From: a virus | Lineage: Duplodnaviria; Caudoviricetes | DNA: 64,000 nt | IMG/VR virus record: IMGVR_UViG_3300033463_000004 | Coordinates: 64,001-128,000 of that record | Reading direction: 5' to 3' (one strand) | Shown here: piece by piece, positions 1 to 64,000 of the stretch | Numbering within the stretch: the stretch's first letter is position 1 | Layout: each line of letters begins with the position of its first letter | Notes under the pieces: generated by a model | The model's input: only the letters and a program-made list of their open reading frames with translations | What the model was told of the DNA's origin: nothing | Databases searched by the model: none | Program-made: the position numbers and the translations under genes

Positions 1-61
1 TTTTCATTAAATAGTATCGAAAAACGACTTCATAACCTTATAACGAAAGGAGTTGTCAAAT

Positions 62-280
62 ATGGCAACGAATAACGATGATATTCAATTCATGCCGTTA
101 ACATATGAATTGCCCGATGGTGATATCGTGCAATTATGTACATGGGCATTTGTCTTGGAAAAGTTAAAAACATTATTTGTACCCATGACAGATGCTATTA
201 CTGCAGAAAATGAAGATCTGGATGCAATCAATAATCGTATACTCGAATGGATTGCAGAGCAACAACCAGACGAAACGTAA
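62..280 (+). CDS. Small acidic hypothetical protein (tail module)
   Basis: ORF with AAAGGAG RBS; ATG at 62 preferred over TTG at 53. Confidence 0.7.
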   Translation: MATNNDDIQFMPLTYELPDGDIVQLCTWAFVLEKLKTLFVPMTDAITAENEDLDAINNRILEWIAEQQPDET

Positions 281-293
281 GGGAGGGTTATAT

Positions 294-698
294 ATGGCAG
301 CTGTTGAAAAAGAACCGACATTCGAAGCATTGTTGGAACAGATTGAGATTCAACAACGACTGATTCATCAAATATCTGAAAATTTAAAACAATTGCAGAT
401 TGGCGCAGGCGGCGGTACCGCATCAATTGAAGATTATGAGTCTGGAAAGCAATATAAACGTAACATGTTAATCGTTGATCCTTCAACTGAAACCGTTTAT
501 CGTGTTATTCCACAATCGTATGTATCAACTACATGTGAAGATGATATCTATAATGGATATTTGAAGCTTGTTGGATTTGAAAATGCTATCACAACATTCC
601 CACATGATCCAACACAAGCAGAAATTGATGCGCTTTCCGATGGTACGCTTGTTGCTGTTTATTCTTCTAACGATGCACCGTATGTACCTGACACCTAA
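294..698 (+). CDS. Tail-associated protein, short coiled coil plus possible CBM5/12-like segment
   Basis: GGGAGG RBS before ATG 294; 'IEDYESGKQYKRNMLIVD..TVYRV' resembles chitin-binding CBM5/12 modules. Confidence 0.55.
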   Translation: MAAVEKEPTFEALLEQIEIQQRLIHQISENLKQLQIGAGGGTASIEDYESGKQYKRNMLIVDPSTETVYRVIPQSYVSTTCEDDIYNGYLKLVGFENAITTFPHDPTQAEIDALSDGTLVAVYSSNDAPYVPDT

Positions 699-715
699 TT
701 TGGAGGTGTTATTAA

Positions 716-3700
716 ATGGCAAATATTTTTGTTTACAACGACAGATTGTGGAGAGCTAGTCAAGAATTTTTTGTTCCTGGTATATATCCATTTACTGTAC
801 CAGCAGGTGAACATCTAATGATGTGTTGGGGTGCAATGAGTGGTGCTATATGGGATAGCTACCATAATCTCGGTGGTGTTTCATATGGTATTCTGAATAA
901 TTCAACGCCATTATCATTGAAAGCATATGTTGGTGGTAATGGAGGTGATCGTATAAATGGTACTACTGTTGCACCTGGTGGATTCAACGGTGGTGGCAGT
1001 GGAGGTAAATCATCTGTGTCTAGTTGGTGGTCTGGATCCGGAGGTGGTGGTGCTTCCGATATTCGTGTAAAGACTCCAGAGGATTTTATCGATCCTTCTG
1101 ATATTTACTATCCAGAATTACCAGTTGAATATCAACAAATAGAATATATTCAGTGTGACGGTCATCAGTATTTTGATACTGGATATATTGCAAAATCGAA
1201 TTCAACATTTGTTTTTTCAGCAAGTTATTCTTCAGCTACAAACATGGCTATTTTAGGAACACAAGTAGACTCGGCTGGAAATCCCGGATGGATAGTGTGG
1301 TATGGTGTACGTCGAAATTTACCAATGTTATCATCAAATTATGGTACAGCATATGATGCAGATTCTACTTATTCTGAAACAAATTATGGAAAATATCAAA
1401 CAACTATAAATGTCAATACCAATGAACGTGCAACAATTCAAATTGATGCATATGGAACATTTGTAAATGACGTACCTTCATATTTTAACTCATCAATTGC
1501 TCCGTCTATAGGACCTGATCCGAATAATACAATGTTATTTTTATCTGCTAGACGAGGCGATGATGTTACAATCGGCAACCGTATGTTCAATGGTAAAGCG
1601 TACTATTTAAGAATATATGAACTCGATAACGATGAATATTCATTAGTACATGAATTTATTCCATGTATTCGGTTATCTGATAATACGATTGGAATGTACG
1701 ATACAGTCACATCAGAATTTAATGAACCATTAAAAGATTCGGCATCCTCATCAAATTTAGTTGCCGGACCTGAAGGTTCGTACTATATCGAAGCACAAAA
1801 TTCTTTGAAGAAAAGATCTGAAGATATTCCAACATTACCGGAAGGATATTCACAAATAGAATACATTAAAGGACAGAGTACATCCTGTATTAATACAGGA
1901 TATATTGCAAGTCGTGATAAAGATACTGTTATATCAGTACGTGCAATGGTTGATGGTTCCGGTGAATATGCAATATTTGGCTCACAATCGGATACAAATA
2001 CAAATCCTGGATGGTTATGTTGGTTAAATGCATATGATGGAAAACCATCTATTTGTTCTATATATGGAACAATGACATGGAGCAGCGGTGCATATCGTGT
2101 ATATGCTGGTATACAACGTTCCGTTCCGGCAATGTATTTAGTTAGACGAACAGGAATCAATGTTAATGGAAAATGGATGTGGGAATACAATCCTTCTGGC
2201 GAACCTGATGTGAGACCTATTATATTGATGAATTCGTATCGTGGTTCTGCAACAGTTTCAGCTGGAGGTTTCATCGGTAAAGTATATCATTTCAGAATAT
2301 ATGAAAAAGAAGATGATACATATGTGATGAAGCATAACTTCATTCCATGTGTACGCACAGAAGACAGTCACGAAGGATTTATTGACCTATTGGCAGACCC
2401 GGAATCGGAATTTTATTTTTTGGATACCGGTGTAACATATCCATCATCTTCTGGTGCAATAGGTGAATATCCGATTGTTGAACCTGAACCAAATGAACAA
2501 ATTAATCCTGTTGATCCTGTAGCATTACGTGATTTCAAATCGTTGAATACACGTATAATGGTTGCCGGTGGTGCTGGTGGTCCGACATCGTTCACCGAGA
2601 CATTCTATCAAACTAGTAGCCCATATTATATAGGATGCACCGGAATTGGTGGTGGTGTAAATGGCGGATATCGCGAAATCTTTAATGACGCGACAAAGTT
2701 ATATGCTACACAAGAATCCGGATATTCGTTCGGATATGGACAAAACGGTCGTAATGGAGCTAGTCAATATAATACCAATAATAATGGTTATGGCTGCTCC
2801 GGAGGTGGAGGAGGATGGTATGGTGGATATTCAACATCATCTACTGGATCAAACACAAACTGTTCTGGTGGTGGTGGATCTGGATATGTATTAACCGATA
2901 CATCATACAAACCACAAGATTACATGGAAAATCATCAACCGTATCATTTCACAGTCCCACATCTTGCAGGTGGATATTCTGAATATCCATGTGTTCGAAT
3001 ATGTGAACCCGTAAAAGAATTTCAGGTTGGTGATATCATCACAGTTTTACCAAGTTTTGGTAAAGGACAGCGAATCGATTTACCTTCCGGAAAATATCGG
3101 TTAAGATGTTGGGGTGGATCCGGTGGCGGTTCTGGTGGACCCAGGTATATTGCAAATGGTGGATACGCAGAAGGTGTATTGACATTAACAGCACCGAATA
3201 CATTATATGCATACGTCGGTGGATCAGGTATGTATCACAACTTTATTTCACCAGAATATACAACACAAATGCGTCCTGATATTGGTTTCAATGGTGGTGG
3301 ACGTGCATATCTTTATGGTACACAAGGACATTGTAATGACATTGGGTATCCTGGCGGCGGTGGTACTGATATCCGTCTCGGTGTTGACTCATTATATGCC
3401 AGAATCATTGTTGCTGGTGGTTCCGGTGGTAATGCTTATAATGGTAATAATGGTGTCAAAGTTGGCGGTGTTGGCGGAGGTGAATCAGGTGGTACAGGTA
3501 CTTCAGGATATGGAGATAGTGCTGGACCTGGTACACAGACAGCCCCGGGAGTTAGTATAAATTATCCAACAATCAGCGGTGGATTTGGTTATGGTGGCAG
3601 TGTTCAATATGCATATGGCGGTGTCGGCTCCGGAGGAGGAGGTGGATGGTATGGCGGAGGCTCAGCAACACGAGTTCAATCCGGATATTATTCTTACCCA

Positions 3701-4324
3701 ATTTCTGCCGGAAGTGGTGGATCTGGATATGTATTAACTGAAAATTCATATCGTCCAGAAGGATACCTTGTATCCGATGCATTTGAATTAACCGATACAA
3801 CTCTTATAGCCGGTGGTAATGCTTTACATAAATCTCTAACAAAAATAGAAATTGAAGTAATCGAGACATCTGTTGTGTTATTCTTATGCCGTGACAAATA
3901 TGGAATCAAATATTATGATAAATCTTTATCACGTTGGGCGAACACACCTTCGCAACAATTGGATCAATCATTATTTGAACAATATGGCTCATTAATGGTT
4001 GATAGTGATATAGGTTTGGACGATGATTATGAGATTCTGATATATGATCCAGATGATACTACAACACAAGCTTCATTGAATGTTGTTCCACATGAACAAA
4101 TAATTGTGAATGAGATGATAGATGTTTCAAAGAATTTGCAAATTCGTGAAATAAAACCACGGATGGAAATCAATTCATCCGTATATGATGTTGATATTTC
4201 TGTGAAAAAACAGATTATTCAGCCAAGTGGTACACGATTAATTACAACAATCAATGTTGACAAAAAATCAAAATCTGATGAGAATGCAAGGATCTTCTAT
4301 ATTTCATTAGAAGATGGAAGATAA
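716..4324 (+). CDS. Glycine-rich receptor-binding/tail protein with two Gly-rich (ALK/LTK-GRD-like) domains and two concanavalin/LamG-like modules
   Basis: Two copies of CWG..G, YVGG.G, GFNGGG, GGG..DIR, RI.VAGG.GG, GGGGGWYGG and GGSGYV; two 'LP..Y.QIEYI...FIPC.R' modules; GGAGG RBS. Confidence 0.8.
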   Translation: MANIFVYNDRLWRASQEFFVPGIYPFTVPAGEHLMMCWGAMSGAIWDSYHNLGGVSYGILNNSTPLSLKAYVGGNGGDRINGTTVAPGGFNGGGSGGKSSVSSWWSGSGGGGASDIRVKTPEDFIDPSDIYYPELPVEYQQIEYIQCDGHQYFDTGYIAKSNSTFVFSASYSSATNMAILGTQVDSAGNPGWIVWYGVRRNLPMLSSNYGTAYDADSTYSETNYGKYQTTINVNTNERATIQIDAYGTFVNDVPSYFNSSIAPSIGPDPNNTMLFLSARRGDDVTIGNRMFNGKAYYLRIYELDNDEYSLVHEFIPCIRLSDNTIGMYDTVTSEFNEPLKDSASSSNLVAGPEGSYYIEAQNSLKKRSEDIPTLPEGYSQIEYIKGQSTSCINTGYIASRDKDTVISVRAMVDGSGEYAIFGSQSDTNTNPGWLCWLNAYDGKPSICSIYGTMTWSSGAYRVYAGIQRSVPAMYLVRRTGINVNGKWMWEYNPSGEPDVRPIILMNSYRGSATVSAGGFIGKVYHFRIYEKEDDTYVMKHNFIPCVRTEDSHEGFIDLLADPESEFYFLDTGVTYPSSSGAIGEYPIVEPEPNEQINPVDPVALRDFKSLNTRIMVAGGAGGPTSFTETFYQTSSPYYIGCTGIGGGVNGGYREIFNDATKLYATQESGYSFGYGQNGRNGASQYNTNNNGYGCSGGGGGWYGGYSTSSTGSNTNCSGGGGSGYVLTDTSYKPQDYMENHQPYHFTVPHLAGGYSEYPCVRICEPVKEFQVGDIITVLPSFGKGQRIDLPSGKYRLRCWGGSGGGSGGPRYIANGGYAEGVLTLTAPNTLYAYVGGSGMYHNFISPEYTTQMRPDIGFNGGGRAYLYGTQGHCNDIGYPGGGGTDIRLGVDSLYARIIVAGGSGGNAYNGNNGVKVGGVGGGESGGTGTSGYGDSAGPGTQTAPGVSINYPTISGGFGYGGSVQYAYGGVGSGGGGGWYGGGSATRVQSGYYSYPISAGSGGSGYVLTENSYRPEGYLVSDAFELTDTTLIAGGNALHKSLTKIEIEVIETSVVLFLCRDKYGIKYYDKSLSRWANTPSQQLDQSLFEQYGSLMVDSDIGLDDDYEILIYDPDDTTTQASLNVVPHEQIIVNEMIDVSKNLQIREIKPRMEINSSVYDVDISVKKQIIQPSGTRLITTINVDKKSKSDENARIFYISLEDGR

Positions 4325-4338
4325 GGAGGTCAAACGAC

Positions 4339-5619
4339 ATGAGCTCACATTTACTCCCTGTAAAGACCGGAAACGAACAGTTTCCGGTCATTTATAGGAA
4401 TACCGGACCACTTCCTGGAAGTGGAAGTCAGATTGTTTCTGGTTTGACGACTGTACATAATGGAACATTGTATTGTTTCAAACAAGGTAATTTTAACCAT
4501 TATGCAACATCAACGCAGACAGGCGAAGCTGTATTATATACAATAAATTTATTTACAGGCGAAATGAAAAAATATGCACAATTCGCATTTAACAGATTAT
4601 GGTACCAATATATCGGTTCGATACTTGTTGATGATAATTATATTTATTTATCATCTTCATGTACCGCAGTTTCTACTTGGGAAGCATATCACTCTGATAG
4701 ATATCCAATAATGATAATTTTCAAATTAAAAGATGAAAATGATTCATCATTAACATTACAAAGAATCGGTGCATATAAATACACTATTGCGAGTGGTAGC
4801 GCTTATGGACGTGCTCGTTGGTATGATAGTACGCATATTTGTGTAACAACTGAAAATGCATTGTTGTTATTTGATATCAAAACACATGTATATCAAACAA
4901 TTGCACATAATTTGAATTGGAGTACACGCGATTTTGCTGTTGGTAAGAAGCTAATTGTAGCAACAAGAAATTCAGCTTCATCTCCAACGTTTTGGGGTTA
5001 TCGGATTTCTGATGGTACATTTTTCACTGGAACAGCACCATCAACCGGTATTGCATGTATTGATTATTGTAACGGCAAATTCTTTTTTGCCAATGCAAAC
5101 TATCTGTATATTTATGATGAAAATACAGAAACATTCACAACCACAAAAAATATCCCATGGACAACACCGCATTGTGTATGTGCTTCGGATTTTGCCGTAT
5201 ATGTGATCTCTAATTCATCATCTCGTGGATACATATATGACTATAAATCAGATTTTACACAAACATTCATATTCCCATGGACAATAGACACGTTAGTTGG
5301 AGACTCTGATATATATCGAGGCTGTGTATCAGAAAACTATTGGTTCTTAAATCATAATACATTGATGATATGTGATTATTCAGGTTATTCAAAATATAAT
5401 CTTGGATACATTTACAAATCATTTGTCATTCATTGTAATGAAACGACAATGGAAACTTTCACATATGATCCACGATTTGTATCATTTGATGAAACATCCA
5501 TGTATGTTCATGATGGTAATATCGATTATGATTTTGAATCAACTGAGCAAACTAACATCAAATCTGCACATATATCAAAATCTGATTATAAATTTCTCAA
5601 TCGAATCGAATTTAAATAA
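4339..5619 (+). CDS. Tail protein, probable beta-propeller
   Basis: Aromatic beta-strand repeats (LYIYD, GYIYD, LLLFD); tail cluster context; TAAGGAGG RBS. Confidence 0.6.
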   Translation: MSSHLLPVKTGNEQFPVIYRNTGPLPGSGSQIVSGLTTVHNGTLYCFKQGNFNHYATSTQTGEAVLYTINLFTGEMKKYAQFAFNRLWYQYIGSILVDDNYIYLSSSCTAVSTWEAYHSDRYPIMIIFKLKDENDSSLTLQRIGAYKYTIASGSAYGRARWYDSTHICVTTENALLLFDIKTHVYQTIAHNLNWSTRDFAVGKKLIVATRNSASSPTFWGYRISDGTFFTGTAPSTGIACIDYCNGKFFFANANYLYIYDENTETFTTTKNIPWTTPHCVCASDFAVYVISNSSSRGYIYDYKSDFTQTFIFPWTIDTLVGDSDIYRGCVSENYWFLNHNTLMICDYSGYSKYNLGYIYKSFVIHCNETTMETFTYDPRFVSFDETSMYVHDGNIDYDFESTEQTNIKSAHISKSDYKFLNRIEFK

Positions 5620-5642
5620 ATATCGAAAGGAGTGTGATAATC

Positions 5643-8264
5643 ATGCATGGAACACCAATTGATGAAAAATATCAACGGGCAATGGAATTTGCAAAACATT
5701 TCAAACATGAAAACAAAACATCAAGTATTTCAAATGTATACGTAATACAAGTGAAAGATCTTGATGGAAATGTCGTTGATGAAAAATATGGTATGAATTT
5801 GATGACAAATTACGGTATGTCGCAATATTTTGTATCTAAAGCTAACTGGCCGACAAATTTCTATATCGGTAATGGCTCTGGAACATTTAATCATACAACG
5901 AACGTCATACTTAGTCCTATTACAACGAACCCAGCAACAGTCACGTCAAGTTCAAAGAGTTATGCGTATCCTGTTTATTATGATTCATTATCCGGTGTTA
6001 TCACAACAACTGTGAAATTCCTTGAAGTGTATTTTAATTACAATATCGATGGAGTCACTGGACCAGTTGATATTTCTGAATACGGTATTGGAACTGCATA
6101 CAATGCATTATGGACACATTCATGGGTTTATAATAGTATTGGTGAAAAATCTACGGTTCGAAAAGATATTAATACACGAATTGATATTACAGTGTATTTA
6201 TGTATGTCTTATTCAACATCTATCATTGAAGATGGTTGGACTGCAGGCAAATCTATTTGTATCACCAATCCTTCCAGAATGTTTAATCGTACATCTGTTA
6301 CAATGGATGAACCAAACCTTTATACGTTCAGAAGAAGTGATTATTATGCAAGAACAAAATCCTATACATCTGGATATGCTGATAATGTTTACACTGTAAC
6401 TTCAAATATTTCTGAATTTACAATGTTACCAGCGGATCAATCTGATACAAACCAAAATGTTTATATTGATGGATTCATTTCATGGTGTGCTGGATTCAAT
6501 ATGTTCGAACGAGTCACAATGCCAACTGGTCATGAAGTTTCGTTCAGTGATGTTATTGGAATACCGATTGCATCAATTGCACATACATGGGACGGATTTG
6601 CACGTTCATTCGGACAACCCGGAACATATATCCCATTCACACAAGCAGACATTACTGCATCTTATACGTACAATTACAAGACTGGACAATTCTCTTGTCC
6701 GGATCATTTTGTAAATGATGCAAGAAAATGGTATAATGAAATGTCGTTCAGTACAGATTTTGCAACGACTGCGCGTTATACCAATAACAATGAAGTGTTA
6801 TCAATAAAACTATATCGAAATATCAATACTGAAGATCCTATTGTTGCAATCAGTTCTGCAAATACAACTGTGTATGCAACTGATTCATATTGGGATACTT
6901 CATCATGGAGTCGTATCGTAGATCTTTCATCGATACCTTCTCAATTACAAAACAAACGATACTGGCTGACAACCGATGACATCGCAATTACACCTGTTCG
7001 TGGCATTCAACCATTCGAATTTATTGCATCTGATGATGTAACGCATCATCCAACATTATTATTTGATAAACGTGAATACACGAGACAAGTTCAATTCACG
7101 ACATATGACAAAAGTCCTGATAAGAAATGGTTTATAATCGGATCAAAGATCTATATCGTAGCACGTGGTGACTTGGTTGTTACCTCATCAGGATCATATG
7201 CGATTGGATATAATAATTTGATTATGTATTACAATACTGGCGCAAATACCAATTATTTCTATGAAACAAATATTACAGAACAACCAGCACCAGTCCCAGT
7301 GCAAGTTACGACATTAGGATCTTTGCAGTTCAGATACTCTCATATCAGTGAATCAGAAAATGGATATGCGATTGCATCAGCAACATCAAATGTTACCATT
7401 AAATTTGATTTAACAGGTAGCTCAATTGTTCAAACGCAATTACCTGATTCTCTTGACGCTTGTTGCATATCGAAATCACAAAATTATGCGTATATTGATG
7501 CAACGAATTCACGTCGTGTATTCGTTAAGAAACTTTCAGATGATACAACTGTGAAACAGTTAGATATTCCTGTCAATTATGCTGCTCCAACTTGTATATT
7601 TGGTTGGAAAACTCATCTATATATCACTGATAATTCGACGTATGTGTTCTTATATGATACTGCAAACGATTCATTGACGGAATTATCAACAACAATTCCA
7701 CCAACTGAATATAGAAGATCTTCCAGAGATGGTAACAGTTATTGTCAATTTTCATCATGCTGTGATGAAGGAATGATACTTTATCGTGATAATACAGGAA
7801 CTTCGTATGCAGGTATTATTGTTATTACAGAAAATGATCCAACAACAATAACAGCATTAAATAATCTCAGTGATGGTAATACATCTGGATATATACGACA
7901 TAGATATTTTGATATCATTTCTGTAAACACGAATTCATTATTGATGGTATGTCATTTTGATAGCAGCGGTACAAATTACTATGGTTTTTCTGCAATAGAT
8001 ATCGGCCGATATTTACATGAAAACGTTGTAAATGTTGTCACATATGGCGGATCAAACAGATATCCATTTGCATTATTTGGAGAATTTTACGTTTGTCAGA
8101 ATGAAACATTTAGCGTTGCAAACTTAATGTATCATCGTTTGGTTGGAACAACGAAATGTGTTTCAACAGCAAATCACATCAAACATATATCCAATAAACG
8201 TTGGACAATGAGTGTTACAAATCTCGGTGGATGGAGTGGTTTACCACCCGGAAACAAACAGTGA
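5643..8264 (+). CDS. Tail/baseplate receptor-binding protein, paralog of 8807-12391
   Basis: Shares N-terminal 'N.Y++Q....DG.V..E.YG.NL.T..G', central 'D.YWD.S.WS...SSIP..LQNK.Y' and C-terminal 'GTT' blocks with 8807-12391. Confidence 0.7.
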   Translation: MHGTPIDEKYQRAMEFAKHFKHENKTSSISNVYVIQVKDLDGNVVDEKYGMNLMTNYGMSQYFVSKANWPTNFYIGNGSGTFNHTTNVILSPITTNPATVTSSSKSYAYPVYYDSLSGVITTTVKFLEVYFNYNIDGVTGPVDISEYGIGTAYNALWTHSWVYNSIGEKSTVRKDINTRIDITVYLCMSYSTSIIEDGWTAGKSICITNPSRMFNRTSVTMDEPNLYTFRRSDYYARTKSYTSGYADNVYTVTSNISEFTMLPADQSDTNQNVYIDGFISWCAGFNMFERVTMPTGHEVSFSDVIGIPIASIAHTWDGFARSFGQPGTYIPFTQADITASYTYNYKTGQFSCPDHFVNDARKWYNEMSFSTDFATTARYTNNNEVLSIKLYRNINTEDPIVAISSANTTVYATDSYWDTSSWSRIVDLSSIPSQLQNKRYWLTTDDIAITPVRGIQPFEFIASDDVTHHPTLLFDKREYTRQVQFTTYDKSPDKKWFIIGSKIYIVARGDLVVTSSGSYAIGYNNLIMYYNTGANTNYFYETNITEQPAPVPVQVTTLGSLQFRYSHISESENGYAIASATSNVTIKFDLTGSSIVQTQLPDSLDACCISKSQNYAYIDATNSRRVFVKKLSDDTTVKQLDIPVNYAAPTCIFGWKTHLYITDNSTYVFLYDTANDSLTELSTTIPPTEYRRSSRDGNSYCQFSSCCDEGMILYRDNTGTSYAGIIVITENDPTTITALNNLSDGNTSGYIRHRYFDIISVNTNSLLMVCHFDSSGTNYYGFSAIDIGRYLHENVVNVVTYGGSNRYPFALFGEFYVCQNETFSVANLMYHRLVGTTKCVSTANHIKHISNKRWTMSVTNLGGWSGLPPGNKQ

Positions 8265-8276
8265 GGTGTATGTGTT

Positions 8277-8789
8277 ATGTCTGGAATTCATAAATCGAAA
8301 GAAGTATATAAATATACACCAACACGTGATGGTACGAGAAAACTTGTACCTGTTAGAGGCGTCTATGTATCGGGGCTCCATACGGATCCCCTTTACATGG
8401 ATCATTATATAACAATAACAGAATATTCATCTGCGGATGTTGAAATTGTTGATTATACTACACAAGAAACAACACAGCAATCACCAGGTTTGTCTGTTAT
8501 TGGTATTGATATCCATCATGCTGACATTAGTGCATATACTAGAAAAAATACGACAGCATCTTCTCCCGGTTTGTCTGTTATTGGTATTGAAATTGAACAT
8601 TGTGATATTTCGCCATATACACGACAATCACAAACGCAACAATCACCTGGCTTGTCTGTTGTTGGTGTATCTGTTAGACATTCTGAATATGTCAATTATT
8701 TTAGAACGCATATGGATTCATCGTTGGAATATGTCTTGTCTGTATTAGAATATACATCAAGTTCATGTGACATCGAAGATATTATTTAA
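8277..8789 (+). CDS. Small tail protein with three 27-aa repeats
   Basis: SPGLSV[IV]G[IV] at 81-bp spacing; GAGGTG RBS. Confidence 0.7.
   Translation: MSGIHKSKEVYKYTPTRDGTRKLVPVRGVYVSGLHTDPLYMDHYITITEYSSADVEIVDYTTQETTQQSPGLSVIGIDIHHADISAYTRKNTTASSPGLSVIGIEIEHCDISPYTRQSQTQQSPGLSVVGVSVRHSEYVNYFRTHMDSSLEYVLSVLEYTSSSCDIEDII
8454..8696 (+). repeat. Three degenerate 81-bp coding tandem repeats
   Basis: tcNccNggYttgtctgttRttggt starts at 8481, 8562 and 8643. Confidence 0.85.
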
Positions 8790-8806
8790 AAGAAAGGGTG
8801 AATGAT

Positions 8807-11800
8807 ATGCATGAATTTGGAATTGCAAAAAAATCTATATATGATGAGCATCCTAAATTAAAAGAATTTGAAGAAAATTATAAGAAAACACATCCGGGTG
8901 TTGATATTAACACCAAAAATCTATATATCGTTCAATCTGTGAACCGTGATGGCGTCGTGACATCTGAACAATATGGTTTGAATCTTATAACAGACGCCGG
9001 ATTTGATCAAATTATCTCTAATTATTCACCTAGCTCTGAGACATTTAGAAAAGCAATACGTCTGTTAGAAGGTGTACCAATAGCCGAAGCTCCAACAGTA
9101 TTGACATCTACCATTCCGTCATATACACGAAGAATTCAAACATCAACCATGTCTGGTAATAATAATTATTATGCATTGCAATATAATTCTGAAACTGGTG
9201 TGATATCTCAAAGGATTAATCAATGGGTATGGGAATTTGATTATAATGTGACTGGATATTTACCAGATGGGACATCAGTTTCAATAGATAATGATTTTAC
9301 TGCAAATTGTCTTTATATGTATAATCCAGATTATCCCGACTGGTGTCCTACTGGAATAATATCAACATATGAAGCAGATGGTATGCCAGCTCCAATTATT
9401 AAACATCCAAACGAAAAATTATTTATAACATTTTATGCAACAGGATCTATTCATGAAGATGTTATAAATGATGCGTACGATGATGAAATATATTTTGCCG
9501 TTAATCCTGGAAAGATTTCTAATATTGCATGGGGTTATAGTCATTCTGGATATAATCGTGTTAATTCTCCTTTTGTGCATGCACAATGGTTAGGACCGGT
9601 TTATAAATCATATGCTTTGTCATCAGGAAGCACTAACACATATGTTGATATAAGTTGTAATGAGACTGGTCAACGATTTATCATGGGCAACGGTGAAGGA
9701 TATCGATATGGTCGTCAAAATATGACTTATGTTTTATTAGACCCGCGTGTTGCGTTTACCATGGTAGATTATCGATGGGGACATCGATATTATACCAGCT
9801 GGGATGATGCACATGTCATCAAATGTATATCGGTGGAACGTTTGGATACCCCAGAAGAATTATCAACAAATTTTGGATACACGAACAGAAATGACTCTTC
9901 ACAAATTTCAAATCTATTTGCATTGAAAGCATTTAACACACTTTACCCACTAGGAATTTTACCAGCAGCCGATTTCTCCATCACGTCCATCAAAGGATAT
10001 AATTACATATCGAAAGCCTTTGATATTGATATTTCATACATCAATAGACCTAATGCATATTATAATAACCCATTTATTACATCGGCTGGTATGGCAATCT
10101 CTGTAGCTGGTGCGCCCAGTGGTACATATTATTTATATATCAATCAGCGTGCAAAACAACTCAACAATGGTTTACAACCAGTACCGATTACTGGAATATC
10201 ATTGGACACATCAAGAACTGTTTATGTTGCAGATAAATATTGGGATTTTTCAACTTGGTCTATTGTGACAAATCCAAGTTCAATCCCACAAGCGTTACAA
10301 AACAAAAAGTATTTCATGTTGAAAGATGGTATAGCAATTATCACACCAACATATGATCAACAAGTACATGAATTGGATGTTGGTTCAGAATACACAGTAC
10401 TAAACACGCCCACAGATTCTATTCATGGATGGTATCGCGGATATAAAACATTACACAATCTGACAGACAATTGGATTCTTGTACAAGATTATTTGTTATT
10501 TATGGATCCAACAGGAAAAGATGTTCAATATAAATATAAACTCGAAGGTCCCGAATATGCTGTGTGGTCAAAAATATCTGACGCAGTATGGAATCAAGAT
10601 TATGCAAGCCTTTACATATATTCAAATGGTGAATATGTATTGAATACAAATCCGACATACAGTTCTGGAACAACGTACTACACAACGGCAATTGATCCAT
10701 ATACCATTAGATATAATTATGGTAATAAGATTCTTGTTGCGACGATGGTTACACGCGGTAACGATTCATATCCAGCAAAGGTAAGAATCTATACAATCAC
10801 ATCAGCATCATCTGCACCGACATATCAAGATATTACAATCGACACAAACACAACCGATCGGTCATATACTGGTCAATATACATTCTCTTCAAATGGATAT
10901 TTTGTTATCCAAGATGAACATACACATTGTGCAAACATTATTAAAATTTCCGATGGCACTGTTACAAAACTCGAGAATGTCAGTAATTGTTATGCATTGG
11001 AATATTCCAATAAATGTGTGTATTTCCGATATGGTTCATCACCGTTAACATGGGATGTTTACAATATGCAAACAAATACAGTTGAAGGTTCTTTTGTATT
11101 ACCGGATGAATATTCTAATGTCACATATATGTGCGGGTGGCATGAATATTTGTATTTGCAATCATATATCAATCCAAACTATTTTGTTCATATTATAAAT
11201 ACAAATGATTGTTCAATCCACATTGTCGATGGTATGACATTCAATAATCAATTCACATCATATAGGAGAAATAACAATTCAGTTGATTCTCGTTTATATC
11301 GTTTGAATCGAATTAATAACATAAAATTCCATTCGGATTTTATGATCATTGATTGTTTACCAATGAATCAATGGTATATGGATGATGTGTCTCCTAAATT
11401 TATTAAGTATACAGAACCTGAAAAAACATATTGGTTGTACAAATATGGCGATCGAAATGAACGTCAAGTTGATAACTTGTATGAAAAGAACCATTATTAT
11501 TGTACTACAGCACGATTAGGTTCAACAATTCTGGAAGTTCAACAATCAGTGTCTCAATCAAAATTATTATTAATTGATGTCGCTGGACGTTTTTCAGAAC
11601 GGTATGATGGTTCTGTTGATTTTGTTTCTAATTCAAATACCGATTGGCGGGCTGGTGTTCTTGATATAGGATATCGGATAGATAATCCTTCAGATGAACC
11701 TCTCAATGCGGTTTGTTATCATTGGAACAAAATTCAAATGGATAGTACATATGCGTCCGGTGGTATTGCATATTGGAAAAATGGAATTATCATATTTGAT

Positions 11801-12391
11801 ACTAATATGGCTGGTGTATGGTATCCTCTTGAGTGGTTTATCAACTTCAAGATTACAGGAACAACACGCACAATTCAAGCATACAATAATCCGAAGAAAA
11901 TTGGACATGCTTCCATGACGATGTTTTCAACAAACCGTGGAATAATTCAGCATACATCACCACCGACATCAACAGGCGATCTCCATTATGTATTTAAACA
12001 TGATTCATGGGGATATAGTGACTCAAATCAAAATAGTATATTCTGGGGAAAAATTCTAAAAGGTGAGATATTGGGACCATATGCTGCACAATATGATTTG
12101 TTAGATGGAGAATCATTATCAATCGAAATCACACCTGCAGCCGGATTTGAATTCTTATCCGGTACATTTTTATGGTGGATAGAAGAAAAGCAACTCAATT
12201 ATGACGCAAATGGTGATTATGTAAGTTATTCAAATAAATGGTCTTCCTCTGTGTGTAATGCAACTGACAGCATATCTGGTCCATCTCGTGACTTAACAAA
12301 CATTGGTATATGTATTGCAACAAACTCTAGCCAAATCACATGGTTAGAGCCAACATACATTCAATCAATCAGAATAACGAAATCTAGTTAA
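8807..12391 (+). CDS. Large tail/baseplate receptor-binding protein, paralog of 5643-8264 with extra C-terminal domain
   Basis: Shared blocks with the 5643 ORF; GAAAGGGTG RBS favours ATG 8807. Confidence 0.7.
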   Translation: MHEFGIAKKSIYDEHPKLKEFEENYKKTHPGVDINTKNLYIVQSVNRDGVVTSEQYGLNLITDAGFDQIISNYSPSSETFRKAIRLLEGVPIAEAPTVLTSTIPSYTRRIQTSTMSGNNNYYALQYNSETGVISQRINQWVWEFDYNVTGYLPDGTSVSIDNDFTANCLYMYNPDYPDWCPTGIISTYEADGMPAPIIKHPNEKLFITFYATGSIHEDVINDAYDDEIYFAVNPGKISNIAWGYSHSGYNRVNSPFVHAQWLGPVYKSYALSSGSTNTYVDISCNETGQRFIMGNGEGYRYGRQNMTYVLLDPRVAFTMVDYRWGHRYYTSWDDAHVIKCISVERLDTPEELSTNFGYTNRNDSSQISNLFALKAFNTLYPLGILPAADFSITSIKGYNYISKAFDIDISYINRPNAYYNNPFITSAGMAISVAGAPSGTYYLYINQRAKQLNNGLQPVPITGISLDTSRTVYVADKYWDFSTWSIVTNPSSIPQALQNKKYFMLKDGIAIITPTYDQQVHELDVGSEYTVLNTPTDSIHGWYRGYKTLHNLTDNWILVQDYLLFMDPTGKDVQYKYKLEGPEYAVWSKISDAVWNQDYASLYIYSNGEYVLNTNPTYSSGTTYYTTAIDPYTIRYNYGNKILVATMVTRGNDSYPAKVRIYTITSASSAPTYQDITIDTNTTDRSYTGQYTFSSNGYFVIQDEHTHCANIIKISDGTVTKLENVSNCYALEYSNKCVYFRYGSSPLTWDVYNMQTNTVEGSFVLPDEYSNVTYMCGWHEYLYLQSYINPNYFVHIINTNDCSIHIVDGMTFNNQFTSYRRNNNSVDSRLYRLNRINNIKFHSDFMIIDCLPMNQWYMDDVSPKFIKYTEPEKTYWLYKYGDRNERQVDNLYEKNHYYCTTARLGSTILEVQQSVSQSKLLLIDVAGRFSERYDGSVDFVSNSNTDWRAGVLDIGYRIDNPSDEPLNAVCYHWNKIQMDSTYASGGIAYWKNGIIIFDTNMAGVWYPLEWFINFKITGTTRTIQAYNNPKKIGHASMTMFSTNRGIIQHTSPPTSTGDLHYVFKHDSWGYSDSNQNSIFWGKILKGEILGPYAAQYDLLDGESLSIEITPAAGFEFLSGTFLWWIEEKQLNYDANGDYVSYSNKWSSSVCNATDSISGPSRDLTNIGICIATNSSQITWLEPTYIQSIRITKSS

Positions 12392-12406
12392 TAAATTCCG
12401 AAATTT

Positions 12407-12427
12407 CACATATATATGATTATTACG
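12407..12427 (+). promoter_or_regulatory. Putative phage early promoter, TATAT-N-ATT-N5-G
   Basis: CACATA-TATAT-G-ATT-ATTAC-G; same spacing at 28562, 31564 and 61286. Confidence 0.6.
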
Positions 12428-12644
12428 AACATGAGAGATGATGTGTTTCGGGATAAAGGTATCTAAACGGCCTCCCGAGTGTCCTCCCTATGACAGCGCA
12501 CAAGATTGCATCTCTCTGTTCGCAATAATAAATGCATGAATGAAAAACGAGTTCTGATATTTACAATCCATCGTACAGATGGACATGTCGTACGGACATG
12601 GTGAATTGATTGCTCGTATTTTCATTCATGTATTCATTTTTTTT
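12427..12644 (+). ncRNA. Putative two-domain structured non-coding RNA
   Basis: Two consecutive long closing stems (12426-12440/12509-12522 and 12531-12551/12613-12634), each enclosing two hairpins; promoter motif upstream and U-tract downstream; no credible ORF. Confidence 0.6.
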
Positions 12645-12652
12645 GATGATGA

Positions 12653-12682
12653 AATGATGTGGGGCTTTCGCCCCACATCATT
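12653..12682. terminator. GC-rich hairpin, probable bidirectional terminator
   Basis: aatgatgtggggc-tttc-gccccacatcatt between convergent units. Confidence 0.8.
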
Positions 12683-12690
12683 ATCATTCA

Positions 12691-15600
12691 TCATATCAGA
12701 TTTAAAACAATATTCGAATCAGACAATACGAACATTTCCGGAACATATCTTTCTAATTCATTCTTCGGCATATCATCCAATTCATCCCATCGTTGGACAA
12801 TCGCTTGATAATCAGCGTTCATATAATGTCCACCAATGATATTCTTCTGGTTGGTATACCAACCTTTGAATTTCAAATATGCAACATTAGGATGTTCTTC
12901 CAGTTGTTGGATCAATTGTGAAATGTAAATGTTATTATCCATCGATATCATATCAACTGGGGTATGTACAGTTGTGATGCGGTTGAAATATGATTTGATC
13001 ATTGTACGAATTTCATTCAATGTATTGGTTGATAAACCTGGATTATACAATTTCAAATCAAATTCGATTTGTACATCCAAATCTGGCCAGAATGTTGGTG
13101 GAGTGAGATTCTTATCAACATCCGCAACATAAGAATGCGGTAAACCATATGTTGCAATCAGTTTGCAATCAAGATAATTATTACCTTCCAAACGTTTGAA
13201 GATAACCGGCTCAATTGCTTTGTGAACTTGTGTAAATGCGGAAACAAACGATGCAAATACATCAGAGTTCATCAACTTTGATTGAACAAATGGAACGAGT
13301 TGAACTTCCATTGCACTGTTGACAGATGTTTGTGAGAAGATATCTTCAACTTCACTTGGATAGATTGAAATATTATTGTAGACACGGTCCCAATCAATGT
13401 CACCAGAATATTGTGACTCTATAATATTTGCTAGGGTCATTCTTAATTCTGTCATGTATCCAGTTGAAATATCAGGTACTTCAGGATTGCCCGCATAAAT
13501 CGTGATAATATTATCCAAAGTTGCATTGCAATCGGAAGCAATCATTTGGATATCATGGAATGTCAAACCAGAATCATCAATCGTTCCAGTAATGATATGA
13601 TATGCATACTGTTTAATGGTATACATGTTATTCACATTCGGATCATATTCACACAGTTTCATCAAAGAATCAAATGCAGCCATCTGAACTTCTGAAGGTT
13701 GTTGATATTCACCAAACTTAACAACACTTCTCATTTCTTTCAGTTCTTGAATAAATGAGAAATCATCAACATTCCATCTATCTTGCAAACGGAATCCCTT
13801 GAATGACTCATCACCTTCAATCGGTGATACCAATGTTGGATCGGTTGATTTAAACAGAATATAGATCGTTAATTCTGGATATGTCGCATCAATTGTTACA
13901 ATCTTTGAATCAACTGCAGACACCCAAGAACCACCACCGTATTCTGTTGATGCAATTTTGATGCGATTATCGACATCAACCATTTTATTCAATGGATAAA
14001 TTTGTGCATCAAATCGAATACTACCATCAGATTCAATCTGAACTGGTTCCATTTCAACGCGACCAGTGACAACACCATCAACCTTTGCTTCCAAAACAAT
14101 ACGCATATTGTTTTCTTCCATTGCAAGTTGTTCTGATTCAAAATAGAACATCGGAACATTCGTATTTTCCAATAATACAGACAATGGCATTTTATAATAT
14201 GCAACAGCCGCTTCAGATGCAGTCGGTCTCATATCAGCATAGAATACAACACCATTTCCTGATACATCATTCAGATTAAATGTGACTGTTCCATCATTAT
14301 TATCGATTGGAGTATATGGTGTATAAATATTTGCAGAATTTGCAATCTGATATTGAACCACAACACCGTCATCGTATTTCAACTGGAAATATATAGTGTC
14401 TTGATAACTCTTTCCAATACGATACAAACGTGTTTCACCATATTTGGTTAAACTTGTGCTGAATACTTCATCAGATGTTGTCATGGAAACAAGTTTACCA
14501 GTAGGCTGATCATCTTTCAGACGGAGTTCATAATAATTCTGGGATGCGACACGTTTGAATGAAATCGGATCGTCATCAACGACATTTGGATATACATGTA
14601 TATCAGTATCTCCTGTTACTTTGACAGCTTCCCATGGACCGTGTTCACCCCATAAAGCATCCGTACCAAGAACTTGCTTAAAACTACTGCTGACAGTAAT
14701 TGGATATTCTTTTTTCTCACTACCAGAATAGTCCTCAATTCTGAGACCGCGCAAGTTCCACATACCATCAGATACACGAGTCTTTTCAGTTACACACAAA
14801 TATGTCTCTGATGGATTGAAAACGACATATTGTTGCTTTGGATCCTGAATCAGAATTGGAATCATCTTTGCATATAGATCAACAGGTTTTACAAAGTAAT
14901 TCCACATGATGTCTGTGAATGTCGGAGGTTCTGTTCCATTTCTGAAACGTTTTACAAAATCAGAACCAATGTAAGATGGTGCTTGGTTCGGAATAATAAC
15001 TGTCTCGATATTATAGTAATCCTTTTGATATGTACGAATGATATGTACAAATGAAGGTGTACCGTGATAAATAATACTCTTATCTTCATTACCAAGAATT
15101 GTATCTTGATATTCAAATGGAGTATTCACAATCGAAACCGTTGTCGTTTCATTAATCCACGGATTGAAGTATCCAATTGCAAACGGATACTTCTGAATAC
15201 GAATACCGAATGGATTTGCAAATAAGAAATCATCACCAACATTCACCGCAGTTGAAGCCGTTTCGACTTGCTCATTGGAATTCACAACCAATGGTTTTAC
15301 AGTATAACGATTGGATTCCTTGTTTGCATATACCCATGCCCAACCAGGTGGGATAATGATTTCATTTCCATTTGCAGAAATGATGTTATCATTACTATTG
15401 TAAAGAACTCGATATGGAATCTGCGCGTGTAATGTATTCGTACGATATACTTCACCATCTGGATCAGTCAACGCAATAAATCCACTCCAAATTCTACCCC
15501 ATGGATCATCTCTTCGTTTAAAGAAGAATGGATATAGAATTCGTTTGAAAAAGAATGTCTTAAACCATTCATAGATATCATGATCTGATGAAATCACATT

Positions 15601-16695
15601 TGCAGTATTATATGCTTCAATGGTCTCACGACGCGTTGTCTCATTTGTTCCAATATTTGTACCAGCCTGGCTTCCAGACATAACAAACGCAGATTTTGTA
15701 ACGTTTCCATTGTTTGTGTACTTGTTTGTCGATGTAATAATTGAAACAGATTCTTCTGTTGTGAATGATGAAAAGTTTGCAGCTTCACCATGACATGTAT
15801 AGATTGTCACAACAAATGACGAATTCAGTTGTGGCACAAAATAACGATTACCATTCATTTGGAATTTAAAACGAATTGTCTGCGGCGAATCCATGATGTA
15901 ATGTACGTACGGAAGTTGATCCTTTACATCCGAATGGATTGCAAGAATATGATCACGATCAAGATATTGCTCGTTACCATCACCATCAATATATTTGATA
16001 TCAAATCCTGCAATATGATTTTGACATGTGATGACATAATCATCATTTGGAATTCCATTTGTCATATTATTGACAATTGTGTGAGTTTGTCTTTCAAACT
16101 CAGACATTGTTACAAATATATGCAACCATTCTGATGATGTTCTGTAAAGAATATATGGTTTTTTGTTTACTGCAATCGAATTTTGTTCATCTGTATTAAT
16201 GTATTGAACATTCCAAACTGGATTCTCCGGATTGGTATATTGAATCAATACATCATAATCCAATGAATAAATCGAACCATTTGCAAGATTAATTTTCGTA
16301 TTTTTATCTAATACGAATTCGTACAAATTTCTATGCTGCGGGTTTTCTTTTGCATTTTTGAACAAATCCGACAACTTCAATTCGATCATAAAATTACATA
16401 CAGACGGAATTGCATATGAATAACCGATGTTGAAGATTGCTGCATTTGCATAAATGGAATCCGATAAAACTGCTTTTGTGATGAAAGATTCATTCAGATA
16501 AAATGATGAAGTAAATGCCAAATTTTCTAATGCTTGCGACATATATTCAGATACAACAGAGAAGAAACCACTGTTCAAATTGTTCAATGGTATATCATGG
16601 AATACACGTGGCATCAAAACATTCGCAATATACTTTTTGATTTGTGAATCATCCGAATAATTATTCAACACAATATTCGTGTCTTTCGTTGCCAT
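12691..16695 (-). CDS. Baseplate wedge protein (T4 gp6/baseplate-J-like, jumbo phage type)
   Basis: N-terminal 'ESFITKA...SIY..A....Y', 'TIYTCHGEAANF' and C-terminal 'IYISQLIQQLE....V.Y+.F' are typical of wedge proteins; AGGAGG RBS. Confidence 0.7.
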   Translation of the reverse strand: MATKDTNIVLNNYSDDSQIKKYIANVLMPRVFHDIPLNNLNSGFFSVVSEYMSQALENLAFTSSFYLNESFITKAVLSDSIYANAAIFNIGYSYAIPSVCNFMIELKLSDLFKNAKENPQHRNLYEFVLDKNTKINLANGSIYSLDYDVLIQYTNPENPVWNVQYINTDEQNSIAVNKKPYILYRTSSEWLHIFVTMSEFERQTHTIVNNMTNGIPNDDYVITCQNHIAGFDIKYIDGDGNEQYLDRDHILAIHSDVKDQLPYVHYIMDSPQTIRFKFQMNGNRYFVPQLNSSFVVTIYTCHGEAANFSSFTTEESVSIITSTNKYTNNGNVTKSAFVMSGSQAGTNIGTNETTRRETIEAYNTANVISSDHDIYEWFKTFFFKRILYPFFFKRRDDPWGRIWSGFIALTDPDGEVYRTNTLHAQIPYRVLYNSNDNIISANGNEIIIPPGWAWVYANKESNRYTVKPLVVNSNEQVETASTAVNVGDDFLFANPFGIRIQKYPFAIGYFNPWINETTTVSIVNTPFEYQDTILGNEDKSIIYHGTPSFVHIIRTYQKDYYNIETVIIPNQAPSYIGSDFVKRFRNGTEPPTFTDIMWNYFVKPVDLYAKMIPILIQDPKQQYVVFNPSETYLCVTEKTRVSDGMWNLRGLRIEDYSGSEKKEYPITVSSSFKQVLGTDALWGEHGPWEAVKVTGDTDIHVYPNVVDDDPISFKRVASQNYYELRLKDDQPTGKLVSMTTSDEVFSTSLTKYGETRLYRIGKSYQDTIYFQLKYDDGVVVQYQIANSANIYTPYTPIDNNDGTVTFNLNDVSGNGVVFYADMRPTASEAAVAYYKMPLSVLLENTNVPMFYFESEQLAMEENNMRIVLEAKVDGVVTGRVEMEPVQIESDGSIRFDAQIYPLNKMVDVDNRIKIASTEYGGGSWVSAVDSKIVTIDATYPELTIYILFKSTDPTLVSPIEGDESFKGFRLQDRWNVDDFSFIQELKEMRSVVKFGEYQQPSEVQMAAFDSLMKLCEYDPNVNNMYTIKQYAYHIITGTIDDSGLTFHDIQMIASDCNATLDNIITIYAGNPEVPDISTGYMTELRMTLANIIESQYSGDIDWDRVYNNISIYPSEVEDIFSQTSVNSAMEVQLVPFVQSKLMNSDVFASFVSAFTQVHKAIEPVIFKRLEGNNYLDCKLIATYGLPHSYVADVDKNLTPPTFWPDLDVQIEFDLKLYNPGLSTNTLNEIRTMIKSYFNRITTVHTPVDMISMDNNIYISQLIQQLEEHPNVAYLKFKGWYTNQKNIIGGHYMNADYQAIVQRWDELDDMPKNELERYVPEMFVLSDSNIVLNLI

Positions 16696-16748
16696 TGCTT
16701 TAACCTCCTATATGGAATTATTTGGTAAAAACCCAAATGTAATGTTTG

Positions 16749-16806
16749 ACACCTAATAAATAGGTGTTCATCGCATTACTTCAACGTTTTCGAAACGTTG
16801 TATACT
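16749..16806. promoter_or_regulatory. Divergent promoter region with dyads; candidate late promoter AACG-N6-TA on the minus strand
   Basis: acaccta-N5-taggtgt and caacgttt-tcg-aaacgttg inverted repeats between divergent structural genes. Confidence 0.4.
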
Positions 16807-16832
16807 ATTTATATATGAAAGGAGCTTTCTCA

Positions 16833-19800
16833 ATGAGTATGGATAATGTACAATTGAAACAGGAAGATCTGTTAAATGGTCAACCCGTATTAACAGATGT
16901 AAATCCTGTGACAAATACAAAATCAGTTGACGACTCTGCATCCGGCGAGAAAATGGAAGATACACTTGCAAGAATATGGCAAGCAATCAACAACAAACTC
17001 TCCCGTGTTGTGAATTCTGTGAATGGAAGAACTGGAGTTGTCATACTCACATCTGATGACGTTGGTCTCGGAGACGTTGACAATGTATCTTTTGCAGACA
17101 TTAAAGAATGGGTCATTAATGAAATCGAGAATACATTCGCAAATAAGAGAATGCAATTCTACAGCACATATGATGACGCATTGGCTGTCGTTGCTACAAA
17201 TGACCGCGCATTGGCATGGGCACCATTTTATTGTGACACGTTCAGCGCAACTGATACACGAAGTGTCATTGGCGTTTTTACATGGGATAAAACATCCTCA
17301 CACTTAGGTGTTGATTATCGTAAGATTAATACCATTGGAATGACAGATGAGACAATTCTCTATCCAACAACTGCTGGTGGTATTGTCAGACCGGCTAGTG
17401 TATCATCTGATCATATGCCAAAAACATTGAATCCTGGTACAATCGGTGTCAACATCTATCCTGAACCCCGTCCCGAAGATCAAATTTTGTATGTCCAGAC
17501 TGGTGCCGAAGTCGGTGAAAATGGTCTTCGTATTGACCATAATAAAATCGGCTCTCGCGTTTATTATGAAGAAACTCCATATGGAGTATATGATCCTATT
17601 TATGGTCTTCCAGGTGCCAATACTGGATACATGTTGTGGAGATGGGACGATGGCGAAAGCGTGAAGGGTGACGCTGTCCGAATCTTCATCGACGATATCC
17701 AAATTCCTGTTAAATATCTTACAAATGGACAATGGTCCTATAATACCGAGCCAACAGAATTAGTCAGTGATCAACCTTTCTATCTTTCTAAACGTTGGTC
17801 ACTCCATGACGTAATTCGACCTAATGATGTCATCATAATGAAGTTTTCAAACTTCATTAGATATGTTGAAGCCAATAAGACTGCCGTTGGTGTTTGTCTT
17901 GATTTCAGTAGATGCCAACCATGCATTGGCACTATTGTCAAGAGTTCAGAACCGGGTATTGAATATGACATCTTTTTCCGCGCATTGAATCCGAACACCA
18001 ACGGATATGGAATCGCAACAATGACATCTCACCAGGATCGTGACGTGAAAAACACACAGCTTGGAGTCAATATTCTCGCAGCGAAATCGACTCCGGATGG
18101 TCGAGTGGCTGGTCAGAGTGATGGGTGGAAATATAGAGGATATGACATAAATATGTCCGGCTTGATGACGCATGCAGGTGCCGAATCTGTCACATCCGTT
18201 GTCAATCACATGAATATACAATACATTGAAGGTGTCCATGGACCGTGGAATCATCCCATATCCGATATAAATGATTGGCAGGCGCCGATAAATGAGCCTG
18301 TAACTCCAGGCTCCATTCATATCACCATGGATGGATCTCTCTGTATTTATCCATACTATCAGTCTCTTGCAACCACTACAAGATTGGGTTCCGTTCCGAA
18401 ATGGATTACTGATAAATTCTATTCGGAAAACGGAGGATCATATACCGTATTGACATCCAAACCAGCAGACTGGAGCTACAATTTCTTTTCATATTATGTG
18501 AAAGACGAAAATGATGAATACATCCATGTCGAAGGTATCAAGAAATCGTATTCAATTGCCGATTATTCAACCGGAATAGGTGGATCAGCTGCTAGATATC
18601 AACGGTGTATTGGATCGTTAATGGCTTCGAATGCAATCTTTGATGCATGGCGATCAAACTCCGGAACAAATGTTCAATATCAATATATGGATGCTGGTTC
18701 AGCAGTCACAGATCCAACCGGTCTTAACCAATCCGATTCACTTGGTGGAACGCGTTCTTCATTGAGTGTGAATCTGTATAAAATGTGTGGTTCTCTGTAT
18801 ACATCCGATACCCAGCAAGAAGCCGGTAAATTGCGGTGGAAATGCGGTTATCAATTCGCAAACCTTTCAGGACTGAGAACAAACACTGAAGATCATGTCA
18901 GTAATGAAGAGGCTGAACTGTACTCGCATCCGATCGATAGACACATTTTGTTCGGGCTTGGTCTTTGTGATTACAAAGATGCATACGGAAACGACCGAAA
19001 ATCGTATAACATGAATGGTGAATATACATCAGGTCTCTCAGTAAATGTGGGTCGTTTCCTCGAGATCACCCCGTTGACAACATACCGTGCTGATAAATAT
19101 TGGGACGGTGGTAAAGTACAAGTACGTGTCGGTGATGGTTTGACTGAACAAGTGACTGAATACGACGTTACCGAGTTTATCAAATCTGGCAGCGTCTCTG
19201 GAGATGTACCTTTCACATACAAAGAACTGCAAGAACGTTGGTGCACAACACCAGAAGAATTCTATTGTCGAATTTTACAATCAGACGTAGAGTTTCAATA
19301 TAACAAACATCATGAAGAATTAATCACAAAACCAGATGACTGGGATACCGATTGGTATAAATATGAATATAATATTGGAACCGATGATGATTCTGATTAT
19401 GTTTTCTTACCATATGACGAGAATAATCCAATTGGTTTTGAACAAATGTCAGCCACATACATGGGTCCATATTATAATTTGAGAATATATGCCACAGGTT
19501 GCCCCGTTACAGGTAATTCAATTGTTGAACTACGTCATACGTATGAATCTGGTGGAATATTGTATGATGATATGCATATCATCTGGAAACGACCCACAAA
19601 CAGAATCACGTTGAATCTTGATCCTGAAACATTAACTATCAACGAAGAAGGAAAAATCACTGTTGTTGGTGGTGTTGGAGGAGACACTGTTAATTTCCGA
19701 TTAATAGATTCTTCTGGATGTTGGTGTGACACATACCAAAAAGAAGATTCAGAAACTGAAATTCCAGAAAAAGTTCGCACCGAAACAATATTTGTTGATG

Positions 19801-21227
19801 AAGGTTTATCAATTTCTGGAAGTAGTACACAAATTCCAATTGATATTAAATTACCATCCACTTCGAATCGTTTCAGAAAGAAAGTTCAAGAAATTTGGGA
19901 CACAAGCATTTCAACATGGGAATATGTATTCATCATTTCACAAAATGCTGAACATTATGACGTTGAACGTGTCACGTCATATACGATTAATTGGTTAAAG
20001 AATAATTTCAGTATAATTAGTGATAATATTGTGAATGGACGAGGTCATACCATATCATACCAAGATCCAACACCGGCAGTATTAGAAGATTTTAACAATG
20101 TTGCAGGTATATTCCGTAAAGCTTTAAACAACAAAGATGAATTAATATTTAATGATGCACAGTATAACATTGGCGATTATACAGTTAGAATATGTGAAGC
20201 GGGACAATACTTGATCGACAATCCGTTTGCTATTGAAAACCGTATCGTTGAAATAATCAAGAGTATTCGTGCAATAATCCCAACAGCTTCTGACGCAAAT
20301 AAAATTGAACAGTATCTTGCTGATCATTATGAACTCGGAACTGTTTCTACAAATGAACAACTAATCGAAGCTGTTCCAAATATACCAATTTGGAACACGA
20401 CAGATAGCAACAATTATTGGGCCGTATATTGGTTATTCACATTTTTTACTGAAAATATTCTGCTTCGTGGAAAATGGCAAAACATATGTGAAGGTGAATT
20501 TGCATATACACAAATCACTAGCAGGCCGTATGATTGGGATACGAACACATCAACATATTTTGCGAAAAATGGAAATGATGAATATTGTCCATGTATACCA
20601 GACGAAGCGGAATTACCTGCTCTTGTATGGTATTATCGTCCAGGCATGTTGTATTCTCGTGATGATGTTGCTGGAACATTTGCGCTTGTTACATTATCAG
20701 ACGCTGATGATTCTCCTGCATGGACTGCATTGCGTAATGGTGAATATTATTATCAGAATAAATTCACACTTCAAGCAGAAGTTCCTGCTGACTGGGATAC
20801 AGAATGGAATAAGTATTTCTGTACAGATGATATCACAACAGACAAACGTTTCAGACATGTTAACACACAAACAAAACCTACATGGGAAGCAAATAAATAT
20901 TACACAGAAGATGCTTCCGGCGCAGTTGTTGGTTATCAACAACTTACAACTCCAGCAGCATTTACACAAAATGAACTTGGTACTGAAAACAATATGGTTC
21001 AAGTTGCACCAAAGTGGAAGACAGATACATTCTATGACACAGATACTTCGCAAACACCACAAGAAACTATGCCAGTTGACTGGTATACAAATTATGCAAC
21101 ATATTATACTAGATCTGGTGAAGAAGGTAGTTATGTATACGAGCATGTGTTACCAAACACAATAAACTTCAAACAATATGTTGGTCCATATTATTCCAGA
21201 TCTCTTGTACCGCATAACAATTCATGA
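16833..21227 (+). CDS. Large tail fibre protein with phage-tail repeat and aromatic P.DW repeats
   Basis: 'VNSVNGRTGVVILTSDDVGLGDVDNVS' phage tail repeat; at least five P.DW..Y units; GAAAGGAG RBS favours ATG 16833. Confidence 0.75.
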   Translation: MSMDNVQLKQEDLLNGQPVLTDVNPVTNTKSVDDSASGEKMEDTLARIWQAINNKLSRVVNSVNGRTGVVILTSDDVGLGDVDNVSFADIKEWVINEIENTFANKRMQFYSTYDDALAVVATNDRALAWAPFYCDTFSATDTRSVIGVFTWDKTSSHLGVDYRKINTIGMTDETILYPTTAGGIVRPASVSSDHMPKTLNPGTIGVNIYPEPRPEDQILYVQTGAEVGENGLRIDHNKIGSRVYYEETPYGVYDPIYGLPGANTGYMLWRWDDGESVKGDAVRIFIDDIQIPVKYLTNGQWSYNTEPTELVSDQPFYLSKRWSLHDVIRPNDVIIMKFSNFIRYVEANKTAVGVCLDFSRCQPCIGTIVKSSEPGIEYDIFFRALNPNTNGYGIATMTSHQDRDVKNTQLGVNILAAKSTPDGRVAGQSDGWKYRGYDINMSGLMTHAGAESVTSVVNHMNIQYIEGVHGPWNHPISDINDWQAPINEPVTPGSIHITMDGSLCIYPYYQSLATTTRLGSVPKWITDKFYSENGGSYTVLTSKPADWSYNFFSYYVKDENDEYIHVEGIKKSYSIADYSTGIGGSAARYQRCIGSLMASNAIFDAWRSNSGTNVQYQYMDAGSAVTDPTGLNQSDSLGGTRSSLSVNLYKMCGSLYTSDTQQEAGKLRWKCGYQFANLSGLRTNTEDHVSNEEAELYSHPIDRHILFGLGLCDYKDAYGNDRKSYNMNGEYTSGLSVNVGRFLEITPLTTYRADKYWDGGKVQVRVGDGLTEQVTEYDVTEFIKSGSVSGDVPFTYKELQERWCTTPEEFYCRILQSDVEFQYNKHHEELITKPDDWDTDWYKYEYNIGTDDDSDYVFLPYDENNPIGFEQMSATYMGPYYNLRIYATGCPVTGNSIVELRHTYESGGILYDDMHIIWKRPTNRITLNLDPETLTINEEGKITVVGGVGGDTVNFRLIDSSGCWCDTYQKEDSETEIPEKVRTETIFVDEGLSISGSSTQIPIDIKLPSTSNRFRKKVQEIWDTSISTWEYVFIISQNAEHYDVERVTSYTINWLKNNFSIISDNIVNGRGHTISYQDPTPAVLEDFNNVAGIFRKALNNKDELIFNDAQYNIGDYTVRICEAGQYLIDNPFAIENRIVEIIKSIRAIIPTASDANKIEQYLADHYELGTVSTNEQLIEAVPNIPIWNTTDSNNYWAVYWLFTFFTENILLRGKWQNICEGEFAYTQITSRPYDWDTNTSTYFAKNGNDEYCPCIPDEAELPALVWYYRPGMLYSRDDVAGTFALVTLSDADDSPAWTALRNGEYYYQNKFTLQAEVPADWDTEWNKYFCTDDITTDKRFRHVNTQTKPTWEANKYYTEDASGAVVGYQQLTTPAAFTQNELGTENNMVQVAPKWKTDTFYDTDTSQTPQETMPVDWYTNYATYYTRSGEEGSYVYEHVLPNTINFKQYVGPYYSRSLVPHNNS

Positions 21228-21241
21228 ATTGAGGTGATCTT

Positions 21242-21742
21242 ATGATTACAATCAATATTACATTAGGCATTGATTTGCATATCGTAGATCACAAGATTCA
21301 TATCAAACGATCTACCGAGAATGCAAGAAACAATGCATTCGAGATACATGATAATGGTATCTATATGGATGATCGGATTGTTGCAAATGGAAATGGATTC
21401 AAAGATCAAAATGGACATATTGTTCGTGTTGGACATTATGGTCCATATGATGTTCTTAATGAACCCGAATTCAGAAAATCAGGACGTGTTTCAGCAAACT
21501 GTATTGTACATCGTGTGTATACTGCAACTCGTAATGAGGATAATACATACAACGTTGAAAACTTCCGTTATGTTGACAGCTTTATCCCGGGAGACATGTT
21601 ACGTGTCTCCCTGGATAATGGAAAACATGAATATCGTTTGATTACAAAAACAACCAGTACAGATGATAGACGTGTTCAACCACAACAAACATATGGAATG
21701 AATAATCGTATTGTTGAAACTGTACTTCTTGGAACATGGTGA
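21242..21742 (+). CDS. Small fibre-associated protein
   Basis: GAGGTG RBS; N-terminal fibre-shaft-like beta strands. Confidence 0.6.
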   Translation: MITINITLGIDLHIVDHKIHIKRSTENARNNAFEIHDNGIYMDDRIVANGNGFKDQNGHIVRVGHYGPYDVLNEPEFRKSGRVSANCIVHRVYTATRNEDNTYNVENFRYVDSFIPGDMLRVSLDNGKHEYRLITKTTSTDDRRVQPQQTYGMNNRIVETVLLGTW

Positions 21743-21754
21743 GGAGGAATTATT

Positions 21755-22093
21755 ATGATTAAAATTCAATATAATTATTCTGAATCATGTTATGATTATT
21801 CAAAGAATTCTGTTCGTATTTCTCCTGACGACCATAACAATTTAACCGTTGATTCATCAACGGGAATGATTACAATGAAAGCGATTCCTGAAATGACTCC
21901 AAATGAGTTGAATACTCCTGGAAATGGCATTGATGGTGAAGTAAGTGGTTCAGGTGAGGACGATAAGAAATTAAAAATCGTTCGTTTGAATAATTCTGTA
22001 ACAAGAAAACAATCTGGTGATCCTACACCCGAAAATGAAGGAATTATACTTCCCGATTTACTTGATCAATATTTTGATAGTCTGGGGGTGTAA
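21755..22093 (+). CDS. Small fibre-associated protein
   Basis: GAGGAGG RBS; operonic. Confidence 0.6.
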   Translation: MIKIQYNYSESCYDYSKNSVRISPDDHNNLTVDSSTGMITMKAIPEMTPNELNTPGNGIDGEVSGSGEDDKKLKIVRLNNSVTRKQSGDPTPENEGIILPDLLDQYFDSLGV

Positions 22094-22096
22094 TTT

Positions 22097-22792
22097 GTGG
22101 ATGTATTATTTCCAAAACCCGGAAAAGGTTTTATATTGGACGACAACAACGGTTTGACATTAAATTTCGACCCTCGTACAAATGTACAAAAACTCGAGTC
22201 TGGTATCTATATACCAAAAGACGGATATGGTCAAGGTATCGATGGTACGTTGGACAATTGGACAATCATTCCGATTCTTCCAAAAGACGATGCTGAAGGT
22301 GATACGGCAATCGAAATCAATCGCGATGTCGTTGTTTGTATTTTTTCATTATCTCGACGGAAAGTGACGAATCGTGCATCAGTGAATCAGTACACAACAT
22401 CGTCCGAAACAAAAACTGTTACGGATGTTATGGATGAATTCAATTGTGCAATGGATATGTATAAGACATCTGGTCAGAGTATTCCTGTTGGATTACCCGC
22501 CACGTCTTACATATTAACGCCTGGGGATCTATTCCAATTCCGAGAAGGTGCAAAACCATGGATCCCAGGAAAGAACGCTGATGGAATCACATGGCCATGT
22601 GCAATGGATGACATGAACCGTTATGAAGACGACATCACACAAGCATTGTTTCTTATAACGGAAGCGGAATATAATGATCTAGATATGGATCGATACTTGA
22701 CACGATTATCATTGAAATGTATATGGAAAGAAACCAATGACAATAAATTTGATTCGTATACAGTTGGTCAAACATATACAGCTTCAAAATAA
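22097..22792 (+). CDS. Fibre-associated protein
   Basis: GTG start; 'PGKGFILDDNNGLTLNFD' shaft-like N-terminus. Confidence 0.6.
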   Translation: MDVLFPKPGKGFILDDNNGLTLNFDPRTNVQKLESGIYIPKDGYGQGIDGTLDNWTIIPILPKDDAEGDTAIEINRDVVVCIFSLSRRKVTNRASVNQYTTSSETKTVTDVMDEFNCAMDMYKTSGQSIPVGLPATSYILTPGDLFQFREGAKPWIPGKNADGITWPCAMDDMNRYEDDITQALFLITEAEYNDLDMDRYLTRLSLKCIWKETNDNKFDSYTVGQTYTASK

Positions 22793-22810
22793 AATGAAAG
22801 GATTGGTATC

Positions 22811-24136
22811 ATGGAACAGAAAGAACTTCTGATGCCCGATTCTATGGGCTTTCATGATGATGCTTCACAAGGTGACAATAAACACTATTTGAAAGGTGTT
22901 ATTGAAATCTCGAAGCGTAATAAAATCACAGGTAAAGTGAAACCGGTTCATCGTGGTACAAACATTATTTCCATTTCAGGTATGCAATGGATTCTGATGA
23001 AGATGTTTGGTTTGTATCTGGATGCACCTCATGCAGTTTCTTATGAAAGACTGGATAAGGATACAAACCTCGTGATTCCTGAATTGAATCAATCTGGTAC
23101 CATGGGAATTGGTGTGAAACCGGAAAATTATTCAACAATGGATGTTCCGATTGCACGTGAACACATTGTCCAAGGTTTCATGATTGGTAATGGTGGATCT
23201 GGTGAAGATCAGATGACAACAAAGAATACAAATTATTCTTTTATCAATCTGCGTAATCCAATCCCATTCCAAGAAACACAGACTTCACTCCCGAATGAAA
23301 TTGCTGGTAAGTATCTCGGTAAGTATAATCGTACCGATGGTTCTTCATATGCGAAATCATATTTCATCAAGAAGTTTGACGAGACTCCTCATATCTATCA
23401 CTCTTGGTGGAAAGACGGTCAGAAATGGGATTATGTCGATCCCGTCACACCTGATGATTTGGGACCGGCTGCAGTAAATGCAAATCCAAAAACTGACCGT
23501 ATCGAAACATATGTTGAATGCAAACTTTCGCTGAGTGAAGATGATTGCATGGCATATTTCAATCACGATGGAAATACGCAAACACCTGCAATCAATGAAC
23601 TTGGTCTTGTTGCATTTGATACAACTGTTGATGGAGATCGTTCAATTCTCGAAGGATTATATACAACTGATATCAAAACGATTTTGGATATCATCTTTGA
23701 TAACAAACGTCGTCTTTCTGAACCGGAAGTCGTTGATTATATGCGGTCACTCGTCGATGATGTTCTGAATGTTTTCAATGAAATGGATTTTTCAAACAAA
23801 TATCACATCGAAACAGAAGTTCCGAAATTGTTTGCATTCTACGAGACATTGTTATACATTCATAACACATATATTCCAGAAGATCTGGATTTTGATTTAC
23901 TCCAAGAACAGCTGTCAAGCATTGATAATATCTACGTGCAAGCATACTATAACCAGTACGGTGATTATCAATACGAGACGGATGATTACTCCGCGTGCTT
24001 ATATGATTCCGCATTTGATTCTGCTGAAACAAATGAAGCACAGCGAATTAAGTTGATTACGTATTACACATTCAAATCAATTCCGATTGAAGAGAATTGG
24101 GAAACGTTGATCAACTATCGCATTTATGCAAATTAA
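22811..24136 (+). CDS. Baseplate/tail-fibre attachment protein
   Basis: 'KG.I.I...N.I...G', 'F.IGNGG', 'INELGL' and C-terminal 'TF..I......I.YRIY' pattern of phage fibre-anchor proteins. Confidence 0.55.
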   Translation: MEQKELLMPDSMGFHDDASQGDNKHYLKGVIEISKRNKITGKVKPVHRGTNIISISGMQWILMKMFGLYLDAPHAVSYERLDKDTNLVIPELNQSGTMGIGVKPENYSTMDVPIAREHIVQGFMIGNGGSGEDQMTTKNTNYSFINLRNPIPFQETQTSLPNEIAGKYLGKYNRTDGSSYAKSYFIKKFDETPHIYHSWWKDGQKWDYVDPVTPDDLGPAAVNANPKTDRIETYVECKLSLSEDDCMAYFNHDGNTQTPAINELGLVAFDTTVDGDRSILEGLYTTDIKTILDIIFDNKRRLSEPEVVDYMRSLVDDVLNVFNEMDFSNKYHIETEVPKLFAFYETLLYIHNTYIPEDLDFDLLQEQLSSIDNIYVQAYYNQYGDYQYETDDYSACLYDSAFDSAETNEAQRIKLITYYTFKSIPIEENWETLINYRIYAN

Positions 24137-24157
24137 TATGAAAGGATGTGTTGATAC

Positions 24158-24733
24158 ATGCCAACGATTGGTGATGAAAATATTTCCTCGTTGTTGAATG
24201 AAGCAAATGGTCGTACTCGGTCATTCGTTGCTGAATGCATCAACGCATACAAAGCAATTCGATGGAAGACGGTATCGTTCATTATCCCGACTGAACCGAT
24301 ACCGTCACATCGTCCAAGATTATCTGGATATCGAGTATATGTGCCTGGCGCTGCAAAGAACCAAGCATTCTTCAATAAACATGTATTACCAACATTGAAT
24401 GGTTTGTTTATTACAACACCATGCAAAATTAAATCTGATATTTTTGTAAAGACACCGAAATCGTTTAACATGGCTCAGAAGATTCTTGCGGAGATGAGAA
24501 TCCTTCGTCCATGGGGTAATGTGGGTGATGTAGATAACTATGAAAAGAGTATCTATGATCAAATGCAACCAAACGAAAAACGTGGACATGTTGGTATTAT
24601 GCAAAATGATAGTCTTATCATTGAAGCGCACACGAATAAATATTATTCAATTACACCCCGTACAGAGATCACAATTTCTTTTATGGGAAAGATTCCAGAT
24701 AAATTGAAGAAAGTACTTCGCATGCGGGATTAA
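24158..24733 (+). CDS. rusA: RusA-family Holliday junction resolvase
   Basis: 'P.PSHRPR' N-terminus, catalytic 'GDVDNYEKSIYD', 'NDSLI', 'K.YS..PRTEI.I'. Confidence 0.85.
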   Translation: MPTIGDENISSLLNEANGRTRSFVAECINAYKAIRWKTVSFIIPTEPIPSHRPRLSGYRVYVPGAAKNQAFFNKHVLPTLNGLFITTPCKIKSDIFVKTPKSFNMAQKILAEMRILRPWGNVGDVDNYEKSIYDQMQPNEKRGHVGIMQNDSLIIEAHTNKYYSITPRTEITISFMGKIPDKLKKVLRMRD

Positions 24734-24756
24734 TAAACTATAAGGAGTGATCTTAA

Positions 24757-26577
24757 ATGGCTAACCTGACAGAAGAAGAGAAGGCTCGTGCAAAAGAAAT
24801 CGCAACACAACAAGCAGCAGCTGATATGAAAGCAGGAAAAGATGCGTGGGCTGACTATGGTAAAGGTGTTGAAGAACTGAACAAAGCCATGAATGATTTG
24901 GGTAATGATATTACCAATCTGAAATCATCTGGTTCTGCTCTCGGTGGTAATATTGGAAAACTGATTTCCGATACAAAACTGAAAGCCAATGCGAATGCGG
25001 GTCAATATCCAACAGCATCTATTATCAAACGTGCTGCAAGAAACGTTGTTGAATTCCCTGTATTCATTTCATCATCTGTTCCGATTGAATATGCTACTGC
25101 AACGAATTCTCTTCTCGAACAAATGTATGCCTCATTCTTGCAGATGGCAATTTCCCAAAATCCTGTTATTCCGGAAGAAGCTGCAAGAAGCGGTGATATC
25201 TTCAAGGGTCTTGGATTGAAGAGTGATGTGTCAAAGTATCTTGAATATGCTGAACTTCCGGGAAATCCTGATTACATGTTCTATGCAAAAGATGCTTGCC
25301 ATAATACAATCACATCTGATGATTGCATTGTTGAATTCAGTCTTCTTTCTATTGATAATAATACATCGAGAATCATCAATGAAGCAGTTGATTATCAGCC
25401 TTTGTCAGAATTCGATCATTATTTCCAAGAAGCTGCAACTAACGAAAAGATCGAAAAACTTGAGAAACAGATTGAAGATCTTGAAGAAGAAGAGGAAGAT
25501 CTTGAAGATTCTCGTAGATTGAGTCCGAATCACCCGGAGCTTTTCCAGGATAAGGAAAAGACGCGTATCAAAGAAGTGAAAGACGAATTAAAAGATCTTC
25601 GTAAAGAACTTCGTGAAGCAAAGAAAGAAGTCAATTCTAATGCGATGGACATAATGAATCGCGTTAAAGCTGCTGACGATATTGGTATCCTCGATTCGGA
25701 AACCGGACGAGCAATGGTAGTTGGTGACGATGGTAAAATGAAACCAATCGCAGCTCATACTCGCAAGGATCGTGAAGAAGCACGAAAACAACAAGATGAA
25801 GAGAGAAAGAACAAAGCAGAAGCACGCGATGCAGAAATGCATCCATTAAACAAAGCAAAAGCAAAAGCTGAACTTGCACCAAGAGCACCACAGCTCATGG
25901 ACGAGACAAAAATCAATAAGCTCAATAGCATGAAGCCGTTGATGATGACTGTCGGTCTTCGTATTATGCAAGGAAACAACATCAGTGATGTGATCGATTA
26001 TGTCGTTGGTGTAAAGACACATTGTCGTGTAATTCCTGCAGAAGTTCTTCCGGATTTCGCAGAGTATCCTTCTAAGACGATGAACTTTGTTTCCAGAAAA
26101 GCTCGTTGGCGTGCAGGTGAATTGAAGTTTGTTGATTATCTTTTCTCAAGAAAAGAAAAGAAGCAAGCTGCATATGATTCTCGTGATCCGAAACGTAAGT
26201 GGTATCACAGACTATATACACTTGCACATTCGAAAGGCAGTTCAAAAGCTGCAAAACGAATTACCGGTTCATCTTCTGGTGAAGGTCTCATTCCAAATGT
26301 CACAGTGGTTCTTTCCAAAGCCGATGTTGATATGATTGAAGCAACAAATGGTATCGATCTCCTGAAGGGTTCTACTGCAAAGAGGATTTGCCAAGAACTC
26401 TTCCTGATTTCAATCGTTGTCATCGATACTGATTCACAATCATTGAAGATGTTCTTACCTGATACAATGAATGATTATGAAGTTCATTCTCTTGCATCGG
26501 TAAACAAACAACTTGCAACATTGGATTCTGCAAGCGACGTTTCTCGTGAAGTAACGAAACTGATGCGTGGCAGATAA
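24757..26577 (+). CDS. Putative virion (inner head) protein
   Basis: Long ORF with TAAGGAGTG RBS; internal 'YFQEA' motif before a charged coiled coil. Confidence 0.55.
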   Translation: MANLTEEEKARAKEIATQQAAADMKAGKDAWADYGKGVEELNKAMNDLGNDITNLKSSGSALGGNIGKLISDTKLKANANAGQYPTASIIKRAARNVVEFPVFISSSVPIEYATATNSLLEQMYASFLQMAISQNPVIPEEAARSGDIFKGLGLKSDVSKYLEYAELPGNPDYMFYAKDACHNTITSDDCIVEFSLLSIDNNTSRIINEAVDYQPLSEFDHYFQEAATNEKIEKLEKQIEDLEEEEEDLEDSRRLSPNHPELFQDKEKTRIKEVKDELKDLRKELREAKKEVNSNAMDIMNRVKAADDIGILDSETGRAMVVGDDGKMKPIAAHTRKDREEARKQQDEERKNKAEARDAEMHPLNKAKAKAELAPRAPQLMDETKINKLNSMKPLMMTVGLRIMQGNNISDVIDYVVGVKTHCRVIPAEVLPDFAEYPSKTMNFVSRKARWRAGELKFVDYLFSRKEKKQAAYDSRDPKRKWYHRLYTLAHSKGSSKAAKRITGSSSGEGLIPNVTVVLSKADVDMIEATNGIDLLKGSTAKRICQELFLISIVVIDTDSQSLKMFLPDTMNDYEVHSLASVNKQLATLDSASDVSREVTKLMRGR

Positions 26578-26597
26578 TTGGAAAGGAGTGATATACA

Positions 26598-27806
26598 ATG
26601 GCACTTTTTGAAAGTAAGAAAAAGGTGAATCAAAAGAAACTTGATTCTGCCATGCTTGCAATCAATTCAATGCTCAACGAGATTTATTCTAATAAATCTT
26701 CGGATGAGTATAAAATGAAAGGTGATATTACCAAGTCACCATCATATTCAAAGATTGAAGAAATGGTTGCAGATCTGAAAACATTGAAGGGATATCCTCA
26801 GAATGAAGCTGCTGATATCACAAAAATGTTTAACACACTGCATCGTCCTATCTTCAAAACCATGGTGAAAGAATACATCATGGAGCATAACGATAAGAAT
26901 ACAGTATTCACAGCAACATTCACTGTTGGTTATCGTCTGTTGGTTGGAGAACTGACCCGCATATTTGCATCAACGATTGCAACTGATAAGGGTATTGTTT
27001 ATAAACCAAACAAGGTTCAAAAGAAATCTGATGCTTCCGAGATGATCAAAATTTATAACGATCAACTTGAAGACAGACTCAACAAATACATCAAAGATGC
27101 AAAAGCATATCCACAAGAATCACCTGTCAGTGAATCAATGCTTGTCATGATGGTTGAGAAGATGTATCAGGAATCGACAGAAGATACTAATGAAGATGCA
27201 ACACCCATCAAAGAAAGCGACGATGATACAACTGCGAATGTTGATCCAGAAGATGATACTAATGGTGATGCAGAACCTGTACAAGAAGCGAGTAAGATTG
27301 CTTCAGGTTTGGCAGCACTTGCAAAAGGTAGTTCAACCGCTGCTGCCGCAATTACTGGGTTTGGTAAAGACCTTACGGTTGTCGCAATATCTGTTGGAAT
27401 CATTGCGGGTCTGTTTAAGGGTATTAACAGTATCTTCAAGGGATTTAACCCAATTGCTGACATCAATTATCTTTTCATGAATTCTTATGACAAGAAGATT
27501 GATGCACTTGGAAACGTATCCAAGATGTATGAAGAGACAAAGAAAGCTTATGAAGAATACATGAAGCTTCCTGAGACTCAACGCAACAAGAAAGTTGAAG
27601 CAAAGTATATTCAAAACATGGAAAAGTATAATATTTCCATGCAGAATCTTGCTGCACAGATTGAACATTTCAATCAGCGTGCAAAGAAAGAATCCGGTGA
27701 AGTTGTGAATGATATTGAGAATAAGCTTCCATCTGGTAATGTTAATGCATCATCAGAAGGTGGATCACAAGATTCTTCACAACAAGATGACGATTTTCAA
27801 TTCTAA
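26598..27806 (+). CDS. Putative virion protein with acidic linker and hydrophobic helix
   Basis: 'MYQES' and 'PVQEA' flank an acidic stretch, followed by an amphipathic/hydrophobic segment. Confidence 0.55.
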   Translation: MALFESKKKVNQKKLDSAMLAINSMLNEIYSNKSSDEYKMKGDITKSPSYSKIEEMVADLKTLKGYPQNEAADITKMFNTLHRPIFKTMVKEYIMEHNDKNTVFTATFTVGYRLLVGELTRIFASTIATDKGIVYKPNKVQKKSDASEMIKIYNDQLEDRLNKYIKDAKAYPQESPVSESMLVMMVEKMYQESTEDTNEDATPIKESDDDTTANVDPEDDTNGDAEPVQEASKIASGLAALAKGSSTAAAAITGFGKDLTVVAISVGIIAGLFKGINSIFKGFNPIADINYLFMNSYDKKIDALGNVSKMYEETKKAYEEYMKLPETQRNKKVEAKYIQNMEKYNISMQNLAAQIEHFNQRAKKESGEVVNDIENKLPSGNVNASSEGGSQDSSQQDDDFQF

Positions 27807-27815
27807 GAAAGAAAT

Positions 27816-27847
27816 GGAGTGGGGCATTGCCCCACTCCTTCTTTTTT
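27816..27847 (+). terminator. Intrinsic terminator
   Basis: ggagtggggc-att-gccccactcc followed by a T tract. Confidence 0.85.
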
Positions 27848-27898
27848 ATCTTTTTATTTACAGATATTTATATGGTTGATCGGAAGGGATGTGATTGT

Positions 27899-28321
27899 TT
27901 GAAACTGAAATTTATTGTAAATGACATCGCTTCATTACTTACAAATTTCTATATTTGTATAACAAACAATAAACCATCTAGTGTTAAGAAAAGATCAATC
28001 ATGGAATTGCATGTGAAACAAGCAATCTTATCAACATATGATTGTATGTATGATGATGTAGATGATGAAGTTTGGATGATTGATATATGGGATCATATGA
28101 ATTTATATACTTATGAATTAAATCATGATGTTGTGTATGATGCAAAACAGATGCGTGATGTTATGAATGATATGCAACGTCGACTGGATGAATTAATTCA
28201 TCATCCACCGGATACATTTAATTTAGATTGCGAACTCATAACAATTCGATGTGTTCCATTTGATGGATTTTCAATCACACCACGCGATATCATAACATTA
28301 CTTGATATTGATTGTATGTGA
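27899..28321 (+). CDS. Hypothetical protein
   Basis: TTG start after GAAGGGATGTGA; the upstream ORF extension overlaps the terminator. Confidence 0.55.
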   Translation: MKLKFIVNDIASLLTNFYICITNNKPSSVKKRSIMELHVKQAILSTYDCMYDDVDDEVWMIDIWDHMNLYTYELNHDVVYDAKQMRDVMNDMQRRLDELIHHPPDTFNLDCELITIRCVPFDGFSITPRDIITLLDIDCM

Positions 28322-28345
28322 TTGGCTATACTATAATAGAAAGAA

Positions 28346-28549
28346 GTGAATGTAATGAATCGAGCTATATTAATCAAAGATCAAAATGATCAACTTGTTG
28401 GTGAGTTAATGGCTGCATCAGAAACTGATATTCTGAAATATTTGGCAAAAGGTTTAAAAGTTATTGATAAACGAACAACCGAGTGTATTCAGGAAGCTGA
28501 TGTAGTTGGAACACTTGGTGTGTCTGACGGTTCCATTATTATGGAATAA
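28346..28549 (+). CDS. Small hypothetical protein
   Basis: Protein-like composition; start at 28346 or 28355. Confidence 0.6.
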   Translation: MNVMNRAILIKDQNDQLVGELMAASETDILKYLAKGLKVIDKRTTECIQEADVVGTLGVSDGSIIME

Positions 28550-28561
28550 AAAATATTTTTA

Positions 28562-28623
28562 GACACATATATCATTCAAATGTATAATCAGGTGATATTG
28601 TGCGGTATCATCAGATTGTATAT
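28562..28623 (+). promoter_or_regulatory. Putative early promoter with 5' hairpin
   Basis: GACACA-TATAT-C-ATT-CAAAT-G, then hairpin 28580-28623. Confidence 0.6.
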
Positions 28624-28658
28624 AAATCCCACCATTCTATATTAAGGAGGAAAAAGTA

Positions 28659-29069
28659 ATGGCAACAAATAAGGTCGCCAGCACCCCGGCATGGGTTGCA
28701 TATGGCAACGCTCAACTGCAGGAAGCTGCACGTGCAGACTTCAAGAAAAATGCTGCAAAGATGGGTTACCCGTCTAAGGATGAAATCGGAATCGTCGATC
28801 AGACCACTCTGGACATCTCCCAGACTCTGGCTGCGATCCCGGGTGCAGTATCTGGTTATATGCATGACGAGAAGCGTGCATTTGCACTTCCGGCACCTGA
28901 CAAGAAGACTACTCCGGCAACGATTAAGGTTGTTGCAGTGGAGCAGAAGACCAAGGAAGGTGTTTCCACTCTCGGCAAGAACAAGGGTCAGCCGTACAAG
29001 TCGGTTGTGAAAGCTCACGAGGAAGTGAAGGTTTCCAACAACCGCAAGGATTTCAAGAGCACGAAATAA
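28659..29069 (+). CDS. Basic HU/IHF(DNABII)-like DNA-binding protein, divergent
   Basis: C-terminal 'TIKVVAVEQKTKEGVSTLGKNKGQPYKSVVKAHEEVKV' resembles the DNABII beta-ribbon arm; strong codon bias; TAAGGAGG RBS. Confidence 0.5.
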   Translation: MATNKVASTPAWVAYGNAQLQEAARADFKKNAAKMGYPSKDEIGIVDQTTLDISQTLAAIPGAVSGYMHDEKRAFALPAPDKKTTPATIKVVAVEQKTKEGVSTLGKNKGQPYKSVVKAHEEVKVSNNRKDFKSTK

Positions 29070-29107
29070 GTTTGGGTTCCTTATTTCGTGGACAAAGATC
29101 TGACAAC

Positions 29108-29137
29108 ATGATATGGGGGCATTTGCCCCCATATCAT
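29108..29137 (+). terminator. GC hairpin, terminator or stabiliser
   Basis: atgatatgggggc-attt-gcccccatatcat; weak U tail. Confidence 0.65.
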
Positions 29138-29167
29138 CTATTACAAATTTTTATGGAGGAAAATAAA

Positions 29168-30019
29168 ATGTTTGAAACTCTGTATACTTTAAAATTCCAT
29201 TCCAGATGTGCATTTGATGTACATAATCTGTTTGTCGGCTTTGCTGATAGACTCGTCAAAATTATTAAGAATTCCGATAAACATCCTTACTCCGATATGG
29301 GTCTTCCGCATTTTGACATGAAAGATATCAAAACCAAAAATATCTTAAGTGATATAATTGAACCTGACAGTGATAAAGCTATCGGAGATAAATCAACAGT
29401 TTCCATTTCTTTCAGAACATCAGGTGGTACTTTTAAACGGTATTACGATTTTGAATTGAATACATATATGCCGTATGGAAAAGAACATGCTTCATTCATC
29501 GAAACCGAATTTGTCGTGAAGTCTGATACAAAGTTGAGAGAAGATGCCGCCCTTTATAAACCCGAAGTAAATTCATTCGTTGAATGGTTTGGACGTCATT
29601 TGGAAATCATGCTTTATACAACATATCGTATTCTGTCAGATTCCAGAGATAGTAAACTCACAAATTTGAGAAAGGATGTTCTTGATTTTATTGACAGAGA
29701 AATGTTCTCCGATCTTCTGAGTGATGATGAAGATTTGAGAAGTTTCTCGTTTGAAACACATAATAATGACAAAGTTCCGCTGCAACATGATGTCCGATTT
29801 GATTTCAAGGTTGGGCGTAAAATTGTATTCGCCATCGTTGTTCGTTATCTGGAAGAAGTGGACAAACTTGTGTTTGTCCGACCGAAGACTACACTGAAAG
29901 ATATCGATACAATTCCAACAAACTTGAATCCCAGACAAACATATATCATCAAAGGTTTCATGGATATTTGTCAAAAGCATGTCAATGCTGACGAGGTGTG
30001 GAATGATATTAACGTATGA
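29168..30019 (+). CDS. Hypothetical protein
   Basis: GGAGG RBS before ATG 29168. Confidence 0.7.
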   Translation: MFETLYTLKFHSRCAFDVHNLFVGFADRLVKIIKNSDKHPYSDMGLPHFDMKDIKTKNILSDIIEPDSDKAIGDKSTVSISFRTSGGTFKRYYDFELNTYMPYGKEHASFIETEFVVKSDTKLREDAALYKPEVNSFVEWFGRHLEIMLYTTYRILSDSRDSKLTNLRKDVLDFIDREMFSDLLSDDEDLRSFSFETHNNDKVPLQHDVRFDFKVGRKIVFAIVVRYLEEVDKLVFVRPKTTLKDIDTIPTNLNPRQTYIIKGFMDICQKHVNADEVWNDINV

Positions 30020-30431
30020 TGGTCAGATGTTCGCTGACATGGTTTACTACTCAATTATTCGTGATTTACTGATTAAAATGGTTCCTGAAAATACAAACAA
30101 CGATTTTGTGTTAGCATTATCGGATTTACAAGATTATGGTAATAATGAAATTAGTGCAGACTATGGTGCTGCATTTTACCAGAGACAAACTACTGATGAC
30201 AAGAATCCAAGATTGATTGTAACTGTCATGAAAGTGCCTGATAAGGTTTATATTACATTAAATGGAATTGATCCTGATGCATTGATTGAGGTTGAAGTGA
30301 ATTCCGGTAATCTCCATGTACTTGGAATCAATCTGGATAAACTGGATGATGAGAAAAAAGAATCTGCTAAATTCATATTTGATATTGTACGTGATACATT
30401 GATTTCTCTTACAAAACGAATCGTCGGATGA
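30003..30431 (+). CDS. Hypothetical protein
   Basis: GAGGTG RBS before ATG 30003; overlaps the upstream stop. Confidence 0.65.
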   Translation: MILTYDGQMFADMVYYSIIRDLLIKMVPENTNNDFVLALSDLQDYGNNEISADYGAAFYQRQTTDDKNPRLIVTVMKVPDKVYITLNGIDPDALIEVEVNSGNLHVLGINLDKLDDEKKESAKFIFDIVRDTLISLTKRIVG

Positions 30432-30464
30432 TGATATTTTTATACGTATAAAAATATATAAAGA

Positions 30465-30497
30465 ATGTGGGGGCATTCGCCCCCACATATTTTTTTT
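30465..30497 (+). terminator. Intrinsic terminator
   Basis: atgtgggggc-attc-gcccccacat followed by a T tract. Confidence 0.85.
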
Positions 30498-30549
30498 ACT
30501 TCGAATTAAAGCTTATATAAGCTTAATTTTAAAATAAGGAGTGATAAAT

Positions 30550-31506
30550 ATGTTGAAAGTTTTCAAGCCACGATTAACCCGTCCTGAAAAAGGTAATAAG
30601 TTTTATATTACAATAGATACAGGCGGTTACTCTGCAGCAATTGTTGGTAATCCCATTGATACATTATGCAATGTACTCGCAAACTGTGTTGGATATGCAT
30701 ATGGTCGTTTTAATGAAATTTCCAATAATACAAAAATGTCATATCTTGCACCAAGAAATGCAGAAGTATTTTGGGATATCGCAGGTCAACAAGGGTTTGA
30801 AAGATCGCAGACGCCAAAGATTGGTTCATGTATTGTTTGGCAAAAAGGTCCAACAAGAGACCCAAAAGGCGAAGATGGTGCTGGTCATGTTGCCATTGTT
30901 GAACAGGTGATTGACGAGAATACTGTTATCACATCTGAATCCGGTTATGGTTGTGCAACACCATTCTGGACACAAACAAGAAAACGTGGAGCTGATGGAA
31001 ACTGGGGAATGGGAACTGATTATAAATTCCTCGGTTTCATTCATCATCCTGATATTGATGCAAATACGAGAATTTATACTGGTGGAGACACTCCTGTTGA
31101 ACCGTATCTCGTTATGCTTGAAGCAGGTACACCGATTTACAATATCAACGGAACAGTTGTCGTTCAGTGTGGTACAATTACTGTTACGACAAAATATACA
31201 ATCGTTGATGAAATGATTGTTGATAAAAATCTGTATGGTAAATTGAAATCTGGTGCAGGCTGGGTTATTTTGAGGGGAATTGTTCCGAACCCGACTCCGA
31301 CTACTATGCAGCTTGGTGATTCTGGAGAGAATGTAAAACAACTTCAAAAGAAACTGGTTGAACTCGGATATATGTATAAAGATTGTGTGACAAGTACATT
31401 CGATAGATTAACATTATCCGGAGTAACCGGTTATCAGCTAGAAGCCGGACTTGCAGTTGATGGAATCTGTGGTCCAGCAACACAAAAATCATTAGGCTTA
31501 ATTTAA
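30550..31506 (+). CDS. Endolysin: CHAP + SH3-like + PG_binding_1
   Basis: 'NCVGYAYGR...NA..F...PKIGSCIVW...GHVAIVE...SES'; 'GKLKSGAGWV'; 'GDSGENVKQLQ..L..LGY...Q...GL.VDGICGPAT'. Confidence 0.9.
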   Translation: MLKVFKPRLTRPEKGNKFYITIDTGGYSAAIVGNPIDTLCNVLANCVGYAYGRFNEISNNTKMSYLAPRNAEVFWDIAGQQGFERSQTPKIGSCIVWQKGPTRDPKGEDGAGHVAIVEQVIDENTVITSESGYGCATPFWTQTRKRGADGNWGMGTDYKFLGFIHHPDIDANTRIYTGGDTPVEPYLVMLEAGTPIYNINGTVVVQCGTITVTTKYTIVDEMIVDKNLYGKLKSGAGWVILRGIVPNPTPTTMQLGDSGENVKQLQKKLVELGYMYKDCVTSTFDRLTLSGVTGYQLEAGLAVDGICGPATQKSLGLI

Positions 31507-31514
31507 AATAAATA

Positions 31515-31550
31515 AAATATAAATGGGGGCTTTCGCCCCCATTTATATTT
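31515..31550. terminator. Terminator hairpin, copy 1 of a 36-bp direct repeat
   Basis: aaatataaatgggggc-tttc-gcccccatttatattt. Confidence 0.85.
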
Positions 31551-31563
31551 GTTTTCTGTCATC

Positions 31564-31610
31564 CATATGTATATAATTCATTTGAACAGGAACGGAGATA
31601 CTGTTCAAAT
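31564..31610 (+). promoter_or_regulatory. Putative early promoter with 5' hairpin
   Basis: CATATG-TATAT-A-ATT-CATTT-G; atttgaacag/ctgttcaaat stem. Confidence 0.6.
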
Positions 31611-31630
31611 ATACACTTGGAGGTGATAAT

Positions 31631-31774
31631 ATGGATGACATGCAGAGTCGCATAGCGACACGTTTGGATTTTGTTGAATCCAAACAGACAGAAACGTCTT
31701 CGGAATTTGTATGTAACGATCGGAACGTCGTGAGACAAATTTTCAAGACCATCAAACGTCTCTATCATATTTGA
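31631..31774 (+). CDS. 47-aa small protein, not in the ORF track
   Basis: GGAGGTG RBS; MDDMQSRIATRLDFVESKQTETSSEFVCNDRNVVRQIFKTIKRLYHI; triple stop TGA-TAG-TAA. Confidence 0.7.
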   Translation: MDDMQSRIATRLDFVESKQTETSSEFVCNDRNVVRQIFKTIKRLYHI

Positions 31775-31792
31775 TAGTAATTGACGAAATAG

Positions 31793-31828
31793 AAATATAA
31801 ATGGGGGCTTTCGCCCCCATTTATATTT
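31793..31828. terminator. Bidirectional terminator, copy 2 of the 36-bp direct repeat
   Basis: Identical to 31515-31550. Confidence 0.85.
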
Positions 31829-31829
31829 T

Positions 31830-34800
31830 TTATTCAAACATAGCAACGAGTTGTTCGATTAACATATCATCTTCATCACTGAATTCAGTATCTTCATCAT
31901 CGAAATAATAATCAATATATTCTGGAAATTCTTCAGAAATTTGATATGCTAAATTTCGAATAGAAGATGACTGTACTTTGATATCACTTACAAGAAACTC
32001 GTCTATGTAATTTGATAAATATTCCAGACCAGTTTTAATTGTGTATGTATTGATAATTTGTCCCTGATACACTTGATCAGGTGTTGTATTATCAAATATT
32101 TGTGCAGGATTTTGATCGAAGTCTGGAACAAACATGGGTCCATCAATTTTTTCATACGGAATATTTTCAAATAATTGTGGTGTGATATAATCTTCACCAT
32201 AACCACCGAACATTGATGGATCACTCATGAATTCAAGTATCGGAGATGGGTCATAGATTTCTGGAATATCAAAAGCGCTTGGAGTATATTCGTCACCAGA
32301 ACCGACATATCTAATTACAATTCCTTGGTTATAACCGTTGGAATTATATTTATTTATATCAATTCCAGATCCATTTGTAGGCATTGAACCATGGCTCAAA
32401 TAATAATTCGCGATGTTCTGACCCTTTACTGATTCAGAATTATTAGTAGGATCACCACCATTGAATCCATACCATTGTCCACCATATTGGAAAGCTGCCA
32501 TATGTGCATGCCACATAGTTTGATCATATCTACCATTTGCTTGTGATGGAAGTGTTATATCACCTGCTTGATATGTCCCATCATTTGCAATTATCCAATC
32601 TTTTGATTTTTTGCCATTTTTATCATAGATATTTGGGCGACCATCAGAGTTATTGATACCCCAACCACCGGGAGTACCATTTGCCCAACCCATATACATA
32701 TTTCCTTGATATGTGTTTGTATAATTACGATTGTTGTCTTTTGGTAAATAATAACCCATACGTTTTACTATTGCTGCCTGTGTACCAGTACACATCGCGG
32801 ACATATTATCAATGACCATTCCATCATCAAAGCGAACATTTTTCAATATAGCGCCGTGACCATATGGTCCATGATCTCGTTTTTGTGCTTTCAATGCAGC
32901 AAGAAATGTTTCAGATGCTGCAGTCAATACTTTCTTTTTTCCTCTTAATGAAGATGACGATGCTGACGATTTACCTTTTGATCGTTTTGTGGTTGACAAT
33001 GTTTTTGATTGTTGCTTCGTTCTGGATATTGAATTTGCTGACGATACCGATGTTCCATTATATCGCCAAATTTTTTTCATACGATCCATACCGCCATTGT
33101 ATACCCATGGTATATCTTTTTTGCCGTTCAAATATGCTACTGCTGCTGCAGGAGATTGAGCAATACCGCAACCACCATCGAGACCACGAGGAGAACCCTG
33201 CAGATCAACAATTGGCATTGTAAGGTGACCACTATTGTTACCTGGTGGCGGTGGAAATGCGAGAATATCACCCGGTTCTAGTTTTGATTTAGAATACTCC
33301 AAAACTGTCCAGTCCTTTGATGGAGTCTTTGCAGTAGGTGAATCGTATATTAATGTGTTTTTAGTCTGAGTACCCCATGTTCCTGAACGTAAACCAATAT
33401 CACCAACATCATACCCATTTGCATCTCTGAGAGTATAACCAAGTTCTTGTATTGCAGCGGACATTGTACCAGAGCAGTCTGGACGAATTTGTCTGGTATG
33501 ACCTGAACGAGTTGTAATTGAATTTGGCCATAAACCGTTGCTATATGTTACTGATGGATTTGTTTTTTGATATGCTTCGAAAATCTCGGCAGCTGATTCA
33601 ATTAAATCATCTTTTCCAAGATTACCTGAACCTTTGCGTGAAGAAGATTTTTTAACCTTACGACGTTTTGCTTTTGTCTTTGGACCGACATATCTGATCC
33701 AATAACTCATCGGTGGAGCAATTGCACCGAGTTGATCTGTCCATTGATGATCATTGAACCATCTTCCTGGAACTGGATTCAATTTGGTATCGGTTGGGAA
33801 TTGTCCATGTTTCAAATAGTATTCACCAAGTTTAACAGAACTCGCGAGAGAATCGTCAGCACCACCATTGAAACCAAACCAGTTTCCATCAGCACCTTGA
33901 TATGCTCCCATATGTGCGTGTGCGCCACCGGTTCCATTGAATGTAATGTCACCTGCTTGCGCTCCGCCAGGTCCTCCAAATATCCAATCCTGAGACACAT
34001 TACCATCACGATCATAGATGTTTGGATGACCATCAGAAGCACCCCAACCCCATGAACTTGAACCATGTTGTCCACTGACTTGATACATTTGGTCGTCACC
34101 TTGATATGTGTCAGAATATTGTCTACCATTTGATGGTAAATAATATCCCATACGTTTGACAATTGCTGCCATCATTGCTGTACAATGGACAGGCGAAATT
34201 TTGTCAATAACCATACCATCATCAAATTCAACATCAGTGACTGATGTACCATTCCAATGAAGATCACTACCTGCACGTTTTCTAACAGCAGTAAATACTT
34301 CAGATGCAGCTTGGAAAATATCTCCAGTGCCACCTTCATAATAGTATTCGTCATCGTAATATTCATCATCATCACGTGCTGCATTTATAAAATCTGCAAG
34401 AGCTTGGAAAAGTTTTCCAGAATTTGATTGTGCTTTTTTGTCTTCTTCTTTAAAGAATTTTTCAAAACTATTTTCACCATTATCATCTTTTCCAAATAAT
34501 GTTTCATTAATAAGACTTATTGCATCTGACTCTGTAGCGTCTGCATTTTTCTTTACTCGTTCTTTGACGATCTCAGCAGCGGCCATTGTCCAGTATTTTT
34601 CTTTGTCCTTTTCATATCTAGCACGATATTCTTCATCGGTTTCACCATGAAGTTGTTCATTGTTTATTGTTGATTTAAACAATTCAAAAGCACGATCATC
34701 AATTTCTTTACGTGCATCATCATCCAATCCAGCCGCGTCAAATTGTGCTTTTGTATAAGCTTCCTTATCTTTCGCCGTCTGTAGTTTTGTTTCGGTATCT

Positions 34801-37800
34801 GCCTGATCAATATCAAATAATGAGAAAATTCCAGAAGCTAATGATTTAATATTTGACAAAGCTTCTTGTACTGAATCATCAAACTTATATGGTGCACGTT
34901 CATCTCCAGAACCATAAATACCATCCATCGGAGATCCATTTAATTTGTTAATCGTTGTTTGTTTTTGATTTACAAGTTTCTTTTCTGTCTCATCACTCGT
35001 TGATGTCTTTTCACTCGTTCCAAGTAACTTATTCATTGAACTTGTGGCAAGAGCAATACTACTCTTCAATCCAGAAGTAACATTATCAACACCTGATTTG
35101 AATAAGTTCTCACCGGATTTTGCGATTTCTTTACCTTTTTCATATAAAGAACCACTGCCAAGTGATAATGTTAATACACCGATTGCTGATAATATCCAAC
35201 CATGAACGGTGATGATTGTTCCAAGACCAACTTGAAGAATACCTGTGATAATCTGAAACGCATTTGCAACACCTTGAATGATGGGAACAATTACAGTTTC
35301 CATCACAGCGGTCAACGGAACAACCAATATATCCAAAACATCTGTAACAATTTTGAGAATCGGTTTTAATATATCCATCATCTGTTCAAGCAATGGACCA
35401 ATTGCTTCGAATATCGGTTGCATGATGTCGATAATTGATATGACTATATCAGAAAGATAACTTACAATCTTATTCAGAACTTTCCCAATTGTTTTCATTG
35501 TTGGTTTGATTGCTTTGTACAATGATTGGAAAGCTTTGTTCAAAGGTTTCAATGAATTCGTCAATACTTTATGGATCATATCAGTAATCAGTTTGAAACC
35601 TTTCATTGATACAACAACTGTTAGAACAGCTTGTAATATTCCAGAAAGAACACCAAGTAATCCACCAAGTATCTTACCCATATCAAATGCAAGTGATTTC
35701 TTTTTCTGTTTCTGTTGTTGTTTTTTCTTTTCTTCTTCAGCCTTTTGTTTATTAAGAGCTGTATCAAATAAATTCTTAAATTGATCTTGAATATCATCAA
35801 TCACATTAAAAATCTTATTGAATACAGATCCCATAGGTGACGTTGAACTTAATATAGAATCAATCTTTTCTGATGATTGATCTGATAATGAACTTGGTGT
35901 AATTTTTGATTTTTCTTTTTGATGTTTTGAAAATGATGAAAGAACACCTTGACCAAATTCACTCTTGCCAAGTTTATCTTTTATCTTATTGCCAATATTT
36001 GAAATTGCTTTTCCTGGAGCGCTTTCTTTCAGCATATCTGTTAAACCACCAAACAATGAATCTGAATCATTAGTGGTAGCTGTCTTTTGTTCTGATTTCG
36101 TCGTTGTTTTTGTATGCTGCCGGGGCTTGACACGAGTTTTAATTCCAGTGAATCCTTCTTTAACAGCGTTTGCTCCAGTCTTCATTTTATTTACAGAATC
36201 AGAAAGCATGGATTTGACAAAGTTTGTCACACTATTATTCAAAAACAGTTTTGCACCAGAAATAATTTTTGTAAAGAAACTTTTTGCAGTTGATAATATA
36301 AACAGAAATGTTTTACCAATGAATGATTTCTTTTCTTCCTTCTTAGAACTGCGTTCGATTGAACCTGACACAATTGTTTTCAATCGTTGTTGAACATTAA
36401 AATTCCTCATTGTTCCAAGTTGCTGTGTAATATTATTTGCGTTTGTATTTCCAGAAGATGCAGACGCCATTAACATATACGATGCTTCATTGACTTTTTC
36501 TTCATCTTCTTCATCTGTTTTATTTTCAGATGTCTTTTCTGGCACAGTAACAACTGGTACATCCACATTCGTTTCAAGTTGTGGTTTTTCATTCATTTTG
36601 TCACGAGTTGTATGTTGTGCTTTAATAGATTTGAATCCTTTATTTGCATTAACAAAATAAACATTTACGCCACGATTCAGAATTTCAAATATCTTAGATA
36701 TAATCAATAAACGATTTCGTTGTTGTCCCATTAAAAGATTTTCCATTACATCAGTAGCGGAATCTTCGATTTTTTCATTCAAATCAGCAAAAGATGTAAT
36801 GGGTTTATCCAGCTCTTCTAATTGTTCTTTTGATAATGATTCACGTTGAACATATCCATCCCGAATCAATTGTCGAAGAGTCTTCCCCTCAAATTCAAAT
36901 CGAGATGAATCATACTTCATACGTTCCAACGCACGTAAATCAAACATTTTTTGTGTAAATTGTACATCAGTCACTTTTGAAGATTCTGCAATATTTCGTT
37001 TTGCTGCATTATCTAAACCATACAACGCACGATTAATTGCTGATGCAAAATTGGATCGATAATTTTTATCAGCAATCAATTTTGATGAATAAACTGATAT
37101 AATATCCAACCAATATTTTGCAGTTTTGCCTTTACCTTTTGCAAGTAATTCTGCAATGTGTAAATGTAATCCTTGATCTCCGCCATTGATAAAGAAATCT
37201 GGACTCAAATGATTCGTGGAATGTTCTGATGAATATATGTAATACACATATTGTTGCACCATAATACGGAGAACTTCACGCATATCTGCTGATGTAAATT
37301 CATCATCAATATTCTTTACAGATTCATATGTCTCTTTAATTTGTGATTCTGAAATAGATGTAGAATCGAAAGTAACATCAATCGATTTTACAAATTTATT
37401 TTCAATTGCAGCAGTTGTTAAACTTCCATTCGCAGCAATGTTATATTTCTTTCCAGTCAAAGCATTCGTAATCTGTTTCAAATAATCAGGAATAATCGAT
37501 ATGATTGTTTTACGAACCATATTATCGAATATAGCCGGATTTCGATCAAAACCACCTTCAACAAATCTTCCATAATCTTTTACATACGAACCATAAGGAT
37601 TCATATGTTTCTTTATGAATGGAATCTCAAATATTTTTGTAAGTAAATTATGCTGGAATGATTGTACTTTTTCATTTACTTTTCTATCAATAACAGTCAA
37701 TCCAGTCATATCCATCAATGATTCTGTAATTGATTTCGTAACTTGCTGGCGGTTATTCTTGATATAATTTGATAACGAATCAACTGTAAGTCTTCCAGAT

Positions 37801-38366
37801 GATTGATGTAATTGATTCTTTCTTTGTTCTTTTCGTATTTGGTCCAACATGTTGGATGAAGATTGAATTAATAAATCCAATTTCTTTGAAATTTCTAATG
37901 TGGTTGAATCAATCGTACGTAAACTTGCTAATGTTTCTGCAGAACGATCATTGATTGTACTGATAATCATCGATGCATTATATAATTTCGATTCAATTTG
38001 TTTTGATGCAATCTTATGCATTTCACGATTACGTGCACGTATAAGATCTTTCATGTTATCTGCATCAAGAACTTTTGTTTCTTGTTCTTCTGAATTATTA
38101 TATCTGAAACCCGCATCAAATTCTTCATCGTCAGTTTCTAATGGAGAAGTTGTATTATATGGATCTTCAGATTTATTTGAGAACCATTGGAATACAGAAC
38201 GAATATGTTTGTTATTACGTTTTAATTCAGAAACTTGAAGTGACGTGTTTTGATATGTTCCCATGATACTCGACTTAATCTTTGAGGCGTCTGTTGCAAT
38301 TTGTCGAACGGTTGTGTACGTCGACGAATGTGACAATATATCACTCATCAAGTTTGCCATATTCAT
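31830..38366 (-). CDS. Giant tape-measure/ejection-like protein B with three NlpC/P60/CHAP-like domains
   Basis: Amphipathic TMP-like repeats; Cys-His modules 'HCTAMMAAIVKRMGY..AGDI..HAH', 'PDCSG..PGDIL..GH' and 'MCTGTQAAIVKRMGY..AGDI..HAH'; start at 38366 or 38360. Confidence 0.75.
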   Translation of the reverse strand: MNMANLMSDILSHSSTYTTVRQIATDASKIKSSIMGTYQNTSLQVSELKRNNKHIRSVFQWFSNKSEDPYNTTSPLETDDEEFDAGFRYNNSEEQETKVLDADNMKDLIRARNREMHKIASKQIESKLYNASMIISTINDRSAETLASLRTIDSTTLEISKKLDLLIQSSSNMLDQIRKEQRKNQLHQSSGRLTVDSLSNYIKNNRQQVTKSITESLMDMTGLTVIDRKVNEKVQSFQHNLLTKIFEIPFIKKHMNPYGSYVKDYGRFVEGGFDRNPAIFDNMVRKTIISIIPDYLKQITNALTGKKYNIAANGSLTTAAIENKFVKSIDVTFDSTSISESQIKETYESVKNIDDEFTSADMREVLRIMVQQYVYYIYSSEHSTNHLSPDFFINGGDQGLHLHIAELLAKGKGKTAKYWLDIISVYSSKLIADKNYRSNFASAINRALYGLDNAAKRNIAESSKVTDVQFTQKMFDLRALERMKYDSSRFEFEGKTLRQLIRDGYVQRESLSKEQLEELDKPITSFADLNEKIEDSATDVMENLLMGQQRNRLLIISKIFEILNRGVNVYFVNANKGFKSIKAQHTTRDKMNEKPQLETNVDVPVVTVPEKTSENKTDEEDEEKVNEASYMLMASASSGNTNANNITQQLGTMRNFNVQQRLKTIVSGSIERSSKKEEKKSFIGKTFLFILSTAKSFFTKIISGAKLFLNNSVTNFVKSMLSDSVNKMKTGANAVKEGFTGIKTRVKPRQHTKTTTKSEQKTATTNDSDSLFGGLTDMLKESAPGKAISNIGNKIKDKLGKSEFGQGVLSSFSKHQKEKSKITPSSLSDQSSEKIDSILSSTSPMGSVFNKIFNVIDDIQDQFKNLFDTALNKQKAEEEKKKQQQKQKKKSLAFDMGKILGGLLGVLSGILQAVLTVVVSMKGFKLITDMIHKVLTNSLKPLNKAFQSLYKAIKPTMKTIGKVLNKIVSYLSDIVISIIDIMQPIFEAIGPLLEQMMDILKPILKIVTDVLDILVVPLTAVMETVIVPIIQGVANAFQIITGILQVGLGTIITVHGWILSAIGVLTLSLGSGSLYEKGKEIAKSGENLFKSGVDNVTSGLKSSIALATSSMNKLLGTSEKTSTSDETEKKLVNQKQTTINKLNGSPMDGIYGSGDERAPYKFDDSVQEALSNIKSLASGIFSLFDIDQADTETKLQTAKDKEAYTKAQFDAAGLDDDARKEIDDRAFELFKSTINNEQLHGETDEEYRARYEKDKEKYWTMAAAEIVKERVKKNADATESDAISLINETLFGKDDNGENSFEKFFKEEDKKAQSNSGKLFQALADFINAARDDDEYYDDEYYYEGGTGDIFQAASEVFTAVRKRAGSDLHWNGTSVTDVEFDDGMVIDKISPVHCTAMMAAIVKRMGYYLPSNGRQYSDTYQGDDQMYQVSGQHGSSSWGWGASDGHPNIYDRDGNVSQDWIFGGPGGAQAGDITFNGTGGAHAHMGAYQGADGNWFGFNGGADDSLASSVKLGEYYLKHGQFPTDTKLNPVPGRWFNDHQWTDQLGAIAPPMSYWIRYVGPKTKAKRRKVKKSSSRKGSGNLGKDDLIESAAEIFEAYQKTNPSVTYSNGLWPNSITTRSGHTRQIRPDCSGTMSAAIQELGYTLRDANGYDVGDIGLRSGTWGTQTKNTLIYDSPTAKTPSKDWTVLEYSKSKLEPGDILAFPPPPGNNSGHLTMPIVDLQGSPRGLDGGCGIAQSPAAAVAYLNGKKDIPWVYNGGMDRMKKIWRYNGTSVSSANSISRTKQQSKTLSTTKRSKGKSSASSSSLRGKKKVLTAASETFLAALKAQKRDHGPYGHGAILKNVRFDDGMVIDNMSAMCTGTQAAIVKRMGYYLPKDNNRNYTNTYQGNMYMGWANGTPGGWGINNSDGRPNIYDKNGKKSKDWIIANDGTYQAGDITLPSQANGRYDQTMWHAHMAAFQYGGQWYGFNGGDPTNNSESVKGQNIANYYLSHGSMPTNGSGIDINKYNSNGYNQGIVIRYVGSGDEYTPSAFDIPEIYDPSPILEFMSDPSMFGGYGEDYITPQLFENIPYEKIDGPMFVPDFDQNPAQIFDNTTPDQVYQGQIINTYTIKTGLEYLSNYIDEFLVSDIKVQSSSIRNLAYQISEEFPEYIDYYFDDEDTEFSDEDDMLIEQLVAMFE

Positions 38367-38404
38367 TCACTTCCTTTCAATATAAAATTATAATTATGAA
38401 TACA

Positions 38405-38426
38405 GAAGGGCTCGTGAGAGCCCTTC
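38405..38426 (-). terminator. Hairpin between the giant paralogs
   Basis: gaagggctc-gtga-gagcccttc; weak U tail. Confidence 0.55.
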
Positions 38427-38445
38427 CATATCCATTTTATATACA

Positions 38446-41400
38446 TTATCCGACAGACAGACGTTCGACCTGTCTGGGGATACCTTGGTCTGGAAAAGCA
38501 GCTTCATTTGATTGCTTACTTGTCCGTCCTGTTGTGGATGCAGTTTGTCCACGTTTTTTACGTTCTTTCATCAACTTTAACATTCCGGCCAACAACGATT
38601 CGATCTCTTCGGAACGAATGTTGTACGTATTCGACATTAACATATCGATGACAGCATCACCGGTATGATCAACTGCATAATTATTTACGACAGTCGGATA
38701 TGCTTGTTGTTCAATTTGATCCATTGAGAACAATGATGACAATCCTTGATCGAATCCACCACCATAATTTGTAGATGGTATAAATACAGAAGATACATCA
38801 CCATTGCCTTTATTATTCAGCATGTCAACATATGATTGACGTCTTGAATGATCATTTGTTTCAGTATATGTTGTCGTACCTGTTGTAGATGAATTGTTAA
38901 TCACATTTATACCATTATTCACTTGCGCAGATGAAACATCTGGCCAATAAATTGAGCCATCTTTATTTACTCTGATTCTACCTGCAGATTTATTATTCTT
39001 AAAATAAACATTTCCATCTGATGTATCATAGTATAATTTATATCCATTATGATATGCATTATTGTTGAAATCATTCGCCATGTCACCACGGGACAATTTA
39101 TTTGCATAAGAATTTGAATAATTTGTATAAATAGCTTGCCAAATTTTACGCAAATCAACATCAGATGTTCCTGTTGTAATAACACTACTCTGTTGTGCCG
39201 TACTACTTGATGAATTCTTAAGTTGTTGCTCACCGTTGATGAAACTTCTTGCATTTTCACCAGCGTGTGTTTTATAATAACTATCTGTATCAACATAAAT
39301 CTTCATGAACTTTCCGCTACCTAAGTTTGCTTGTCGTTCAACATATTTATGTTTATTTGTAAACGCTTGTGCATCAGCAGTTGCATTTCCAGTTGGTACA
39401 TAGTAATCAAATAATTTTTGATTAGCTTTGTTATAGGCCGTACCAGTTCGTCCTGTTATTGTTGTTGAATATCTATATGGGGTACCATCCGTTTTATCAG
39501 ACAATGTGGTGTATGATGATTGAGCCGATGTTGCTGCAGCCGGAACAGTTGCGCCGAATCCTTCAGATTCAGTCAATGATGTTGGTGATGTTGATATTGT
39601 CGATGATGTATTATAACGAATATTAGATCTTCTACCACCTTCATCAATATACCCTTCATCAAGCAACCAGTTGTATACACCAACAGCTGTTCCAATATAC
39701 TTACGCGGACCTTCCATTTGGTGAATGACTGCAGGAACCAAAGCTGTACGATACCAATGTTCAGATCCTTCAATCAAATCTTCTTTATTCATATATGGTC
39801 CATATCGATCACCGAAGTCAAGAGCCCATCCGTCTCTACCTGTCGCAGCCATATATGCTCGTAAATCAGCATCGTCATATTGGTTATGTGACACAAGAGC
39901 ACGACCGTCTTTTGTATCCTCGTCAAAATATGTGCGTTGGATATATTGCAATTGTTTTTCAACTGTATCGCCATAATCAACACTCGTATCAACCCAGTTC
40001 ATTAGACCGACTGCCTGTTGACTATTCGAGTCATATGTGACATTTAAGAGTGATTTATCACCCCATAATTTATCACCACCGTCTTCCCAGATGCCCATAG
40101 ATGTTATAGCAGCAACTTCCGGACCTGTTAAACCAGCATCAAAAGCAGTTTGCATGAATTTTGAAACACCCGTTTTGTTTTTATGGAAAGACCAAATATC
40201 ACCAGCTTCAAGATCACCCTCATATTCAATTTCGCCGTATGGTGCATTACTACGACTACCTTCATGCCATTTAAAGAATGCATGAGGGTTCAAAATTTCA
40301 CCAGTATCGCCATCCCGGATTTCATAGTGCAAATGCTGACCTGTCGATTCACCGGTACTTCCCATGATACCGAGTTGATCGCCGCCATAAACGTAGTCAC
40401 CGACTTTAACCAATGGACCAGGATCTTCGCGCATATGTGCATAAAGGTGAATGTCTCCACCTTCGTCCTGAATTTTGACATAAGTTCCGTATCCGTCGCC
40501 ATATGATGTCTTAGCAGTTCCTATAACTACACCATCGGTTGTTGAAAGTATTGGGATATCACCGCCTAAAGTGAAGTCAACACCGGAGTGTGCACGTCCA
40601 TCATTAGTACCTTCTGCATCCTTATCAACAGGACGTCCACGCCATCTGAACGGACTTGACATCATAGTTCCCAATAACATCTTATCCATCCACTCACCCA
40701 TGACTGTGTTCGGAACAGCTGTACTAGTCCATCCAGTTGCATCATTTTCAAATACAGAAGGCTGATATTCATCTGTATACAACCGTGCACCATTATCAGA
40801 ATAGAATCCAGCATCTTCGTCATCATCCCAATAGTCACCAATCATATCTTGTAACTTGGAGAAGAACATTCCTTGTGATACACTGTCATTGTGTTTCTTC
40901 ATGCCTTCTGTTAAGCTGTCAAACAATCCACCTTTTCGTTCACCGGTTTCAGAATCAAATTCTCCAAGATTCTTTTTGATAAATCCTGGTAATGTTTCAT
41001 CTGTATAGCCAGCAGCTTTCTTGGCAGCATCTTCGAGACGTTTTGTACCAGCGACAGTGATATAGTGATTGTAAGTTGTGGTTTTCTTAAATCGTTTTTC
41101 ATATTCAGCGTTCGTTTCGCCTTTATATTTTGGATTTTCTTGTTTAAATAATTCAAATGCTTCTTTTTCTAATTTTTGTTTTTCTTCATCTGTCATATCA
41201 CCAAGATCAGTCAATACTTTATCATATTTCAATTTATCTTGTTCATTCTTGAGTTTTGCTTCAGTGCTTTCTTCACCTGTAAAGATTCCAATGATACCAC
41301 CGACAAGATCTTTCAATGTTTGCAACGCTTCTTGCACTTCGTCAGAGAACGAATATGGATATGTAGCATCACCAGATCCGTATACATTGAAAGCACCACG

Positions 41401-44400
41401 CGGAACATCACCGGAACCATACAAACCAGCAACAGAATTTGCTGCAAGTGAAGAAATTGAACGTCGTTCAATACGTCCATTCATTGGGTTAGAAACAAAT
41501 GCTGTTCCACCAGAAGAACCGATAACATTCATAAAGTGATTATTACCACTTCTGGTTGTGAAGTCTGTACCACTTCCTATCACAGTGATTGGATTACGTG
41601 GTGAAGCTTGTTTTAATGATGCAGGTGTAACACCACCGGCACGGAGATTCATACCCATGGATCCAGCAGTGTTCATAAATCCAGCCACAGAAGTTCCCAT
41701 GTTTGGATTATATGCACCAGAAGATGCCATAGCAGAAGTTAATCCACGCGCATTAACTGATGTACCTGAGCGTCTTGCATAAGCATCTGCTAATGCAATA
41801 GGTCCACAACCACGAGAATTCATATTCATGAAGTTTCCATAGCGGTTCTGGTTTGCTCCTGCACCACCATAGATGTTTCTGATATCACCATTACCATATA
41901 CGCCATCCATCGGTGAACCATTTAATGTGCCAATAATTTCTTGACGTTTTTGGACTTTTGTTTCTTCTTCAGGTTCCTCATTAGAATCATTTGTACCTAA
42001 TAAATTATTCATTGTATTTGTAGCGAGAGCAATACTACTCTTCAATCCAGAAGAAACATTGTCTACACCTGATTTGAATAAGTTCTCACCAGATTCTGCA
42101 ATTGCTTTACCTTTTTCATATAATGACGTTCCACCGAGTATTGATGTCAACACACCAATACCAGTCAATGTCCATCCGAGAACAGTTATGATTGTACCAA
42201 GTCCAACTTGAAGAATACCTGTGATAATTTGTAATGAGTTTCCAACACCTTGTAGAATAGGAACGACCACTGTCTGCATGATGGCAGTCAACGGAACAAC
42301 AAGTATGTTGATCGTGTCAGTGATCATATCAAGAATCGGTTTCAAAATTGTAAGCATTTGTTCGAGTAACGGACCAATTGCTTCAATGATAGGTTGAATA
42401 ATCTTGATAACAGATTCAACAATCTCAACAACATATCCGACAAGTTGTGTTAATACACGTTGGATCGTTTTCATAACAGGTTTGATGGCCTTATACAACG
42501 ATTGGAAAGCTTTGTTCAGAGGTTTCAAAGCAGTTTTCAAAACATTCATCGCAAGATTCATAATGGATTTTACTGCTTTCATGGACAATACAACTGTCAA
42601 TACAGCTTGTAATAATCCACCAAGTATTCCAGTAATACCACCAAGAATCTTACCAATGTCGAAACCAATACCTTTCTTTACAGCTCCAGCGGCAGCAGAT
42701 GCAGCAGAACCAGTAGCTCCACCAGTCATGTCAGTTGTTGCAGGCATTTGTACATTTTGTCGTTGACTTGAAACATTTTCATTGATATCAGCTAAGCTAA
42801 CAGTTGATTGTGATGATGTATCATCACCAATTGATGGCATAGAAGAACCGGTACCAGATATAGTTTCGGATTTACCAGATATTTTTGCAATACCTTCTTT
42901 TACGACGTCACCGATTCCAGCAAGTTTATTGACGATCGTTCCAAAGATAGATCCAGTACCGTCTTTGCTCTTCAAGATATCAACAATCGATTTTGTCATC
43001 TGATCACTCAGCGTCTGAGGTTTCATTTCTTTATTTGATTTTTTCTTTTCAAATGCAGATATAAAACCTTTACCAAAATCAGTTTGTTTAAATTTTTCGA
43101 CAAAATTGTTCATTGCTCGGGTGATTGCATTACCCTTTTTATTTTCTTCTTTTTGTTCGTTAATGTCACCACGTATCTTTTTGATTTCTTGTAATACTTC
43201 AGTATCACGACCACTCTTGATATCTTTACCTTCGCCCATATCTGATAATACAGGTGCACCAAGATCAATCAATGATGACGCAGAAACATCTGTCGTCAAC
43301 GTCTGTTTTGTTGATGTTGGTGTTTCATTGATATCAGATAACATACCATTCAAACGTCTGGATTCTTTATTTTCTCTCATTCTACCAAAGATACCAGATG
43401 ATTCATCCGAACCAAAGAATCCTTCTTTGATAGCATTTGCACCACCAAGAATTCTTTGTCCTGATTGTCTCAAACTGTTGATGATAGGTGAAAGTAATTT
43501 CTTTCCAAGTGTCGTAATGAATGTTTTTGCAGATTGTAATTTTGGTAAAATAAATCCTTTGACGATTCCGAATCCCCAAGTCAATATTTTACCAAGTTTT
43601 GATTGTGCTGGTTTCTTATTTTCTGCACGTTGTAAAGTTCCTTCAACAACTTTCGACAAACGCGCTTTCAGTTTTGGATTCTTGATTTCACTGATCTGTT
43701 GCATCAGTGGTCCAGTATCTTCTTTGGTATCACCATCTTGAACAGATGCATTCATTGCAGCCAGAACAGAATCAGCAATGTATTTATCATTCTTATCGTC
43801 TTCAGAATCACCTAATCCCGCAGCAGTACGTTGTGCCATTACACGATTATAGTCGATTGAAGCAGAATCAATCGTCATTGCTTTTAATGAAGTCATGTCA
43901 GTAGAAAGACGTTCCTTCATTTTATTGATTGGCTTCATCACAAAATTCTTTGCAGAATTAATAGTATCCGACAAAGGATTACCAGATGATGGCATATCTG
44001 GTTGCTGATGATCACCATCTGTTTCTTCACCAGAAATTGTTGGAATTTGAACAGATGGGATCGGAGTAGGTTGTTCATGAGTCAGAGTTGATTGTGGTGA
44101 TGCTGGTGTGTTTTGCTGTGCTTTCTGTAATTCAATTGGTACATATGGTTTATTTCTTCGACGTACAGCATATACATTAACACCACGATTCAGTATTGTG
44201 AATATAGATGCCAAGTAATCAACTGTTGATGCTGTTACATCACGGAAAGTTACACCAATATTACCAATCAACTCAGATTGTTTAATACGTTCACGACGTG
44301 CTTGTTTCAATGCTTCGTCGGATGCACGTGAATTTGGATCAACCCATTTGGGAATATCGCTTCGTTTGATTTCACCTGCTTCAGCACGCTCATTCCATGT

Positions 44401-45978
44401 ACGGTCATCTTTACCAGAAGCATTTTTAACATATCCACCAACAATATTACTGACCATTTCATCGGTAATTTCGCCAATGTCATATGTAACAGTTGCAGTT
44501 TCAGCATATCGTTTTGCACGAGAATGTGAACTTGTTGCGCCTTGACGGATTGTACGAGCAAAGGCATCACGTGAATTACTGTCAGTCATCAATTTCGTTA
44601 TAATCAATTGAATGACTGATGTCCAATATGCACGACCGTGTTTGTTGTTGTCACCTTGTGTCAAATAATCAATTGCTTGATCATTGACTTCAGGCAATCC
44701 ACCATTTTCAAACATTTTTCCTTGTGTTGCACGACCAGATACACGCATCTCATGGAATATGTATAAAGATACAAGAACACGTTGTGCAATAAACACATCA
44801 TTCTTATCAATGTCAGAAGATGCTTGTTTCATCATTTCGTCTATTCGACGTGAATTAAAACCACTTTGAATTGTTGATGAAAATACATTTTGGAATTCAC
44901 GAGGACGTTCCGTCGACAAACTACCTTCGGATGATACATACAAATTCTCACCAGTTAACGCAGCAGTGATTCTTCTCAAATAGCCAGGAATAACATCAAT
45001 AATCGTTTTACGTGTCATATTATCAAAGACAGCTTTTTCACGATTGTATTGATTGTCGATATATGTTGAATAATCGCGATTTTTTTCACGTGCAGACAAA
45101 TCACCAAATAACTTTTTGAATTTATCCCAATCCAAAAGTTTTGATAATAAATTATTTTGTGCATTGTTTACACGTTCATCGATTGCATCACGAATTTCAT
45201 CAATTGAACGATTATCGAGAATTCGAAGTTTTTTATCCGCAGCCAAACCGGTCATCAAACCTGCTAAAGAACCAAAACCTTCCGCTTTATTACTTGATGC
45301 TTGGAATATCATCGGAAGCATCTCTGCACCAGTTTTCAACAAACTTAATTCAGTTTGATAAGGAAGATTTTGTTTCAAATAATTAATAGTATTCCCGAGT
45401 GTCAAATTTCCAGATGAATCGAATAATGATTGTTGACGTGCCCGTTCTTGTGTTGCAACTGTACTTAATTCGATTAATTTATCAAGTTTTCCGGAAATCG
45501 TTTGTAAAGATGAATTGATATTACCCAAAGATGATAAGATTTCCGATGAACGGGTATTCATCGTCGTAATGATTTCAGATGCAGTCATCGCAGAAGCTTC
45601 TGTTTGTTTACCTGCAATCTGATACATGGAGCTGACTTGACCTTTGGCAATATCCTTCATGCCATCATAATCAAGAACTTTTGACGACGATGTATCCGAG
45701 TCTCCATCATCAAAATTAAATCCGGCATCAAATTCATCATCATTATCATTTTCAAATGATGATTTCTCACCGAATTCAGATCCACGATGGAAGAACCAAT
45801 CTGTTACCTTTTTAAAACCAGATGAATTTCGAATCTCACGATATTTATCTTGAGCAGTCTTAGCACCACCCATCAATGTATCACGTATATTCTCTGCATC
45901 TGATTTCAAATCCGATAAAGATTCAGGAGCAACTGATGAAACAAAACCCTTCGTGAAATCAAGCATCAAATTTGCCAT
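38446..45978 (-). CDS. Giant tape-measure/ejection-like protein A with C39-like peptidase, M23 peptidase and lysozyme-like domains
   Basis: 'RGCGPIALA..HFM..VSNP' (C39-like); 'HSGVD..YAHM..STGQHLHYE' (M23); 'AAI...IWED...GLMNW...QL.YI' (phage tail lysozyme-like); GAAAGGGGTG RBS favours 45978. Confidence 0.8.
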   Translation of the reverse strand: MANLMLDFTKGFVSSVAPESLSDLKSDAENIRDTLMGGAKTAQDKYREIRNSSGFKKVTDWFFHRGSEFGEKSSFENDNDDEFDAGFNFDDGDSDTSSSKVLDYDGMKDIAKGQVSSMYQIAGKQTEASAMTASEIITTMNTRSSEILSSLGNINSSLQTISGKLDKLIELSTVATQERARQQSLFDSSGNLTLGNTINYLKQNLPYQTELSLLKTGAEMLPMIFQASSNKAEGFGSLAGLMTGLAADKKLRILDNRSIDEIRDAIDERVNNAQNNLLSKLLDWDKFKKLFGDLSAREKNRDYSTYIDNQYNREKAVFDNMTRKTIIDVIPGYLRRITAALTGENLYVSSEGSLSTERPREFQNVFSSTIQSGFNSRRIDEMMKQASSDIDKNDVFIAQRVLVSLYIFHEMRVSGRATQGKMFENGGLPEVNDQAIDYLTQGDNNKHGRAYWTSVIQLIITKLMTDSNSRDAFARTIRQGATSSHSRAKRYAETATVTYDIGEITDEMVSNIVGGYVKNASGKDDRTWNERAEAGEIKRSDIPKWVDPNSRASDEALKQARRERIKQSELIGNIGVTFRDVTASTVDYLASIFTILNRGVNVYAVRRRNKPYVPIELQKAQQNTPASPQSTLTHEQPTPIPSVQIPTISGEETDGDHQQPDMPSSGNPLSDTINSAKNFVMKPINKMKERLSTDMTSLKAMTIDSASIDYNRVMAQRTAAGLGDSEDDKNDKYIADSVLAAMNASVQDGDTKEDTGPLMQQISEIKNPKLKARLSKVVEGTLQRAENKKPAQSKLGKILTWGFGIVKGFILPKLQSAKTFITTLGKKLLSPIINSLRQSGQRILGGANAIKEGFFGSDESSGIFGRMRENKESRRLNGMLSDINETPTSTKQTLTTDVSASSLIDLGAPVLSDMGEGKDIKSGRDTEVLQEIKKIRGDINEQKEENKKGNAITRAMNNFVEKFKQTDFGKGFISAFEKKKSNKEMKPQTLSDQMTKSIVDILKSKDGTGSIFGTIVNKLAGIGDVVKEGIAKISGKSETISGTGSSMPSIGDDTSSQSTVSLADINENVSSQRQNVQMPATTDMTGGATGSAASAAAGAVKKGIGFDIGKILGGITGILGGLLQAVLTVVLSMKAVKSIMNLAMNVLKTALKPLNKAFQSLYKAIKPVMKTIQRVLTQLVGYVVEIVESVIKIIQPIIEAIGPLLEQMLTILKPILDMITDTINILVVPLTAIMQTVVVPILQGVGNSLQIITGILQVGLGTIITVLGWTLTGIGVLTSILGGTSLYEKGKAIAESGENLFKSGVDNVSSGLKSSIALATNTMNNLLGTNDSNEEPEEETKVQKRQEIIGTLNGSPMDGVYGNGDIRNIYGGAGANQNRYGNFMNMNSRGCGPIALADAYARRSGTSVNARGLTSAMASSGAYNPNMGTSVAGFMNTAGSMGMNLRAGGVTPASLKQASPRNPITVIGSGTDFTTRSGNNHFMNVIGSSGGTAFVSNPMNGRIERRSISSLAANSVAGLYGSGDVPRGAFNVYGSGDATYPYSFSDEVQEALQTLKDLVGGIIGIFTGEESTEAKLKNEQDKLKYDKVLTDLGDMTDEEKQKLEKEAFELFKQENPKYKGETNAEYEKRFKKTTTYNHYITVAGTKRLEDAAKKAAGYTDETLPGFIKKNLGEFDSETGERKGGLFDSLTEGMKKHNDSVSQGMFFSKLQDMIGDYWDDDEDAGFYSDNGARLYTDEYQPSVFENDATGWTSTAVPNTVMGEWMDKMLLGTMMSSPFRWRGRPVDKDAEGTNDGRAHSGVDFTLGGDIPILSTTDGVVIGTAKTSYGDGYGTYVKIQDEGGDIHLYAHMREDPGPLVKVGDYVYGGDQLGIMGSTGESTGQHLHYEIRDGDTGEILNPHAFFKWHEGSRSNAPYGEIEYEGDLEAGDIWSFHKNKTGVSKFMQTAFDAGLTGPEVAAITSMGIWEDGGDKLWGDKSLLNVTYDSNSQQAVGLMNWVDTSVDYGDTVEKQLQYIQRTYFDEDTKDGRALVSHNQYDDADLRAYMAATGRDGWALDFGDRYGPYMNKEDLIEGSEHWYRTALVPAVIHQMEGPRKYIGTAVGVYNWLLDEGYIDEGGRRSNIRYNTSSTISTSPTSLTESEGFGATVPAAATSAQSSYTTLSDKTDGTPYRYSTTITGRTGTAYNKANQKLFDYYVPTGNATADAQAFTNKHKYVERQANLGSGKFMKIYVDTDSYYKTHAGENARSFINGEQQLKNSSSSTAQQSSVITTGTSDVDLRKIWQAIYTNYSNSYANKLSRGDMANDFNNNAYHNGYKLYYDTSDGNVYFKNNKSAGRIRVNKDGSIYWPDVSSAQVNNGINVINNSSTTGTTTYTETNDHSRRQSYVDMLNNKGNGDVSSVFIPSTNYGGGFDQGLSSLFSMDQIEQQAYPTVVNNYAVDHTGDAVIDMLMSNTYNIRSEEIESLLAGMLKLMKERKKRGQTASTTGRTSKQSNEAAFPDQGIPRQVERLSVG

Positions 45979-46016
45979 ATCAACTTCACCCCTTTCAATA
46001 TATAATAATACCAAAA

Positions 46017-46049
46017 GATGGGTGTGGGCCTAAGAGCCCACACATCATC
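46017..46049 (-). terminator. Intrinsic terminator
   Basis: GC stem gtgtgggc/gcccacac followed by TTTT on the minus strand. Confidence 0.65.
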
Positions 46050-46068
46050 TCTCAGTTTGTTTTCATAA

Positions 46069-46827
46069 TCAGAAGAACGTGATCCAATCAATTTCATCGA
46101 AATGAAATGTATTGGTCCACTTTTCAACCAATTGATTTCTCGCATCTTCTGCTCCAGACCAGTCATCAATGCGAAGTTGAATTTCTTTGAATGCAGACCC
46201 CACTTGATTCATGTTTTTCAACATGCTGTACAATGTTCTCTTGACATCTAATGTCGCTAATTCAATAAATGATTCACGACATGATTCTGGAATTGTTTCC
46301 AACGATGGATCATGATCGCATTTTACAACAAAATGAACCAATGCATCAGCAGGATAATCAAACAACCGGATCTTGTTAAAACCCAACCATTCAGAAGTCT
46401 GTGGTCGAGAAGTAACACCCGCATATTTATTAATAGCAGCTCCAGTTTGTGTTGCATTCAAAATATCTTGTGGATAGTATGAACCAAATCCAACAAATGG
46501 AGATCCAACTGTAAATGAATTGGTTGCGACAACATCACTGCTTAATTGCGATGATGCAATACATGCTTCTGCATATTGCACCGGAGTACGTGTTAAATCA
46601 CCAGGTAATACATAGATTCCCAGTTTCTTCGACATATCATCCGGAGATCGGAGATTCTTGATGGTTTCATAACCTTCTCGAATCCATGGTTTGAATTGAG
46701 AGAAGGTGCGAACAGATGTTTTGATAATATCTCTCAGCACGTTCTCAGTAGGTTGATCAAACGGCAAAGCAATTGTCTCCAATCCCAATGTCATTTTGAT
46801 ATCACCAATTACATCGGAAATATTCAA
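46069..46827 (-). CDS. Putative neck/head-tail adaptor protein (T4 gp13-like)
   Basis: 'I..IK..LG...I.L' N-terminus and 'LA.LDVK..LY..LK...I.L.IDDW..A...R..L...W' C-terminus; TTG start. Confidence 0.5.
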   Translation of the reverse strand: MNISDVIGDIKMTLGLETIALPFDQPTENVLRDIIKTSVRTFSQFKPWIREGYETIKNLRSPDDMSKKLGIYVLPGDLTRTPVQYAEACIASSQLSSDVVATNSFTVGSPFVGFGSYYPQDILNATQTGAAINKYAGVTSRPQTSEWLGFNKIRLFDYPADALVHFVVKCDHDPSLETIPESCRESFIELATLDVKRTLYSMLKNMNQVGSAFKEIQLRIDDWSGAEDARNQLVEKWTNTFHFDEIDWITFF

Positions 46828-46849
46828 TCGTCACACCTTCTCTTATTCG

Positions 46850-47041
46850 TTAATCAACGCCAGGTCTTGCAAAGATATCACTGGCGGTTGGCGGTACGGG
46901 ATTATTTTCCTGAACAGAATCAACCATGTTACCACCATTCGTTGCACACGACGAACACCACTGATCAAACAGAGTGTTCGTCGTTTCTGCAAACGTTTTG
47001 CATGCATTACATGCTTCTTGATTGAATTGGAAAGTATCCAT
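46850..47041 (-). CDS. Small hypothetical protein with two CxxC motifs
   Basis: CNAC and CSSC; fills the gap in a minus-strand operon. Confidence 0.5.
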   Translation of the reverse strand: MDTFQFNQEACNACKTFAETTNTLFDQWCSSCATNGGNMVDSVQENNPVPPTASDIFARPGVD

Positions 47042-47043
47042 AA

Positions 47044-48159
47044 TTAGTCCTGGCCACCAGGAATGAACTTGTTCTCTTCATCCTCGTAGTCAATGTCACT
47101 CTGAGTCTGATCGAGCTGAGCTTTCTTAGCAGCACGTTGCTTAGTGATGCAGTCGTCCATAGCCTTCTTGAGATCGGTGGACTTCTTCAACCACTTGTTC
47201 ACCTCTGCCATGATACTATTAGCAGTATTGATGAACTTGGTAAAGCTTTCTGCCTGTGCATTTGCTTCCCACTTTGCTTTCTTATCAGGATTTGCAGCCT
47301 GATTGTACTGATACTGTGTTTCATACACAGAATCCTTGTACGAATCAAAGTATGCACGAGCCTTATCGATACGGGACTCAATATTCTTGAGGCGCTCATC
47401 GCTCTCCTGCCAAATCTGATGAATTTCCGGATAAGGCACAGTCCTATTGTCTTTAGACCGATTGTCAATATTCATCTTCTTCAGCTTTTCAACAGCCGAC
47501 TGACACGCAGCAATCGTCTTGTGAGACGTGTTGTCCTTGTTCTGGTACTCCTGAGAAGCCTTCTCATACATACCGGCAATCTCTTCAAGATTCTTTGCAA
47601 CAATCACGAGACCACGTACCGGGAAACTGATTGCAAACTCGACCATGACGTCATTCAATGACACATAGTCGTTGTGATAATCCGAAACCTTACCGCTCTT
47701 GATTTCTTCAACAATTTCACGACCCTTTTCGGTCTTAGGAATAAGCTTACCTCCATTGCCACCAATGTTTGCAAGCTCGTACTTTGTGAAACCCTTGCGT
47801 TTGAAGAGCTTTTTGAACGCTCCACCGATAGCTTCACGGATTCTTCTGACAGCTGATTTGATCCATCCGAGAATCTTGGACAAGATGCCCTGTTTGGTCT
47901 TGTACTTCTTGCTGGGCTTTCCGACAGACGAATATGTTCCATCTTTTTCAGATGTCACGGTCTCGATACCCTTTTCACCCTTGTACTCCTGAACGATTTC
48001 ATATCCGTCAAAATCAAGACCAGTTGATGCTTCTTGGATCATGGCAGACTTCATGTATGTTGCTGCAAGAGCTGAAAGAACTTCATACTCAGCGAACAGT
48101 TGAGCGTCATCGATAGATTCGATACTGTCAAGTACAGCTTCCTGAATCATTTCATTCAT
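47044..48159 (-). CDS. Putative abundant inner-head protein with acidic propeptide
   Basis: Three xQE motifs in the N-terminus, then an amphipathic basic helix; strong codon bias; N-terminus paralogous to the 56098 ORF. Confidence 0.65.
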   Translation of the reverse strand: MNEMIQEAVLDSIESIDDAQLFAEYEVLSALAATYMKSAMIQEASTGLDFDGYEIVQEYKGEKGIETVTSEKDGTYSSVGKPSKKYKTKQGILSKILGWIKSAVRRIREAIGGAFKKLFKRKGFTKYELANIGGNGGKLIPKTEKGREIVEEIKSGKVSDYHNDYVSLNDVMVEFAISFPVRGLVIVAKNLEEIAGMYEKASQEYQNKDNTSHKTIAACQSAVEKLKKMNIDNRSKDNRTVPYPEIHQIWQESDERLKNIESRIDKARAYFDSYKDSVYETQYQYNQAANPDKKAKWEANAQAESFTKFINTANSIMAEVNKWLKKSTDLKKAMDDCITKQRAAKKAQLDQTQSDIDYEDEENKFIPGGQD

Positions 48160-48177
48160 GATATTACACTCCTTTAC

Positions 48178-48756
48178 TTATTTTGGATATTGATCGAGTC
48201 GATGCATCACGGGTGTATTCACATCCCAGAAGTTGACACGATCTTTGATTGGTGCGCATTTCGGATTGACTTTCGAAGATTTCGTAGCCAACCAGAGATA
48301 CAGTTGCATGTCATCACGATATACTTTTGCCAGTTTGTTATACTGGTTACGTGACATCGTGACCAATGATTCGGATTCCAAATCAGGATGTTTCTCCATC
48401 ATTGTTTCCATAACCATCTTAAGACGTTGTGTTCCTTGAATGAATGACTCATTCACAGTATTCATATCAGCCATCGTGATCTGATGACGATAAGGATCAT
48501 TAACGCCAGAATTTGCAAACATTGTATCATAGTATTTCTTGGTGGATGTAATGACTTTGCCATCATAATCGGTTTTGCCTTCATCCTTATAGGAAATATA
48601 ACCTTCCAAGAATGCGCACATTTCTTGAAGGATTTTCCCATAATCCATTGACGTGTATAATACATCGTCAGCCGGACGGACATTCGGAACTGTTTTGGCA
48701 ACGTCTTCGAACATCGTCCGATATTCACAGATGATTTGTTCAATTTCTCGTGCCAT
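48178..48756 (-). CDS. Hypothetical (virion) protein
   Basis: ATG 48756 overlaps the upstream TAA (TAATG coupling). Confidence 0.65.
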   Translation of the reverse strand: MAREIEQIICEYRTMFEDVAKTVPNVRPADDVLYTSMDYGKILQEMCAFLEGYISYKDEGKTDYDGKVITSTKKYYDTMFANSGVNDPYRHQITMADMNTVNESFIQGTQRLKMVMETMMEKHPDLESESLVTMSRNQYNKLAKVYRDDMQLYLWLATKSSKVNPKCAPIKDRVNFWDVNTPVMHRLDQYPK

Positions 48757-49751
48757 TATCCTCGCCATCCTTCCGGCAGTGTGACATTCTGCTTCCAAAT
48801 ACCTTGTGAACGATTGATAGGTTTAACTTTCAGAATCTGAGACAGTAACTTATTCAAGTCGCTTTGCATTTGTTCAAGATATTGTCTTGTATGCGGAACA
48901 ATGTAACGATCATCCCGCGTATCAATGCAGTTCAGATAGAAGTCAACAAGTTCAATTTTTGAACAAGTATAACCTGCCAACATTGCTTGATCATTGGAAT
49001 CTTGAATGGCATTCAATTCGACAGTGATATATGCAATAACATCGCGAGGAATCGGTTTCAGTTTCTTCGGACGACGTGCAAAGAAAGCTTCTTGTTCGAA
49101 GTGTTCTTCTTCATCCTTTTCATCATCGTCATCTTCTTCAATGTCATCATCGTCGATGGTTTCCTCATCACTCAATTTCTTAATGTCTTCAACTTCATGT
49201 TTTGAATCATGAATATCATCTTTCAAGTCATTTGGTAATGAAGAATGATCCTTGATGTCAAGATAATGATCAGCAAGTTTCTCAACTTCAGCATCAGGTT
49301 CTTTCAACTGATCAATGAAGTTTTGTCCATTGGTAACATCACCAATAGAAATCTCCAAAGTACCATCATCAGACATTCGACCAATAATACCGGTCAATAC
49401 AATCTTCAGGTGTTTTGGAGTATCAACACCACAACGTGTCATTACACGATTTGGTGTATTGGTCATCATTACATAAGATGCATGATTATCCAAAGATTCA
49501 GCATCATCGAAAATTGTTCCTTTTGCAATTGCATCAGCAACAGATTCTAACTGAATCTCGGTAGCATCTTCAGGATAGATCAGATGAATATGATCTTCAT
49601 TCGTAAATGCACGAATTGTCGATCCTTTATATGAAGAAACAATCACATTCCGTTTACGTCCTGGATGTTTAATCTTAGCATATTCAGTTATGGCTTCAAG
49701 CTTTCCATTTTTCAGAAATGCTTTAACCATGTCACTACCAAAACCATTCAT
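48756..49751 (-). CDS. Putative virion protein with acidic tract
   Basis: GAAAGGTGG RBS favours 49751; D/E tract ending 'FEQEA'. Confidence 0.65.
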   Translation of the reverse strand: MNGFGSDMVKAFLKNGKLEAITEYAKIKHPGRKRNVIVSSYKGSTIRAFTNEDHIHLIYPEDATEIQLESVADAIAKGTIFDDAESLDNHASYVMMTNTPNRVMTRCGVDTPKHLKIVLTGIIGRMSDDGTLEISIGDVTNGQNFIDQLKEPDAEVEKLADHYLDIKDHSSLPNDLKDDIHDSKHEVEDIKKLSDEETIDDDDIEEDDDDEKDEEEHFEQEAFFARRPKKLKPIPRDVIAYITVELNAIQDSNDQAMLAGYTCSKIELVDFYLNCIDTRDDRYIVPHTRQYLEQMQSDLNKLLSQILKVKPINRSQGIWKQNVTLPEGWRG

Positions 49752-49799
49752 TAGCAAAATCACACCACCTTTCTTATTAAATTTTTGGAGGTAATCAAT

Positions 49800-50303
49800 A
49801 TGACCATTCATATCGACGCATTCACAGCGTACATTATCATCGGTATTTTCGCAATGATTACAATTGTATTCTGTACAACAATGATCATTGTATGTAGAAG
49901 ATTATCACATGTTCGTCGTCAGCTTGAAGATACAAATCGTTTATTGTACTTCAATCTGAAATCAAATATAGATAATCAATACAGAAACCAAGAAATCATG
50001 GAAGAATTAGATGAAGTTCGTACGAATGTAAATACATTATCATCTGGATTGCAAATTAAACTTCAGAAAGAAGAAGAACAAGCAAAGAGAAAGAAATTCC
50101 CAAAACCAGATGAGGTATCTCAAATCATGGATACAATTTCCGATTTATTATCCATTGAGACAATCAAACGATCGAATCAGAAAGTTCCAATCGCAGGCGC
50201 TCTACCTGATATAACGGAACGTGCGATACGAACGTATCCGGAAATATCAGAAGAATATATCATCGATAAATGTATTGTAATGATTGAAGATTATGTGAAA
50301 TAA
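49800..50303 (+). CDS. Single-pass membrane protein with coiled coil
   Basis: GGAGGT RBS; TM 'AFTAYIIIGIFAMITIVFCTTMIIVC' followed by RR. Confidence 0.7.
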   Translation: MTIHIDAFTAYIIIGIFAMITIVFCTTMIIVCRRLSHVRRQLEDTNRLLYFNLKSNIDNQYRNQEIMEELDEVRTNVNTLSSGLQIKLQKEEEQAKRKKFPKPDEVSQIMDTISDLLSIETIKRSNQKVPIAGALPDITERAIRTYPEISEEYIIDKCIVMIEDYVK

Positions 50304-50309
50304 TATGAT

Positions 50310-50337
50310 TGATGGCGGGGGTTAACCCCCGCCATCA
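50310..50337. terminator. Perfect 28-bp palindrome, bidirectional terminator
   Basis: tgatggcgggggttaacccccgccatca between convergent genes. Confidence 0.8.
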
Positions 50338-50368
50338 TCACATCAGGCGTTTTGATTATGCCGCGCAA

Positions 50369-52642
50369 TTAAGCGTTCTTGGTGTAGTAGGTGTTAGCTG
50401 CCCATGTCGGTGCAACACCAGTAACCGCAGTGCGCTCACCCTCTTCGGTGGTAGCGACATAGTAGGTGCTGTAGGTGGTATCCCAATCAGCCGGCTTGGT
50501 CTGAATTGCTTCGCCACCGGTTGCAGCTGTGAAGTAGAACTTCGTGGTGTCGAACTCAGGAGCAACTGCGGTAACAGCCTCCATTGCAGTACCAGCCGCA
50601 TTCACCTTCCAGTAGTTGCCGTAAGTCGTTGCCCAGTTTGCCGGCTCCTCAGTAGTCACAGTGTAACCCTCGGTCGGATCAACCGGAGGAGTCGGGGTAT
50701 CGCCACCAGAAACCAGACCAGCGTTAGAATCTGGAACAAGAACAGTGTTCTTGCAGATCAGGCGAGCCTGAATACCCTGGATTGCGATGGTACGATACTG
50801 CGAAGATGTGGTAACGAGAACAGCTGCGCCGCCAGGATTCTGAGCGTCTGCATATGCTGCGTTCTCCGGAGAGTTGGTCAGGTGACGAGCGAAACGGAGG
50901 TGCTTGTAGGAGATGTGGAACTTATCCATCGGATAAGCGACGATCTTGTAGAAGTACTCACGAGACACATCACCTTCCTGTGCGCCATCCTGGTACGGTT
51001 CGATGTTGATGTAAGCATCGACACGGTTGGAAGCGACAACACGGATCGGAATATCGGTATCGGTCAGAACACCGAATGCATGGTTCATCAGAACGCCACC
51101 AATCTCAGTGGACTTCTTGACAGTCCAGGTGACGAACTTCTGCAGCAGACGAGCAGCCTTCGGGTTTGCATAGACGACAAATCCGAGGTTGTCGAGCTTA
51201 CCACGATCACACAGCTCATAGATCAGAGATGCGATACCGTTGTGGATGATGTTGGTTCTGTACTCGAACGGATCACCAGCAAAGCTCGGAGAGATTGCAG
51301 TCGGATCAAGATCGACGTACTCAGTAGCAGTGTAGCTCTCGAGAGCCCAGATGTCAGACTCTGCGCCGTCATACTTATTGAACTCTTCATCCAGGAACTG
51401 GAGAATGTACTCATCCTCGAACATTTCCTGTGCAGTGATGAGCTCCTGAACCAGTCTGTTGTACAGGTTGAAGTTCAGTGAAGAGTTAGCCTCAGCAAAG
51501 TCTTCAACGGTGAACGGAAGCTGGAAGCGAACGCCGTCAGCGATCTGGAACTTACGGATTTCCGGATACTCACGGAAGCCGATGGTTCTCAGGTTGGTCT
51601 CATTGGAAACGTGACCGCTTACATAGATACCAGTGATCGAACCACAGGAAGTAGCAGTGATCGTACCCTTGATGAAGTCGATAACACCAGAGAGACGATC
51701 TGCGACACCAGTAACAACCTCACCAGTGGTCTTACCGTTCTCATCGACAACAGCAAGCTTCATGTCGGAGGTAATACCACCATTCAGGAAGACACCACCG
51801 GTCTGGATATCGATCTGGATTCCACCATGCGGCAGACGAACCTTCTTACCATCGATCTGAACGTACTGAATACCGAAATCATAGGAGATACGGGTACGAA
51901 CATTCGGGGTGATGGTAGTCGGCTGATCGTCATCACCAAGCAGCCAATTGAAGAGAGAATACTTCTTGTTGGTTGCAGCCTGGATAGTAGACAGAGTCAG
52001 AACGTCCTTATCATTCAGACGCAGACCCTTACCAGCATTCCACAGCTTCTTCCACAGTGGCTGACCATTGTCATCCTTCTGGAAGTAGATTGCCGGGGTC
52101 TCATACTCCTCACCAGTCTGGTTGTTAACCAGATACTTGATGAAGATACGCTGCTCGATGTTCACCGAAGAAGCGGTCTGAACAGGAATGATATCCTTAC
52201 CGAGGAAGCGGATGTACTGCTTAATCAAAGCCGGGAAGTCAAGAGTAGACAACGGCAGATAGTTTGAAACGTTGTAAGACTCCTGAACCATGAAGGACTT
52301 GACAGAAGTATCCCAAGCCTCTTCAAGTTGACTTGCAACAGACTCGAGATGGAACTTCTCAGAAGAATCCGCCTCTGATGCAGTATTTCTCAGCTCGTCA
52401 AGGATCGGATCGAGGAGCAGAGTTTTATACTCCATCATCACGTTCTTATCTTCGAGCATCTTCTTGACGTCTTTCATGACATTGACGCCCATACGACTCT
52501 GCATCGTTCCAACAGTATCTTCCAATCTGTTGTCAAATGTGTCGCGGAGACCCATCAGTTCGGATTCAGATGCGCCATTGACGAGGCTCTGCTGTTCCTG
52601 GAACCATGAGTTGTGGGTACCAGCATTACGACTGAATGCCAT
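50369..52642 (-). CDS. Major capsid protein precursor with C-terminal extension
   Basis: 757 aa, strongest codon bias in the window, near the prohead protease; HK97-like backbone helix 'LVQELITAQEMFEDEYILQFL' and 'FVVYANPKAARLL'. Confidence 0.8.
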   Translation of the reverse strand: MAFSRNAGTHNSWFQEQQSLVNGASESELMGLRDTFDNRLEDTVGTMQSRMGVNVMKDVKKMLEDKNVMMEYKTLLLDPILDELRNTASEADSSEKFHLESVASQLEEAWDTSVKSFMVQESYNVSNYLPLSTLDFPALIKQYIRFLGKDIIPVQTASSVNIEQRIFIKYLVNNQTGEEYETPAIYFQKDDNGQPLWKKLWNAGKGLRLNDKDVLTLSTIQAATNKKYSLFNWLLGDDDQPTTITPNVRTRISYDFGIQYVQIDGKKVRLPHGGIQIDIQTGGVFLNGGITSDMKLAVVDENGKTTGEVVTGVADRLSGVIDFIKGTITATSCGSITGIYVSGHVSNETNLRTIGFREYPEIRKFQIADGVRFQLPFTVEDFAEANSSLNFNLYNRLVQELITAQEMFEDEYILQFLDEEFNKYDGAESDIWALESYTATEYVDLDPTAISPSFAGDPFEYRTNIIHNGIASLIYELCDRGKLDNLGFVVYANPKAARLLQKFVTWTVKKSTEIGGVLMNHAFGVLTDTDIPIRVVASNRVDAYINIEPYQDGAQEGDVSREYFYKIVAYPMDKFHISYKHLRFARHLTNSPENAAYADAQNPGGAAVLVTTSSQYRTIAIQGIQARLICKNTVLVPDSNAGLVSGGDTPTPPVDPTEGYTVTTEEPANWATTYGNYWKVNAAGTAMEAVTAVAPEFDTTKFYFTAATGGEAIQTKPADWDTTYSTYYVATTEEGERTAVTGVAPTWAANTYYTKNA

Positions 52643-52706
52643 ATAGAAACACTCCTTTTTTATTATTTTATTTGATGCTATGCATCATGGACATGTGTAA
52701 ACCAAG

Positions 52707-53300
52707 TTATTCAGAATCTTTCTGAAACTTCTTCAACACCGAATCGATTTCATTCTGCAACAAGGTGTACAAACTGGAGATCTTCTGATAATACATCAGA
52801 TTCTCACCATAGCTCAAGTTCACAAACTTATTGAGCGCGTAATCTTGCGCGTTTGTGAGTACGCGATTCAATCGATTGATTGACTTGTCGTTTTGAGCAA
52901 CGACATCACTTGGAAGAATTGGTAAGATAGCCTGAAGATTTTCTAGTGTCTCCTGAATCTCATCATTCTTATTCAGCAATTGCTGATAAAGCTGTTGATT
53001 CAAAACATCATTCGCTTTTTGAGAAAGATTTTGATTCTGAGTTTCACCTTCACCTTCTTGGTTTTCATCCTCAGGTTGTCCTTCCATGTCTCCTCCGTTT
53101 TCATCGAAGCTTAAATCTTCCATCCCACCACCTGGTTCTGGTGGAAGATCTTCTGCTCCCATGTCAGACGGTGGTTGTTCGTTTGTTTGACCTTGTTGCT
53201 GATCTGTTGCTTCGGCTGGAGGATCTTCTGTCGGTGTGAATGGTTCGAGGAGATCTCCGTCTGCCTCCATAACAGTATAGAACAAGTTCTTATCATCCAT
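52707..53300 (-). CDS. Acidic head/scaffold-like protein
   Basis: Low-complexity acidic N-terminus and helical C-terminus; directly upstream of MCP. Confidence 0.55.
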   Translation of the reverse strand: MDDKNLFYTVMEADGDLLEPFTPTEDPPAEATDQQQGQTNEQPPSDMGAEDLPPEPGGGMEDLSFDENGGDMEGQPEDENQEGEGETQNQNLSQKANDVLNQQLYQQLLNKNDEIQETLENLQAILPILPSDVVAQNDKSINRLNRVLTNAQDYALNKFVNLSYGENLMYYQKISSLYTLLQNEIDSVLKKFQKDSE

Positions 53301-53321
53301 CCTGAACAATCACCTCTTTCA

Positions 53322-56060
53322 TTAGTAAACCGACTTCGGATTTGCAAGCGATTGCTTACGAGCATTAGTTGACATATCGACAAGTTTCTGACGCATACGC
53401 ATCAGTTTGTATAACTCTTGACGATCATCATCTGATTGTTTTTCACCCCAACGTGAACCATGTTTCAAATGTTCGATTTTTTCATCGATGATTTGAATCT
53501 CAGTTGCAATCTCTTGATTTGCTTCTTTACGCAAACGATCTCTGTCGATGAGTTTCGCACCTTCAATACCAAGATCCAAGAATCCAAGCCAAGGTGCAAT
53601 AGAATAGAACAATGCAAACTTTCCAGTTTTAATTGCTATTCTTCCGATTTTGTAAAGTGCAGATCGATAAGATGGGTTTTCAATCAGATCAGCTTTTACA
53701 CGATCTTCATCTCTCTTAATGAAAGAATCAACCATGGTACGCAACCAATTCTTTGTCCGAGTGATCGGTTTCTGAATTGCTTTGCCGGTGTTCATCACTT
53801 TTTGTACACCGCGTTTCGCTGCCTGCTGAGCAGGAAGCGTTTTTCTGTCGGCATCCATAGCGGCTGTCAACATATCTCCCTGTGGAGGTTTGCCAGAATC
53901 CGATTCGACAAATAGGGGCTCTTCGGAATTCAGAAGTGCAAAGACTTCTTGGACACTTTTTCCAGTAGAAAAAGTATCTGAATCCTTAGAATTTGAAGAA
54001 GGTCTGGTATTATCATAATTGTTTATAGGCTTATTACGAGATGCAGAATTTGTACGTTTATTCACAGACAAATCATTGTTGGTTGTCGTAATATTCGACG
54101 TATGCGATCTATTTGAAAGATCATTCGTCGTATTATGTGAATTCGTATAATTATTCGTAATATTATAAACAACTGTACCAGGTCCACCCTTAGATGCCGG
54201 TTTCACTTCACCCTTGTAATCCGCTCCAAGCATGTCACCGAGTGAGGTTGCATTTGTATCCAACCTTGCATCGATAGAACTTGCTAAATCTTCCGGTTTA
54301 TTTGCAGGAACATCAGGAGGTAACTGAATGTCTGTGATCATAGGATCAATTTCTCCAGTTGAATCCATTCTGTTCCTCATGTATTCCGGAACTTCGATGT
54401 CATCTTCTTCATCGTCATCTGTATTATTTGCTGTACGTTTCTTGGTTTTATTTTTGATTTCTTCATTCGGTTTCTTCTTTTGCTCATCAGACATACCAAG
54501 TCGTGCTTTCAGATAACTTGGCATTTCACCGTTCTCTGCAGCTTCCTGAACATAGTTGTCAATCATAATTGCAGATACACCTTTATTATACAAAGCATCA
54601 CCGATTGTATCAATATCAGCATCAACTGCATCATGGAAAGACTCACAATATCTCATATCAGAAATGGAAAGATCACCAAGTTCTTTCATCAATTCCATTG
54701 CATATTCTGTAACTTGAGAAGAACCTTCGATGGTTTTCTTTGTTTCCTTTTTCTTTTGATATGGATTTGCTGCATGTGAATTTTTGTTAATTCTTGAACG
54801 GATACGCTTGATGAACCCATCCAATGTTTCTTCTTCTTTTTTCTTTTCATCCATTACATGATAAAGAATCGTGAAATATATGTGAGAGTCGAAGATGTTG
54901 AATGTAGTCAGAAGTGTATTGTTGGAAATAACAATGTTTTCATTGTTAACCAAATTCAGTTTGAAGAAATCTTCAAGGAATTGAATCGTACCTTCTTTAT
55001 CAGTTTTAAATGTCGAGAACAAATCGATTCTGGAGAATCTTTTTGCTCCTTCATTCTGTCTGATAATAGAAGCATAGGACTTTGTATAGTCTTTGAATTC
55101 TTCCTTGTCGGTTTCTGCAACTTTATCCGGATTTACAAAAACACGAACAAGAATTGCAGGAACAACTGCATTTCTGAAAGCATACGGATTGATTGTTGCT
55201 GTCTTGAATAATGCTGCCAAATCATCCGTATTTTCACAAGCTCTCAAACGTTTCAACATATCATTGATTGCAGATGTGAATTGTTTTGAGATTTGCCATT
55301 TACCCTTTGAATACCGTATACCTTCAACGGCTTCTGTGAAATAATCAATCTTTGCAGCTTCCTGTACAGAATCATTGATAATGATTTCACAATCTTGCAA
55401 ATCACCAAATGCTTGGAAACGTTGAATTTCCGTATCAGGTTCCATTTCTTCCGGTAATTTAATTTGATCATTATCAAAAATGCTGTTGACATAATCTGAT
55501 GCGTCAAATAACTTATATTCGCCGGGAAGCTTTGCAATTGCATCCAATTCTGGCATTGGAATTGGTGCTGTGAATATAGTGATTGCATCACGATACATCG
55601 ATGGTTTAGTAAATAATTCAAATGAATAGATACCATTCATCAATGATTCGTATTTGTCAAAGTTATTTGTAATATATTGGAGAACCTTGAATCCAATGAA
55701 TGCATGGAACATATCGGAAGCATGTTTATCTTCTCCAGAAATAATCTTCACCCAAGGATTATTTGCATCAGTGGGAACTTCTTCAACGGCTTCTGTCACA
55801 TCGCCGGGTGTTGCAGCAGCTTTTCCGACAATATTTTTCAATTCATTCAATGTTTCAACTGCTTTATTTGGATCTTCGATCCAAGATGGCTCAATATTAT
55901 TCAACCATGACAATGTTCTTGCCATGATTCTATCAAGCTCAAAATCATTATTCACGACAGGAAATGATTTTGTTTTGAATCCAGAAGCAAAAAAGTTATT
56001 CATTGAATCAATAGCTACTTTGATATTATCAAAATAACTTTTGTCAATTACAATTTGCAT
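53322..56060 (-). CDS. Large putative inner-head protein
   Basis: Multiple VQEA/FTEA/FVES motifs; C-terminal hydrophobic helix and coiled coil. Confidence 0.6.
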   Translation of the reverse strand: MQIVIDKSYFDNIKVAIDSMNNFFASGFKTKSFPVVNNDFELDRIMARTLSWLNNIEPSWIEDPNKAVETLNELKNIVGKAAATPGDVTEAVEEVPTDANNPWVKIISGEDKHASDMFHAFIGFKVLQYITNNFDKYESLMNGIYSFELFTKPSMYRDAITIFTAPIPMPELDAIAKLPGEYKLFDASDYVNSIFDNDQIKLPEEMEPDTEIQRFQAFGDLQDCEIIINDSVQEAAKIDYFTEAVEGIRYSKGKWQISKQFTSAINDMLKRLRACENTDDLAALFKTATINPYAFRNAVVPAILVRVFVNPDKVAETDKEEFKDYTKSYASIIRQNEGAKRFSRIDLFSTFKTDKEGTIQFLEDFFKLNLVNNENIVISNNTLLTTFNIFDSHIYFTILYHVMDEKKKEEETLDGFIKRIRSRINKNSHAANPYQKKKETKKTIEGSSQVTEYAMELMKELGDLSISDMRYCESFHDAVDADIDTIGDALYNKGVSAIMIDNYVQEAAENGEMPSYLKARLGMSDEQKKKPNEEIKNKTKKRTANNTDDDEEDDIEVPEYMRNRMDSTGEIDPMITDIQLPPDVPANKPEDLASSIDARLDTNATSLGDMLGADYKGEVKPASKGGPGTVVYNITNNYTNSHNTTNDLSNRSHTSNITTTNNDLSVNKRTNSASRNKPINNYDNTRPSSNSKDSDTFSTGKSVQEVFALLNSEEPLFVESDSGKPPQGDMLTAAMDADRKTLPAQQAAKRGVQKVMNTGKAIQKPITRTKNWLRTMVDSFIKRDEDRVKADLIENPSYRSALYKIGRIAIKTGKFALFYSIAPWLGFLDLGIEGAKLIDRDRLRKEANQEIATEIQIIDEKIEHLKHGSRWGEKQSDDDRQELYKLMRMRQKLVDMSTNARKQSLANPKSVY

Positions 56061-56097
56061 TGTGATATTTCAACTCCTTTCCATAGATTTGATTATG

Positions 56098-57177
56098 TTA
56101 CGTTGAGACAATACGTGCTTGATCTCTCGCCCCGCGGTCATGTTCCCACGCTTGCCAAATTGTAGTAACATAAGTATTGAGCATTTTAAGGAATCTGCTA
56201 TATTGCCGGAGAATCTGGGCAAGAACTGTTGTTACTTCACCATTACCTTCTTGCTCACTTTGTATTGCGTTGAGTCGAGATATCTTTTCTTCAACAAAGC
56301 TGATTAATTCATTGCATGAATTAATATTTTCCTCGTTTGTTTTCTTAAACTCTTCCATTTTTGCAACGAATTCAGAATCCTTGATTTTGATATTTCCACC
56401 ACCATTATATTGATAGCTGCCGAGTTCATTTTGTGCTTTTGCGATCCCTTTAGCCCAATTCTTTATCGTGTTAAGATGGCTTTGTAAATTCTCAATAGTG
56501 ACATCTTTATCGAATTCTTTAGAAAGACTTTTTTCACACTCACGGAACCATTCTGCCTGAATGAACAATTTATCGATGTCACCATTCTCACCCTGACCGA
56601 ATAAAATGGATGATATGACTTTATACACATCGCCCGTTTTGGTATTCTCCATGGGCGCGTTGTCTCTCAATGATTCAGTCGGAGCCGTGAGTTCAACAGG
56701 CTCTTCTTTTTTGTCATTTTCCGGTACTGACTCCGGTTCTGGTTCTGGGATAGGATTATTTTGCACGGGTTCTTTCGGAGCGATTGTTTGTTGTGTGCTC
56801 ACCGGCCTGTCAAGAGACTGTTTCATCTCTCGAACATCCGCTTCCATTCGTTCAGTAACTTTCTTATTCTTTGAGAAAAGTTTCTTGCATAAACGAATGA
56901 TTGCAGCAATCAATCTTGGAATTACCATTGCGATACGTTTCGCTACAGATTCATCCTTTGTTCCAAATATTGGTGCATTAGTATCAGCCTTAAACTTATC
57001 CCATCTTTCACCTTCTTGGAAGATTTCGAATGATGATGTATCTGTTGTATCATCGCAATTTTCAAGAATTGTCAATGCTTTATCATATGAATCAATCAAT
57101 GATTCCAACACATTGATTTCAGCATCAATTGAGTCCATATCAATATTATCAACTGATCTTAACAATTCATCATACAT
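56098..57177 (-). CDS. Putative inner-head protein, N-terminus paralogous to the 47044 ORF
   Basis: 'L.S+..ID.....AE..VL..L...Y.K...+.E......+EI.QE' shared. Confidence 0.65.
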   Translation of the reverse strand: MYDELLRSVDNIDMDSIDAEINVLESLIDSYDKALTILENCDDTTDTSSFEIFQEGERWDKFKADTNAPIFGTKDESVAKRIAMVIPRLIAAIIRLCKKLFSKNKKVTERMEADVREMKQSLDRPVSTQQTIAPKEPVQNNPIPEPEPESVPENDKKEEPVELTAPTESLRDNAPMENTKTGDVYKVISSILFGQGENGDIDKLFIQAEWFRECEKSLSKEFDKDVTIENLQSHLNTIKNWAKGIAKAQNELGSYQYNGGGNIKIKDSEFVAKMEEFKKTNEENINSCNELISFVEEKISRLNAIQSEQEGNGEVTTVLAQILRQYSRFLKMLNTYVTTIWQAWEHDRGARDQARIVST

Positions 57178-57193
57178 AAAACATCAACTCCTT

Positions 57194-57691
57194 TCATGAA
57201 TATGAATCGATATATTTGATTCGGGTATATATCTGACCCAATTGATTATATGTAATACCAACAACAACGTTCTGACCTTTCTGATGATATGTCAGATTTT
57301 CTGTACCTGATATACGTATAATCAATGCAGAATGTCCATCACTTGTAATGTCATTGAAAACATCGATGGTGATTCCAACATATCCAAGAACATTCATCTG
57401 ATCTTCCAATTTACTTTTAATCGTATTTGGAATTGTTTTATCATCAGAATATTCATGTAAATATTGTTCAATATCGATCCCCAACTCGGGGATCGAAGGA
57501 AATTGACCAGGTTTCATTTTCAGCAACATGAGAATTGAATTTACACACATTTCAAATGTTGGAATGACCTTTGGTTTATTCATCTCATCGACGTCGAACA
57601 GAACATCATATCCGAGGGTCTGTAAAACCCTCGGATATTTTGTATTAATTTCAGCAAGATAAATACCTTTTGGATCAAGCATGAGGATCAC
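57194..57691 (-). CDS. Baseplate wedge/sheath initiator, T4 gp25-like
   Basis: 'LL.MKPGQFPSIPELGIDIEQYL' GPW_gp25 signature; start at 57691 or 57682. Confidence 0.75.
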   Translation of the reverse strand: MILMLDPKGIYLAEINTKYPRVLQTLGYDVLFDVDEMNKPKVIPTFEMCVNSILMLLKMKPGQFPSIPELGIDIEQYLHEYSDDKTIPNTIKSKLEDQMNVLGYVGITIDVFNDITSDGHSALIIRISGTENLTYHQKGQNVVVGITYNQLGQIYTRIKYIDSYS

Positions 57692-57692
57692 C

Positions 57693-58580
57693 TCATTTAA
57701 GTCCGCGATTCATCAGAATATCCAATGCTTCACGTCTGACTTCGCCACGAAGTGGAATACGCATTTTGCATCCATCGGCTTGTTCAACAACAATGGATTC
57801 ATTTTGAATACCCATCAATTCATCAACCGAAATTTCGAACGATTCGCAGATTGCACGCATATCTTCAGATTGCTCTGAACAATATTGTGCAAGATTCTTC
57901 AAGAAGATGACACATTCAGATGTTTTCTCCGGAATGACACTTTCTTGATGAATGATTGGTGCAACATCGCCATCTGCTCCTTCATGTGAAGGATAATCAA
58001 CCATGTCATATGTGATAACTTTTGTAACACGCATGTTTGGTTGATTATATCCCGCATTCGGAATCATTGTACCGAGTAAACGAACAGAGAATGATGGGAC
58101 CATACCGAGATCAATAATCTCTTCAGCAACTTGTTGACCACATGCACATCCAGGATCGGTTGTGATAATCGCTTTATAACGATCACCTTCCAAACGATTC
58201 TTTCTGAGAATGTGTGAACAACGTGTCGGCTCTGGAATTGTCATACGAATATCAGTTAAACGTTCACCGGCAATATCCGGATTCGGATGATTCAATTCAC
58301 CACGCCAATCATTCTTACGTTTTAATTCCGCAATACGTTCATCTTTATCCACGACAGCACAATAGTTGACGGGATCATAGCGGCGTCTCATGCGGTTATA
58401 ACAGCCGAATGTTTGAACAGTTGCATCAAATTCGACATATGCATGCCCATTCACAGAACGGAACTGTTTGAAACCACGGGGATCATCCTTATAACTTGCA
58501 AGACCACATTCAATTGGTGCTTCTTGCACATAACACGCAGTCTCATACTTGTTGCTCTGTGTGCTTTTCTTTACAAGCAT
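57693..58580 (-). CDS. Prohead core protease (T4 gp21/phiKZ gp175-like)
   Basis: 'NR..RRY', 'GELNHP', 'PSFSVR', 'ITYDMVDYPSH' with His/Ser/Asp catalytic motifs. Confidence 0.9.
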   Translation of the reverse strand: MLVKKSTQSNKYETACYVQEAPIECGLASYKDDPRGFKQFRSVNGHAYVEFDATVQTFGCYNRMRRRYDPVNYCAVVDKDERIAELKRKNDWRGELNHPNPDIAGERLTDIRMTIPEPTRCSHILRKNRLEGDRYKAIITTDPGCACGQQVAEEIIDLGMVPSFSVRLLGTMIPNAGYNQPNMRVTKVITYDMVDYPSHEGADGDVAPIIHQESVIPEKTSECVIFLKNLAQYCSEQSEDMRAICESFEISVDELMGIQNESIVVEQADGCKMRIPLRGEVRREALDILMNRGLK

Positions 58581-58610
58581 TCCTTAAACCTCCTTCTTTA
58601 TATAGTATAA

Positions 58611-59888
58611 TTATACTTCGGATGAACTCAAAAGTTTATCAACAACATCATTGATTCGTTGCATGATATACGTTGCAACAAAACAAATGTATGCTTTGAT
58701 AATTGTGTCATTGGATTCTCCGTATTTTCGACACATTGGAATGATTACAGGTTTTCCTGGCAAAGCACGATCGACTGCTGTTGGAAACTTTGTGATTCTT
58801 CCAATGTATTTCGAAGTATTGATATCAGAGATTTTGTTTCCTTCTTTTGTAATAAATACAAAAAGAATCAAATCAATAATTTTACCGATATCTTTCTTTT
58901 CAACTCGTTGCGCGAAGTTATATAATACTTCCGGTTGTTTGATTGCTTTCAAATTCGCAATTGCTTTGTATGTGGAATTCATTCTACGATACAAATCATC
59001 ACCATTTGAAATACGTCTCAAAAGATTCGTGCGAATCTTTGTGAGCTCCAATGTTTCAACCGTTGTTGTATCATCAGTGTCTTCTGCAACAGAATTGTTT
59101 GCTTCAACGTCAGCGTAGTAACGTTGTGCAAGTGTTCTCATATTCTGACGGAAAGTGTTTCGTACACGATTCAACATATCCGCAAGAATCTGAGGTGTCA
59201 AACCCAAACCAATCTTGGTACGATAGAATGCGTAACATGTCTCAATAGATTCACCTATCCATGTGACCATGTTTTCATCTTTCACGATATTCCAGGATCG
59301 GTCTAAGTGCATATAGGTGTACTCCATAATTGACGGGATAGGAGGTGAAGGGAATGACATTGCAAATGACATCTGATACGATGTCAATCCATATTGTTGA
59401 CGTGCGGAATCACGTAAACGATTCCGCCCTTTGTAACCTTCTTTACCGATCAACAAAGCATCGTTTGGATCGACTGCTGTAATTGAATCAGAATATATCA
59501 TTGCCATCACATGAATAATGTTCGTTGGATATGCAACGATAGAATTCCAATCAGATGCATTTACATGTTTTTGAAGAATTTCTTTAATAAGTTTCTTCAT
59601 TTCGACAGGAGTGAAACCAAACAATCCCAAAACATCATCGACATATCTACGAGGATATATGACTTTTGTTGTTGGAAATTGTTTTGCAAGCATCTCCGCA
59701 TTGAGATCAATAAACTCATTACCCAAATCCAGATATTTTTTCAATCCAGATGGTGTCTTCAAAACTTTGATGACAGGGTCCAACAGTTTTTCTTGAATCT
59801 CAATGCGACCTTCATCTGTCAAAGCAGATTCTTCGATGAAATGCATTGCTTCCTCTTCGGAAAGAAAGGATTGTTCCATAAAAAACAT
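58611..59888 (-). CDS. Conserved jumbo-phage protein, possibly associated with virion RNAP
   Basis: Helical 425-aa protein between the protease and the RNAP subunit; synteny recalled from phiKZ-like phages, unverified. Confidence 0.45.
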   Translation of the reverse strand: MFFMEQSFLSEEEAMHFIEESALTDEGRIEIQEKLLDPVIKVLKTPSGLKKYLDLGNEFIDLNAEMLAKQFPTTKVIYPRRYVDDVLGLFGFTPVEMKKLIKEILQKHVNASDWNSIVAYPTNIIHVMAMIYSDSITAVDPNDALLIGKEGYKGRNRLRDSARQQYGLTSYQMSFAMSFPSPPIPSIMEYTYMHLDRSWNIVKDENMVTWIGESIETCYAFYRTKIGLGLTPQILADMLNRVRNTFRQNMRTLAQRYYADVEANNSVAEDTDDTTTVETLELTKIRTNLLRRISNGDDLYRRMNSTYKAIANLKAIKQPEVLYNFAQRVEKKDIGKIIDLILFVFITKEGNKISDINTSKYIGRITKFPTAVDRALPGKPVIIPMCRKYGESNDTIIKAYICFVATYIMQRINDVVDKLLSSSEV

Positions 59889-59906
59889 ATTGGACCCACC
59901 CTTTCA

Positions 59907-60455
59907 TCAACGACGATTTCTCTTTTTCTTATTACCAGTATTACGCGGTTTATCCTCTTCGGACTCACCAGTAGTTTCTTCAGCAGCGGTCTCTTCAACA
60001 GGAACAACTTCTTCGATTGTCTCTTCAACAGTTTCATCGACAGTATCTTCAACAATCGGAGTCTCCTCAACAATTTCAGAAACCTCTTCGACAGGTTCCT
60101 CGATTACAGGAGTTTCTTGTTCTTCAGGAGCTGAGACAGTTTCTTCTTTAGCCGGAACTTCAATAATCGGATCCGGTTCAGTAACTGTCTCAGCAATAGG
60201 AGCAGCTTCAACGACTTCTTCCTTAACCGGGATTGGTTCCGGTTTCACTTCAATAGGTTTAGCCGTCTTTTTCGCGGGAGGCTTCTGTTTAATGAAGTAT
60301 CTCGCTGTAATCAGTTCACCGGTCTCAGCATCGTACACACGGACGTTCTTGAAATTCAACAAACGACGAACGTCATTCTCGGTAAGTTCGATGTTTCGTG
60401 CTGGAAGAATGCCAACACCCGGAAGAGCTCCACGACCAGTTACGTTAACTTTCAT
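59907..60455 (-). CDS. Protein with small N-terminal domain, Glu/Val/Pro-rich tract and basic tail
   Basis: Composition; AGGAAG RBS. Confidence 0.7.
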   Translation of the reverse strand: MKVNVTGRGALPGVGILPARNIELTENDVRRLLNFKNVRVYDAETGELITARYFIKQKPPAKKTAKPIEVKPEPIPVKEEVVEAAPIAETVTEPDPIIEVPAKEETVSAPEEQETPVIEEPVEEVSEIVEETPIVEDTVDETVEETIEEVVPVEETAAEETTGESEEDKPRNTGNKKKRNRR

Positions 60456-60470
60456 AAAAAACTTCCTTTC

Positions 60471-61223
60471 TTAAATAGATTCACGATTGATATCCTTCAT
60501 GTTTGCATGAAGTCTTTCAATACTATAATAAGACTCTGAAATCAGATCTGTCTTAATGCCCATAGCGGCAAGATACAAATCTGTCTGAAGAACTGTGGGT
60601 TTATCATAGACACCAGTCTTGATGTTTTCCAATTTCACAGAACCAGTACGGGATATTTCATCCAACATATTATCGTATTCTGTAACATTGTCACCACGTG
60701 CTCCAGATATCTCAGAGAGAATCACATCGGCACCTGCACCTGCAAGCAACTCATTCTCGACACCAGTTGTTGTTCCAGCTTTTGATTCACCTTTCACAGC
60801 ACCGGTGTTTTCATCACGATCCGTATCAGAGATCGTCAGACCCGTCTTCTTCATGACCATCTGTTGCGGTCGTTTGATATTGAGATAACCAACAAGTACA
60901 GGTTCCTTGGTTCTTACAGGTCGGTTGGGGTCTGAAGAAAGATGTGGCATGTATACATATTCGAAAAGTTTGATTCCAAGAATATCCGCAGCATTTTCAA
61001 TATTCTCGAATTTTAATCTACGTGATTCTGGACCAAACTCTTCAATATCCACGCGTATATTTGATTTCGGATCCGCAAGAAATCCTTTGATCCATTGGTC
61101 AAATTGTTGATCATTCATCGTTTGAAACATATGACGATATTTCTCTGCGTTCTTTCCAGAAATATCCAATGCTCTCAGAACTTTATCAATCAACGTTTCG
61201 ACTTTCTTACGTTTATCAGTCAT
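60471..61223 (-). CDS. Split (virion) RNA polymerase beta subunit, C-terminal fragment
   Basis: 'T.EPVLVGYLNIKRPQQMVMKK...RD..TG.V.GESK.G....E...L...GA..IL.E....RGD' aligns with RpoB 'V.VG..Y..KL.H.V.DK...T.QP..G+...GG....E...L.A.GA...L.E.....SD'; ends 'L.AMG'. Confidence 0.75.
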   Translation of the reverse strand: MTDKRKKVETLIDKVLRALDISGKNAEKYRHMFQTMNDQQFDQWIKGFLADPKSNIRVDIEEFGPESRRLKFENIENAADILGIKLFEYVYMPHLSSDPNRPVRTKEPVLVGYLNIKRPQQMVMKKTGLTISDTDRDENTGAVKGESKAGTTTGVENELLAGAGADVILSEISGARGDNVTEYDNMLDEISRTGSVKLENIKTGVYDKPTVLQTDLYLAAMGIKTDLISESYYSIERLHANMKDINRESI

Positions 61224-61285
61224 TCAACACTTCTCCTTTCGTATGAAGTTACTGAAACGTTGAAATACACACTTTTCTAAGATTC

Positions 61286-61330
61286 TATATGTATATTATT
61301 AATCCGAATAAGATAGTGAGAGTCTTATTC
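61286..61330 (+). promoter_or_regulatory. Putative early promoter with 5' hairpin
   Basis: TATATG-TATAT-T-ATT-AATCC-G; gaataaga/tcttattc stem starts at the G. Confidence 0.6.
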
Positions 61331-61355
61331 ATAATAAATGAAAGGGGCATTTATA

Positions 61356-61823
61356 ATGTCTGAGAAAAATTTTATTGAACGCCATCGTGAAAGATACAAA
61401 GAAATCATTGATACGGTAGAACGTATTTTGATGAAAAGCGTCATACCGTCTTTCATCATTTCAATATTATCATTGAAGAAGATGGCAAAGATATTCGGCT
61501 ACAAAAGTATTTCTACATTTCTGAAAGAAGATGACGAAGTTCTTTCGGAGAAATTTGAATCAATGGATCAAGAAACACAGGATCGGTTGTACGACATGTA
61601 CAAAAATGTTGATGTCCAACTCGAAGGTGTTGAAAACATCTGTGATGAAGGCATCAATCAATTGGGTGAAGCTGAAATTGTTTCAAATGTCTTGGATGCC
61701 CTTGATCCGGAATGGGAAAATTCGGATGAGGACACTGATGATAGTGCCATTGAAGACTTTTTATCATCAGAACTTGGAGAGTTCTTTAACGAATTAACCG
61801 AGCTGACTGATGACGATGAATGA
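61356..61823 (+). CDS. Acidic hypothetical protein (probably early)
   Basis: GAAAGGGG RBS before ATG 61356; has its own promoter and terminator. Confidence 0.7.
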   Translation: MSEKNFIERHRERYKEIIDTVERILMKSVIPSFIISILSLKKMAKIFGYKSISTFLKEDDEVLSEKFESMDQETQDRLYDMYKNVDVQLEGVENICDEGINQLGEAEIVSNVLDALDPEWENSDEDTDDSAIEDFLSSELGEFFNELTELTDDDE

Positions 61824-61825
61824 TT

Positions 61826-61859
61826 TAAATGAATGGGGGCAAATGCCCCCATTCATTTA
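61826..61859. terminator. Bidirectional terminator
   Basis: taaatgaatgggggc-aaat-gcccccattcattta followed by a T tract. Confidence 0.85.
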
Positions 61860-61866
61860 TTTTTTT

Positions 61867-63999
61867 TTATGATTTTGCAGATTCAGTTACAGTGATATTG
61901 TTATTTGTAACAATATCCTGGAGATGTTTATCAAGATCTTCTGCTTCTTTCGGATCAAAGATGTTAGATGCAAATATTTCTTTCACATCAGTATCTTCGA
62001 GAGATGAATAGTTTGCAATAATCCATTCGCAATATTTCTTAACTTCAGGATCAAGTTTCTCACCACTATCAAGAAATTTCTTTGCGACTATCATTGCGGC
62101 ATACGATCTTTCCTCAGACGATGGGTGCGGATCAAACATCAGCTTACCGATCTCACGTTCAAGTGTCGTAAGCTTTTGCAAACGTGCATGATCAAGTTTA
62201 TTTGCAGTAATGCCTTTCATCACATCACCAACACCGAACACATTCGGAAGTCCATACATTGCAGAAAATAAATCCGCATAGTATTCTTCTTTGTCAGTGA
62301 TGGACAGCCATCTTTTCAATTCATCAGCATATGCGTTGGAAAATCCATTAGCAGTCGCTAAGCCACCGCTTCCAAGAATCAATGCAATACCCAACGGCCA
62401 TATCATAGAATTACATGCCATGAGTATGACACCACCAACAAACATTACTGATGCAGCGATTGTCCTGATAACACGTTTTACACCTTTTCCTTTTTTCTTC
62501 GAGGGATCATGTTTGTTGACATAATCTTCCATCTTTTTGATGTATTTGTCAACATTTTCAAGTTCTTCTGGTGTTGCTGCAGCTTCTTTCAATTGTGATC
62601 CATCATAACGCATTGCAGCAATCGACATTAAACGTTTCACAAGCTTTCGTTTGGAAATAACATTTAATTTCTTTCCGCCGATGGATGATAATGCATTAAC
62701 ACAATTCGAAAGAATCACACGACGATTTTTCATATTATCGGTCGATGTTGCAAGTGCCATACCGGATGACAATGTAAAGATAAACTCATCATTATCTTTT
62801 CTTAAAGAACCAGAAATGTTATGCCAAATTTCATGAAGAATGACAGCAAGAACAGATTGACCAAACAACTCACGATTTTTACCAGCTGGATTGATTTGGA
62901 AAATCTTACCGGCAAAATCAATATCAATTGGAGTTCCATGAAGTTGGAATCCTTTTGCTTTTGATACAGTGATTGGTTGTGTCACATCATTAAATATTGA
63001 TGTGTATCCATCTGTTACTTCTTTACCCTTTGAATCTTTAGCATCATAGAATCTGATGGCAAGATGACAATCAAACTGTTGTTCAATACATTTGATTGCT
63101 TGTTTGAATTTGTCGTTTCGACAGATGTCTTTCAGAGAAGGCTCGGTATCCATAAAGGATAACCGAGCCGCATTAAAAAGTTCAACTGCCTTCATGAGAT
63201 TCTTATTGTCGAATCTCATATGTTTCAGATCACTCACGGAAGGTTGTGCAGACCCCACGTTTGATTCCTGAATCATACCCTGAGTCGGTTGTACAAAATC
63301 AAATCCTTGAGATTTGAGAAGATCATAACCGAGTGTGGTTGTTCCATCGAATTGATCAATCAGATCCATGAAATATGCAGATTCACCAATCTTTTCAGAA
63401 ATATCATGAACCTGTTTATCGATATCCATTTTAATATCATCATTGGTTTTAACACCTTGCATGATATCAGCTTCTTCATCAGAGAAGTATGAATTTGTTT
63501 GAACAGGTTTACTTGGTTCTGAAATAATATCAGGAATCTGTTTAGTTGCACGGAGTTCTCTGACCTTTTCATTTGCTGCATGAGTATTATCCATATCAAC
63601 AAGACCAGATGAATATGCAATGATTTCACTTCCATCTGATGCTGTGAATCGACCAATCACTTCACCCTTGGAAGGATCAGGTTGTTTTTGATTCTCCAGC
63701 GCTTTGTTTTTCTCAATGATTTCAGACTGATAAACATTCAGCTTCTGATCGATTCTTTGAGAAATGTTATCAAGCACAGCACCAATAGCACATACAATCG
63801 CCTTTGTATTCGCGGATGGGTTCGGTCTATCAGGTGTAATGATTGAGTCACCTGTGACACTGATTTGTTTTGCACGATCATCAACAATAATGTTTGATGC
63901 AGGAATTTGATACATTGCTGCAACAGATTCCAATGCTTCCACAAGAGTCTGAGACTCATTAATTGCTTTCTCAACAGCTTCCTTCGTTGGAGTTACTTG
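61867..63999 (-). CDS. Zincin/M48-like metallopeptidase-domain virion protein (5' partial)
   Basis: 'ILHEIWH', 'EEYYADLF' and 'DPHPSSEER'; hydrophobic hairpin; frame stays open to the window end. Confidence 0.7.
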   Translation of the reverse strand, partial: QVTPTKEAVEKAINESQTLVEALESVAAMYQIPASNIIVDDRAKQISVTGDSIITPDRPNPSANTKAIVCAIGAVLDNISQRIDQKLNVYQSEIIEKNKALENQKQPDPSKGEVIGRFTASDGSEIIAYSSGLVDMDNTHAANEKVRELRATKQIPDIISEPSKPVQTNSYFSDEEADIMQGVKTNDDIKMDIDKQVHDISEKIGESAYFMDLIDQFDGTTTLGYDLLKSQGFDFVQPTQGMIQESNVGSAQPSVSDLKHMRFDNKNLMKAVELFNAARLSFMDTEPSLKDICRNDKFKQAIKCIEQQFDCHLAIRFYDAKDSKGKEVTDGYTSIFNDVTQPITVSKAKGFQLHGTPIDIDFAGKIFQINPAGKNRELFGQSVLAVILHEIWHNISGSLRKDNDEFIFTLSSGMALATSTDNMKNRRVILSNCVNALSSIGGKKLNVISKRKLVKRLMSIAAMRYDGSQLKEAAATPEELENVDKYIKKMEDYVNKHDPSKKKGKGVKRVIRTIAASVMFVGGVILMACNSMIWPLGIALILGSGGLATANGFSNAYADELKRWLSITDKEEYYADLFSAMYGLPNVFGVGDVMKGITANKLDHARLQKLTTLEREIGKLMFDPHPSSEERSYAAMIVAKKFLDSGEKLDPEVKKYCEWIIANYSSLEDTDVKEIFASNIFDPKEAEDLDKHLQDIVTNNNITVTESAKS

Positions 64000-64000
64000 A

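What the first reader, a model, noticed from the sequence alone, without database searches (positions are those of the whole stretch)
12427..12522. Unannotated structured RNA, domain 1, with CCUCCC anti-Shine-Dalgarno-like motifs
Seen: starting near the G of a promoter motif, cgaaca-t-gagagatg pairs with catctctc-tgttcg. It encloses tcggga/tcccga and a tgtc/gaca hairpin whose loop is CUCCCUAU, and CCTCCC occurs twice. Known: Firmicutes sRNAs such as RsaE/RoxS and RNAIII use exposed C-rich UCCC motifs to bind ribosome-binding sites. Inference: an early phage sRNA that silences host or late mRNAs.
Basis: partly seen in the sequence, partly recalled or inferred. Interest (0 to 1): 0.7.

Follow-up and report, generated by a model that had tools for sequence, protein, structure and literature searches.

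The report
Early structured RNA gene of jumbo phages
The flagged stretch is the first half of a real, conserved gene of about 218 bases that makes a tightly folded RNA rather than a protein, probably at the very start of infection by an uncultured giant phage. The "anti-ribosome-binding-site" motifs that drew attention are not its conserved working parts, and its job is still unknown.

Summary
In detail: every pairing and both CCTCCC copies are at 12427-12522. The stretch is domain 1 of a ~218-nt stand-alone non-coding RNA (12427-12644) in a 262-kb jumbo phage.

- **Transcription unit:** it starts at the G of an AR9-type virion-RNA-polymerase early promoter. It ends in a branched hairpin (domain 2) followed by a U-run. 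It contains no ORF.
- **Conservation:** I found ten homologues (11 sequences) in related metagenomic phages. In domain 1, 92.8% of cells are paired and 23 of 32 pairs show compensatory changes. Domain 2 also covaries.
- **No known family:** no Rfam family matches any of the eight copies scanned.
- **Anti-SD idea not supported as the core:** the first CCUCCC is the paired 3' strand of helix P3. The second lies in hairpin P4, which is altered or missing in the closest relatives.
- **What is actually conserved and unpaired:** an invariant junction heptamer AGAUUGC, the P3 loop (UCUAA core) and the C-GNACR-G loops of domain 2.
- **Function:** target searches, rRNA complementarity and gene co-occurrence all gave nothing significant. 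My best guess is a trans-acting folded RNA that binds a protein (decoy or scaffold).

The scan had already found this family on other DNA (e1-5666143, e1-5666154).

The parts
12404..12426 (+). Early (virion-RNAP type) promoter: TTTCACATATATATGAT-TATTAC, followed by G(+1)
   Evidence: About 15 copies of this motif occur in the 262-kb genome. All the others precede an SD plus ORF. It matches the AR9 early consensus AAATATATATTAT-(6N)-G+1 (PMC5312081). It is kept upstream of all 10 homologues.
12427..12522 (+). Domain 1 (the finding): a multi-helix junction closed by P1, which begins at the predicted +1
   Evidence: MFE fold. CM alignment of 11 sequences: 92.8% paired, 23/32 pairs compensatory, 0/500 shuffles reach this.
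12427..12440 (+). P1 5' strand (12427-12431 and 12433-12440); pairs with 12509-12521
   Evidence: 12 of 13 P1 pairs show changes on both sides.
12442..12446 (+). P2 5' strand; pairs with 12498-12502
   Evidence: 3 of 5 pairs are compensatory.
12447..12479 (+). P3 hairpin: P3a 12447-12453/12473-12479, P3b 12458-12460/12470-12472, loop L3 12461-12469 (AUCUAAACG). The first CCUCCC (12471-12476) is its paired 3' strand.
   Evidence: P3a has 5/7 and P3b 3/3 compensatory pairs. UCUAA is kept in all 9 sequences that have P3. The first CCUCCC has unpaired probability 0.04.
12480..12495 (+). P4 hairpin UGUC-CUCCCUAU-GACA, carrying the second CCUCCC (12483-12488)
   Evidence: No covariation (0/4 pairs). 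It is present in only 4-5 sequences, absent in L045 and replaced in types B and C. The loop is exposed in the window (0.79-0.91) but not conserved.
12503..12509 (+). J2/1 heptamer AGAUUGC, mostly unpaired, invariant in all 11 sequences
   Evidence: Unpaired probability is 0.62-0.94. Seven homologue loci were found through the neighbouring protein alone, so for those this motif was not a search criterion.
12509..12521 (+). P1 3' strand
12523..12530 (+). A/U-rich single-stranded linker between the domains
12531..12634 (+). Domain 2: a 22-bp basal stem enclosing twin hairpins Ha (12567-12583, loop GUACA) and Hb (12584-12600, loop GUACG)
   Evidence: CM R3 alignment of 10 sequences: 88.6% paired against 31-47% in slid controls, 32/41 pairs compensatory. 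A C-GNACR-G pentaloop on differing stems was found by the strict search in 10 of 11 homologues; L026 has a GUACA in a longer loop.
12637..12644 (+). U8 run: with domain 2 it forms the intrinsic terminator of the RNA
   Evidence: A run of at least 7 T follows domain 2 in every homologue.
12645..12693 (.). Second G+C-rich hairpin: terminator of the convergent 1334-aa gene. It is not part of the RNA but bounds the cassette.
   Evidence: It is present alone in relatives that lack the RNA.

Best explanation
SHOWN: 12427-12522 is domain 1 of a single-copy, stand-alone, non-coding RNA gene (about 12427-12644, 218 nt) of an AR9/phiKZ-like jumbo phage. The unit is a promoter-to-terminator cassette. It has a phage-specific AT-rich early-type promoter with predicted +1 at G12427. 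Helix P1 begins at +1. A junction domain follows (P1, P2, P3, P4), then a short linker, then a branched hairpin domain that doubles as the intrinsic terminator. Both domains are kept by compensatory evolution in related phages. INFERRED (mechanism): the injected virion RNA polymerase makes the RNA immediately after infection. The 5'-terminal helix and the 3' hairpin make it stable. It acts in trans as a folded particle, not as a linear antisense. It presents its invariant unpaired nucleotides to a host or phage protein, which it sequesters or scaffolds. Those nucleotides are the junction AGAUUGC, the P3 loop UCUAA core (which can form a 4-bp AGAU:RUCU pseudoknot with the junction), and the one or two C-GNACR-G pentaloops of domain 2. 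The CCUCCC motifs are, respectively, a helix strand and a lineage-specific loop.
For: - **Transcription unit:**
  - The promoter motif has about 15 copies in the genome, and this is the only copy with no downstream SD plus ORF.
  - It matches the AR9 early consensus with +1 G.
  - The genome has two Rpb2_6-type RNAP beta-like genes.
  - A U-run follows domain 2.
- **Independence:** in L044, L046, L047 and L057 the upstream gene is different and divergent, yet the cassette is intact.
- **Structure:** covariation supports both domains.
- **Strand:**
  - About 18 G.U cells in the domain 1 alignment would be A.C mismatches on the other strand.
  - Both models score the + strand far higher: 120.7 against 10.8 bits, and 124.5 against 38.1 bits.
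- **Folded-particle reading:**
  - Helices change sequence freely while four separate unpaired elements stay fixed.
  - Loops of the same form sit on different stems.
  - No base-pairing target was found for any unpaired segment.
Against: - There is no expression data and no identified partner.
- The 27 tested genes (of 38 listed) that co-occur with the RNA have no informative Pfam domains, and co-occurrence is confounded by relatedness.
- A 7-nt invariant single-stranded element is also what an sRNA seed looks like.
- The host is unknown, so host targets could not be searched.
- The AGAU:RUCU pseudoknot has no covariation because both sides are nearly invariant.
- P3 is missing in two homologues (L047, L057), so its loop cannot be universally essential.
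- The alignments were fitted to the models, which inflates the paired percentages.
Confidence: 0.45

Rival explanations
1. It is a base-pairing sRNA whose seed is the invariant single-stranded AGAUUGC, possibly helped by the P3 loop. It regulates a conserved host mRNA or RNA in trans.
For: AGAUUGC is invariant and mostly unpaired in all 11 sequences. The RNA has the usual sRNA build: its own promoter, an A/U-rich linker and a terminator hairpin with a U tail.
Against: The complement GCAATCT occurs 44 times in the phage genome, against a rough expectation of about 32 for a random 7-mer. None of these sites is at an RBS or kept at the same position in all four RNA+ genomes. There is no significant match to the early 5' leaders (147 of 200 shuffles do as well). 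Seven nucleotides inside a multi-helix junction is an unusual seed. There are more conserved unpaired elements than one seed needs.
Confidence: 0.25
2. One reading: an anti-Shine-Dalgarno sRNA of the RsaE/RoxS type that uses exposed CCUCCC/UCCC motifs to block ribosome-binding sites.
For: The phage's genes have strong GGAGG-type SDs. The second motif is exposed in the window RNA, with unpaired probability 0.79-0.91. A CU-rich stretch after GUGU recurs in 6 of 11 sequences. Two of the window's four CCTCCC lie here.
Against: Motif 1 is paired in P3 everywhere (0.00-0.09). Motif 2 is lost in the closest relatives L032, L041 and L096, and P4 is absent from L045. L042 has UCUCUC. No orthologous target is shared between genomes. 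There is no Rfam match to RsaE or any sRNA family.
Confidence: 0.07
3. It is a ligand-binding or catalytic RNA. Domain 1 would be an aptamer-like junction, for example a sponge for a small-molecule signal, or a ribozyme, with domain 2 as a structural or terminator module.
For: The build is a multi-helix junction with invariant junction and loop nucleotides, followed by a terminator. That is the build of riboswitch aptamers.
Against: There is no downstream gene to regulate. No Rfam riboswitch or ribozyme matches even at E<=10. Helices P3 and P4 are each dispensable in some homologues, which is unusual for a binding pocket.
Confidence: 0.1
4. It is a cis-acting element only: an elaborate terminator or insulator between convergent late operons, or a 3'-UTR stabiliser of the upstream operon, with no trans function.
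For: It sits between convergent genes. In the window, the upstream 1197-aa gene has no terminator of its own before domain 2.
Against: It has its own conserved promoter with +1 at the first base of P1. It is intact where the upstream gene is divergent. Relatives terminate both operons with the single G+C hairpin and no RNA. The conserved loops and junction have no role in termination.
Confidence: 0.08
5. It is a structural or assembly RNA analogous to phi29 prohead RNA, used in virion morphogenesis.
For: It has two domains and an early promoter. The 5' end pairs to close a junction. Sequence is poorly conserved but the fold is conserved. It lies inside the structural gene cluster.
Against: There is no RF00044 match. 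There are no covarying loop-loop complements. The RNA is absent from all seven other related jumbo-phage genomes searched whole (five of them >=89% complete), although they share the same structural genes. The nearest cultured relatives are phiKZ-like jumbo myoviruses, a group not known to need a packaging RNA.
Confidence: 0.03

Closest known systems
Early (virion-RNAP) transcription units of Bacillus jumbo phage AR9 and of phiKZ-like phages (Lavysh et al. 2017, PMC5312081)
   Same: The promoter is extended and AT-rich, of the form ATATATAT(T/G)AT-(6N)-G+1, with no -35 element. The genome has two RNAP beta-like genes. Many copies of the motif lie ahead of non-structural genes.
   Different: In AR9 the 159 mapped start sites were assigned upstream of annotated genes (292 ORFs and one tRNA gene). 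For phiKZ, a dRNA-seq study could not confirm any early sRNA (PMC8244752). Here the promoter drives an ORF-less structured RNA.
RsaE/RoxS and other C-rich sRNAs of Bacillota (Rfam RF01820)
   Same: It is a small stand-alone RNA with a terminator, and the window copy has an exposed C-rich loop.
   Different: There is no model match. The C-rich motifs are paired or not conserved. The RNA is phage-encoded, twice as long, and a junction fold rather than a row of hairpins.
phi29 prohead RNA (pRNA, Rfam RF00044)
   Same: It is a two-domain phage RNA from an early promoter. Domain 1 is closed by a helix that includes the 5' end. The fold is conserved while the sequence drifts.
   Different: There is no model match and no covarying intermolecular loops. 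The phage type is different, and the RNA is patchily distributed within its own clade.
Protein-sequestering RNAs with repeated loop motifs (CsrB/RsmZ type; lambda/P22 boxB GNRA-like pentaloops)
   Same: Loops of the same form sit on varying stems. GNACA can be read as a GNR(N)A pentaloop.
   Different: GGA is not conserved, so there is no CsrA-type site. There are only one or two such loops. The second loop ends in G. This is a resemblance recalled from knowledge, not a test.

Membership tests
Any Rfam 15 family | Covariance-model match at or near the gathering score | tested here: not met
   There were 0 hits at gathering score in the window. Nothing relevant at E<=10 in 12300-12800. There were 0 hits at E<=1 in 8 loci holding 8 copies (the window's and 7 homologues).
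RsaE/RoxS-type anti-SD sRNA | Two or more exposed C-rich motifs conserved across homologues | tested here: not met
   Motif 1 has unpaired probability 0.00-0.09 in all sequences. Motif 2 is absent in L032, L041, L096, L042 and L045.
RsaE/RoxS-type anti-SD sRNA | Complementarity to SD regions of specific targets kept across genomes | tested here: not met
   Duplex scans of four phage genomes gave no shared orthologous target. Host targets are not testable because the host is unknown.
AR9/phiKZ-type early transcription unit | Promoter AAATATATATTAT-(6N)-G+1 | tested here: met
   Window 12408-12427 reads ACATATATATGAT-TATTAC-G, 11 of 13 consensus positions with the right spacing and a G. The motif is repeated about 15 times in the genome and kept in all homologues.
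AR9/phiKZ-type early transcription unit | Phage encodes its own multisubunit RNA polymerases | tested here: met
   There are two separate Rpb2_6 (beta-like) matches in the genome, one above the Pfam cut-off. The full subunit sets were not reconstructed.
AR9/phiKZ-type early transcription unit | Transcript appears early and without protein synthesis | not testable with these tools
   The phage is uncultured and there is no RNA-seq.
phi29 pRNA | Complementary loops that covary (intermolecular pseudoknot) | tested here: not met
   The only loop-junction complementarity is the 4-nt AGAU:RUCU. It is nearly invariant and absent in L047 and L057.
phi29 pRNA | Present wherever the packaging machinery is present | tested here: not met
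   Model R2 finds nothing in any of the seven other related genomes searched whole (five of them >=89% complete), although they share the structural genes.
Riboswitch / cis-regulatory leader | Co-oriented regulated gene downstream | tested here: not met
   The RNA runs into a terminator and then a convergent gene.
Small-protein gene | ORF with an SD, with its frame conserved in homologues | tested here: not met
   The 33-aa ORF at 12438 has no SD and no start codon in L032. The AUG in CUAUGA reads AGAUUGC in three different frames in the window, L032 and L026.

The most novel reading that the evidence does not exclude
The RNA is an RNA-only early host-takeover or anti-defence factor. As a folded decoy made by the injected polymerase before any phage protein exists, its junction pocket and GNACR hairpins would mimic a host RNA substrate and disarm a host protein, such as a nuclease, an RNA-guided or RNA-sensing defence, or a ribosome factor. 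That protein would be particular to the hosts of this phage subgroup. Such a role would explain the early promoter, the cassette-like gain and loss, and the restriction of the RNA to a set of phages that also share at least 24 accessory genes.
Probability: 0.15. Interest if true: 0.8.

Novelty: new variant of a known kind. Interest (0 to 1): 0.55.

Why it matters
In the transcript maps I read for jumbo phages with their own RNA polymerases, early promoters are assigned to genes (AR9), and the phiKZ dRNA-seq study could not confirm an early small RNA. A conserved ORF-less RNA made from a virion-polymerase promoter would be the first product of infection that needs no translation. That makes it a candidate for the earliest step of host takeover or defence evasion. 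The family is well enough defined to be added to RNA databases and tested once a host is found. Eleven sequences, two covarying domains and four invariant unpaired elements define it. This also corrects the tempting "C-rich anti-SD" reading.

Tried and rejected
- **Rfam:** searched at gathering and permissive thresholds on the window and on 8 loci holding 8 copies. Nothing matched.
- **tRNA/tmRNA:** none found.
- **Nucleotide search of cultured phages:** no match. The neighbouring protein is only 23% identical to proteins of Staphylococcus jumbo phages and Yersinia phiR1-37.
- **Coding potential:** no SD and no conserved frame.
- **Phage targets of AGAUUGC:** 44 GCAATCT sites, none at an RBS or conserved in all RNA+ genomes.
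- **CU-rich segment against translation-initiation regions of four genomes:** top hits are unrelated small ORFs.
- **Four unpaired segments against the early 5' leaders:** the best result was 15 of 200 shuffles, not significant after four tests.
- **16S rRNA 790-loop idea:**
  - The P3 loop reads as antisense of the universal GGAUUAGAUACC. The window has 9 nt perfect, and the common loop UUGUCUAAUC gives 9 bp.
  - I verified the rRNA segment in 120 genomes.
  - Shuffled loops match a 5.4-kb rRNA operon as well in 94-286 of 300 trials.
  - I therefore treat it as coincidence unless tested.
- **Gene co-occurrence:**
  - 38 genes are present in both near-complete RNA+ genomes searched (G006 and G008) and in at most one of five RNA- genomes.
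  - The 27 scanned have no informative Pfam domain.
  - The RNA+ genomes are simply a related or recombining group.
- **L009:** it has the same promoter plus AGATTGC, but it is a different 200-nt leader of a 94-aa gene, not a homologue.
- **MAFFT plus RNAalifold on all domain 2 sequences:** this failed through misalignment and was replaced by a CM alignment.
- **Single-sequence model R1:** it found only the closest relatives.
- **Pattern scans:** the metagenome scan added one new homologue, L096; the second IMG/VR scan added none.

Full report
**Setting.** The window is bases 64001-128000 of a 262,694-bp IMG/VR virus record (98% complete, 37% G+C). The finding lies in the 299-nt gap between convergent ORFs 8798..12391 (+, 1197 aa) and 12691..16695 (-, 1334 aa; only PHROG 18960 of unknown function matches). 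The surrounding genes are virion-type (major head, virion structural protein, very large tail-like proteins). The genome has two RNAP beta-like (Rpb2_6) genes. The nearest cultured relatives of the 1334-aa protein are phiKZ-like jumbo phages of Staphylococcus and Yersinia phiR1-37, at about 23% identity.

**Observation.** The whole gap folds far better than shuffles (z = -9.6). It forms three units:
- domain 1 (12427-12522);
- a long branched hairpin, domain 2 (12531-12634), followed by U8 (12637-12644);
- a separate G+C-rich hairpin, which is the terminator of the convergent gene.

CCTCCC occurs only four times in the 64-kb window on both strands. The two + strand copies are both in domain 1.

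**A transcription unit.**
- The sequence TTTCACATATATATGATTATTAC-G at 12404-12427 belongs to a motif with about 15 copies in the genome (consensus TTTCATAT(A/G)TATAT(T/A)ATTA(T/A)TA(T/C)G). Every other copy is followed by a 5' hairpin, a strong SD and an ORF. This copy alone is followed by no such ORF.
- The motif matches the experimentally mapped early promoter of Bacillus jumbo phage AR9, AAATATATATTAT-(6N)-G+1. That promoter is read by the injected virion RNA polymerase (PMC5312081). The window copy matches 11 of 13 positions with the right spacing.
- This places +1 at G12427, the first base of helix P1.
- The 33-aa ORF at 12438 has no SD and is not kept in relatives. The AUG inside CUAUGA is read in three different frames relative to the invariant heptamer in the window, L032 and L026. 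The unit is therefore non-coding.

**Homologues.**
- The 1334-aa neighbour has 262 relatives in metagenomic protein space. I fetched loci around it from IMG/VR and from ENA and Logan assemblies. I also scanned IMG/VR and JGI metagenomes with promoter-plus-motif patterns.
- Ten homologous RNAs resulted: L032 (=L004), L041, L096, L042, L045, L044 (=L003/L018), L046, L047, L057 and L026.
- In every one, the early promoter, P1 starting at +1, the heptamer AGAUUGC, a branched domain 2 and a run of at least 7 T are present.
- Seven of these loci were found through the protein alone, so the RNA motifs were not a search criterion for them.
- In L044, L046, L047 and L057 the upstream neighbour is a different, divergent gene. 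The cassette is therefore autonomous.
- The RNA is present in all eight examined loci whose neighbour protein is at least 64% identical to the window's. It is absent from those at 62% or less, where the two convergent genes share only the G+C hairpin (L019-L025, L028-L040, L048, L049, L058).
- The exception is L026 (50% identity). Its genome shares blocks of 88-100% identical proteins with this phage, which suggests exchange.
- Model R2 finds one copy in the own genome. It finds none in seven related jumbo genomes searched whole.

**Structure.**
- *Domain 1.* A covariance model was iterated from the window fold (R1 to R2) and aligned all 11 sequences.
  - On that alignment, 92.8% of cells pair. 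This compares with 69% in shuffles and 34-57% when partners are slid.
  - 23 of 32 pairs have changes on both sides, and 0 of 500 shuffles reach any measure.
  - By helix, compensatory pairs are P1 12/13, P2 3/5, P3a 5/7, P3b 3/3 and P4 0/4.
- *Domain 2.* Model R3 aligned 10 sequences. 88.6% of cells pair, against 31-47% when slid, and 32 of 41 pairs are compensatory.
  - Ten of the eleven homologues carry a C-GNAC(A/G)-G pentaloop on stems of different sequence, and the closest relatives carry two. L026 has a GUACA in a longer loop.
- *Strand.* About 18 G.U cells in the domain 1 alignment would be A.C mismatches on the other strand. The models also score the + strand much higher (120.7 against 10.8 bits; 124.5 against 38.1 bits).
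- *Caveat.* These alignments are fitted to the models, and the sequences are related. The paired percentages lean high. The pair-type counts and the slid controls are the more robust measures.

**What is and is not conserved.** There are three architectures:
- A: P1-P2-P3-P4 (window, L032, L041, L096, L042, L026), with L045 lacking P4;
- B: P3 plus a different hairpin P5 (L044, L046);
- C: no P3 (L047, L057).

Common to all are P1, P2, the mostly unpaired AGAUUGC between P2 and P1 (unpaired probability 0.62-0.94) and domain 2. The P3 loop keeps UCUAA in all nine sequences that have P3, and reads UUGUCUAAUC in four lineages.

The first CCUCCC is the 3' strand of P3b/P3a and is paired everywhere (0.00-0.09). 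The second lies in the P4 loop. It is exposed in the window (0.79-0.91). It reads CCAAC, CCAAAC or CUCAC in the three closest relatives and UCUCUC in L042, and P4 is absent in L045. A CU-rich stretch after GUGU (CUCC or UCCC) is exposed in 6 of 11 sequences. The anti-SD motifs are thus not the conserved core. At most they are an auxiliary, lineage-specific feature.

**Search for function.** No test gave a significant result.
- No Rfam family matches.
- The complement of AGAUUGC has no RBS-located or conserved site in the four RNA+ genomes.
- The CU-rich segment has no shared target among translation-initiation regions.
- No unpaired segment matches the early leaders better than shuffles do.
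- The P3 loop is a 9-nt antisense of the universal 16S rRNA 790 loop, and I verified that rRNA segment. However, shuffled loops do as well against an rRNA operon in 31-95% of trials.
- 38 genes are present in both near-complete RNA+ genomes searched and in at most one of five RNA- genomes. The 27 I scanned have no informative domains, and co-occurrence is confounded by relatedness.

**Interpretation.** It is well supported that this is a real, autonomous, structured non-coding RNA gene behind an early-type promoter. What it does is inference. The relevant pattern is this:
- helices drift freely;
- four separate unpaired elements are fixed;
- loops of one form sit on different stems;
- the 5' end is sealed in a helix;
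- no antisense target was found;
- the cassette is gained and lost within one phage subgroup.

This pattern fits best a folded trans-acting RNA that binds a protein as a decoy or scaffold, made before any phage protein exists. A seed-type sRNA using AGAUUGC is the main rival and cannot be excluded without the host genome.

**Literature and earlier notes.** A dRNA-seq study of phiKZ could not confirm any early phage sRNA (PMC8244752). The AR9 map assigned its start sites upstream of annotated genes. An ORF-less early unit is therefore unusual for this phage type. The scan has met this family before on other DNA (e1-5666143, e1-5666154), with the same conclusion: a real fold, no known family, function unknown.

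Noticed in passing
L009:3130-3393 (- strand); G001 about 178260-178820: A related RNA-minus jumbo phage has the same early promoter followed by a different ~200-nt multi-branched RNA. It is closed by a perfect 15-bp helix starting at +1 (-69.8 kcal/mol). It lies upstream of a 94-aa Cys-rich (zinc-ribbon-like) ORF that is unique to that genome. It is possibly a cis-regulatory leader.
   Followed up: partly
L048:5560-5905 (- strand): In a relative whose neighbour protein is 61% identical, the slot that holds this RNA instead carries a 346-nt G+C-rich non-coding insert. It folds at -152 kcal/mol (z = -4.4) and has no Rfam match. The slot downstream of the 1334-aa gene seems to be a landing site for different RNA cassettes.
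   Followed up: partly
Own genome G000, about 15 sites (e.g. window 12404; genome 36699, 61304, 174517, 245540, 222253-): The early-promoter motif is nearly always followed within a few bases of +1 by a hairpin of unrelated sequence. Such a hairpin could protect the 5' end of early transcripts from exonuclease.
   Followed up: partly
G000 205.5-216.1 kb against G008: A block of about 8 genes is 88-100% identical at the protein level between this phage and G008, although their 1334-aa structural proteins are only 50% identical. This indicates recent recombination between divergent jumbo phages.
   Followed up: no
window 12691-16695 (-): The 1334-aa virion-type protein is strongly conserved, with many invariant columns across 18 sequences at 51-79% identity. 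It has 262 metagenomic relatives but no Pfam domain. It is a widespread uncharacterised jumbo-phage structural protein.
   Followed up: partly
L031: about 6790-7190 (- strand): At the same slot, another relative has the early promoter driving a short leader hairpin and a small ORF with a strong SD instead of the RNA.
   Followed up: no

Follow-up and report, generated by a model that had tools for sequence, protein, structure and literature searches.

What do the short G-x-G-D motifs do that recur along two giant tandem genes of a rumen jumbo phage, and do they mark out exchangeable cell wall hydrolases? The phage is phiKZ/AR9-like, its genome of 263 kb originates from cattle rumen, and the window, i.e. 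the whole stretch of DNA that was analysed, covers 64 kb. A first-pass annotation of the window had described two giant tandem open reading frames, genes A and B (Table 1), as paralogs with a common scaffold and differing peptidoglycan hydrolase cargo. Both reading frames were confirmed as described, and BLASTP and profile comparisons supported the paralogy. The shared N-terminus was recovered with 29 % identity over ~650 amino acids (E 9e-57). The hydrophobic cores (A1124-1370, B912-1160) had 67 % identity (E 2e-92) and the linkers following the motif (A1532-1691, B1150-1325) 34 % (E 1e-20). The common C-terminal segment was detectable by profile only, the B-type tail profile matching A 2409-2465 with an E value of 7.7e-6. 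In the BLASTP alignment, 172 residues present in A were absent from B; they comprise a C39 peptidase domain and are bounded exactly by copies of the motif.

The A-type gene is located after the head genes, directly after a conserved gene of 252 aa, in all loci. B-type genes were found directly downstream of the A-type gene in seven of seven loci examined (including L007, L009, L010, L012, L013 and the contig of P0030). Phages with A only exist, while B-only phages were not seen among the loci examined; the A-only phages form the wider group, thus B appears to be derived. In the core of A, hydropathy segments were located at ~1111-1136 and ~1215-1282. PHROG tape-measure families matched A 993-1321, a range that covers the core, yet these matches were weak, limited to the hydrophobic core (E 4.6e-5 to 4.8e-8) and located in a compositionally biased region. 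A 20-residue motif of the scaffold, FDNMTRKTIIDVIPGYLRRI, matched residues 468-487 of phiKZ gp181 (pairwise E 0.002). The PHROG matches and this short match suggest a place for A and B in the phage tail. The sheath families PF04984 and PF17482 (Pfam) had no match in the genome, so that the tail module could not be located by them.

Table 1. Features of genes A and B; positions refer to the window, residues to the respective protein.
Feature	Position	Strand	Evidence
Gene A, giant A-type peptidase-bearing tape-measure-like protein	38446..45978	(-)	2510 aa; ORF and translation
A 1-620, conserved N-terminal scaffold including FDNMTRKTIIDVIPGYLRRI	44119..45978	(-)	29 % identity to B; profile match in 88/90 homologs
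A 1095-1361, hydrophobic transmembrane-like tape-measure core	41896..42696	(-)	67 % identity to B; PHROG; hydropathy
A motif m1, (V)YGNGD, core/C39 junction	41884..41895	(-)	1-3 residues after core in 63/90 homologs
A 1366-1520, predicted C39 cysteine peptidase, double-glycine type, Cys1391/His1481/Asn1497	41419..41883	(-)	Pfam on homologs, AlphaFold, Foldseek, triad
A motif m2, (GL)YGSGD, directly after last C39 strand	41407..41418	(-)	GLYGSG invariant in 29/29 aligned modules
A motif m2', second (V)YGSGD, 13 residues after m2; alignment to B resumes here	41368..41379	(-)	BLASTP, motif scan
A 1538-1770, charged helical linker common to B	40669..41367	(-)	34 % identity to B 1150-1325; profile in 89/90 homologs
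A 1796-1890, M23 peptidoglycan metalloendopeptidase	40309..40593	(-)	PF01551, E 1.2e-20, 74 bits (cut-off 28.7)
A 1910-2120, conserved domain, possibly divergent phage tail lysozyme (PF18013)	39619..40251	(-)	profile in 35/90 homologs; 24 aligned as A4
A 2131-2390, Ser/Thr-rich region	38809..39588	(-)	profile in 24 homologs; no Pfam match
A motif m3, GNGD, cargo/tail junction	38797..38808	(-)	alignment to P0025 resumes exactly here
A 2395-2510, conserved C-terminal tail domain	38449..38796	(-)	profiles in 82-86/90 homologs; B-type tail profile E 7.7e-6
Gene B, B-type paralog without peptidase	31830..38366	(-)	2178 aa; ORF and BLASTP against A
B 889-1151, hydrophobic core	34914..35702	(-)	similarity to A; PHROG tape-measure E 4.8e-8
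B motif m1, (I)YGSGD	34902..34913	(-)	m1 of A aligns from the left, m2' of A from the right
B GTGD, start of N-terminal helix, first NlpC/P60-like domain	34320..34331	(-)	model helix 3-20, pLDDT ~88
B 1350-2021, NlpC/P60/CHAP-type Cys-His domains 1350-1600, 1617-1798, 1814-2021	32304..34319	(-)	invariant Cys, GD, His, RYVG
B motif m3, (RYV)GSGD, cargo/tail junction	32292..32303	(-)	motif scan
B 2026-2178, C-terminal tail domain, remote homolog of that of A	31833..32291	(-)	profiles

The cargo proved largely as proposed. The M23 domain of A was found by Pfam above the cut-off, and the three Cys-His domains of B are mutually homologous, with a predicted papain-like fold of the NlpC/P60-CHAP type. 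Across aligned copies of two of the B domains and their relatives, the Cys, the GD pair, the His and the closing RYVG were invariant. Nearly all of the best 32 VIA-align rows for an AlphaFold model of the first B domain were NlpC/P60 and CHAP hydrolases (Z 7.4-5), a Foldseek search of the PDB with the NlpC/P60-like model yielded nothing below an E value of 1, and in Pfam the middle domain reached 19.1 bits for NLPC_P60 (cut-off 23). The segment of A annotated as lysozyme-like is a real conserved domain, its identity as lysozyme lacked significant support by Pfam, PDB sequences and hhalign: Pfam searches of the segment and 24 homologs gave no match, and hhalign against PF18013-bearing segments reached a probability of 1.3 %. 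In a language-model protein atlas, all 30 of 30 feature matches were PF18013 clusters with scores of 0.92-0.93, but with only 142-155 features in common. The domain is possibly a divergent Phage_lysozyme2 (PF18013). Profiles of this domain, of the NlpC/P60-like domain and of the C39 module, compared with PDB sequences, returned only spurious matches to repeats or low-complexity regions.

The C39-type peptidase at A 1366-1520 did not appear in the cargo list of the first-pass annotation. Among 29 homologous modules, 16 matched Peptidase_C39_2 (Pfam) at E<=1, with a best E value of 4.3e-6, and eight matched Peptidase_C39; the copy of A itself reached 12.6-13.2 bits and stayed below the Pfam cut-off of 24. 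AlphaFold modelled the core of the domain with a pLDDT of 85-90 and its flanks as disordered (pLDDT <50). The modelled fold is the papain-like one of the ComA and PCAT1 peptidase domains, and the best PDB matches by Foldseek were ComA (5xe8, 3k8u), PCAT1 (7n87, 6v9z) and LahT150 (6mpz) with E values of 1e-4 to 1e-3 and a target TM of ~0.7. Among the structural neighbours in the ESM Atlas, every one with a common Pfam family belonged to C39 or C39_2. The catalytic triad was kept in all 29 aligned modules, and in a set of 223 modules the Cys was present in 222, the His in 221 and the Asn/Asp in 221. The third residue of the triad follows 16 positions after the His, as in LahT150 (His101/Asp117; PMC6363468). 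Domain model and homologous sequences agree that A carries a predicted C39 peptidase of the double-glycine type with an intact catalytic triad.

The same searches also provided material for another function. The ESM Atlas neighbours included fusions of Peptidase_C39_2 with the wall-binding domains SH3_3, SLT or ChW, some from viruses, so the C39 domain of A could be a wall hydrolase, and PeiR endoisopeptidase and CHAP-type lysins were among the PDB matches of the model. On this account, a papain-fold wall hydrolase would occupy a fixed position and the G-x-G-D motifs would be uncleaved structural joints (strand end, turns, helix caps), kept for the folding or docking of neighbouring modules. 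We regard this as rather unlikely, since the best PDB matches were true double-glycine peptidases and the C39 module was never swapped among the relatives, whereas every other hydrolase was. Further evidence on both sides comes from the motifs themselves.

The positions of all motifs in the first-pass annotation were exact. G[SNT]GD occurs seven times in the six-frame translation of the window, each time in A or B, the reading frames of which make up 3.7 % of the six-frame space; the broader pattern G[SNATG]GD was found 16 times in reading frames of at least 50 aa of the whole genome, and seven of these are in A or B. A search with the core region of A gave 90 homologs. Of these 90, 70 have m1; m3 was present in 76 of 87 and m2 in 73 of 74, beginning one residue after the C39 domain in 65 of the 74. 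The pattern [LIV][YF]G[SNA]GD recurs at the junctions of core and C39, of C39 and linker-cargo, and of cargo and tail in ~220 metagenomic relatives, and in ~220 proteins motif and C39 module go together. All of the 29 aligned modules have GLYGSG, a conservation equal to that of the catalytic residues. In some relatives, secondary C39 modules close with glyG[SGTH]G and have next a residue that is not Asp, which counts against the cleavage reading. Within single proteins, the variable motif residue of the three sites showed no clear pattern of joint change; m2 has almost always Ser. A relation to the GxGD active site of presenilin- or prepilin-type aspartyl proteases was rejected by inspection, as the motifs are in linkers outside the hydrophobic segments.

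The difference between A and B has the appearance of a clean excision between repeated YG[SN]GD copies, and B seems to be derived, A-only phages being the wider group. The motif copies around the peptidase could be only a recombination scar without a biochemical role of its own, left when a deletion between direct repeats gave rise to B. Such an origin leaves unexplained the motif at the junction of cargo and tail and an invariance equal to that of catalytic residues, and the motif was retained at three junctions across relatives with core regions of down to ~25 % identity; we consider it highly improbable as the full explanation.

A protease site would account for the pattern in a different manner, and the C39 domain is not the only candidate. 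Head proteases of the phiKZ type cut behind an acidic residue that has a small residue two positions before it; S-G-D fits this shape, and the genome has a head protease gene 12 kb upstream (window 57693-58580). The motifs might then be sites of a protease of this T4/phiKZ type, which would cut after [S/N/A]-G-D, or of a host enzyme, which has been suggested for T5 pb2, and the C39 domain would act on host targets. We deem this improbable. Neither the major capsid protein nor the head protease nor the other head-module reading frames of this genome contain the motif, which is thus not the site of the head protease. Nor would this reading account for the first Gly, which is invariant, and for the aromatic residue before it, and the motif accompanies the C39 module in ~220 proteins. 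Head-protease sites were set aside as the main reading on account of the absence from head proteins.

Cleavage by the C39 peptidase itself would agree better with the residues upstream of the motif. ComA and LahT150 read hydrophobic residues at P4, P7 and P12 together with Gly-Gly, Gly-Ala or Gly-Ser at P2-P1 (PMC6363468). A cut after G-[S/N/A] would place hydrophobic residues at P4, P7 and P12 in m1 and m2, for example in L-N-G-S-P-M-D-G-V-Y-G-N/G-D and L-A-A-N-S-V-A-G-L-Y-G-S/G-D (candidate bond at the slash). Hydrophobic residues were enriched at P3, P4 and P7 in all three classes of sites against a background of 0.29; m3 showed preferences at P3 and P4 and a weak one at P7 only. The shared preferences at P3, P4 and P7 at the unrelated junction of cargo and tail, the disorder modelled for the flanks of the motifs and the retention of m1 in 15 of 15 B-type homologs despite the loss of the peptidase all speak against mere structural joints beside a wall hydrolase. 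For such joints speaks the m2 site, in which GLY lies within the final strand of the fold: AlphaFold has the strand ending in GLY as the last beta-strand of the peptidase fold, so part of the conservation of m2 is structural. The GTGD of B, modelled with high confidence as a helix start, also favours a structural role; it precedes the first NlpC/P60-like domain by five residues in 10 of 14 B-types. Since the pattern that precedes the other sites is missing here, GTGD is probably an element of another kind. Against C39 sites stands that P1' and P2' are invariably G and D, which is foreign to known C39 substrates.

The annotation had further proposed that the motifs bound swappable cargo. A conserved scaffold with variable wall hydrolases was observed across ~90-220 relatives, the cargo including M23, CHAP, NlpC/P60, PF18013 lysozyme, SH3_3 and Amidase_2 domains. 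The swaps are recent, as scaffolds of 92 % identity carry different cargo in P0058 and P0059. The motifs are module junctions in nearly all relatives, but they bracket the whole block of linker and cargo plus the peptidase and not single cassettes. The comparison of cargo between homologs did not support a general coincidence of cargo boundaries with GxGD motifs: the left swap junction was at a motif in none of five swap pairs, the right junction was at the late motif in two of the five pairs and in the other three 16-95 residues before the motif or far away. Swap junctions are usually inside the cargo block and not at the motifs.

On the sequence evidence we give an even chance to A and B being self-processing tape-measure-like polyproteins, with the embedded peptidase cutting A in cis and B in trans. 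They would be giant paralogs in the virion, tape-measure or ejection proteins built in the order of N-terminal scaffold, hydrophobic membrane-inserting core, charged linker, variable peptidoglycan hydrolases and small C-terminal tail domain, with the C39 cysteine peptidase between core and linker in A only. The sites hydrophobic-x-x-[LIV]-[YF]-G-[S/N/A]-G-D between core and peptidase, peptidase and linker-cargo, and cargo and tail would be the C39 cleavage sites. Processing would separate a hydrophobic channel-forming scaffold from the muralytic cargo and the C-terminal anchor. An AvrRpt2-like rule cuts Y-G/S. The candidate bond is either this one or G-S/G-D, which would follow the double-glycine rule; cleavage, bond, timing and a place in the tail are what we infer. 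For the hydrolase release proposed in the first-pass annotation, the embedded peptidase supplies a concrete candidate mechanism. That the C39 peptidase of a jumbo phage tape-measure protein cuts its own chain and the peptidase-less paralog at YG[S/N]GD, freeing swappable hydrolases from a membrane-channel scaffold, has in our judgement slightly less than an even chance. If true, a processing protease inside the very protein that it cuts would be without known precedent among phage tail and ejection proteins. Lambda gpH, T5 pb2 and TP901-1 Tal are cut during assembly, and we know of no study that has pinned down the protease for any of the three; a built-in peptidase could explain tape-measure cleavage. 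With an intact-looking peptidase and its candidate sites in one polypeptide, the question of cleavage can be addressed with a single recombinant fragment. The layout of scaffold plus cargo also offers a natural catalogue of virion-associated wall hydrolases that are interchangeable and have defined boundaries.

In a library of 1.8 billion proteins, the family accounts for at least 141 clusters (50 % identity), and its members have almost all 2,200-3,700 aa. Megablast of gene A and tblastn of the A N-terminus and of the C39 module gave no match in 50,697 GenBank phage records. The absence from these deposited phage genomes indicates that the family, though common in jumbo phages of gut and rumen, has gone undescribed. 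In the literature, nothing relevant was found on C39 domains in tape-measure proteins or on double-glycine processing in virions; a single co-occurrence of the term 'C39' did not refer to the peptidase family.

Several known systems resemble A and B in part. PhiKZ gp181 (NC_004629, L016:4335-11048), a tail-associated peptidoglycan hydrolase of 2237 aa, belongs to a jumbo myophage, is likewise a giant protein of the late class and has a wall hydrolase at its C-terminus, but it has neither a G-x-G-D motif nor a C39 module and no significant similarity beyond the 20-residue match. The family profile scored 3.3 bits on gp181; homology, for which the single 20-residue motif speaks, is at best tentative. 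Among phages and conjugative elements, polyvalent proteins are injected giants of many domains, and an embedded peptidase is predicted to cut them into functional units (Iyer et al. 2017, PMC5512222). They contain a zincin-type metallopeptidase and anti-defence or DNA-processing domains (PMC5512222), whereas A has a C39-type peptidase, wall hydrolases as the only cargo and a tape-measure-like chassis. A and B were not assigned to the polyvalent proteins; Pfam finds wall hydrolases and the C39 module only.

With ComA, PCAT1 and LahT150 the peptidase of A shares the modelled C39 fold, the Cys-His-Asp/Asn triad and the spacing between the His and the third residue (PMC6363468). Like the substrates of C39 exporters, the candidate sites have Gly at P2 next to a small P1 residue, and hydrophobic residues occupy P4, P7 and P12; the invariant Gly-Asp after the presumed cut sets them apart. 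A Gln is located 14 residues before the Cys, compared with six in exporter C39 domains, and unlike the peptidases of ABC exporters the domain is embedded in a predicted virion polyprotein and not fused to a transporter. Tal of TP901-1 is processed at NGGGNSGGGD just before the lytic domain (PMC11409707). In the lactococcal phages TP901-1 and Tuc2009, processing of the tail lysin Tal at a Gly-rich motif that ends in GGGD and lies ahead of the lytic domains gives particles with or without the hydrolase (PMC11409707); the putative sites of A and B would be comparable. As a baseplate fibre with a gp27-like N-terminus, Tal differs from A and B, and it has no embedded protease and no tape-measure core.

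T5 pb2 likewise combines a long scaffold, a hydrophobic membrane-inserting stretch and a following muralytic domain, in this case a zinc-peptidase (PMC10038345). It is cut in tail assembly after R1127, between the hydrophobic stretch and the muralytic motif (PMC10038345), a boundary that corresponds to the position of m1 and m2. However, pb2 has 1,148 aa and one lytic motif, is cut after an Arg and does not encode the protease within itself, whereas A and B are proteins of 2,200-2,500 aa with two to four hydrolases and a Gly-rich motif, and A has a predicted C39 peptidase of its own and B as peptidase-less paralog.

The two tandem giant proteins A and B had been taken in the first-pass annotation for paralogs with a common N-terminus, middle part and C-terminal segment. 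BLASTP aligned the N-termini with 29 % identity over 650 aa, the hydrophobic core (A 1124-1370, B 912-1160) with 67 % and the charged linker (A 1532-1691, B 1150-1325) with 34 % identity. The segments C-terminal of the last motif are related at the profile level only; the tail profile of B-type proteins, i.e., those lacking a peptidase, matched A 2409-2465 with an E-value of 7.7e-6. Together these matches confirm the paralogy. The alignment stops at YGNGD in A (residue 1362) and restarts at the second YGSGD of A (1534), and both motif copies align to the single YGSGD of B (1152). On the minus strand, head genes and four small genes precede A and B.

Features of the window (bases 64001-128000 of the IMG/VR virus record; 262,694 bp, 98 % complete)
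Feature	Position	Strand	Remark
Putative counterpart of RusA-family gene	about 24158-24733	+	
CHAP + PG_binding_1 protein	30541-31506	+	321 aa; convergent on B; Pfam E 1e-13 and 1e-11
B	31830-38366	-	2178 aa
A	38446-45978	-	2510 aa
Scaffold motif FDNMTRKTIIDVIPGYLRRI	44965-45024	-	A residues 319-338
252-aa protein	46069-46827	-	immediately upstream of A
Major capsid protein	50369-52642	-	757 aa; upstream of A and B
Head maturation protease	57693-58580	-	upstream of A and B

The 172 residues between the motif copies of A form a conserved module with an invariant Gln, RGCGP, GNNH, VSNP and a closing GLYGSG. Among 29 homologous modules, Pfam Peptidase_C39_2 matched 16 (best E 4.3e-6) and Peptidase_C39 eight. 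The AlphaFold model has a core pLDDT of 85-90 and disordered, motif-bearing flanks; in the model, the GLY of the closing GLYGSG (motif m2) is part of the fold's final strand. With a target TM of about 0.7, ComA, PCAT1 and LahT150 gave the best PDB matches, in each case through the double-glycine peptidase domain. Cys, His and Asn/Asp are practically invariant over 223 module instances, the third catalytic residue following the His by 16 positions as in LahT150 (PMC6363468). Sequence and model comparisons support the assignment of the insertion as a C39-type peptidase module. Among its ESM Atlas neighbours are C39_2 domains joined to wall-binding modules, so that the module may act as a wall hydrolase in its own right.

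Relatives of the two proteins were frequent in metagenomes: the core region retrieved 90 proteins of 1,400-3,800 aa, and the C39 profile 249 representatives from a library of 1.84 billion proteins. Almost all of the 141 representatives with E <1e-30 were 2,200-3,700 aa long and had the module somewhere around residues 1,300-2,100. No match was obtained in 50,697 GenBank phage records. Profiles of the modules of A and B resolved two architectures. A-type proteins have the order core, motif m1, C39, motif m2, linker, M23 or CHAP, lysozyme-like or NlpC/P60 domain, unknown region, motif m3 and tail; B-type proteins have core, m1, linker, GTGD, two to four NlpC/P60 domains, m3 and tail. In loci L007, L009 and L010 and on the contigs of P0016, P0030 and P0031, each B-type gene comes after an A-type gene, and more distant phages, including L011, possess one A-type gene in an equivalent neighbourhood. 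This distribution indicates that B is a derived duplicate whose peptidase was lost through a clean excision between the motif copies. All 15 B-types retain m1. In one subclade of relatives (P0091-P0102, 2,500-3,070 aa) the N-terminal scaffold holds a further C39 module around residues 590-830, which often closes with glyG[SGTH]G, the Asp being present or absent. More distant giants (P0214-P0222, 2,200-4,750 aa) contain two C39_2-like modules, no GSGD, and linkers rich in GYG, GRG or GYGPG; they may represent a parallel peptidase-plus-site system using another motif.

Neighbouring genes are conserved as well. A 252-253-aa gene precedes the giant gene in every related locus examined (L012-L015); in the window its product is a virion structural protein according to PHROG, with a weak Pfam match to DUF7484, and may serve the giant proteins as a chaperone or partner. 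A CHAP + PG_binding_1 gene (316-322 aa) occupies the equivalent place in L012, L013 and the P0030 contig, coding for an additional wall hydrolase, possibly a lysin. Downstream of the giant genes, L012-L015 share a convergent cluster including a 190-192-aa RusA-family protein.

The motif coordinates of the first-pass annotation were all exact. Translated in six frames, the window contains G[SNT]GD at seven places, each inside A or B; the wider G[SNATG]GD occurs 16 times in ORFs of at least 50 aa of the 263-kb genome, seven times in A or B. Across relatives the consensus is [LIVT][YF]G[SNAG]GD. Motif m1 was present in 70 of 90 proteins (in 63 starting 1-3 residues past the core), m2 in 73 of 74 (in 65 starting 1 residue past the C39 domain) and m3 in 76 of 87, 14-70 residues ahead of the tail profile. 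The GTGD of B was not counted as a site, since it stands at the beginning of a helix modelled with high confidence and is not preceded by the residue pattern seen at the other sites. In one 1,699-aa protein (P0221), residues 127-551 hold nine copies of S[YQ]G[TS]GD, most of them spaced by 47 residues; this protein matches the C39-module profile eight times, only at the profile's C-terminal end.

The motifs had been proposed as borders of exchangeable cargo. Swap junctions lie mostly at the linker end or after M23, and 16-95 residues ahead of m3; similarity restarts at m3 itself only in P0001/P0025 and P0056/P0057. The motifs therefore bound four units, i.e., scaffold, peptidase, linker-plus-cargo and tail, rather than individual cassettes. 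P0058 and P0059 look like a very recent cassette exchange: the two scaffolds share 92 % identity over 1,790 aa and the two tails 87 %, but the cargo between scaffold and tail is unrelated, with an NlpC/P60-like domain in one protein and M23 plus the lysozyme-like domain in the other. In A itself the M23 domain is secure (Pfam E 1.2e-20). The region described as lysozyme-like is a conserved domain, but Pfam, PDB-sequence search and hhalign returned nothing for a lysozyme identity; language-model neighbours alone point to PF18013. The three Cys-His domains of B proved mutually homologous. In an alignment of two of them with copies from other phages, a Cys and a His never vary, nor do a GD pair and the RYVG at the end; some copies have RPDCSG. 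For the first Cys-His domain of B, modelled by AlphaFold with a pLDDT of 81, Foldseek found no match, and CHAP and NlpC/P60 hydrolases filled the top of the VIA-align list (Z 7.4 to 5).

If the peptidase obeys the double-glycine rule (Gly at P2; Gly, Ala or Ser at P1), the sites in A would read, with a slash for the cut, L(-12)NGSPM(-7)DGV(-4)YGN/GD for m1 and L(-12)AANSV(-7)AGL(-4)YGS/GD for m2. These positions, -4, -7 and -12, are precisely where ComA and LahT150 recognise hydrophobic residues (PMC6363468). Counting all unique sites, against a background of 0.29, the hydrophobic fractions at P4, P7 and P12 were 0.99, 0.59 and 0.99 for m2 and 0.49 (plus many Thr), 0.70 and 0.35 for m1; m3 had 0.71 and 0.52, with P12 not raised. 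Recognition by the head protease is unlikely, because no head ORF carries the motif, the capsid protein and the protease itself included. A and B are putative tail proteins on the basis of weak PHROG matches and of the most conserved scaffold motif, FDNMTRKTIIDVIPGYLRRI, which matches residues 468-487 of phiKZ gp181 (L016:4335-11048) with 10 of 20 positions identical and 17 similar; gp181 has no other match to A and no G-x-G-D motif.

A literature search revealed no description of a C39 peptidase embedded in a wall-hydrolase virion or tape-measure-type protein, of a site motif conserved at three of its junctions, or of a peptidase-less tandem partner. Polyproteins with embedded peptidases are already known (PMC5512222). 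Virion proteins with wall hydrolases and tape-measure processing are known too. The fit of the motifs to the double-glycine rule, together with precedents in phages T5 and TP901-1, suggests a reading of A and B as self-processing tape-measure-like polyproteins, to which we give an even chance. Known C39 substrates differ from the candidate sites in lacking an invariant Gly-Asp behind the presumed cut; in the secondary C39 modules of one subclade, a non-Asp residue follows glyG[SGTH]G. TP901-1 Tal is processed at NGGGNSGGGD, immediately ahead of its lytic domain (PMC11409707). The closest functional precedent for the candidate processing is T5 pb2, which is cut after R1127, between a hydrophobic stretch and the muralytic motif (PMC10038345).

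Follow-up and report, generated by a model that had tools for sequence, protein, structure and literature searches.

Genes A and B and their layout

The window analysed here is a stretch of 64,000 nucleotides (positions 64,001 to 128,000 of IMG/VR record IMGVR_UViG_3300033463_000004) from a cattle-rumen jumbo phage. It encodes two giant tape-measure-like proteins, A and B, whose location in the virion is a prediction (Table 1). The open frame of gene A reaches a TTG at 46014, which gives a reading frame of 38446-46014 and a protein of 2522 aa. The true start is probably the ATG at 45978, to judge from the residues MANLM, which B and database entry P0003 (2510 aa) share; from MANLM onward this entry is identical to A.

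Both proteins are predicted to begin with an N-terminal domain, after which come a long linker, a hydrophobic core of membrane type, a wall-hydrolase block, and a tail of 120-157 residues. The hydrophobic cores of A and B are 68% identical, and the core was the only part of A matched by PHROG tape-measure families (E 5e-8 to 7e-5). The wall-hydrolase block varies from relative to relative in proteins of this type, and the cargo of B includes NlpC/P60-like Cys-His domains. Gene-conversion patches were detected between A and B, and the core regions of the two proteins evolve in step. The conserved neighbour genes are the capsid gene and a gene for a 252-aa virion structural protein, and inspection of the neighbourhood revealed no recognisable sheath, tube, or hub gene. 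A search of GenBank phages gave zero matches. In the best explanation, a phiKZ-like jumbo phage uses A and B, encoded in tandem, as two giant tape-measure-like proteins for envelope penetration.

Table 1. Features of genes A and B. Positions are those of the window; residue numbers of A are counted from the TTG at 46014 and become 12 lower when counted from the ATG.
Feature	Positions	Strand	Residues	Remarks
Gene A, giant tape-measure-like virion protein (predicted)	38446..45978	minus		2510 aa from ATG at 45978
Hydrophobic (membrane-type) core of A	41980..42627	minus	~1130-1345	PHROG tape-measure matches
N-side tag of A, YGNGD	41884..41898	minus	1373-1377	ends conserved block NGSPMDG-x
C39-like cysteine peptidase module of A	41422..41883	minus	1378-1531	AlphaFold2 and Foldseek
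Presumed oxyanion-hole Gln, codon	41848-41850	minus	1389	at least 90% conserved in 108 sequences
Predicted catalytic Cys, codon	41806..41808	minus	1403	motif G-C-G-P in RGCGP; invariant in 108 sequences
Predicted catalytic His, codon	41536..41538	minus	1493	N-N-H-F; invariant in 108 sequences
Presumed third triad member Asn, codon	41488..41490	minus	1509	S-N-P; invariant in 108 sequences
C-side tag 1 of A, YGSGD	41407..41421	minus	1532-1536	right after the fold's last strand
C-side tag 2 of A, YGSGD	41368..41382	minus	1545-1549	
Peptidase_M23 cargo domain of A	40309..40593	minus	1808-1902	Pfam E 1.2e-20
C-terminal tag of A, GNGD	38797..38808	minus	2403-2406	119 residues before end
Gene B, paralog of A without protease module	31830..38366	minus		2178 aa
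Junction tag of B, YGSGD	34902..34916	minus	1151-1155	between hydrophobic core and cargo
C-terminal tag of B, VGSGD	32292..32306	minus	2021-2025	157 residues before end, past last cargo domain

Fold and active site of the protease module

The initial annotation had described a C39-like papain module in A, bordered by repeated motifs at the point where B carries a single one. When both genes were rechecked, the positions of the motifs, the module, and the paralog junction were all exact, and the clean difference of exactly 172 aa between A and B at the tag (A residues 1378-1549) was found again. A reads LNGSPMDGV-YGNGD, followed by the 154-aa module and two copies of YGSGD, after which comes PYSFSDEVQEAL. 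B reads LNGSPMDGI-YGSGD, followed by PYKFDDSVQEAL. The block PY-x-F-x-D-x-V, which comes after the second YGSGD in A, is common to A and B.

The AlphaFold2 model of the module had a mean pLDDT of 81.7 (86-97 in the core blocks). Nearly all top Foldseek matches of this model were C39 domains, led by those of PCAT1, ComA, and LahT (E about 1e-4, TM by target 0.66-0.74), and VIA-align gave Z scores of 15.1 for ComA, 14.3 for PCAT1, and 13.6 for LahT. PeiR (PDB 8z4h) tied with ComA for the best match, with a Z score of 15.4 over 137 residues at an rmsd of 2.5. The best structural matches also included two toxins, a papain-like cysteine protease (PDB 9l5u) and a CdiA-CT domain (PDB 8ssk, 8ssm), with Foldseek rank 3 and VIA Z 12.6-12.7. 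The fold matches listed for the module belong to clan CA, and clan CE is not among the matches listed.

At the sequence level, a profile of 108 homologs aligned GCGP with the part of ComA around its catalytic Cys (E 0.07), and the C39 models of Pfam remained below threshold on the module (PF13529, 13.2 bits against a cut-off of 24, E 0.13; PF03412, 11.3 bits against a cut-off of 22, E 0.31). With its conserved Gln/Cys/His/Asn set, the module is, by this confident model, a C39-type papain fold, as had been claimed. The structural alignments run as far as the second Gly of C-side tag 1 (model residue 176). The conservation of this most constant tag, at the very end of the fold, may thus be partly structural for G-L-Y.

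Distribution of the GxGD tags

The occurrence of G[SN]GD was counted in the whole 262,694-bp genome (237 ORFs, 82,787 aa). All six copies fell within A and B, which together make up 5.7% of the residues, and none lay in the capsid protein or in any of the other ORFs. Two of the copies, GNGD at A 2403 and VGSGD at B 2021, add to those listed in the initial annotation. The codons differ among the six copies, so what is conserved is the repeat in the protein and not in the DNA. The capsid protein and the prohead protease carry a different tag, hydrophobic-Q-E-[AGS]. Because G[SN]GD is confined to A and B while this other tag lies on the capsid protein and prohead protease, a processing system for A and B separate from the prohead protease is plausible from the sequences.

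Conservation among relatives

Tag statistics were collected from 201 full-length relatives. A tag followed the module in 96% of them, with the consensus G-L-Y-G-S-G-D, and a tag preceded it in 68%, one third being without the N-side tag. The second C-side copy was present in a minority of relatives. In 86% of the 201, a tag lay some 80-175 residues before the C-terminus, compared with a background of 1.9%. The tags are thus conserved at domain borders, as the initial annotation had anticipated.

The best conserved parts of A were the N-side block (69% mean identity) and the module (68%), while other regions ranged from 20% to 54%. The module was found in 143 cluster representatives, which were giant proteins or shorter, apparently truncated entries. 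Its position is fixed among relatives, unlike that of the cargo hydrolases, and the cargo is swapped between M23, CHAP, NlpC/P60, lysozyme, and SH3 domains. Eighteen relatives had extra N-terminal copies of the module with GCGP kept, and in 10 of these 18 a G-x-G-D lay just downstream of the extra copy (as LGL[YF]GSGD in six). The tag appears to travel with the module. Co-occurrence of tag and module, the other expectation for homologs, also held: a comparison with module-less relatives, five distant clusters in all, showed no tag at these borders, one cluster having a single GAGD elsewhere. A Pfam-level C39_2 domain was present in another giant-protein lineage, inside the cargo block and adjoining the tail lysozyme (Phage_lysozyme2).

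Loss of the module in B-type paralogs

All 19 B-type clusters were without the module. Sixteen of the 19 had the junction tag, 16 had the C-terminal tag, and 13 had both. GSPMDG-xx-GSGD-xxx-PYKF was invariant in 16 aligned B-type proteins. At the C-terminal border, GSGD was kept in 16 of the 19 with varying flanks; as the flanks vary and GSGD stays, this tag marks the border between cargo and tail and not a domain. In several B-type proteins it follows ...KIWRY, and in B itself NGTS and one more cargo domain separate ...KKIWRY from the tag.

The data did not agree with the view that A carries an insertion, and the polarity has to be reversed. The module was present in all 230 A-like relatives retrieved and in single-copy genomes, and the B-type proteins form one clade nested among the module-bearing lineages. 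Four contigs were examined, and in each the gene directly upstream of the B-type gene was an A-type gene with the module. By these sequence comparisons the module is ancestral and B lost it cleanly, between flanking tag copies; a single B-type clade inside module-bearing lineages indicates that the loss occurred once.

Proposed processing of A and B

We propose, as a reading of the sequences with about an even chance of being right, that the module processes both its own protein and the paralog. The C39-type peptidase of A, placed between core and cargo, would recognise the tag hydrophobic-[YFV]-G-[SNA]-G-D. A would be cut in cis on both sides of the module and before the C-terminal tail, and B would be cut in trans at its two equivalent borders. 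Three kinds of product would be expected: an N-terminal piece that contains the core (about 1150-1375 residues), a block of hydrolases (about 850-870 residues), and a short fragment from the C-terminus. One candidate scissile bond is G-S|G, where a hydrophobic P4 would accompany a P2-P1 pair of the double-glycine type (G-[GAS]), and G-S-G|D is an equally possible candidate. Tail assembly would be the favoured timing, the T5 and lambda tape measures serving as the analogy. The phage is uncultivated, and the cleavage products are predictions; that the tags are cut, and cut by this module, is what we infer.

The module might instead be a further virion-associated wall peptidase beside the membrane core, with the tags cut by another host or phage protease or serving as mere conserved linkers. 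We consider this unlikely. It would agree with PeiR, a prophage pseudomurein isopeptidase, as the best structural match, with similar C39-like folds in mycobacteriophage Lysin A and a Gordonia phage endolysin, with C39_2 beside Phage_lysozyme2 in the cargo of the separate lineage, and with the wealth of wall hydrolases elsewhere in A and B. With PeiR tied for the top match and phage lysins containing similar domains, the fold does not distinguish a processing peptidase from a wall peptidase. However, cargo hydrolases swap freely, whereas the module is immobile and the best conserved part of A. The tag is attached to it in nearly all relatives and to some duplicated copies, and distant module-less relatives are without the tag at the borders. 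A wall peptidase would also leave the tag, which is unique to A and B in the genome, as a conserved short linear motif in need of a reader enzyme.

It is improbable that the tags, instead of being cleavage sites, are short motifs that form a turn or dock a partner (a tail chaperone, tube, or hub, for instance), the absence of the module from B being a deletion by recombination between motif copies. The B-type junction is conserved far past the tag, like a folded or bound element, B arose by module loss between flanking copies, and A and B share gene-conversion patches. However, the flanks of the C-terminal tag are not conserved although GSGD is, an intact invariant catalytic set adjoins the tags, and the tags co-occur with the protease. 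The codons of the tag copies also differ, and therefore no recent DNA repeat is involved.

A very doubtful reading, in which the module is an ejected effector protease with a host protein as its target once entry has occurred, like the C39-type toxins Cpe1 and CdiA-CT, and the tags only release or dock it, draws on the toxins among the best structural matches and on a place beside a membrane-inserting core that suits delivery, but it leaves the tags in B and at the C-terminal borders without explanation, has no immunity-like partner that we could find and no known host target, and overlaps the proposed self-processing if the module frees itself.

The family brings a candidate enzyme, a tag, and two substrates together in one locus. 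If processing by the module is true, the design would explain the swapping of wall-hydrolase cargo between fixed borders and would provide a rule for annotating the numerous giant genes that jumbo phages of the gut and rumen carry. The compact protease-and-tag pair might also be useful as a laboratory tool. More tentatively, the tape-measure-like protein could be a self-processing polyprotein throughout a large clade of jumbo phages from gut and rumen, all of them uncultivated. Its built-in C39-type protease would read a lineage-specific tag (here hydrophobic-Y-G-S-G-D), excise itself, and free both an exchangeable block of wall hydrolases and a C-terminal piece for assembly. It would also act in trans on a paralog that has no protease, within an assembly of A and B held together by their cores, and the long-missing protease for tape-measure processing would then be supplied in at least this phage group.

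Comparison with known systems

The C39 leader peptidases (ComA PEP, PCAT1, LahT150; PDB 3k8u, 5xe8, 6v9z, 6mpz) share the papain-type fold with the module at the Z scores given above (13.6-15.1), and they have Gln, Cys, His, and Asp/Asn in the same order with similar spacing. The residues that precede the cut in their substrates are small (G-G, G-A, G-S), and the G-S-G of the A/B tag resembles this. However, sequence similarity to the C39 families is below the Pfam thresholds, and the third catalytic residue is Asn in the module and Asp in the leader peptidases. The module sits within a predicted virion protein of about 2500 aa, whereas the leader peptidases are fused to an ABC transporter, and its presumed substrate is its own protein and the paralog. 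The A/B tag also differs from leader peptidase substrates in that it includes an invariant Asp as well as an aromatic residue and lacks a leader helix.

Tail proteins of several phages are processed. In T5, the tape-measure protein pb2 is cut exactly between the hydrophobic stretch and the muralytic domain (10.1101/2022.09.20.507954), the same architectural place as the A/B junction tag. Lactococcal Tal proteins (Tuc2009/TP901-1) are described as being processed with release of the C-terminal hydrolase domain (PMC6115969). The lambda gpH tape measure and T4 gp5 are also cut during assembly, and the parts of the literature consulted name no dedicated phage protease for the cuts in these phages. 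In all of these the C-terminal part is removed or separated in tail assembly, as proposed for A and B. Unlike them, A would have a candidate protease built into the substrate, a repeated tag, and a paralog served in trans.

MARTX and large clostridial toxins combine an embedded cysteine protease (CPD, family C80), a membrane-translocating part, and exchangeable cargo. The scheme is like that of A in outline, in which an internal cysteine protease would free cargo at inter-domain sites. However, CPD belongs to clan CD, cuts at a Leu site in MARTX, and is activated by a eukaryotic cofactor, while the module belongs to clan CA, and the two have no homology. PeiW and PeiR (family C71) have a catalytic fold like that of the module, and both are phage- or prophage-encoded. 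They target archaeal pseudomurein and have their own wall-binding repeats, whereas the cargo of A and B (M23, NlpC/P60-like) points to bacterial murein, and no Pfam domain for pseudomurein-binding repeats was found in A or B.

The clan CE proteases of African swine fever virus (pS273R) and adenovirus cut at Gly-Gly-X or (M/I/L)-X-G-X|G. They have another fold, are separate gene products, and belong to eukaryotic viruses, unlike the module in A. The logic of their sites, short glycine tags at which virion precursors are cut, is similar to that proposed for A and B, and on paper the tag hydrophobic-Y-G-S-G fits (M/I/L)-X-G-X|G.

Tandem genes A and B and the distribution of G[SN]GD tags

A and B, two giant tape-measure-like paralogs, are encoded by tandem genes. 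A carries a peptidase module between its hydrophobic core and its hydrolase cargo. The positions that the initial annotation had assigned to the motifs and to the catalytic Cys codon were all correct. So was the extra stretch of 172 aa that A has at the junction in comparison with B, which was exact and covers residues 1378-1549 in ORF numbering. The true start of A is more likely the ATG at 45978 (MANLM), which would give a protein of 2510 aa; this codon was preferred because it matches the start of B and that of P0003, the database entry identical to A.

Features of A, B and other genes in the window
Feature	Position	Strand	Details
Gene A	38446-46014	minus	2522 aa from TTG at 46014
Gene B	31830-38366	minus	2178 aa
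Major capsid protein	50369-52642	minus	757 aa
Prohead protease	57693-58580	minus	
Hydrophobic core of A	41980-42700		
YGNGD of A	41884-41898		
Catalytic Cys codon of A	41806-41808		
YGSGD of A, first copy	41407-41421		
YGSGD of A, second copy	41368-41382		
Hydrophobic core of B	34917-35630		
YGSGD of B	34902-34916		
End of the second NlpC/P60-like domain of B	32970-33010		residues about 1786-1798
321-aa protein	30541-31506	plus	
RusA-like resolvase	24158-24733	plus	

The window corresponds to bases 64001-128000 of a single contig of 262,694 bp. Among the 237 ORFs of this whole genome (82,787 aa), G[SN]GD occurred six times, and all six copies were in A and B, although the two account for just 5.7% of the residues in this ORF set. 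Two of these tags came in addition to those of the initial annotation, GNGD at residue 2403 of A and VGSGD at residue 2021 of B, and they lie 120-157 residues before the respective C-terminus. The codons differ among the six copies, so conservation is at the peptide level, and an origin of the copies from a recent DNA repeat was rejected.

Fold and catalytic residues of the module

In an alignment of 108 module copies, G-C-G-P, the His of N-N-H-[YF], and the Asn-Pro of S-N-P were invariant, and a Gln located 14 residues before the Cys was at least 90% conserved. The AlphaFold2 model obtained with this alignment had a mean pLDDT of 81.7, with 86-97 in the core. A Foldseek search of the PDB ranked the C39 double-glycine peptidase domains of PCAT1, ComA, and LahT first (E about 1e-4, TM by target 0.66-0.74). 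When an independent all-against-all structural aligner was used, PeiR (Z 15.4) tied with ComA (15.1), and the next matches were PCAT1 (14.3), LahT (13.6), and staphopain C (13.6). In the family profile, GCGP aligned with the catalytic-Cys region of ComA (E 0.07). The conserved catalytic set, the predicted model, the structural matches, and the ComA alignment together give good support to a C39-like papain fold with an intact catalytic set. Formal membership of the C39 family was not supported by curated sequence models; a single module sequence gave no above-threshold match in the Pfam and PDB sequence searches, in which all C39 matches were sub-threshold (E 0.13 and 0.31 for the Pfam C39 models).

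Conservation of the module and the tags in relatives

A word-indexed search found 348 relatives. Among the best 120 of these, the contigs were up to about 295 kb, and one relative bore the label of a Paludibacteraceae metagenome-assembled genome. Against GenBank phages, neither megablast (query: gene A) nor tblastn (queries: the module and residues 1-1370) detected a cultivated or GenBank relative. When 1.84 billion cluster representatives were searched exhaustively, 143 had the module. It sat about 1300-2100 residues from the start of giant proteins that were 2000-3750 aa long, or else in shorter, truncated-looking entries; none of the 143 was a small free-standing module protein. Within A, conservation was highest in the module (mean identity 68%) and in the block preceding it (69%), with 20% to 54% identity in the remaining regions.

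The initial annotation had called for a check of the motifs in homologs, and they proved to be widely kept. Among 201 full-length, module-bearing cluster representatives, G[SANGH]GD directly followed the module in 96% (consensus G-[LI]-Y-G-S-G-D), stood just before it in 68%, and was present 80-175 residues from the C-terminus in 86%, against a background of 1.9% per same-size window elsewhere in the same proteins. The hydrolase cargo is bounded by the junction tag on one side and by the C-terminal tag on the other (853 residues in A, 865 in B), and it varied among relatives (M23, Phage_lysozyme2, SH3, CHAP, NlpC/P60). Eighteen relatives, including P0042, P0045, P0050, P0074, and P0120-P0132, had a second module copy ahead of the hydrophobic core, near residue 600-830. 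All 18 second copies kept GCGP, and 10 of them were directly followed by G-x-G-D, in six cases as LGL[YF]GSGD.

Co-occurrence of module and motif was also checked. The N-terminal-domain profile reached five distant clusters (P0263-P0267, E 7e-22 to 1e-6), none of which had the module or a border tag; four were free of any G[SANGH]GD, and the fifth had a single GAGD elsewhere. In this small sample of five clusters, co-occurrence points in the direction that the processing hypothesis predicts.

The module and the tags in B-type paralogs

With B as the query, 19 B-type clusters were found, and none of them had the module. The junction tag was present in 16 of the 19, the C-terminal tag in 16, and both in 13, in which there was almost no other tag of this kind. 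The junction block GSPMDG-xx-GSGD-xxx-PYKF was invariant in all 16 B-type proteins aligned. The C-terminal tag lay 129-160 residues before the end; its GSGD was constant and its flanks differed by lineage. In several B-types the tag came after KIWRY, and in B itself NGTS and another cargo domain lie between KKIWRY and the tag. Since the flanks vary and the tag is shifted past the extra cargo domain of B, it marks the border between cargo and tail and is not part of one domain. The second NlpC/P60-like domain of B ends ...RMKKIWRYNGTS, where several B-type relatives read ...KMKKIWRYTGSGD and their cargo stops; B has a third domain, and its tag comes after that one instead.

The initial annotation had read the difference between the paralogs as an insertion into A. 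A quick maximum-likelihood tree, built from 40 sequences of the N-terminal domain, reversed this polarity. The B-type proteins formed one clade (support 100), sister to the A-type proteins of duplicated genomes (support 97), and module-bearing single-copy lineages surrounded both clades, while three distant proteins that lack the module lay outside. Because of this nesting and the module-bearing single-copy genomes, insertion into A was rejected in favor of loss in B; the simplest reading is that a single duplication took place and that B then lost the module once, cleanly, between the tag copies on either side.

Proposed processing of A and B

In the proposed scheme, the module would cleave A in cis and B in trans at their tags. 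Three kinds of product are predicted: an N-terminal piece with the core; the module, in proteins that have an N-side tag; and, from the cargo side, the hydrolase block and a short C-terminal piece. In double-glycine substrates, P2-P1 are of the G-[GAS] type and P4 is hydrophobic. Cleavage at G-S/G would fit both features, and cleavage at G-S-G/D would be equally possible.

This part of the initial interpretation was retained as putative, and we place self- and trans-processing by the module at about an even chance. Our confidence was held there by several points: the fold tied with that of a wall isopeptidase, it also resembled lysin domains and C39-type toxins, and conservation of the C-side tag may be partly structural, since the structural alignments ended at its second Gly and the tag thus begins where the fold ends. 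Moreover, in a separate giant lineage (P0268-P0286, about 3130 aa, contigs about 255 kb, weak match), a Pfam-level Peptidase_C39_2 (residues 2437-2540) was found directly before Phage_lysozyme2 inside the cargo block. C39-like domains can therefore also be cargo, which counts against an over-confident processing reading. A complex prediction for the module and the B junction scored 0.01, a value that carries no weight for or against binding.

Cutting of the tags by the prohead protease was rejected as the simplest reading. Neither the capsid protein nor the prohead protease contained G[SN]GD, and the same was true of all other ORFs outside A and B. Genome-wide, several head proteins carried hydrophobic-Q-E-[AGS] (residue 119 of the capsid protein, residue 18 of the prohead protease near its N-terminus, and six copies in a single 813-aa protein encoded outside the window), which probably represents prohead-protease sites. 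V-Q-E-A occurred once each in A and B just after the junction; it was not read as a site because it is not conserved in B-type relatives, which read VLD, VSD, VTE, or VRD. The tag being confined to A and B, and the head proteins having another, it is plausible, as first suggested, that processing here is independent of the prohead protease.

A and B are candidate tail or head (ejection) proteins. PHROG tape-measure families matched them at the hydrophobic core only, and none of the nearby genes was recognised as coding for a sheath, tube, or hub. The T5 tape-measure protein is described as being cleaved at a point that separates the hydrophobic stretch from the muralytic domain, the same architectural place as the junction tag (10.1101/2022.09.20.507954), and lactococcal Tal proteins likewise as being processed with release of the hydrolase (PMC6115969). 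The P23-45 tape-measure paper makes no mention of processing. Literature searches found no phage work on YGSGD and nothing relevant linking C39 to a tape measure protein. The arrangement would combine known kinds, namely a C39-type peptidase, tape-measure processing, and a self-processing polyprotein, with the cleavage being predicted.

Hydrophobic cores and gene order

The cores of A and B were 68% identical to each other, compared with 52-57% to orthologs elsewhere, and in five other genomes the cores were likewise closer within the genome than to orthologs. A patch of 30 codons (A residues 1301-1330) had 91% nucleotide identity with B. Either gene conversion or co-evolution of two proteins that assemble together may account for this.

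In all four contigs examined, the gene order was a gene of 252-253 aa, the A-type gene, and the B-type gene; the module was confirmed in the A-type genes of the window and of contig L004 and was known for P0044 in contig L001. Two other relatives had a single giant gene with the module present. The 321-aa protein, which matches endolysin families over its C-terminal 70 residues, and the RusA-like resolvase were syntenic with the giant genes in relatives.
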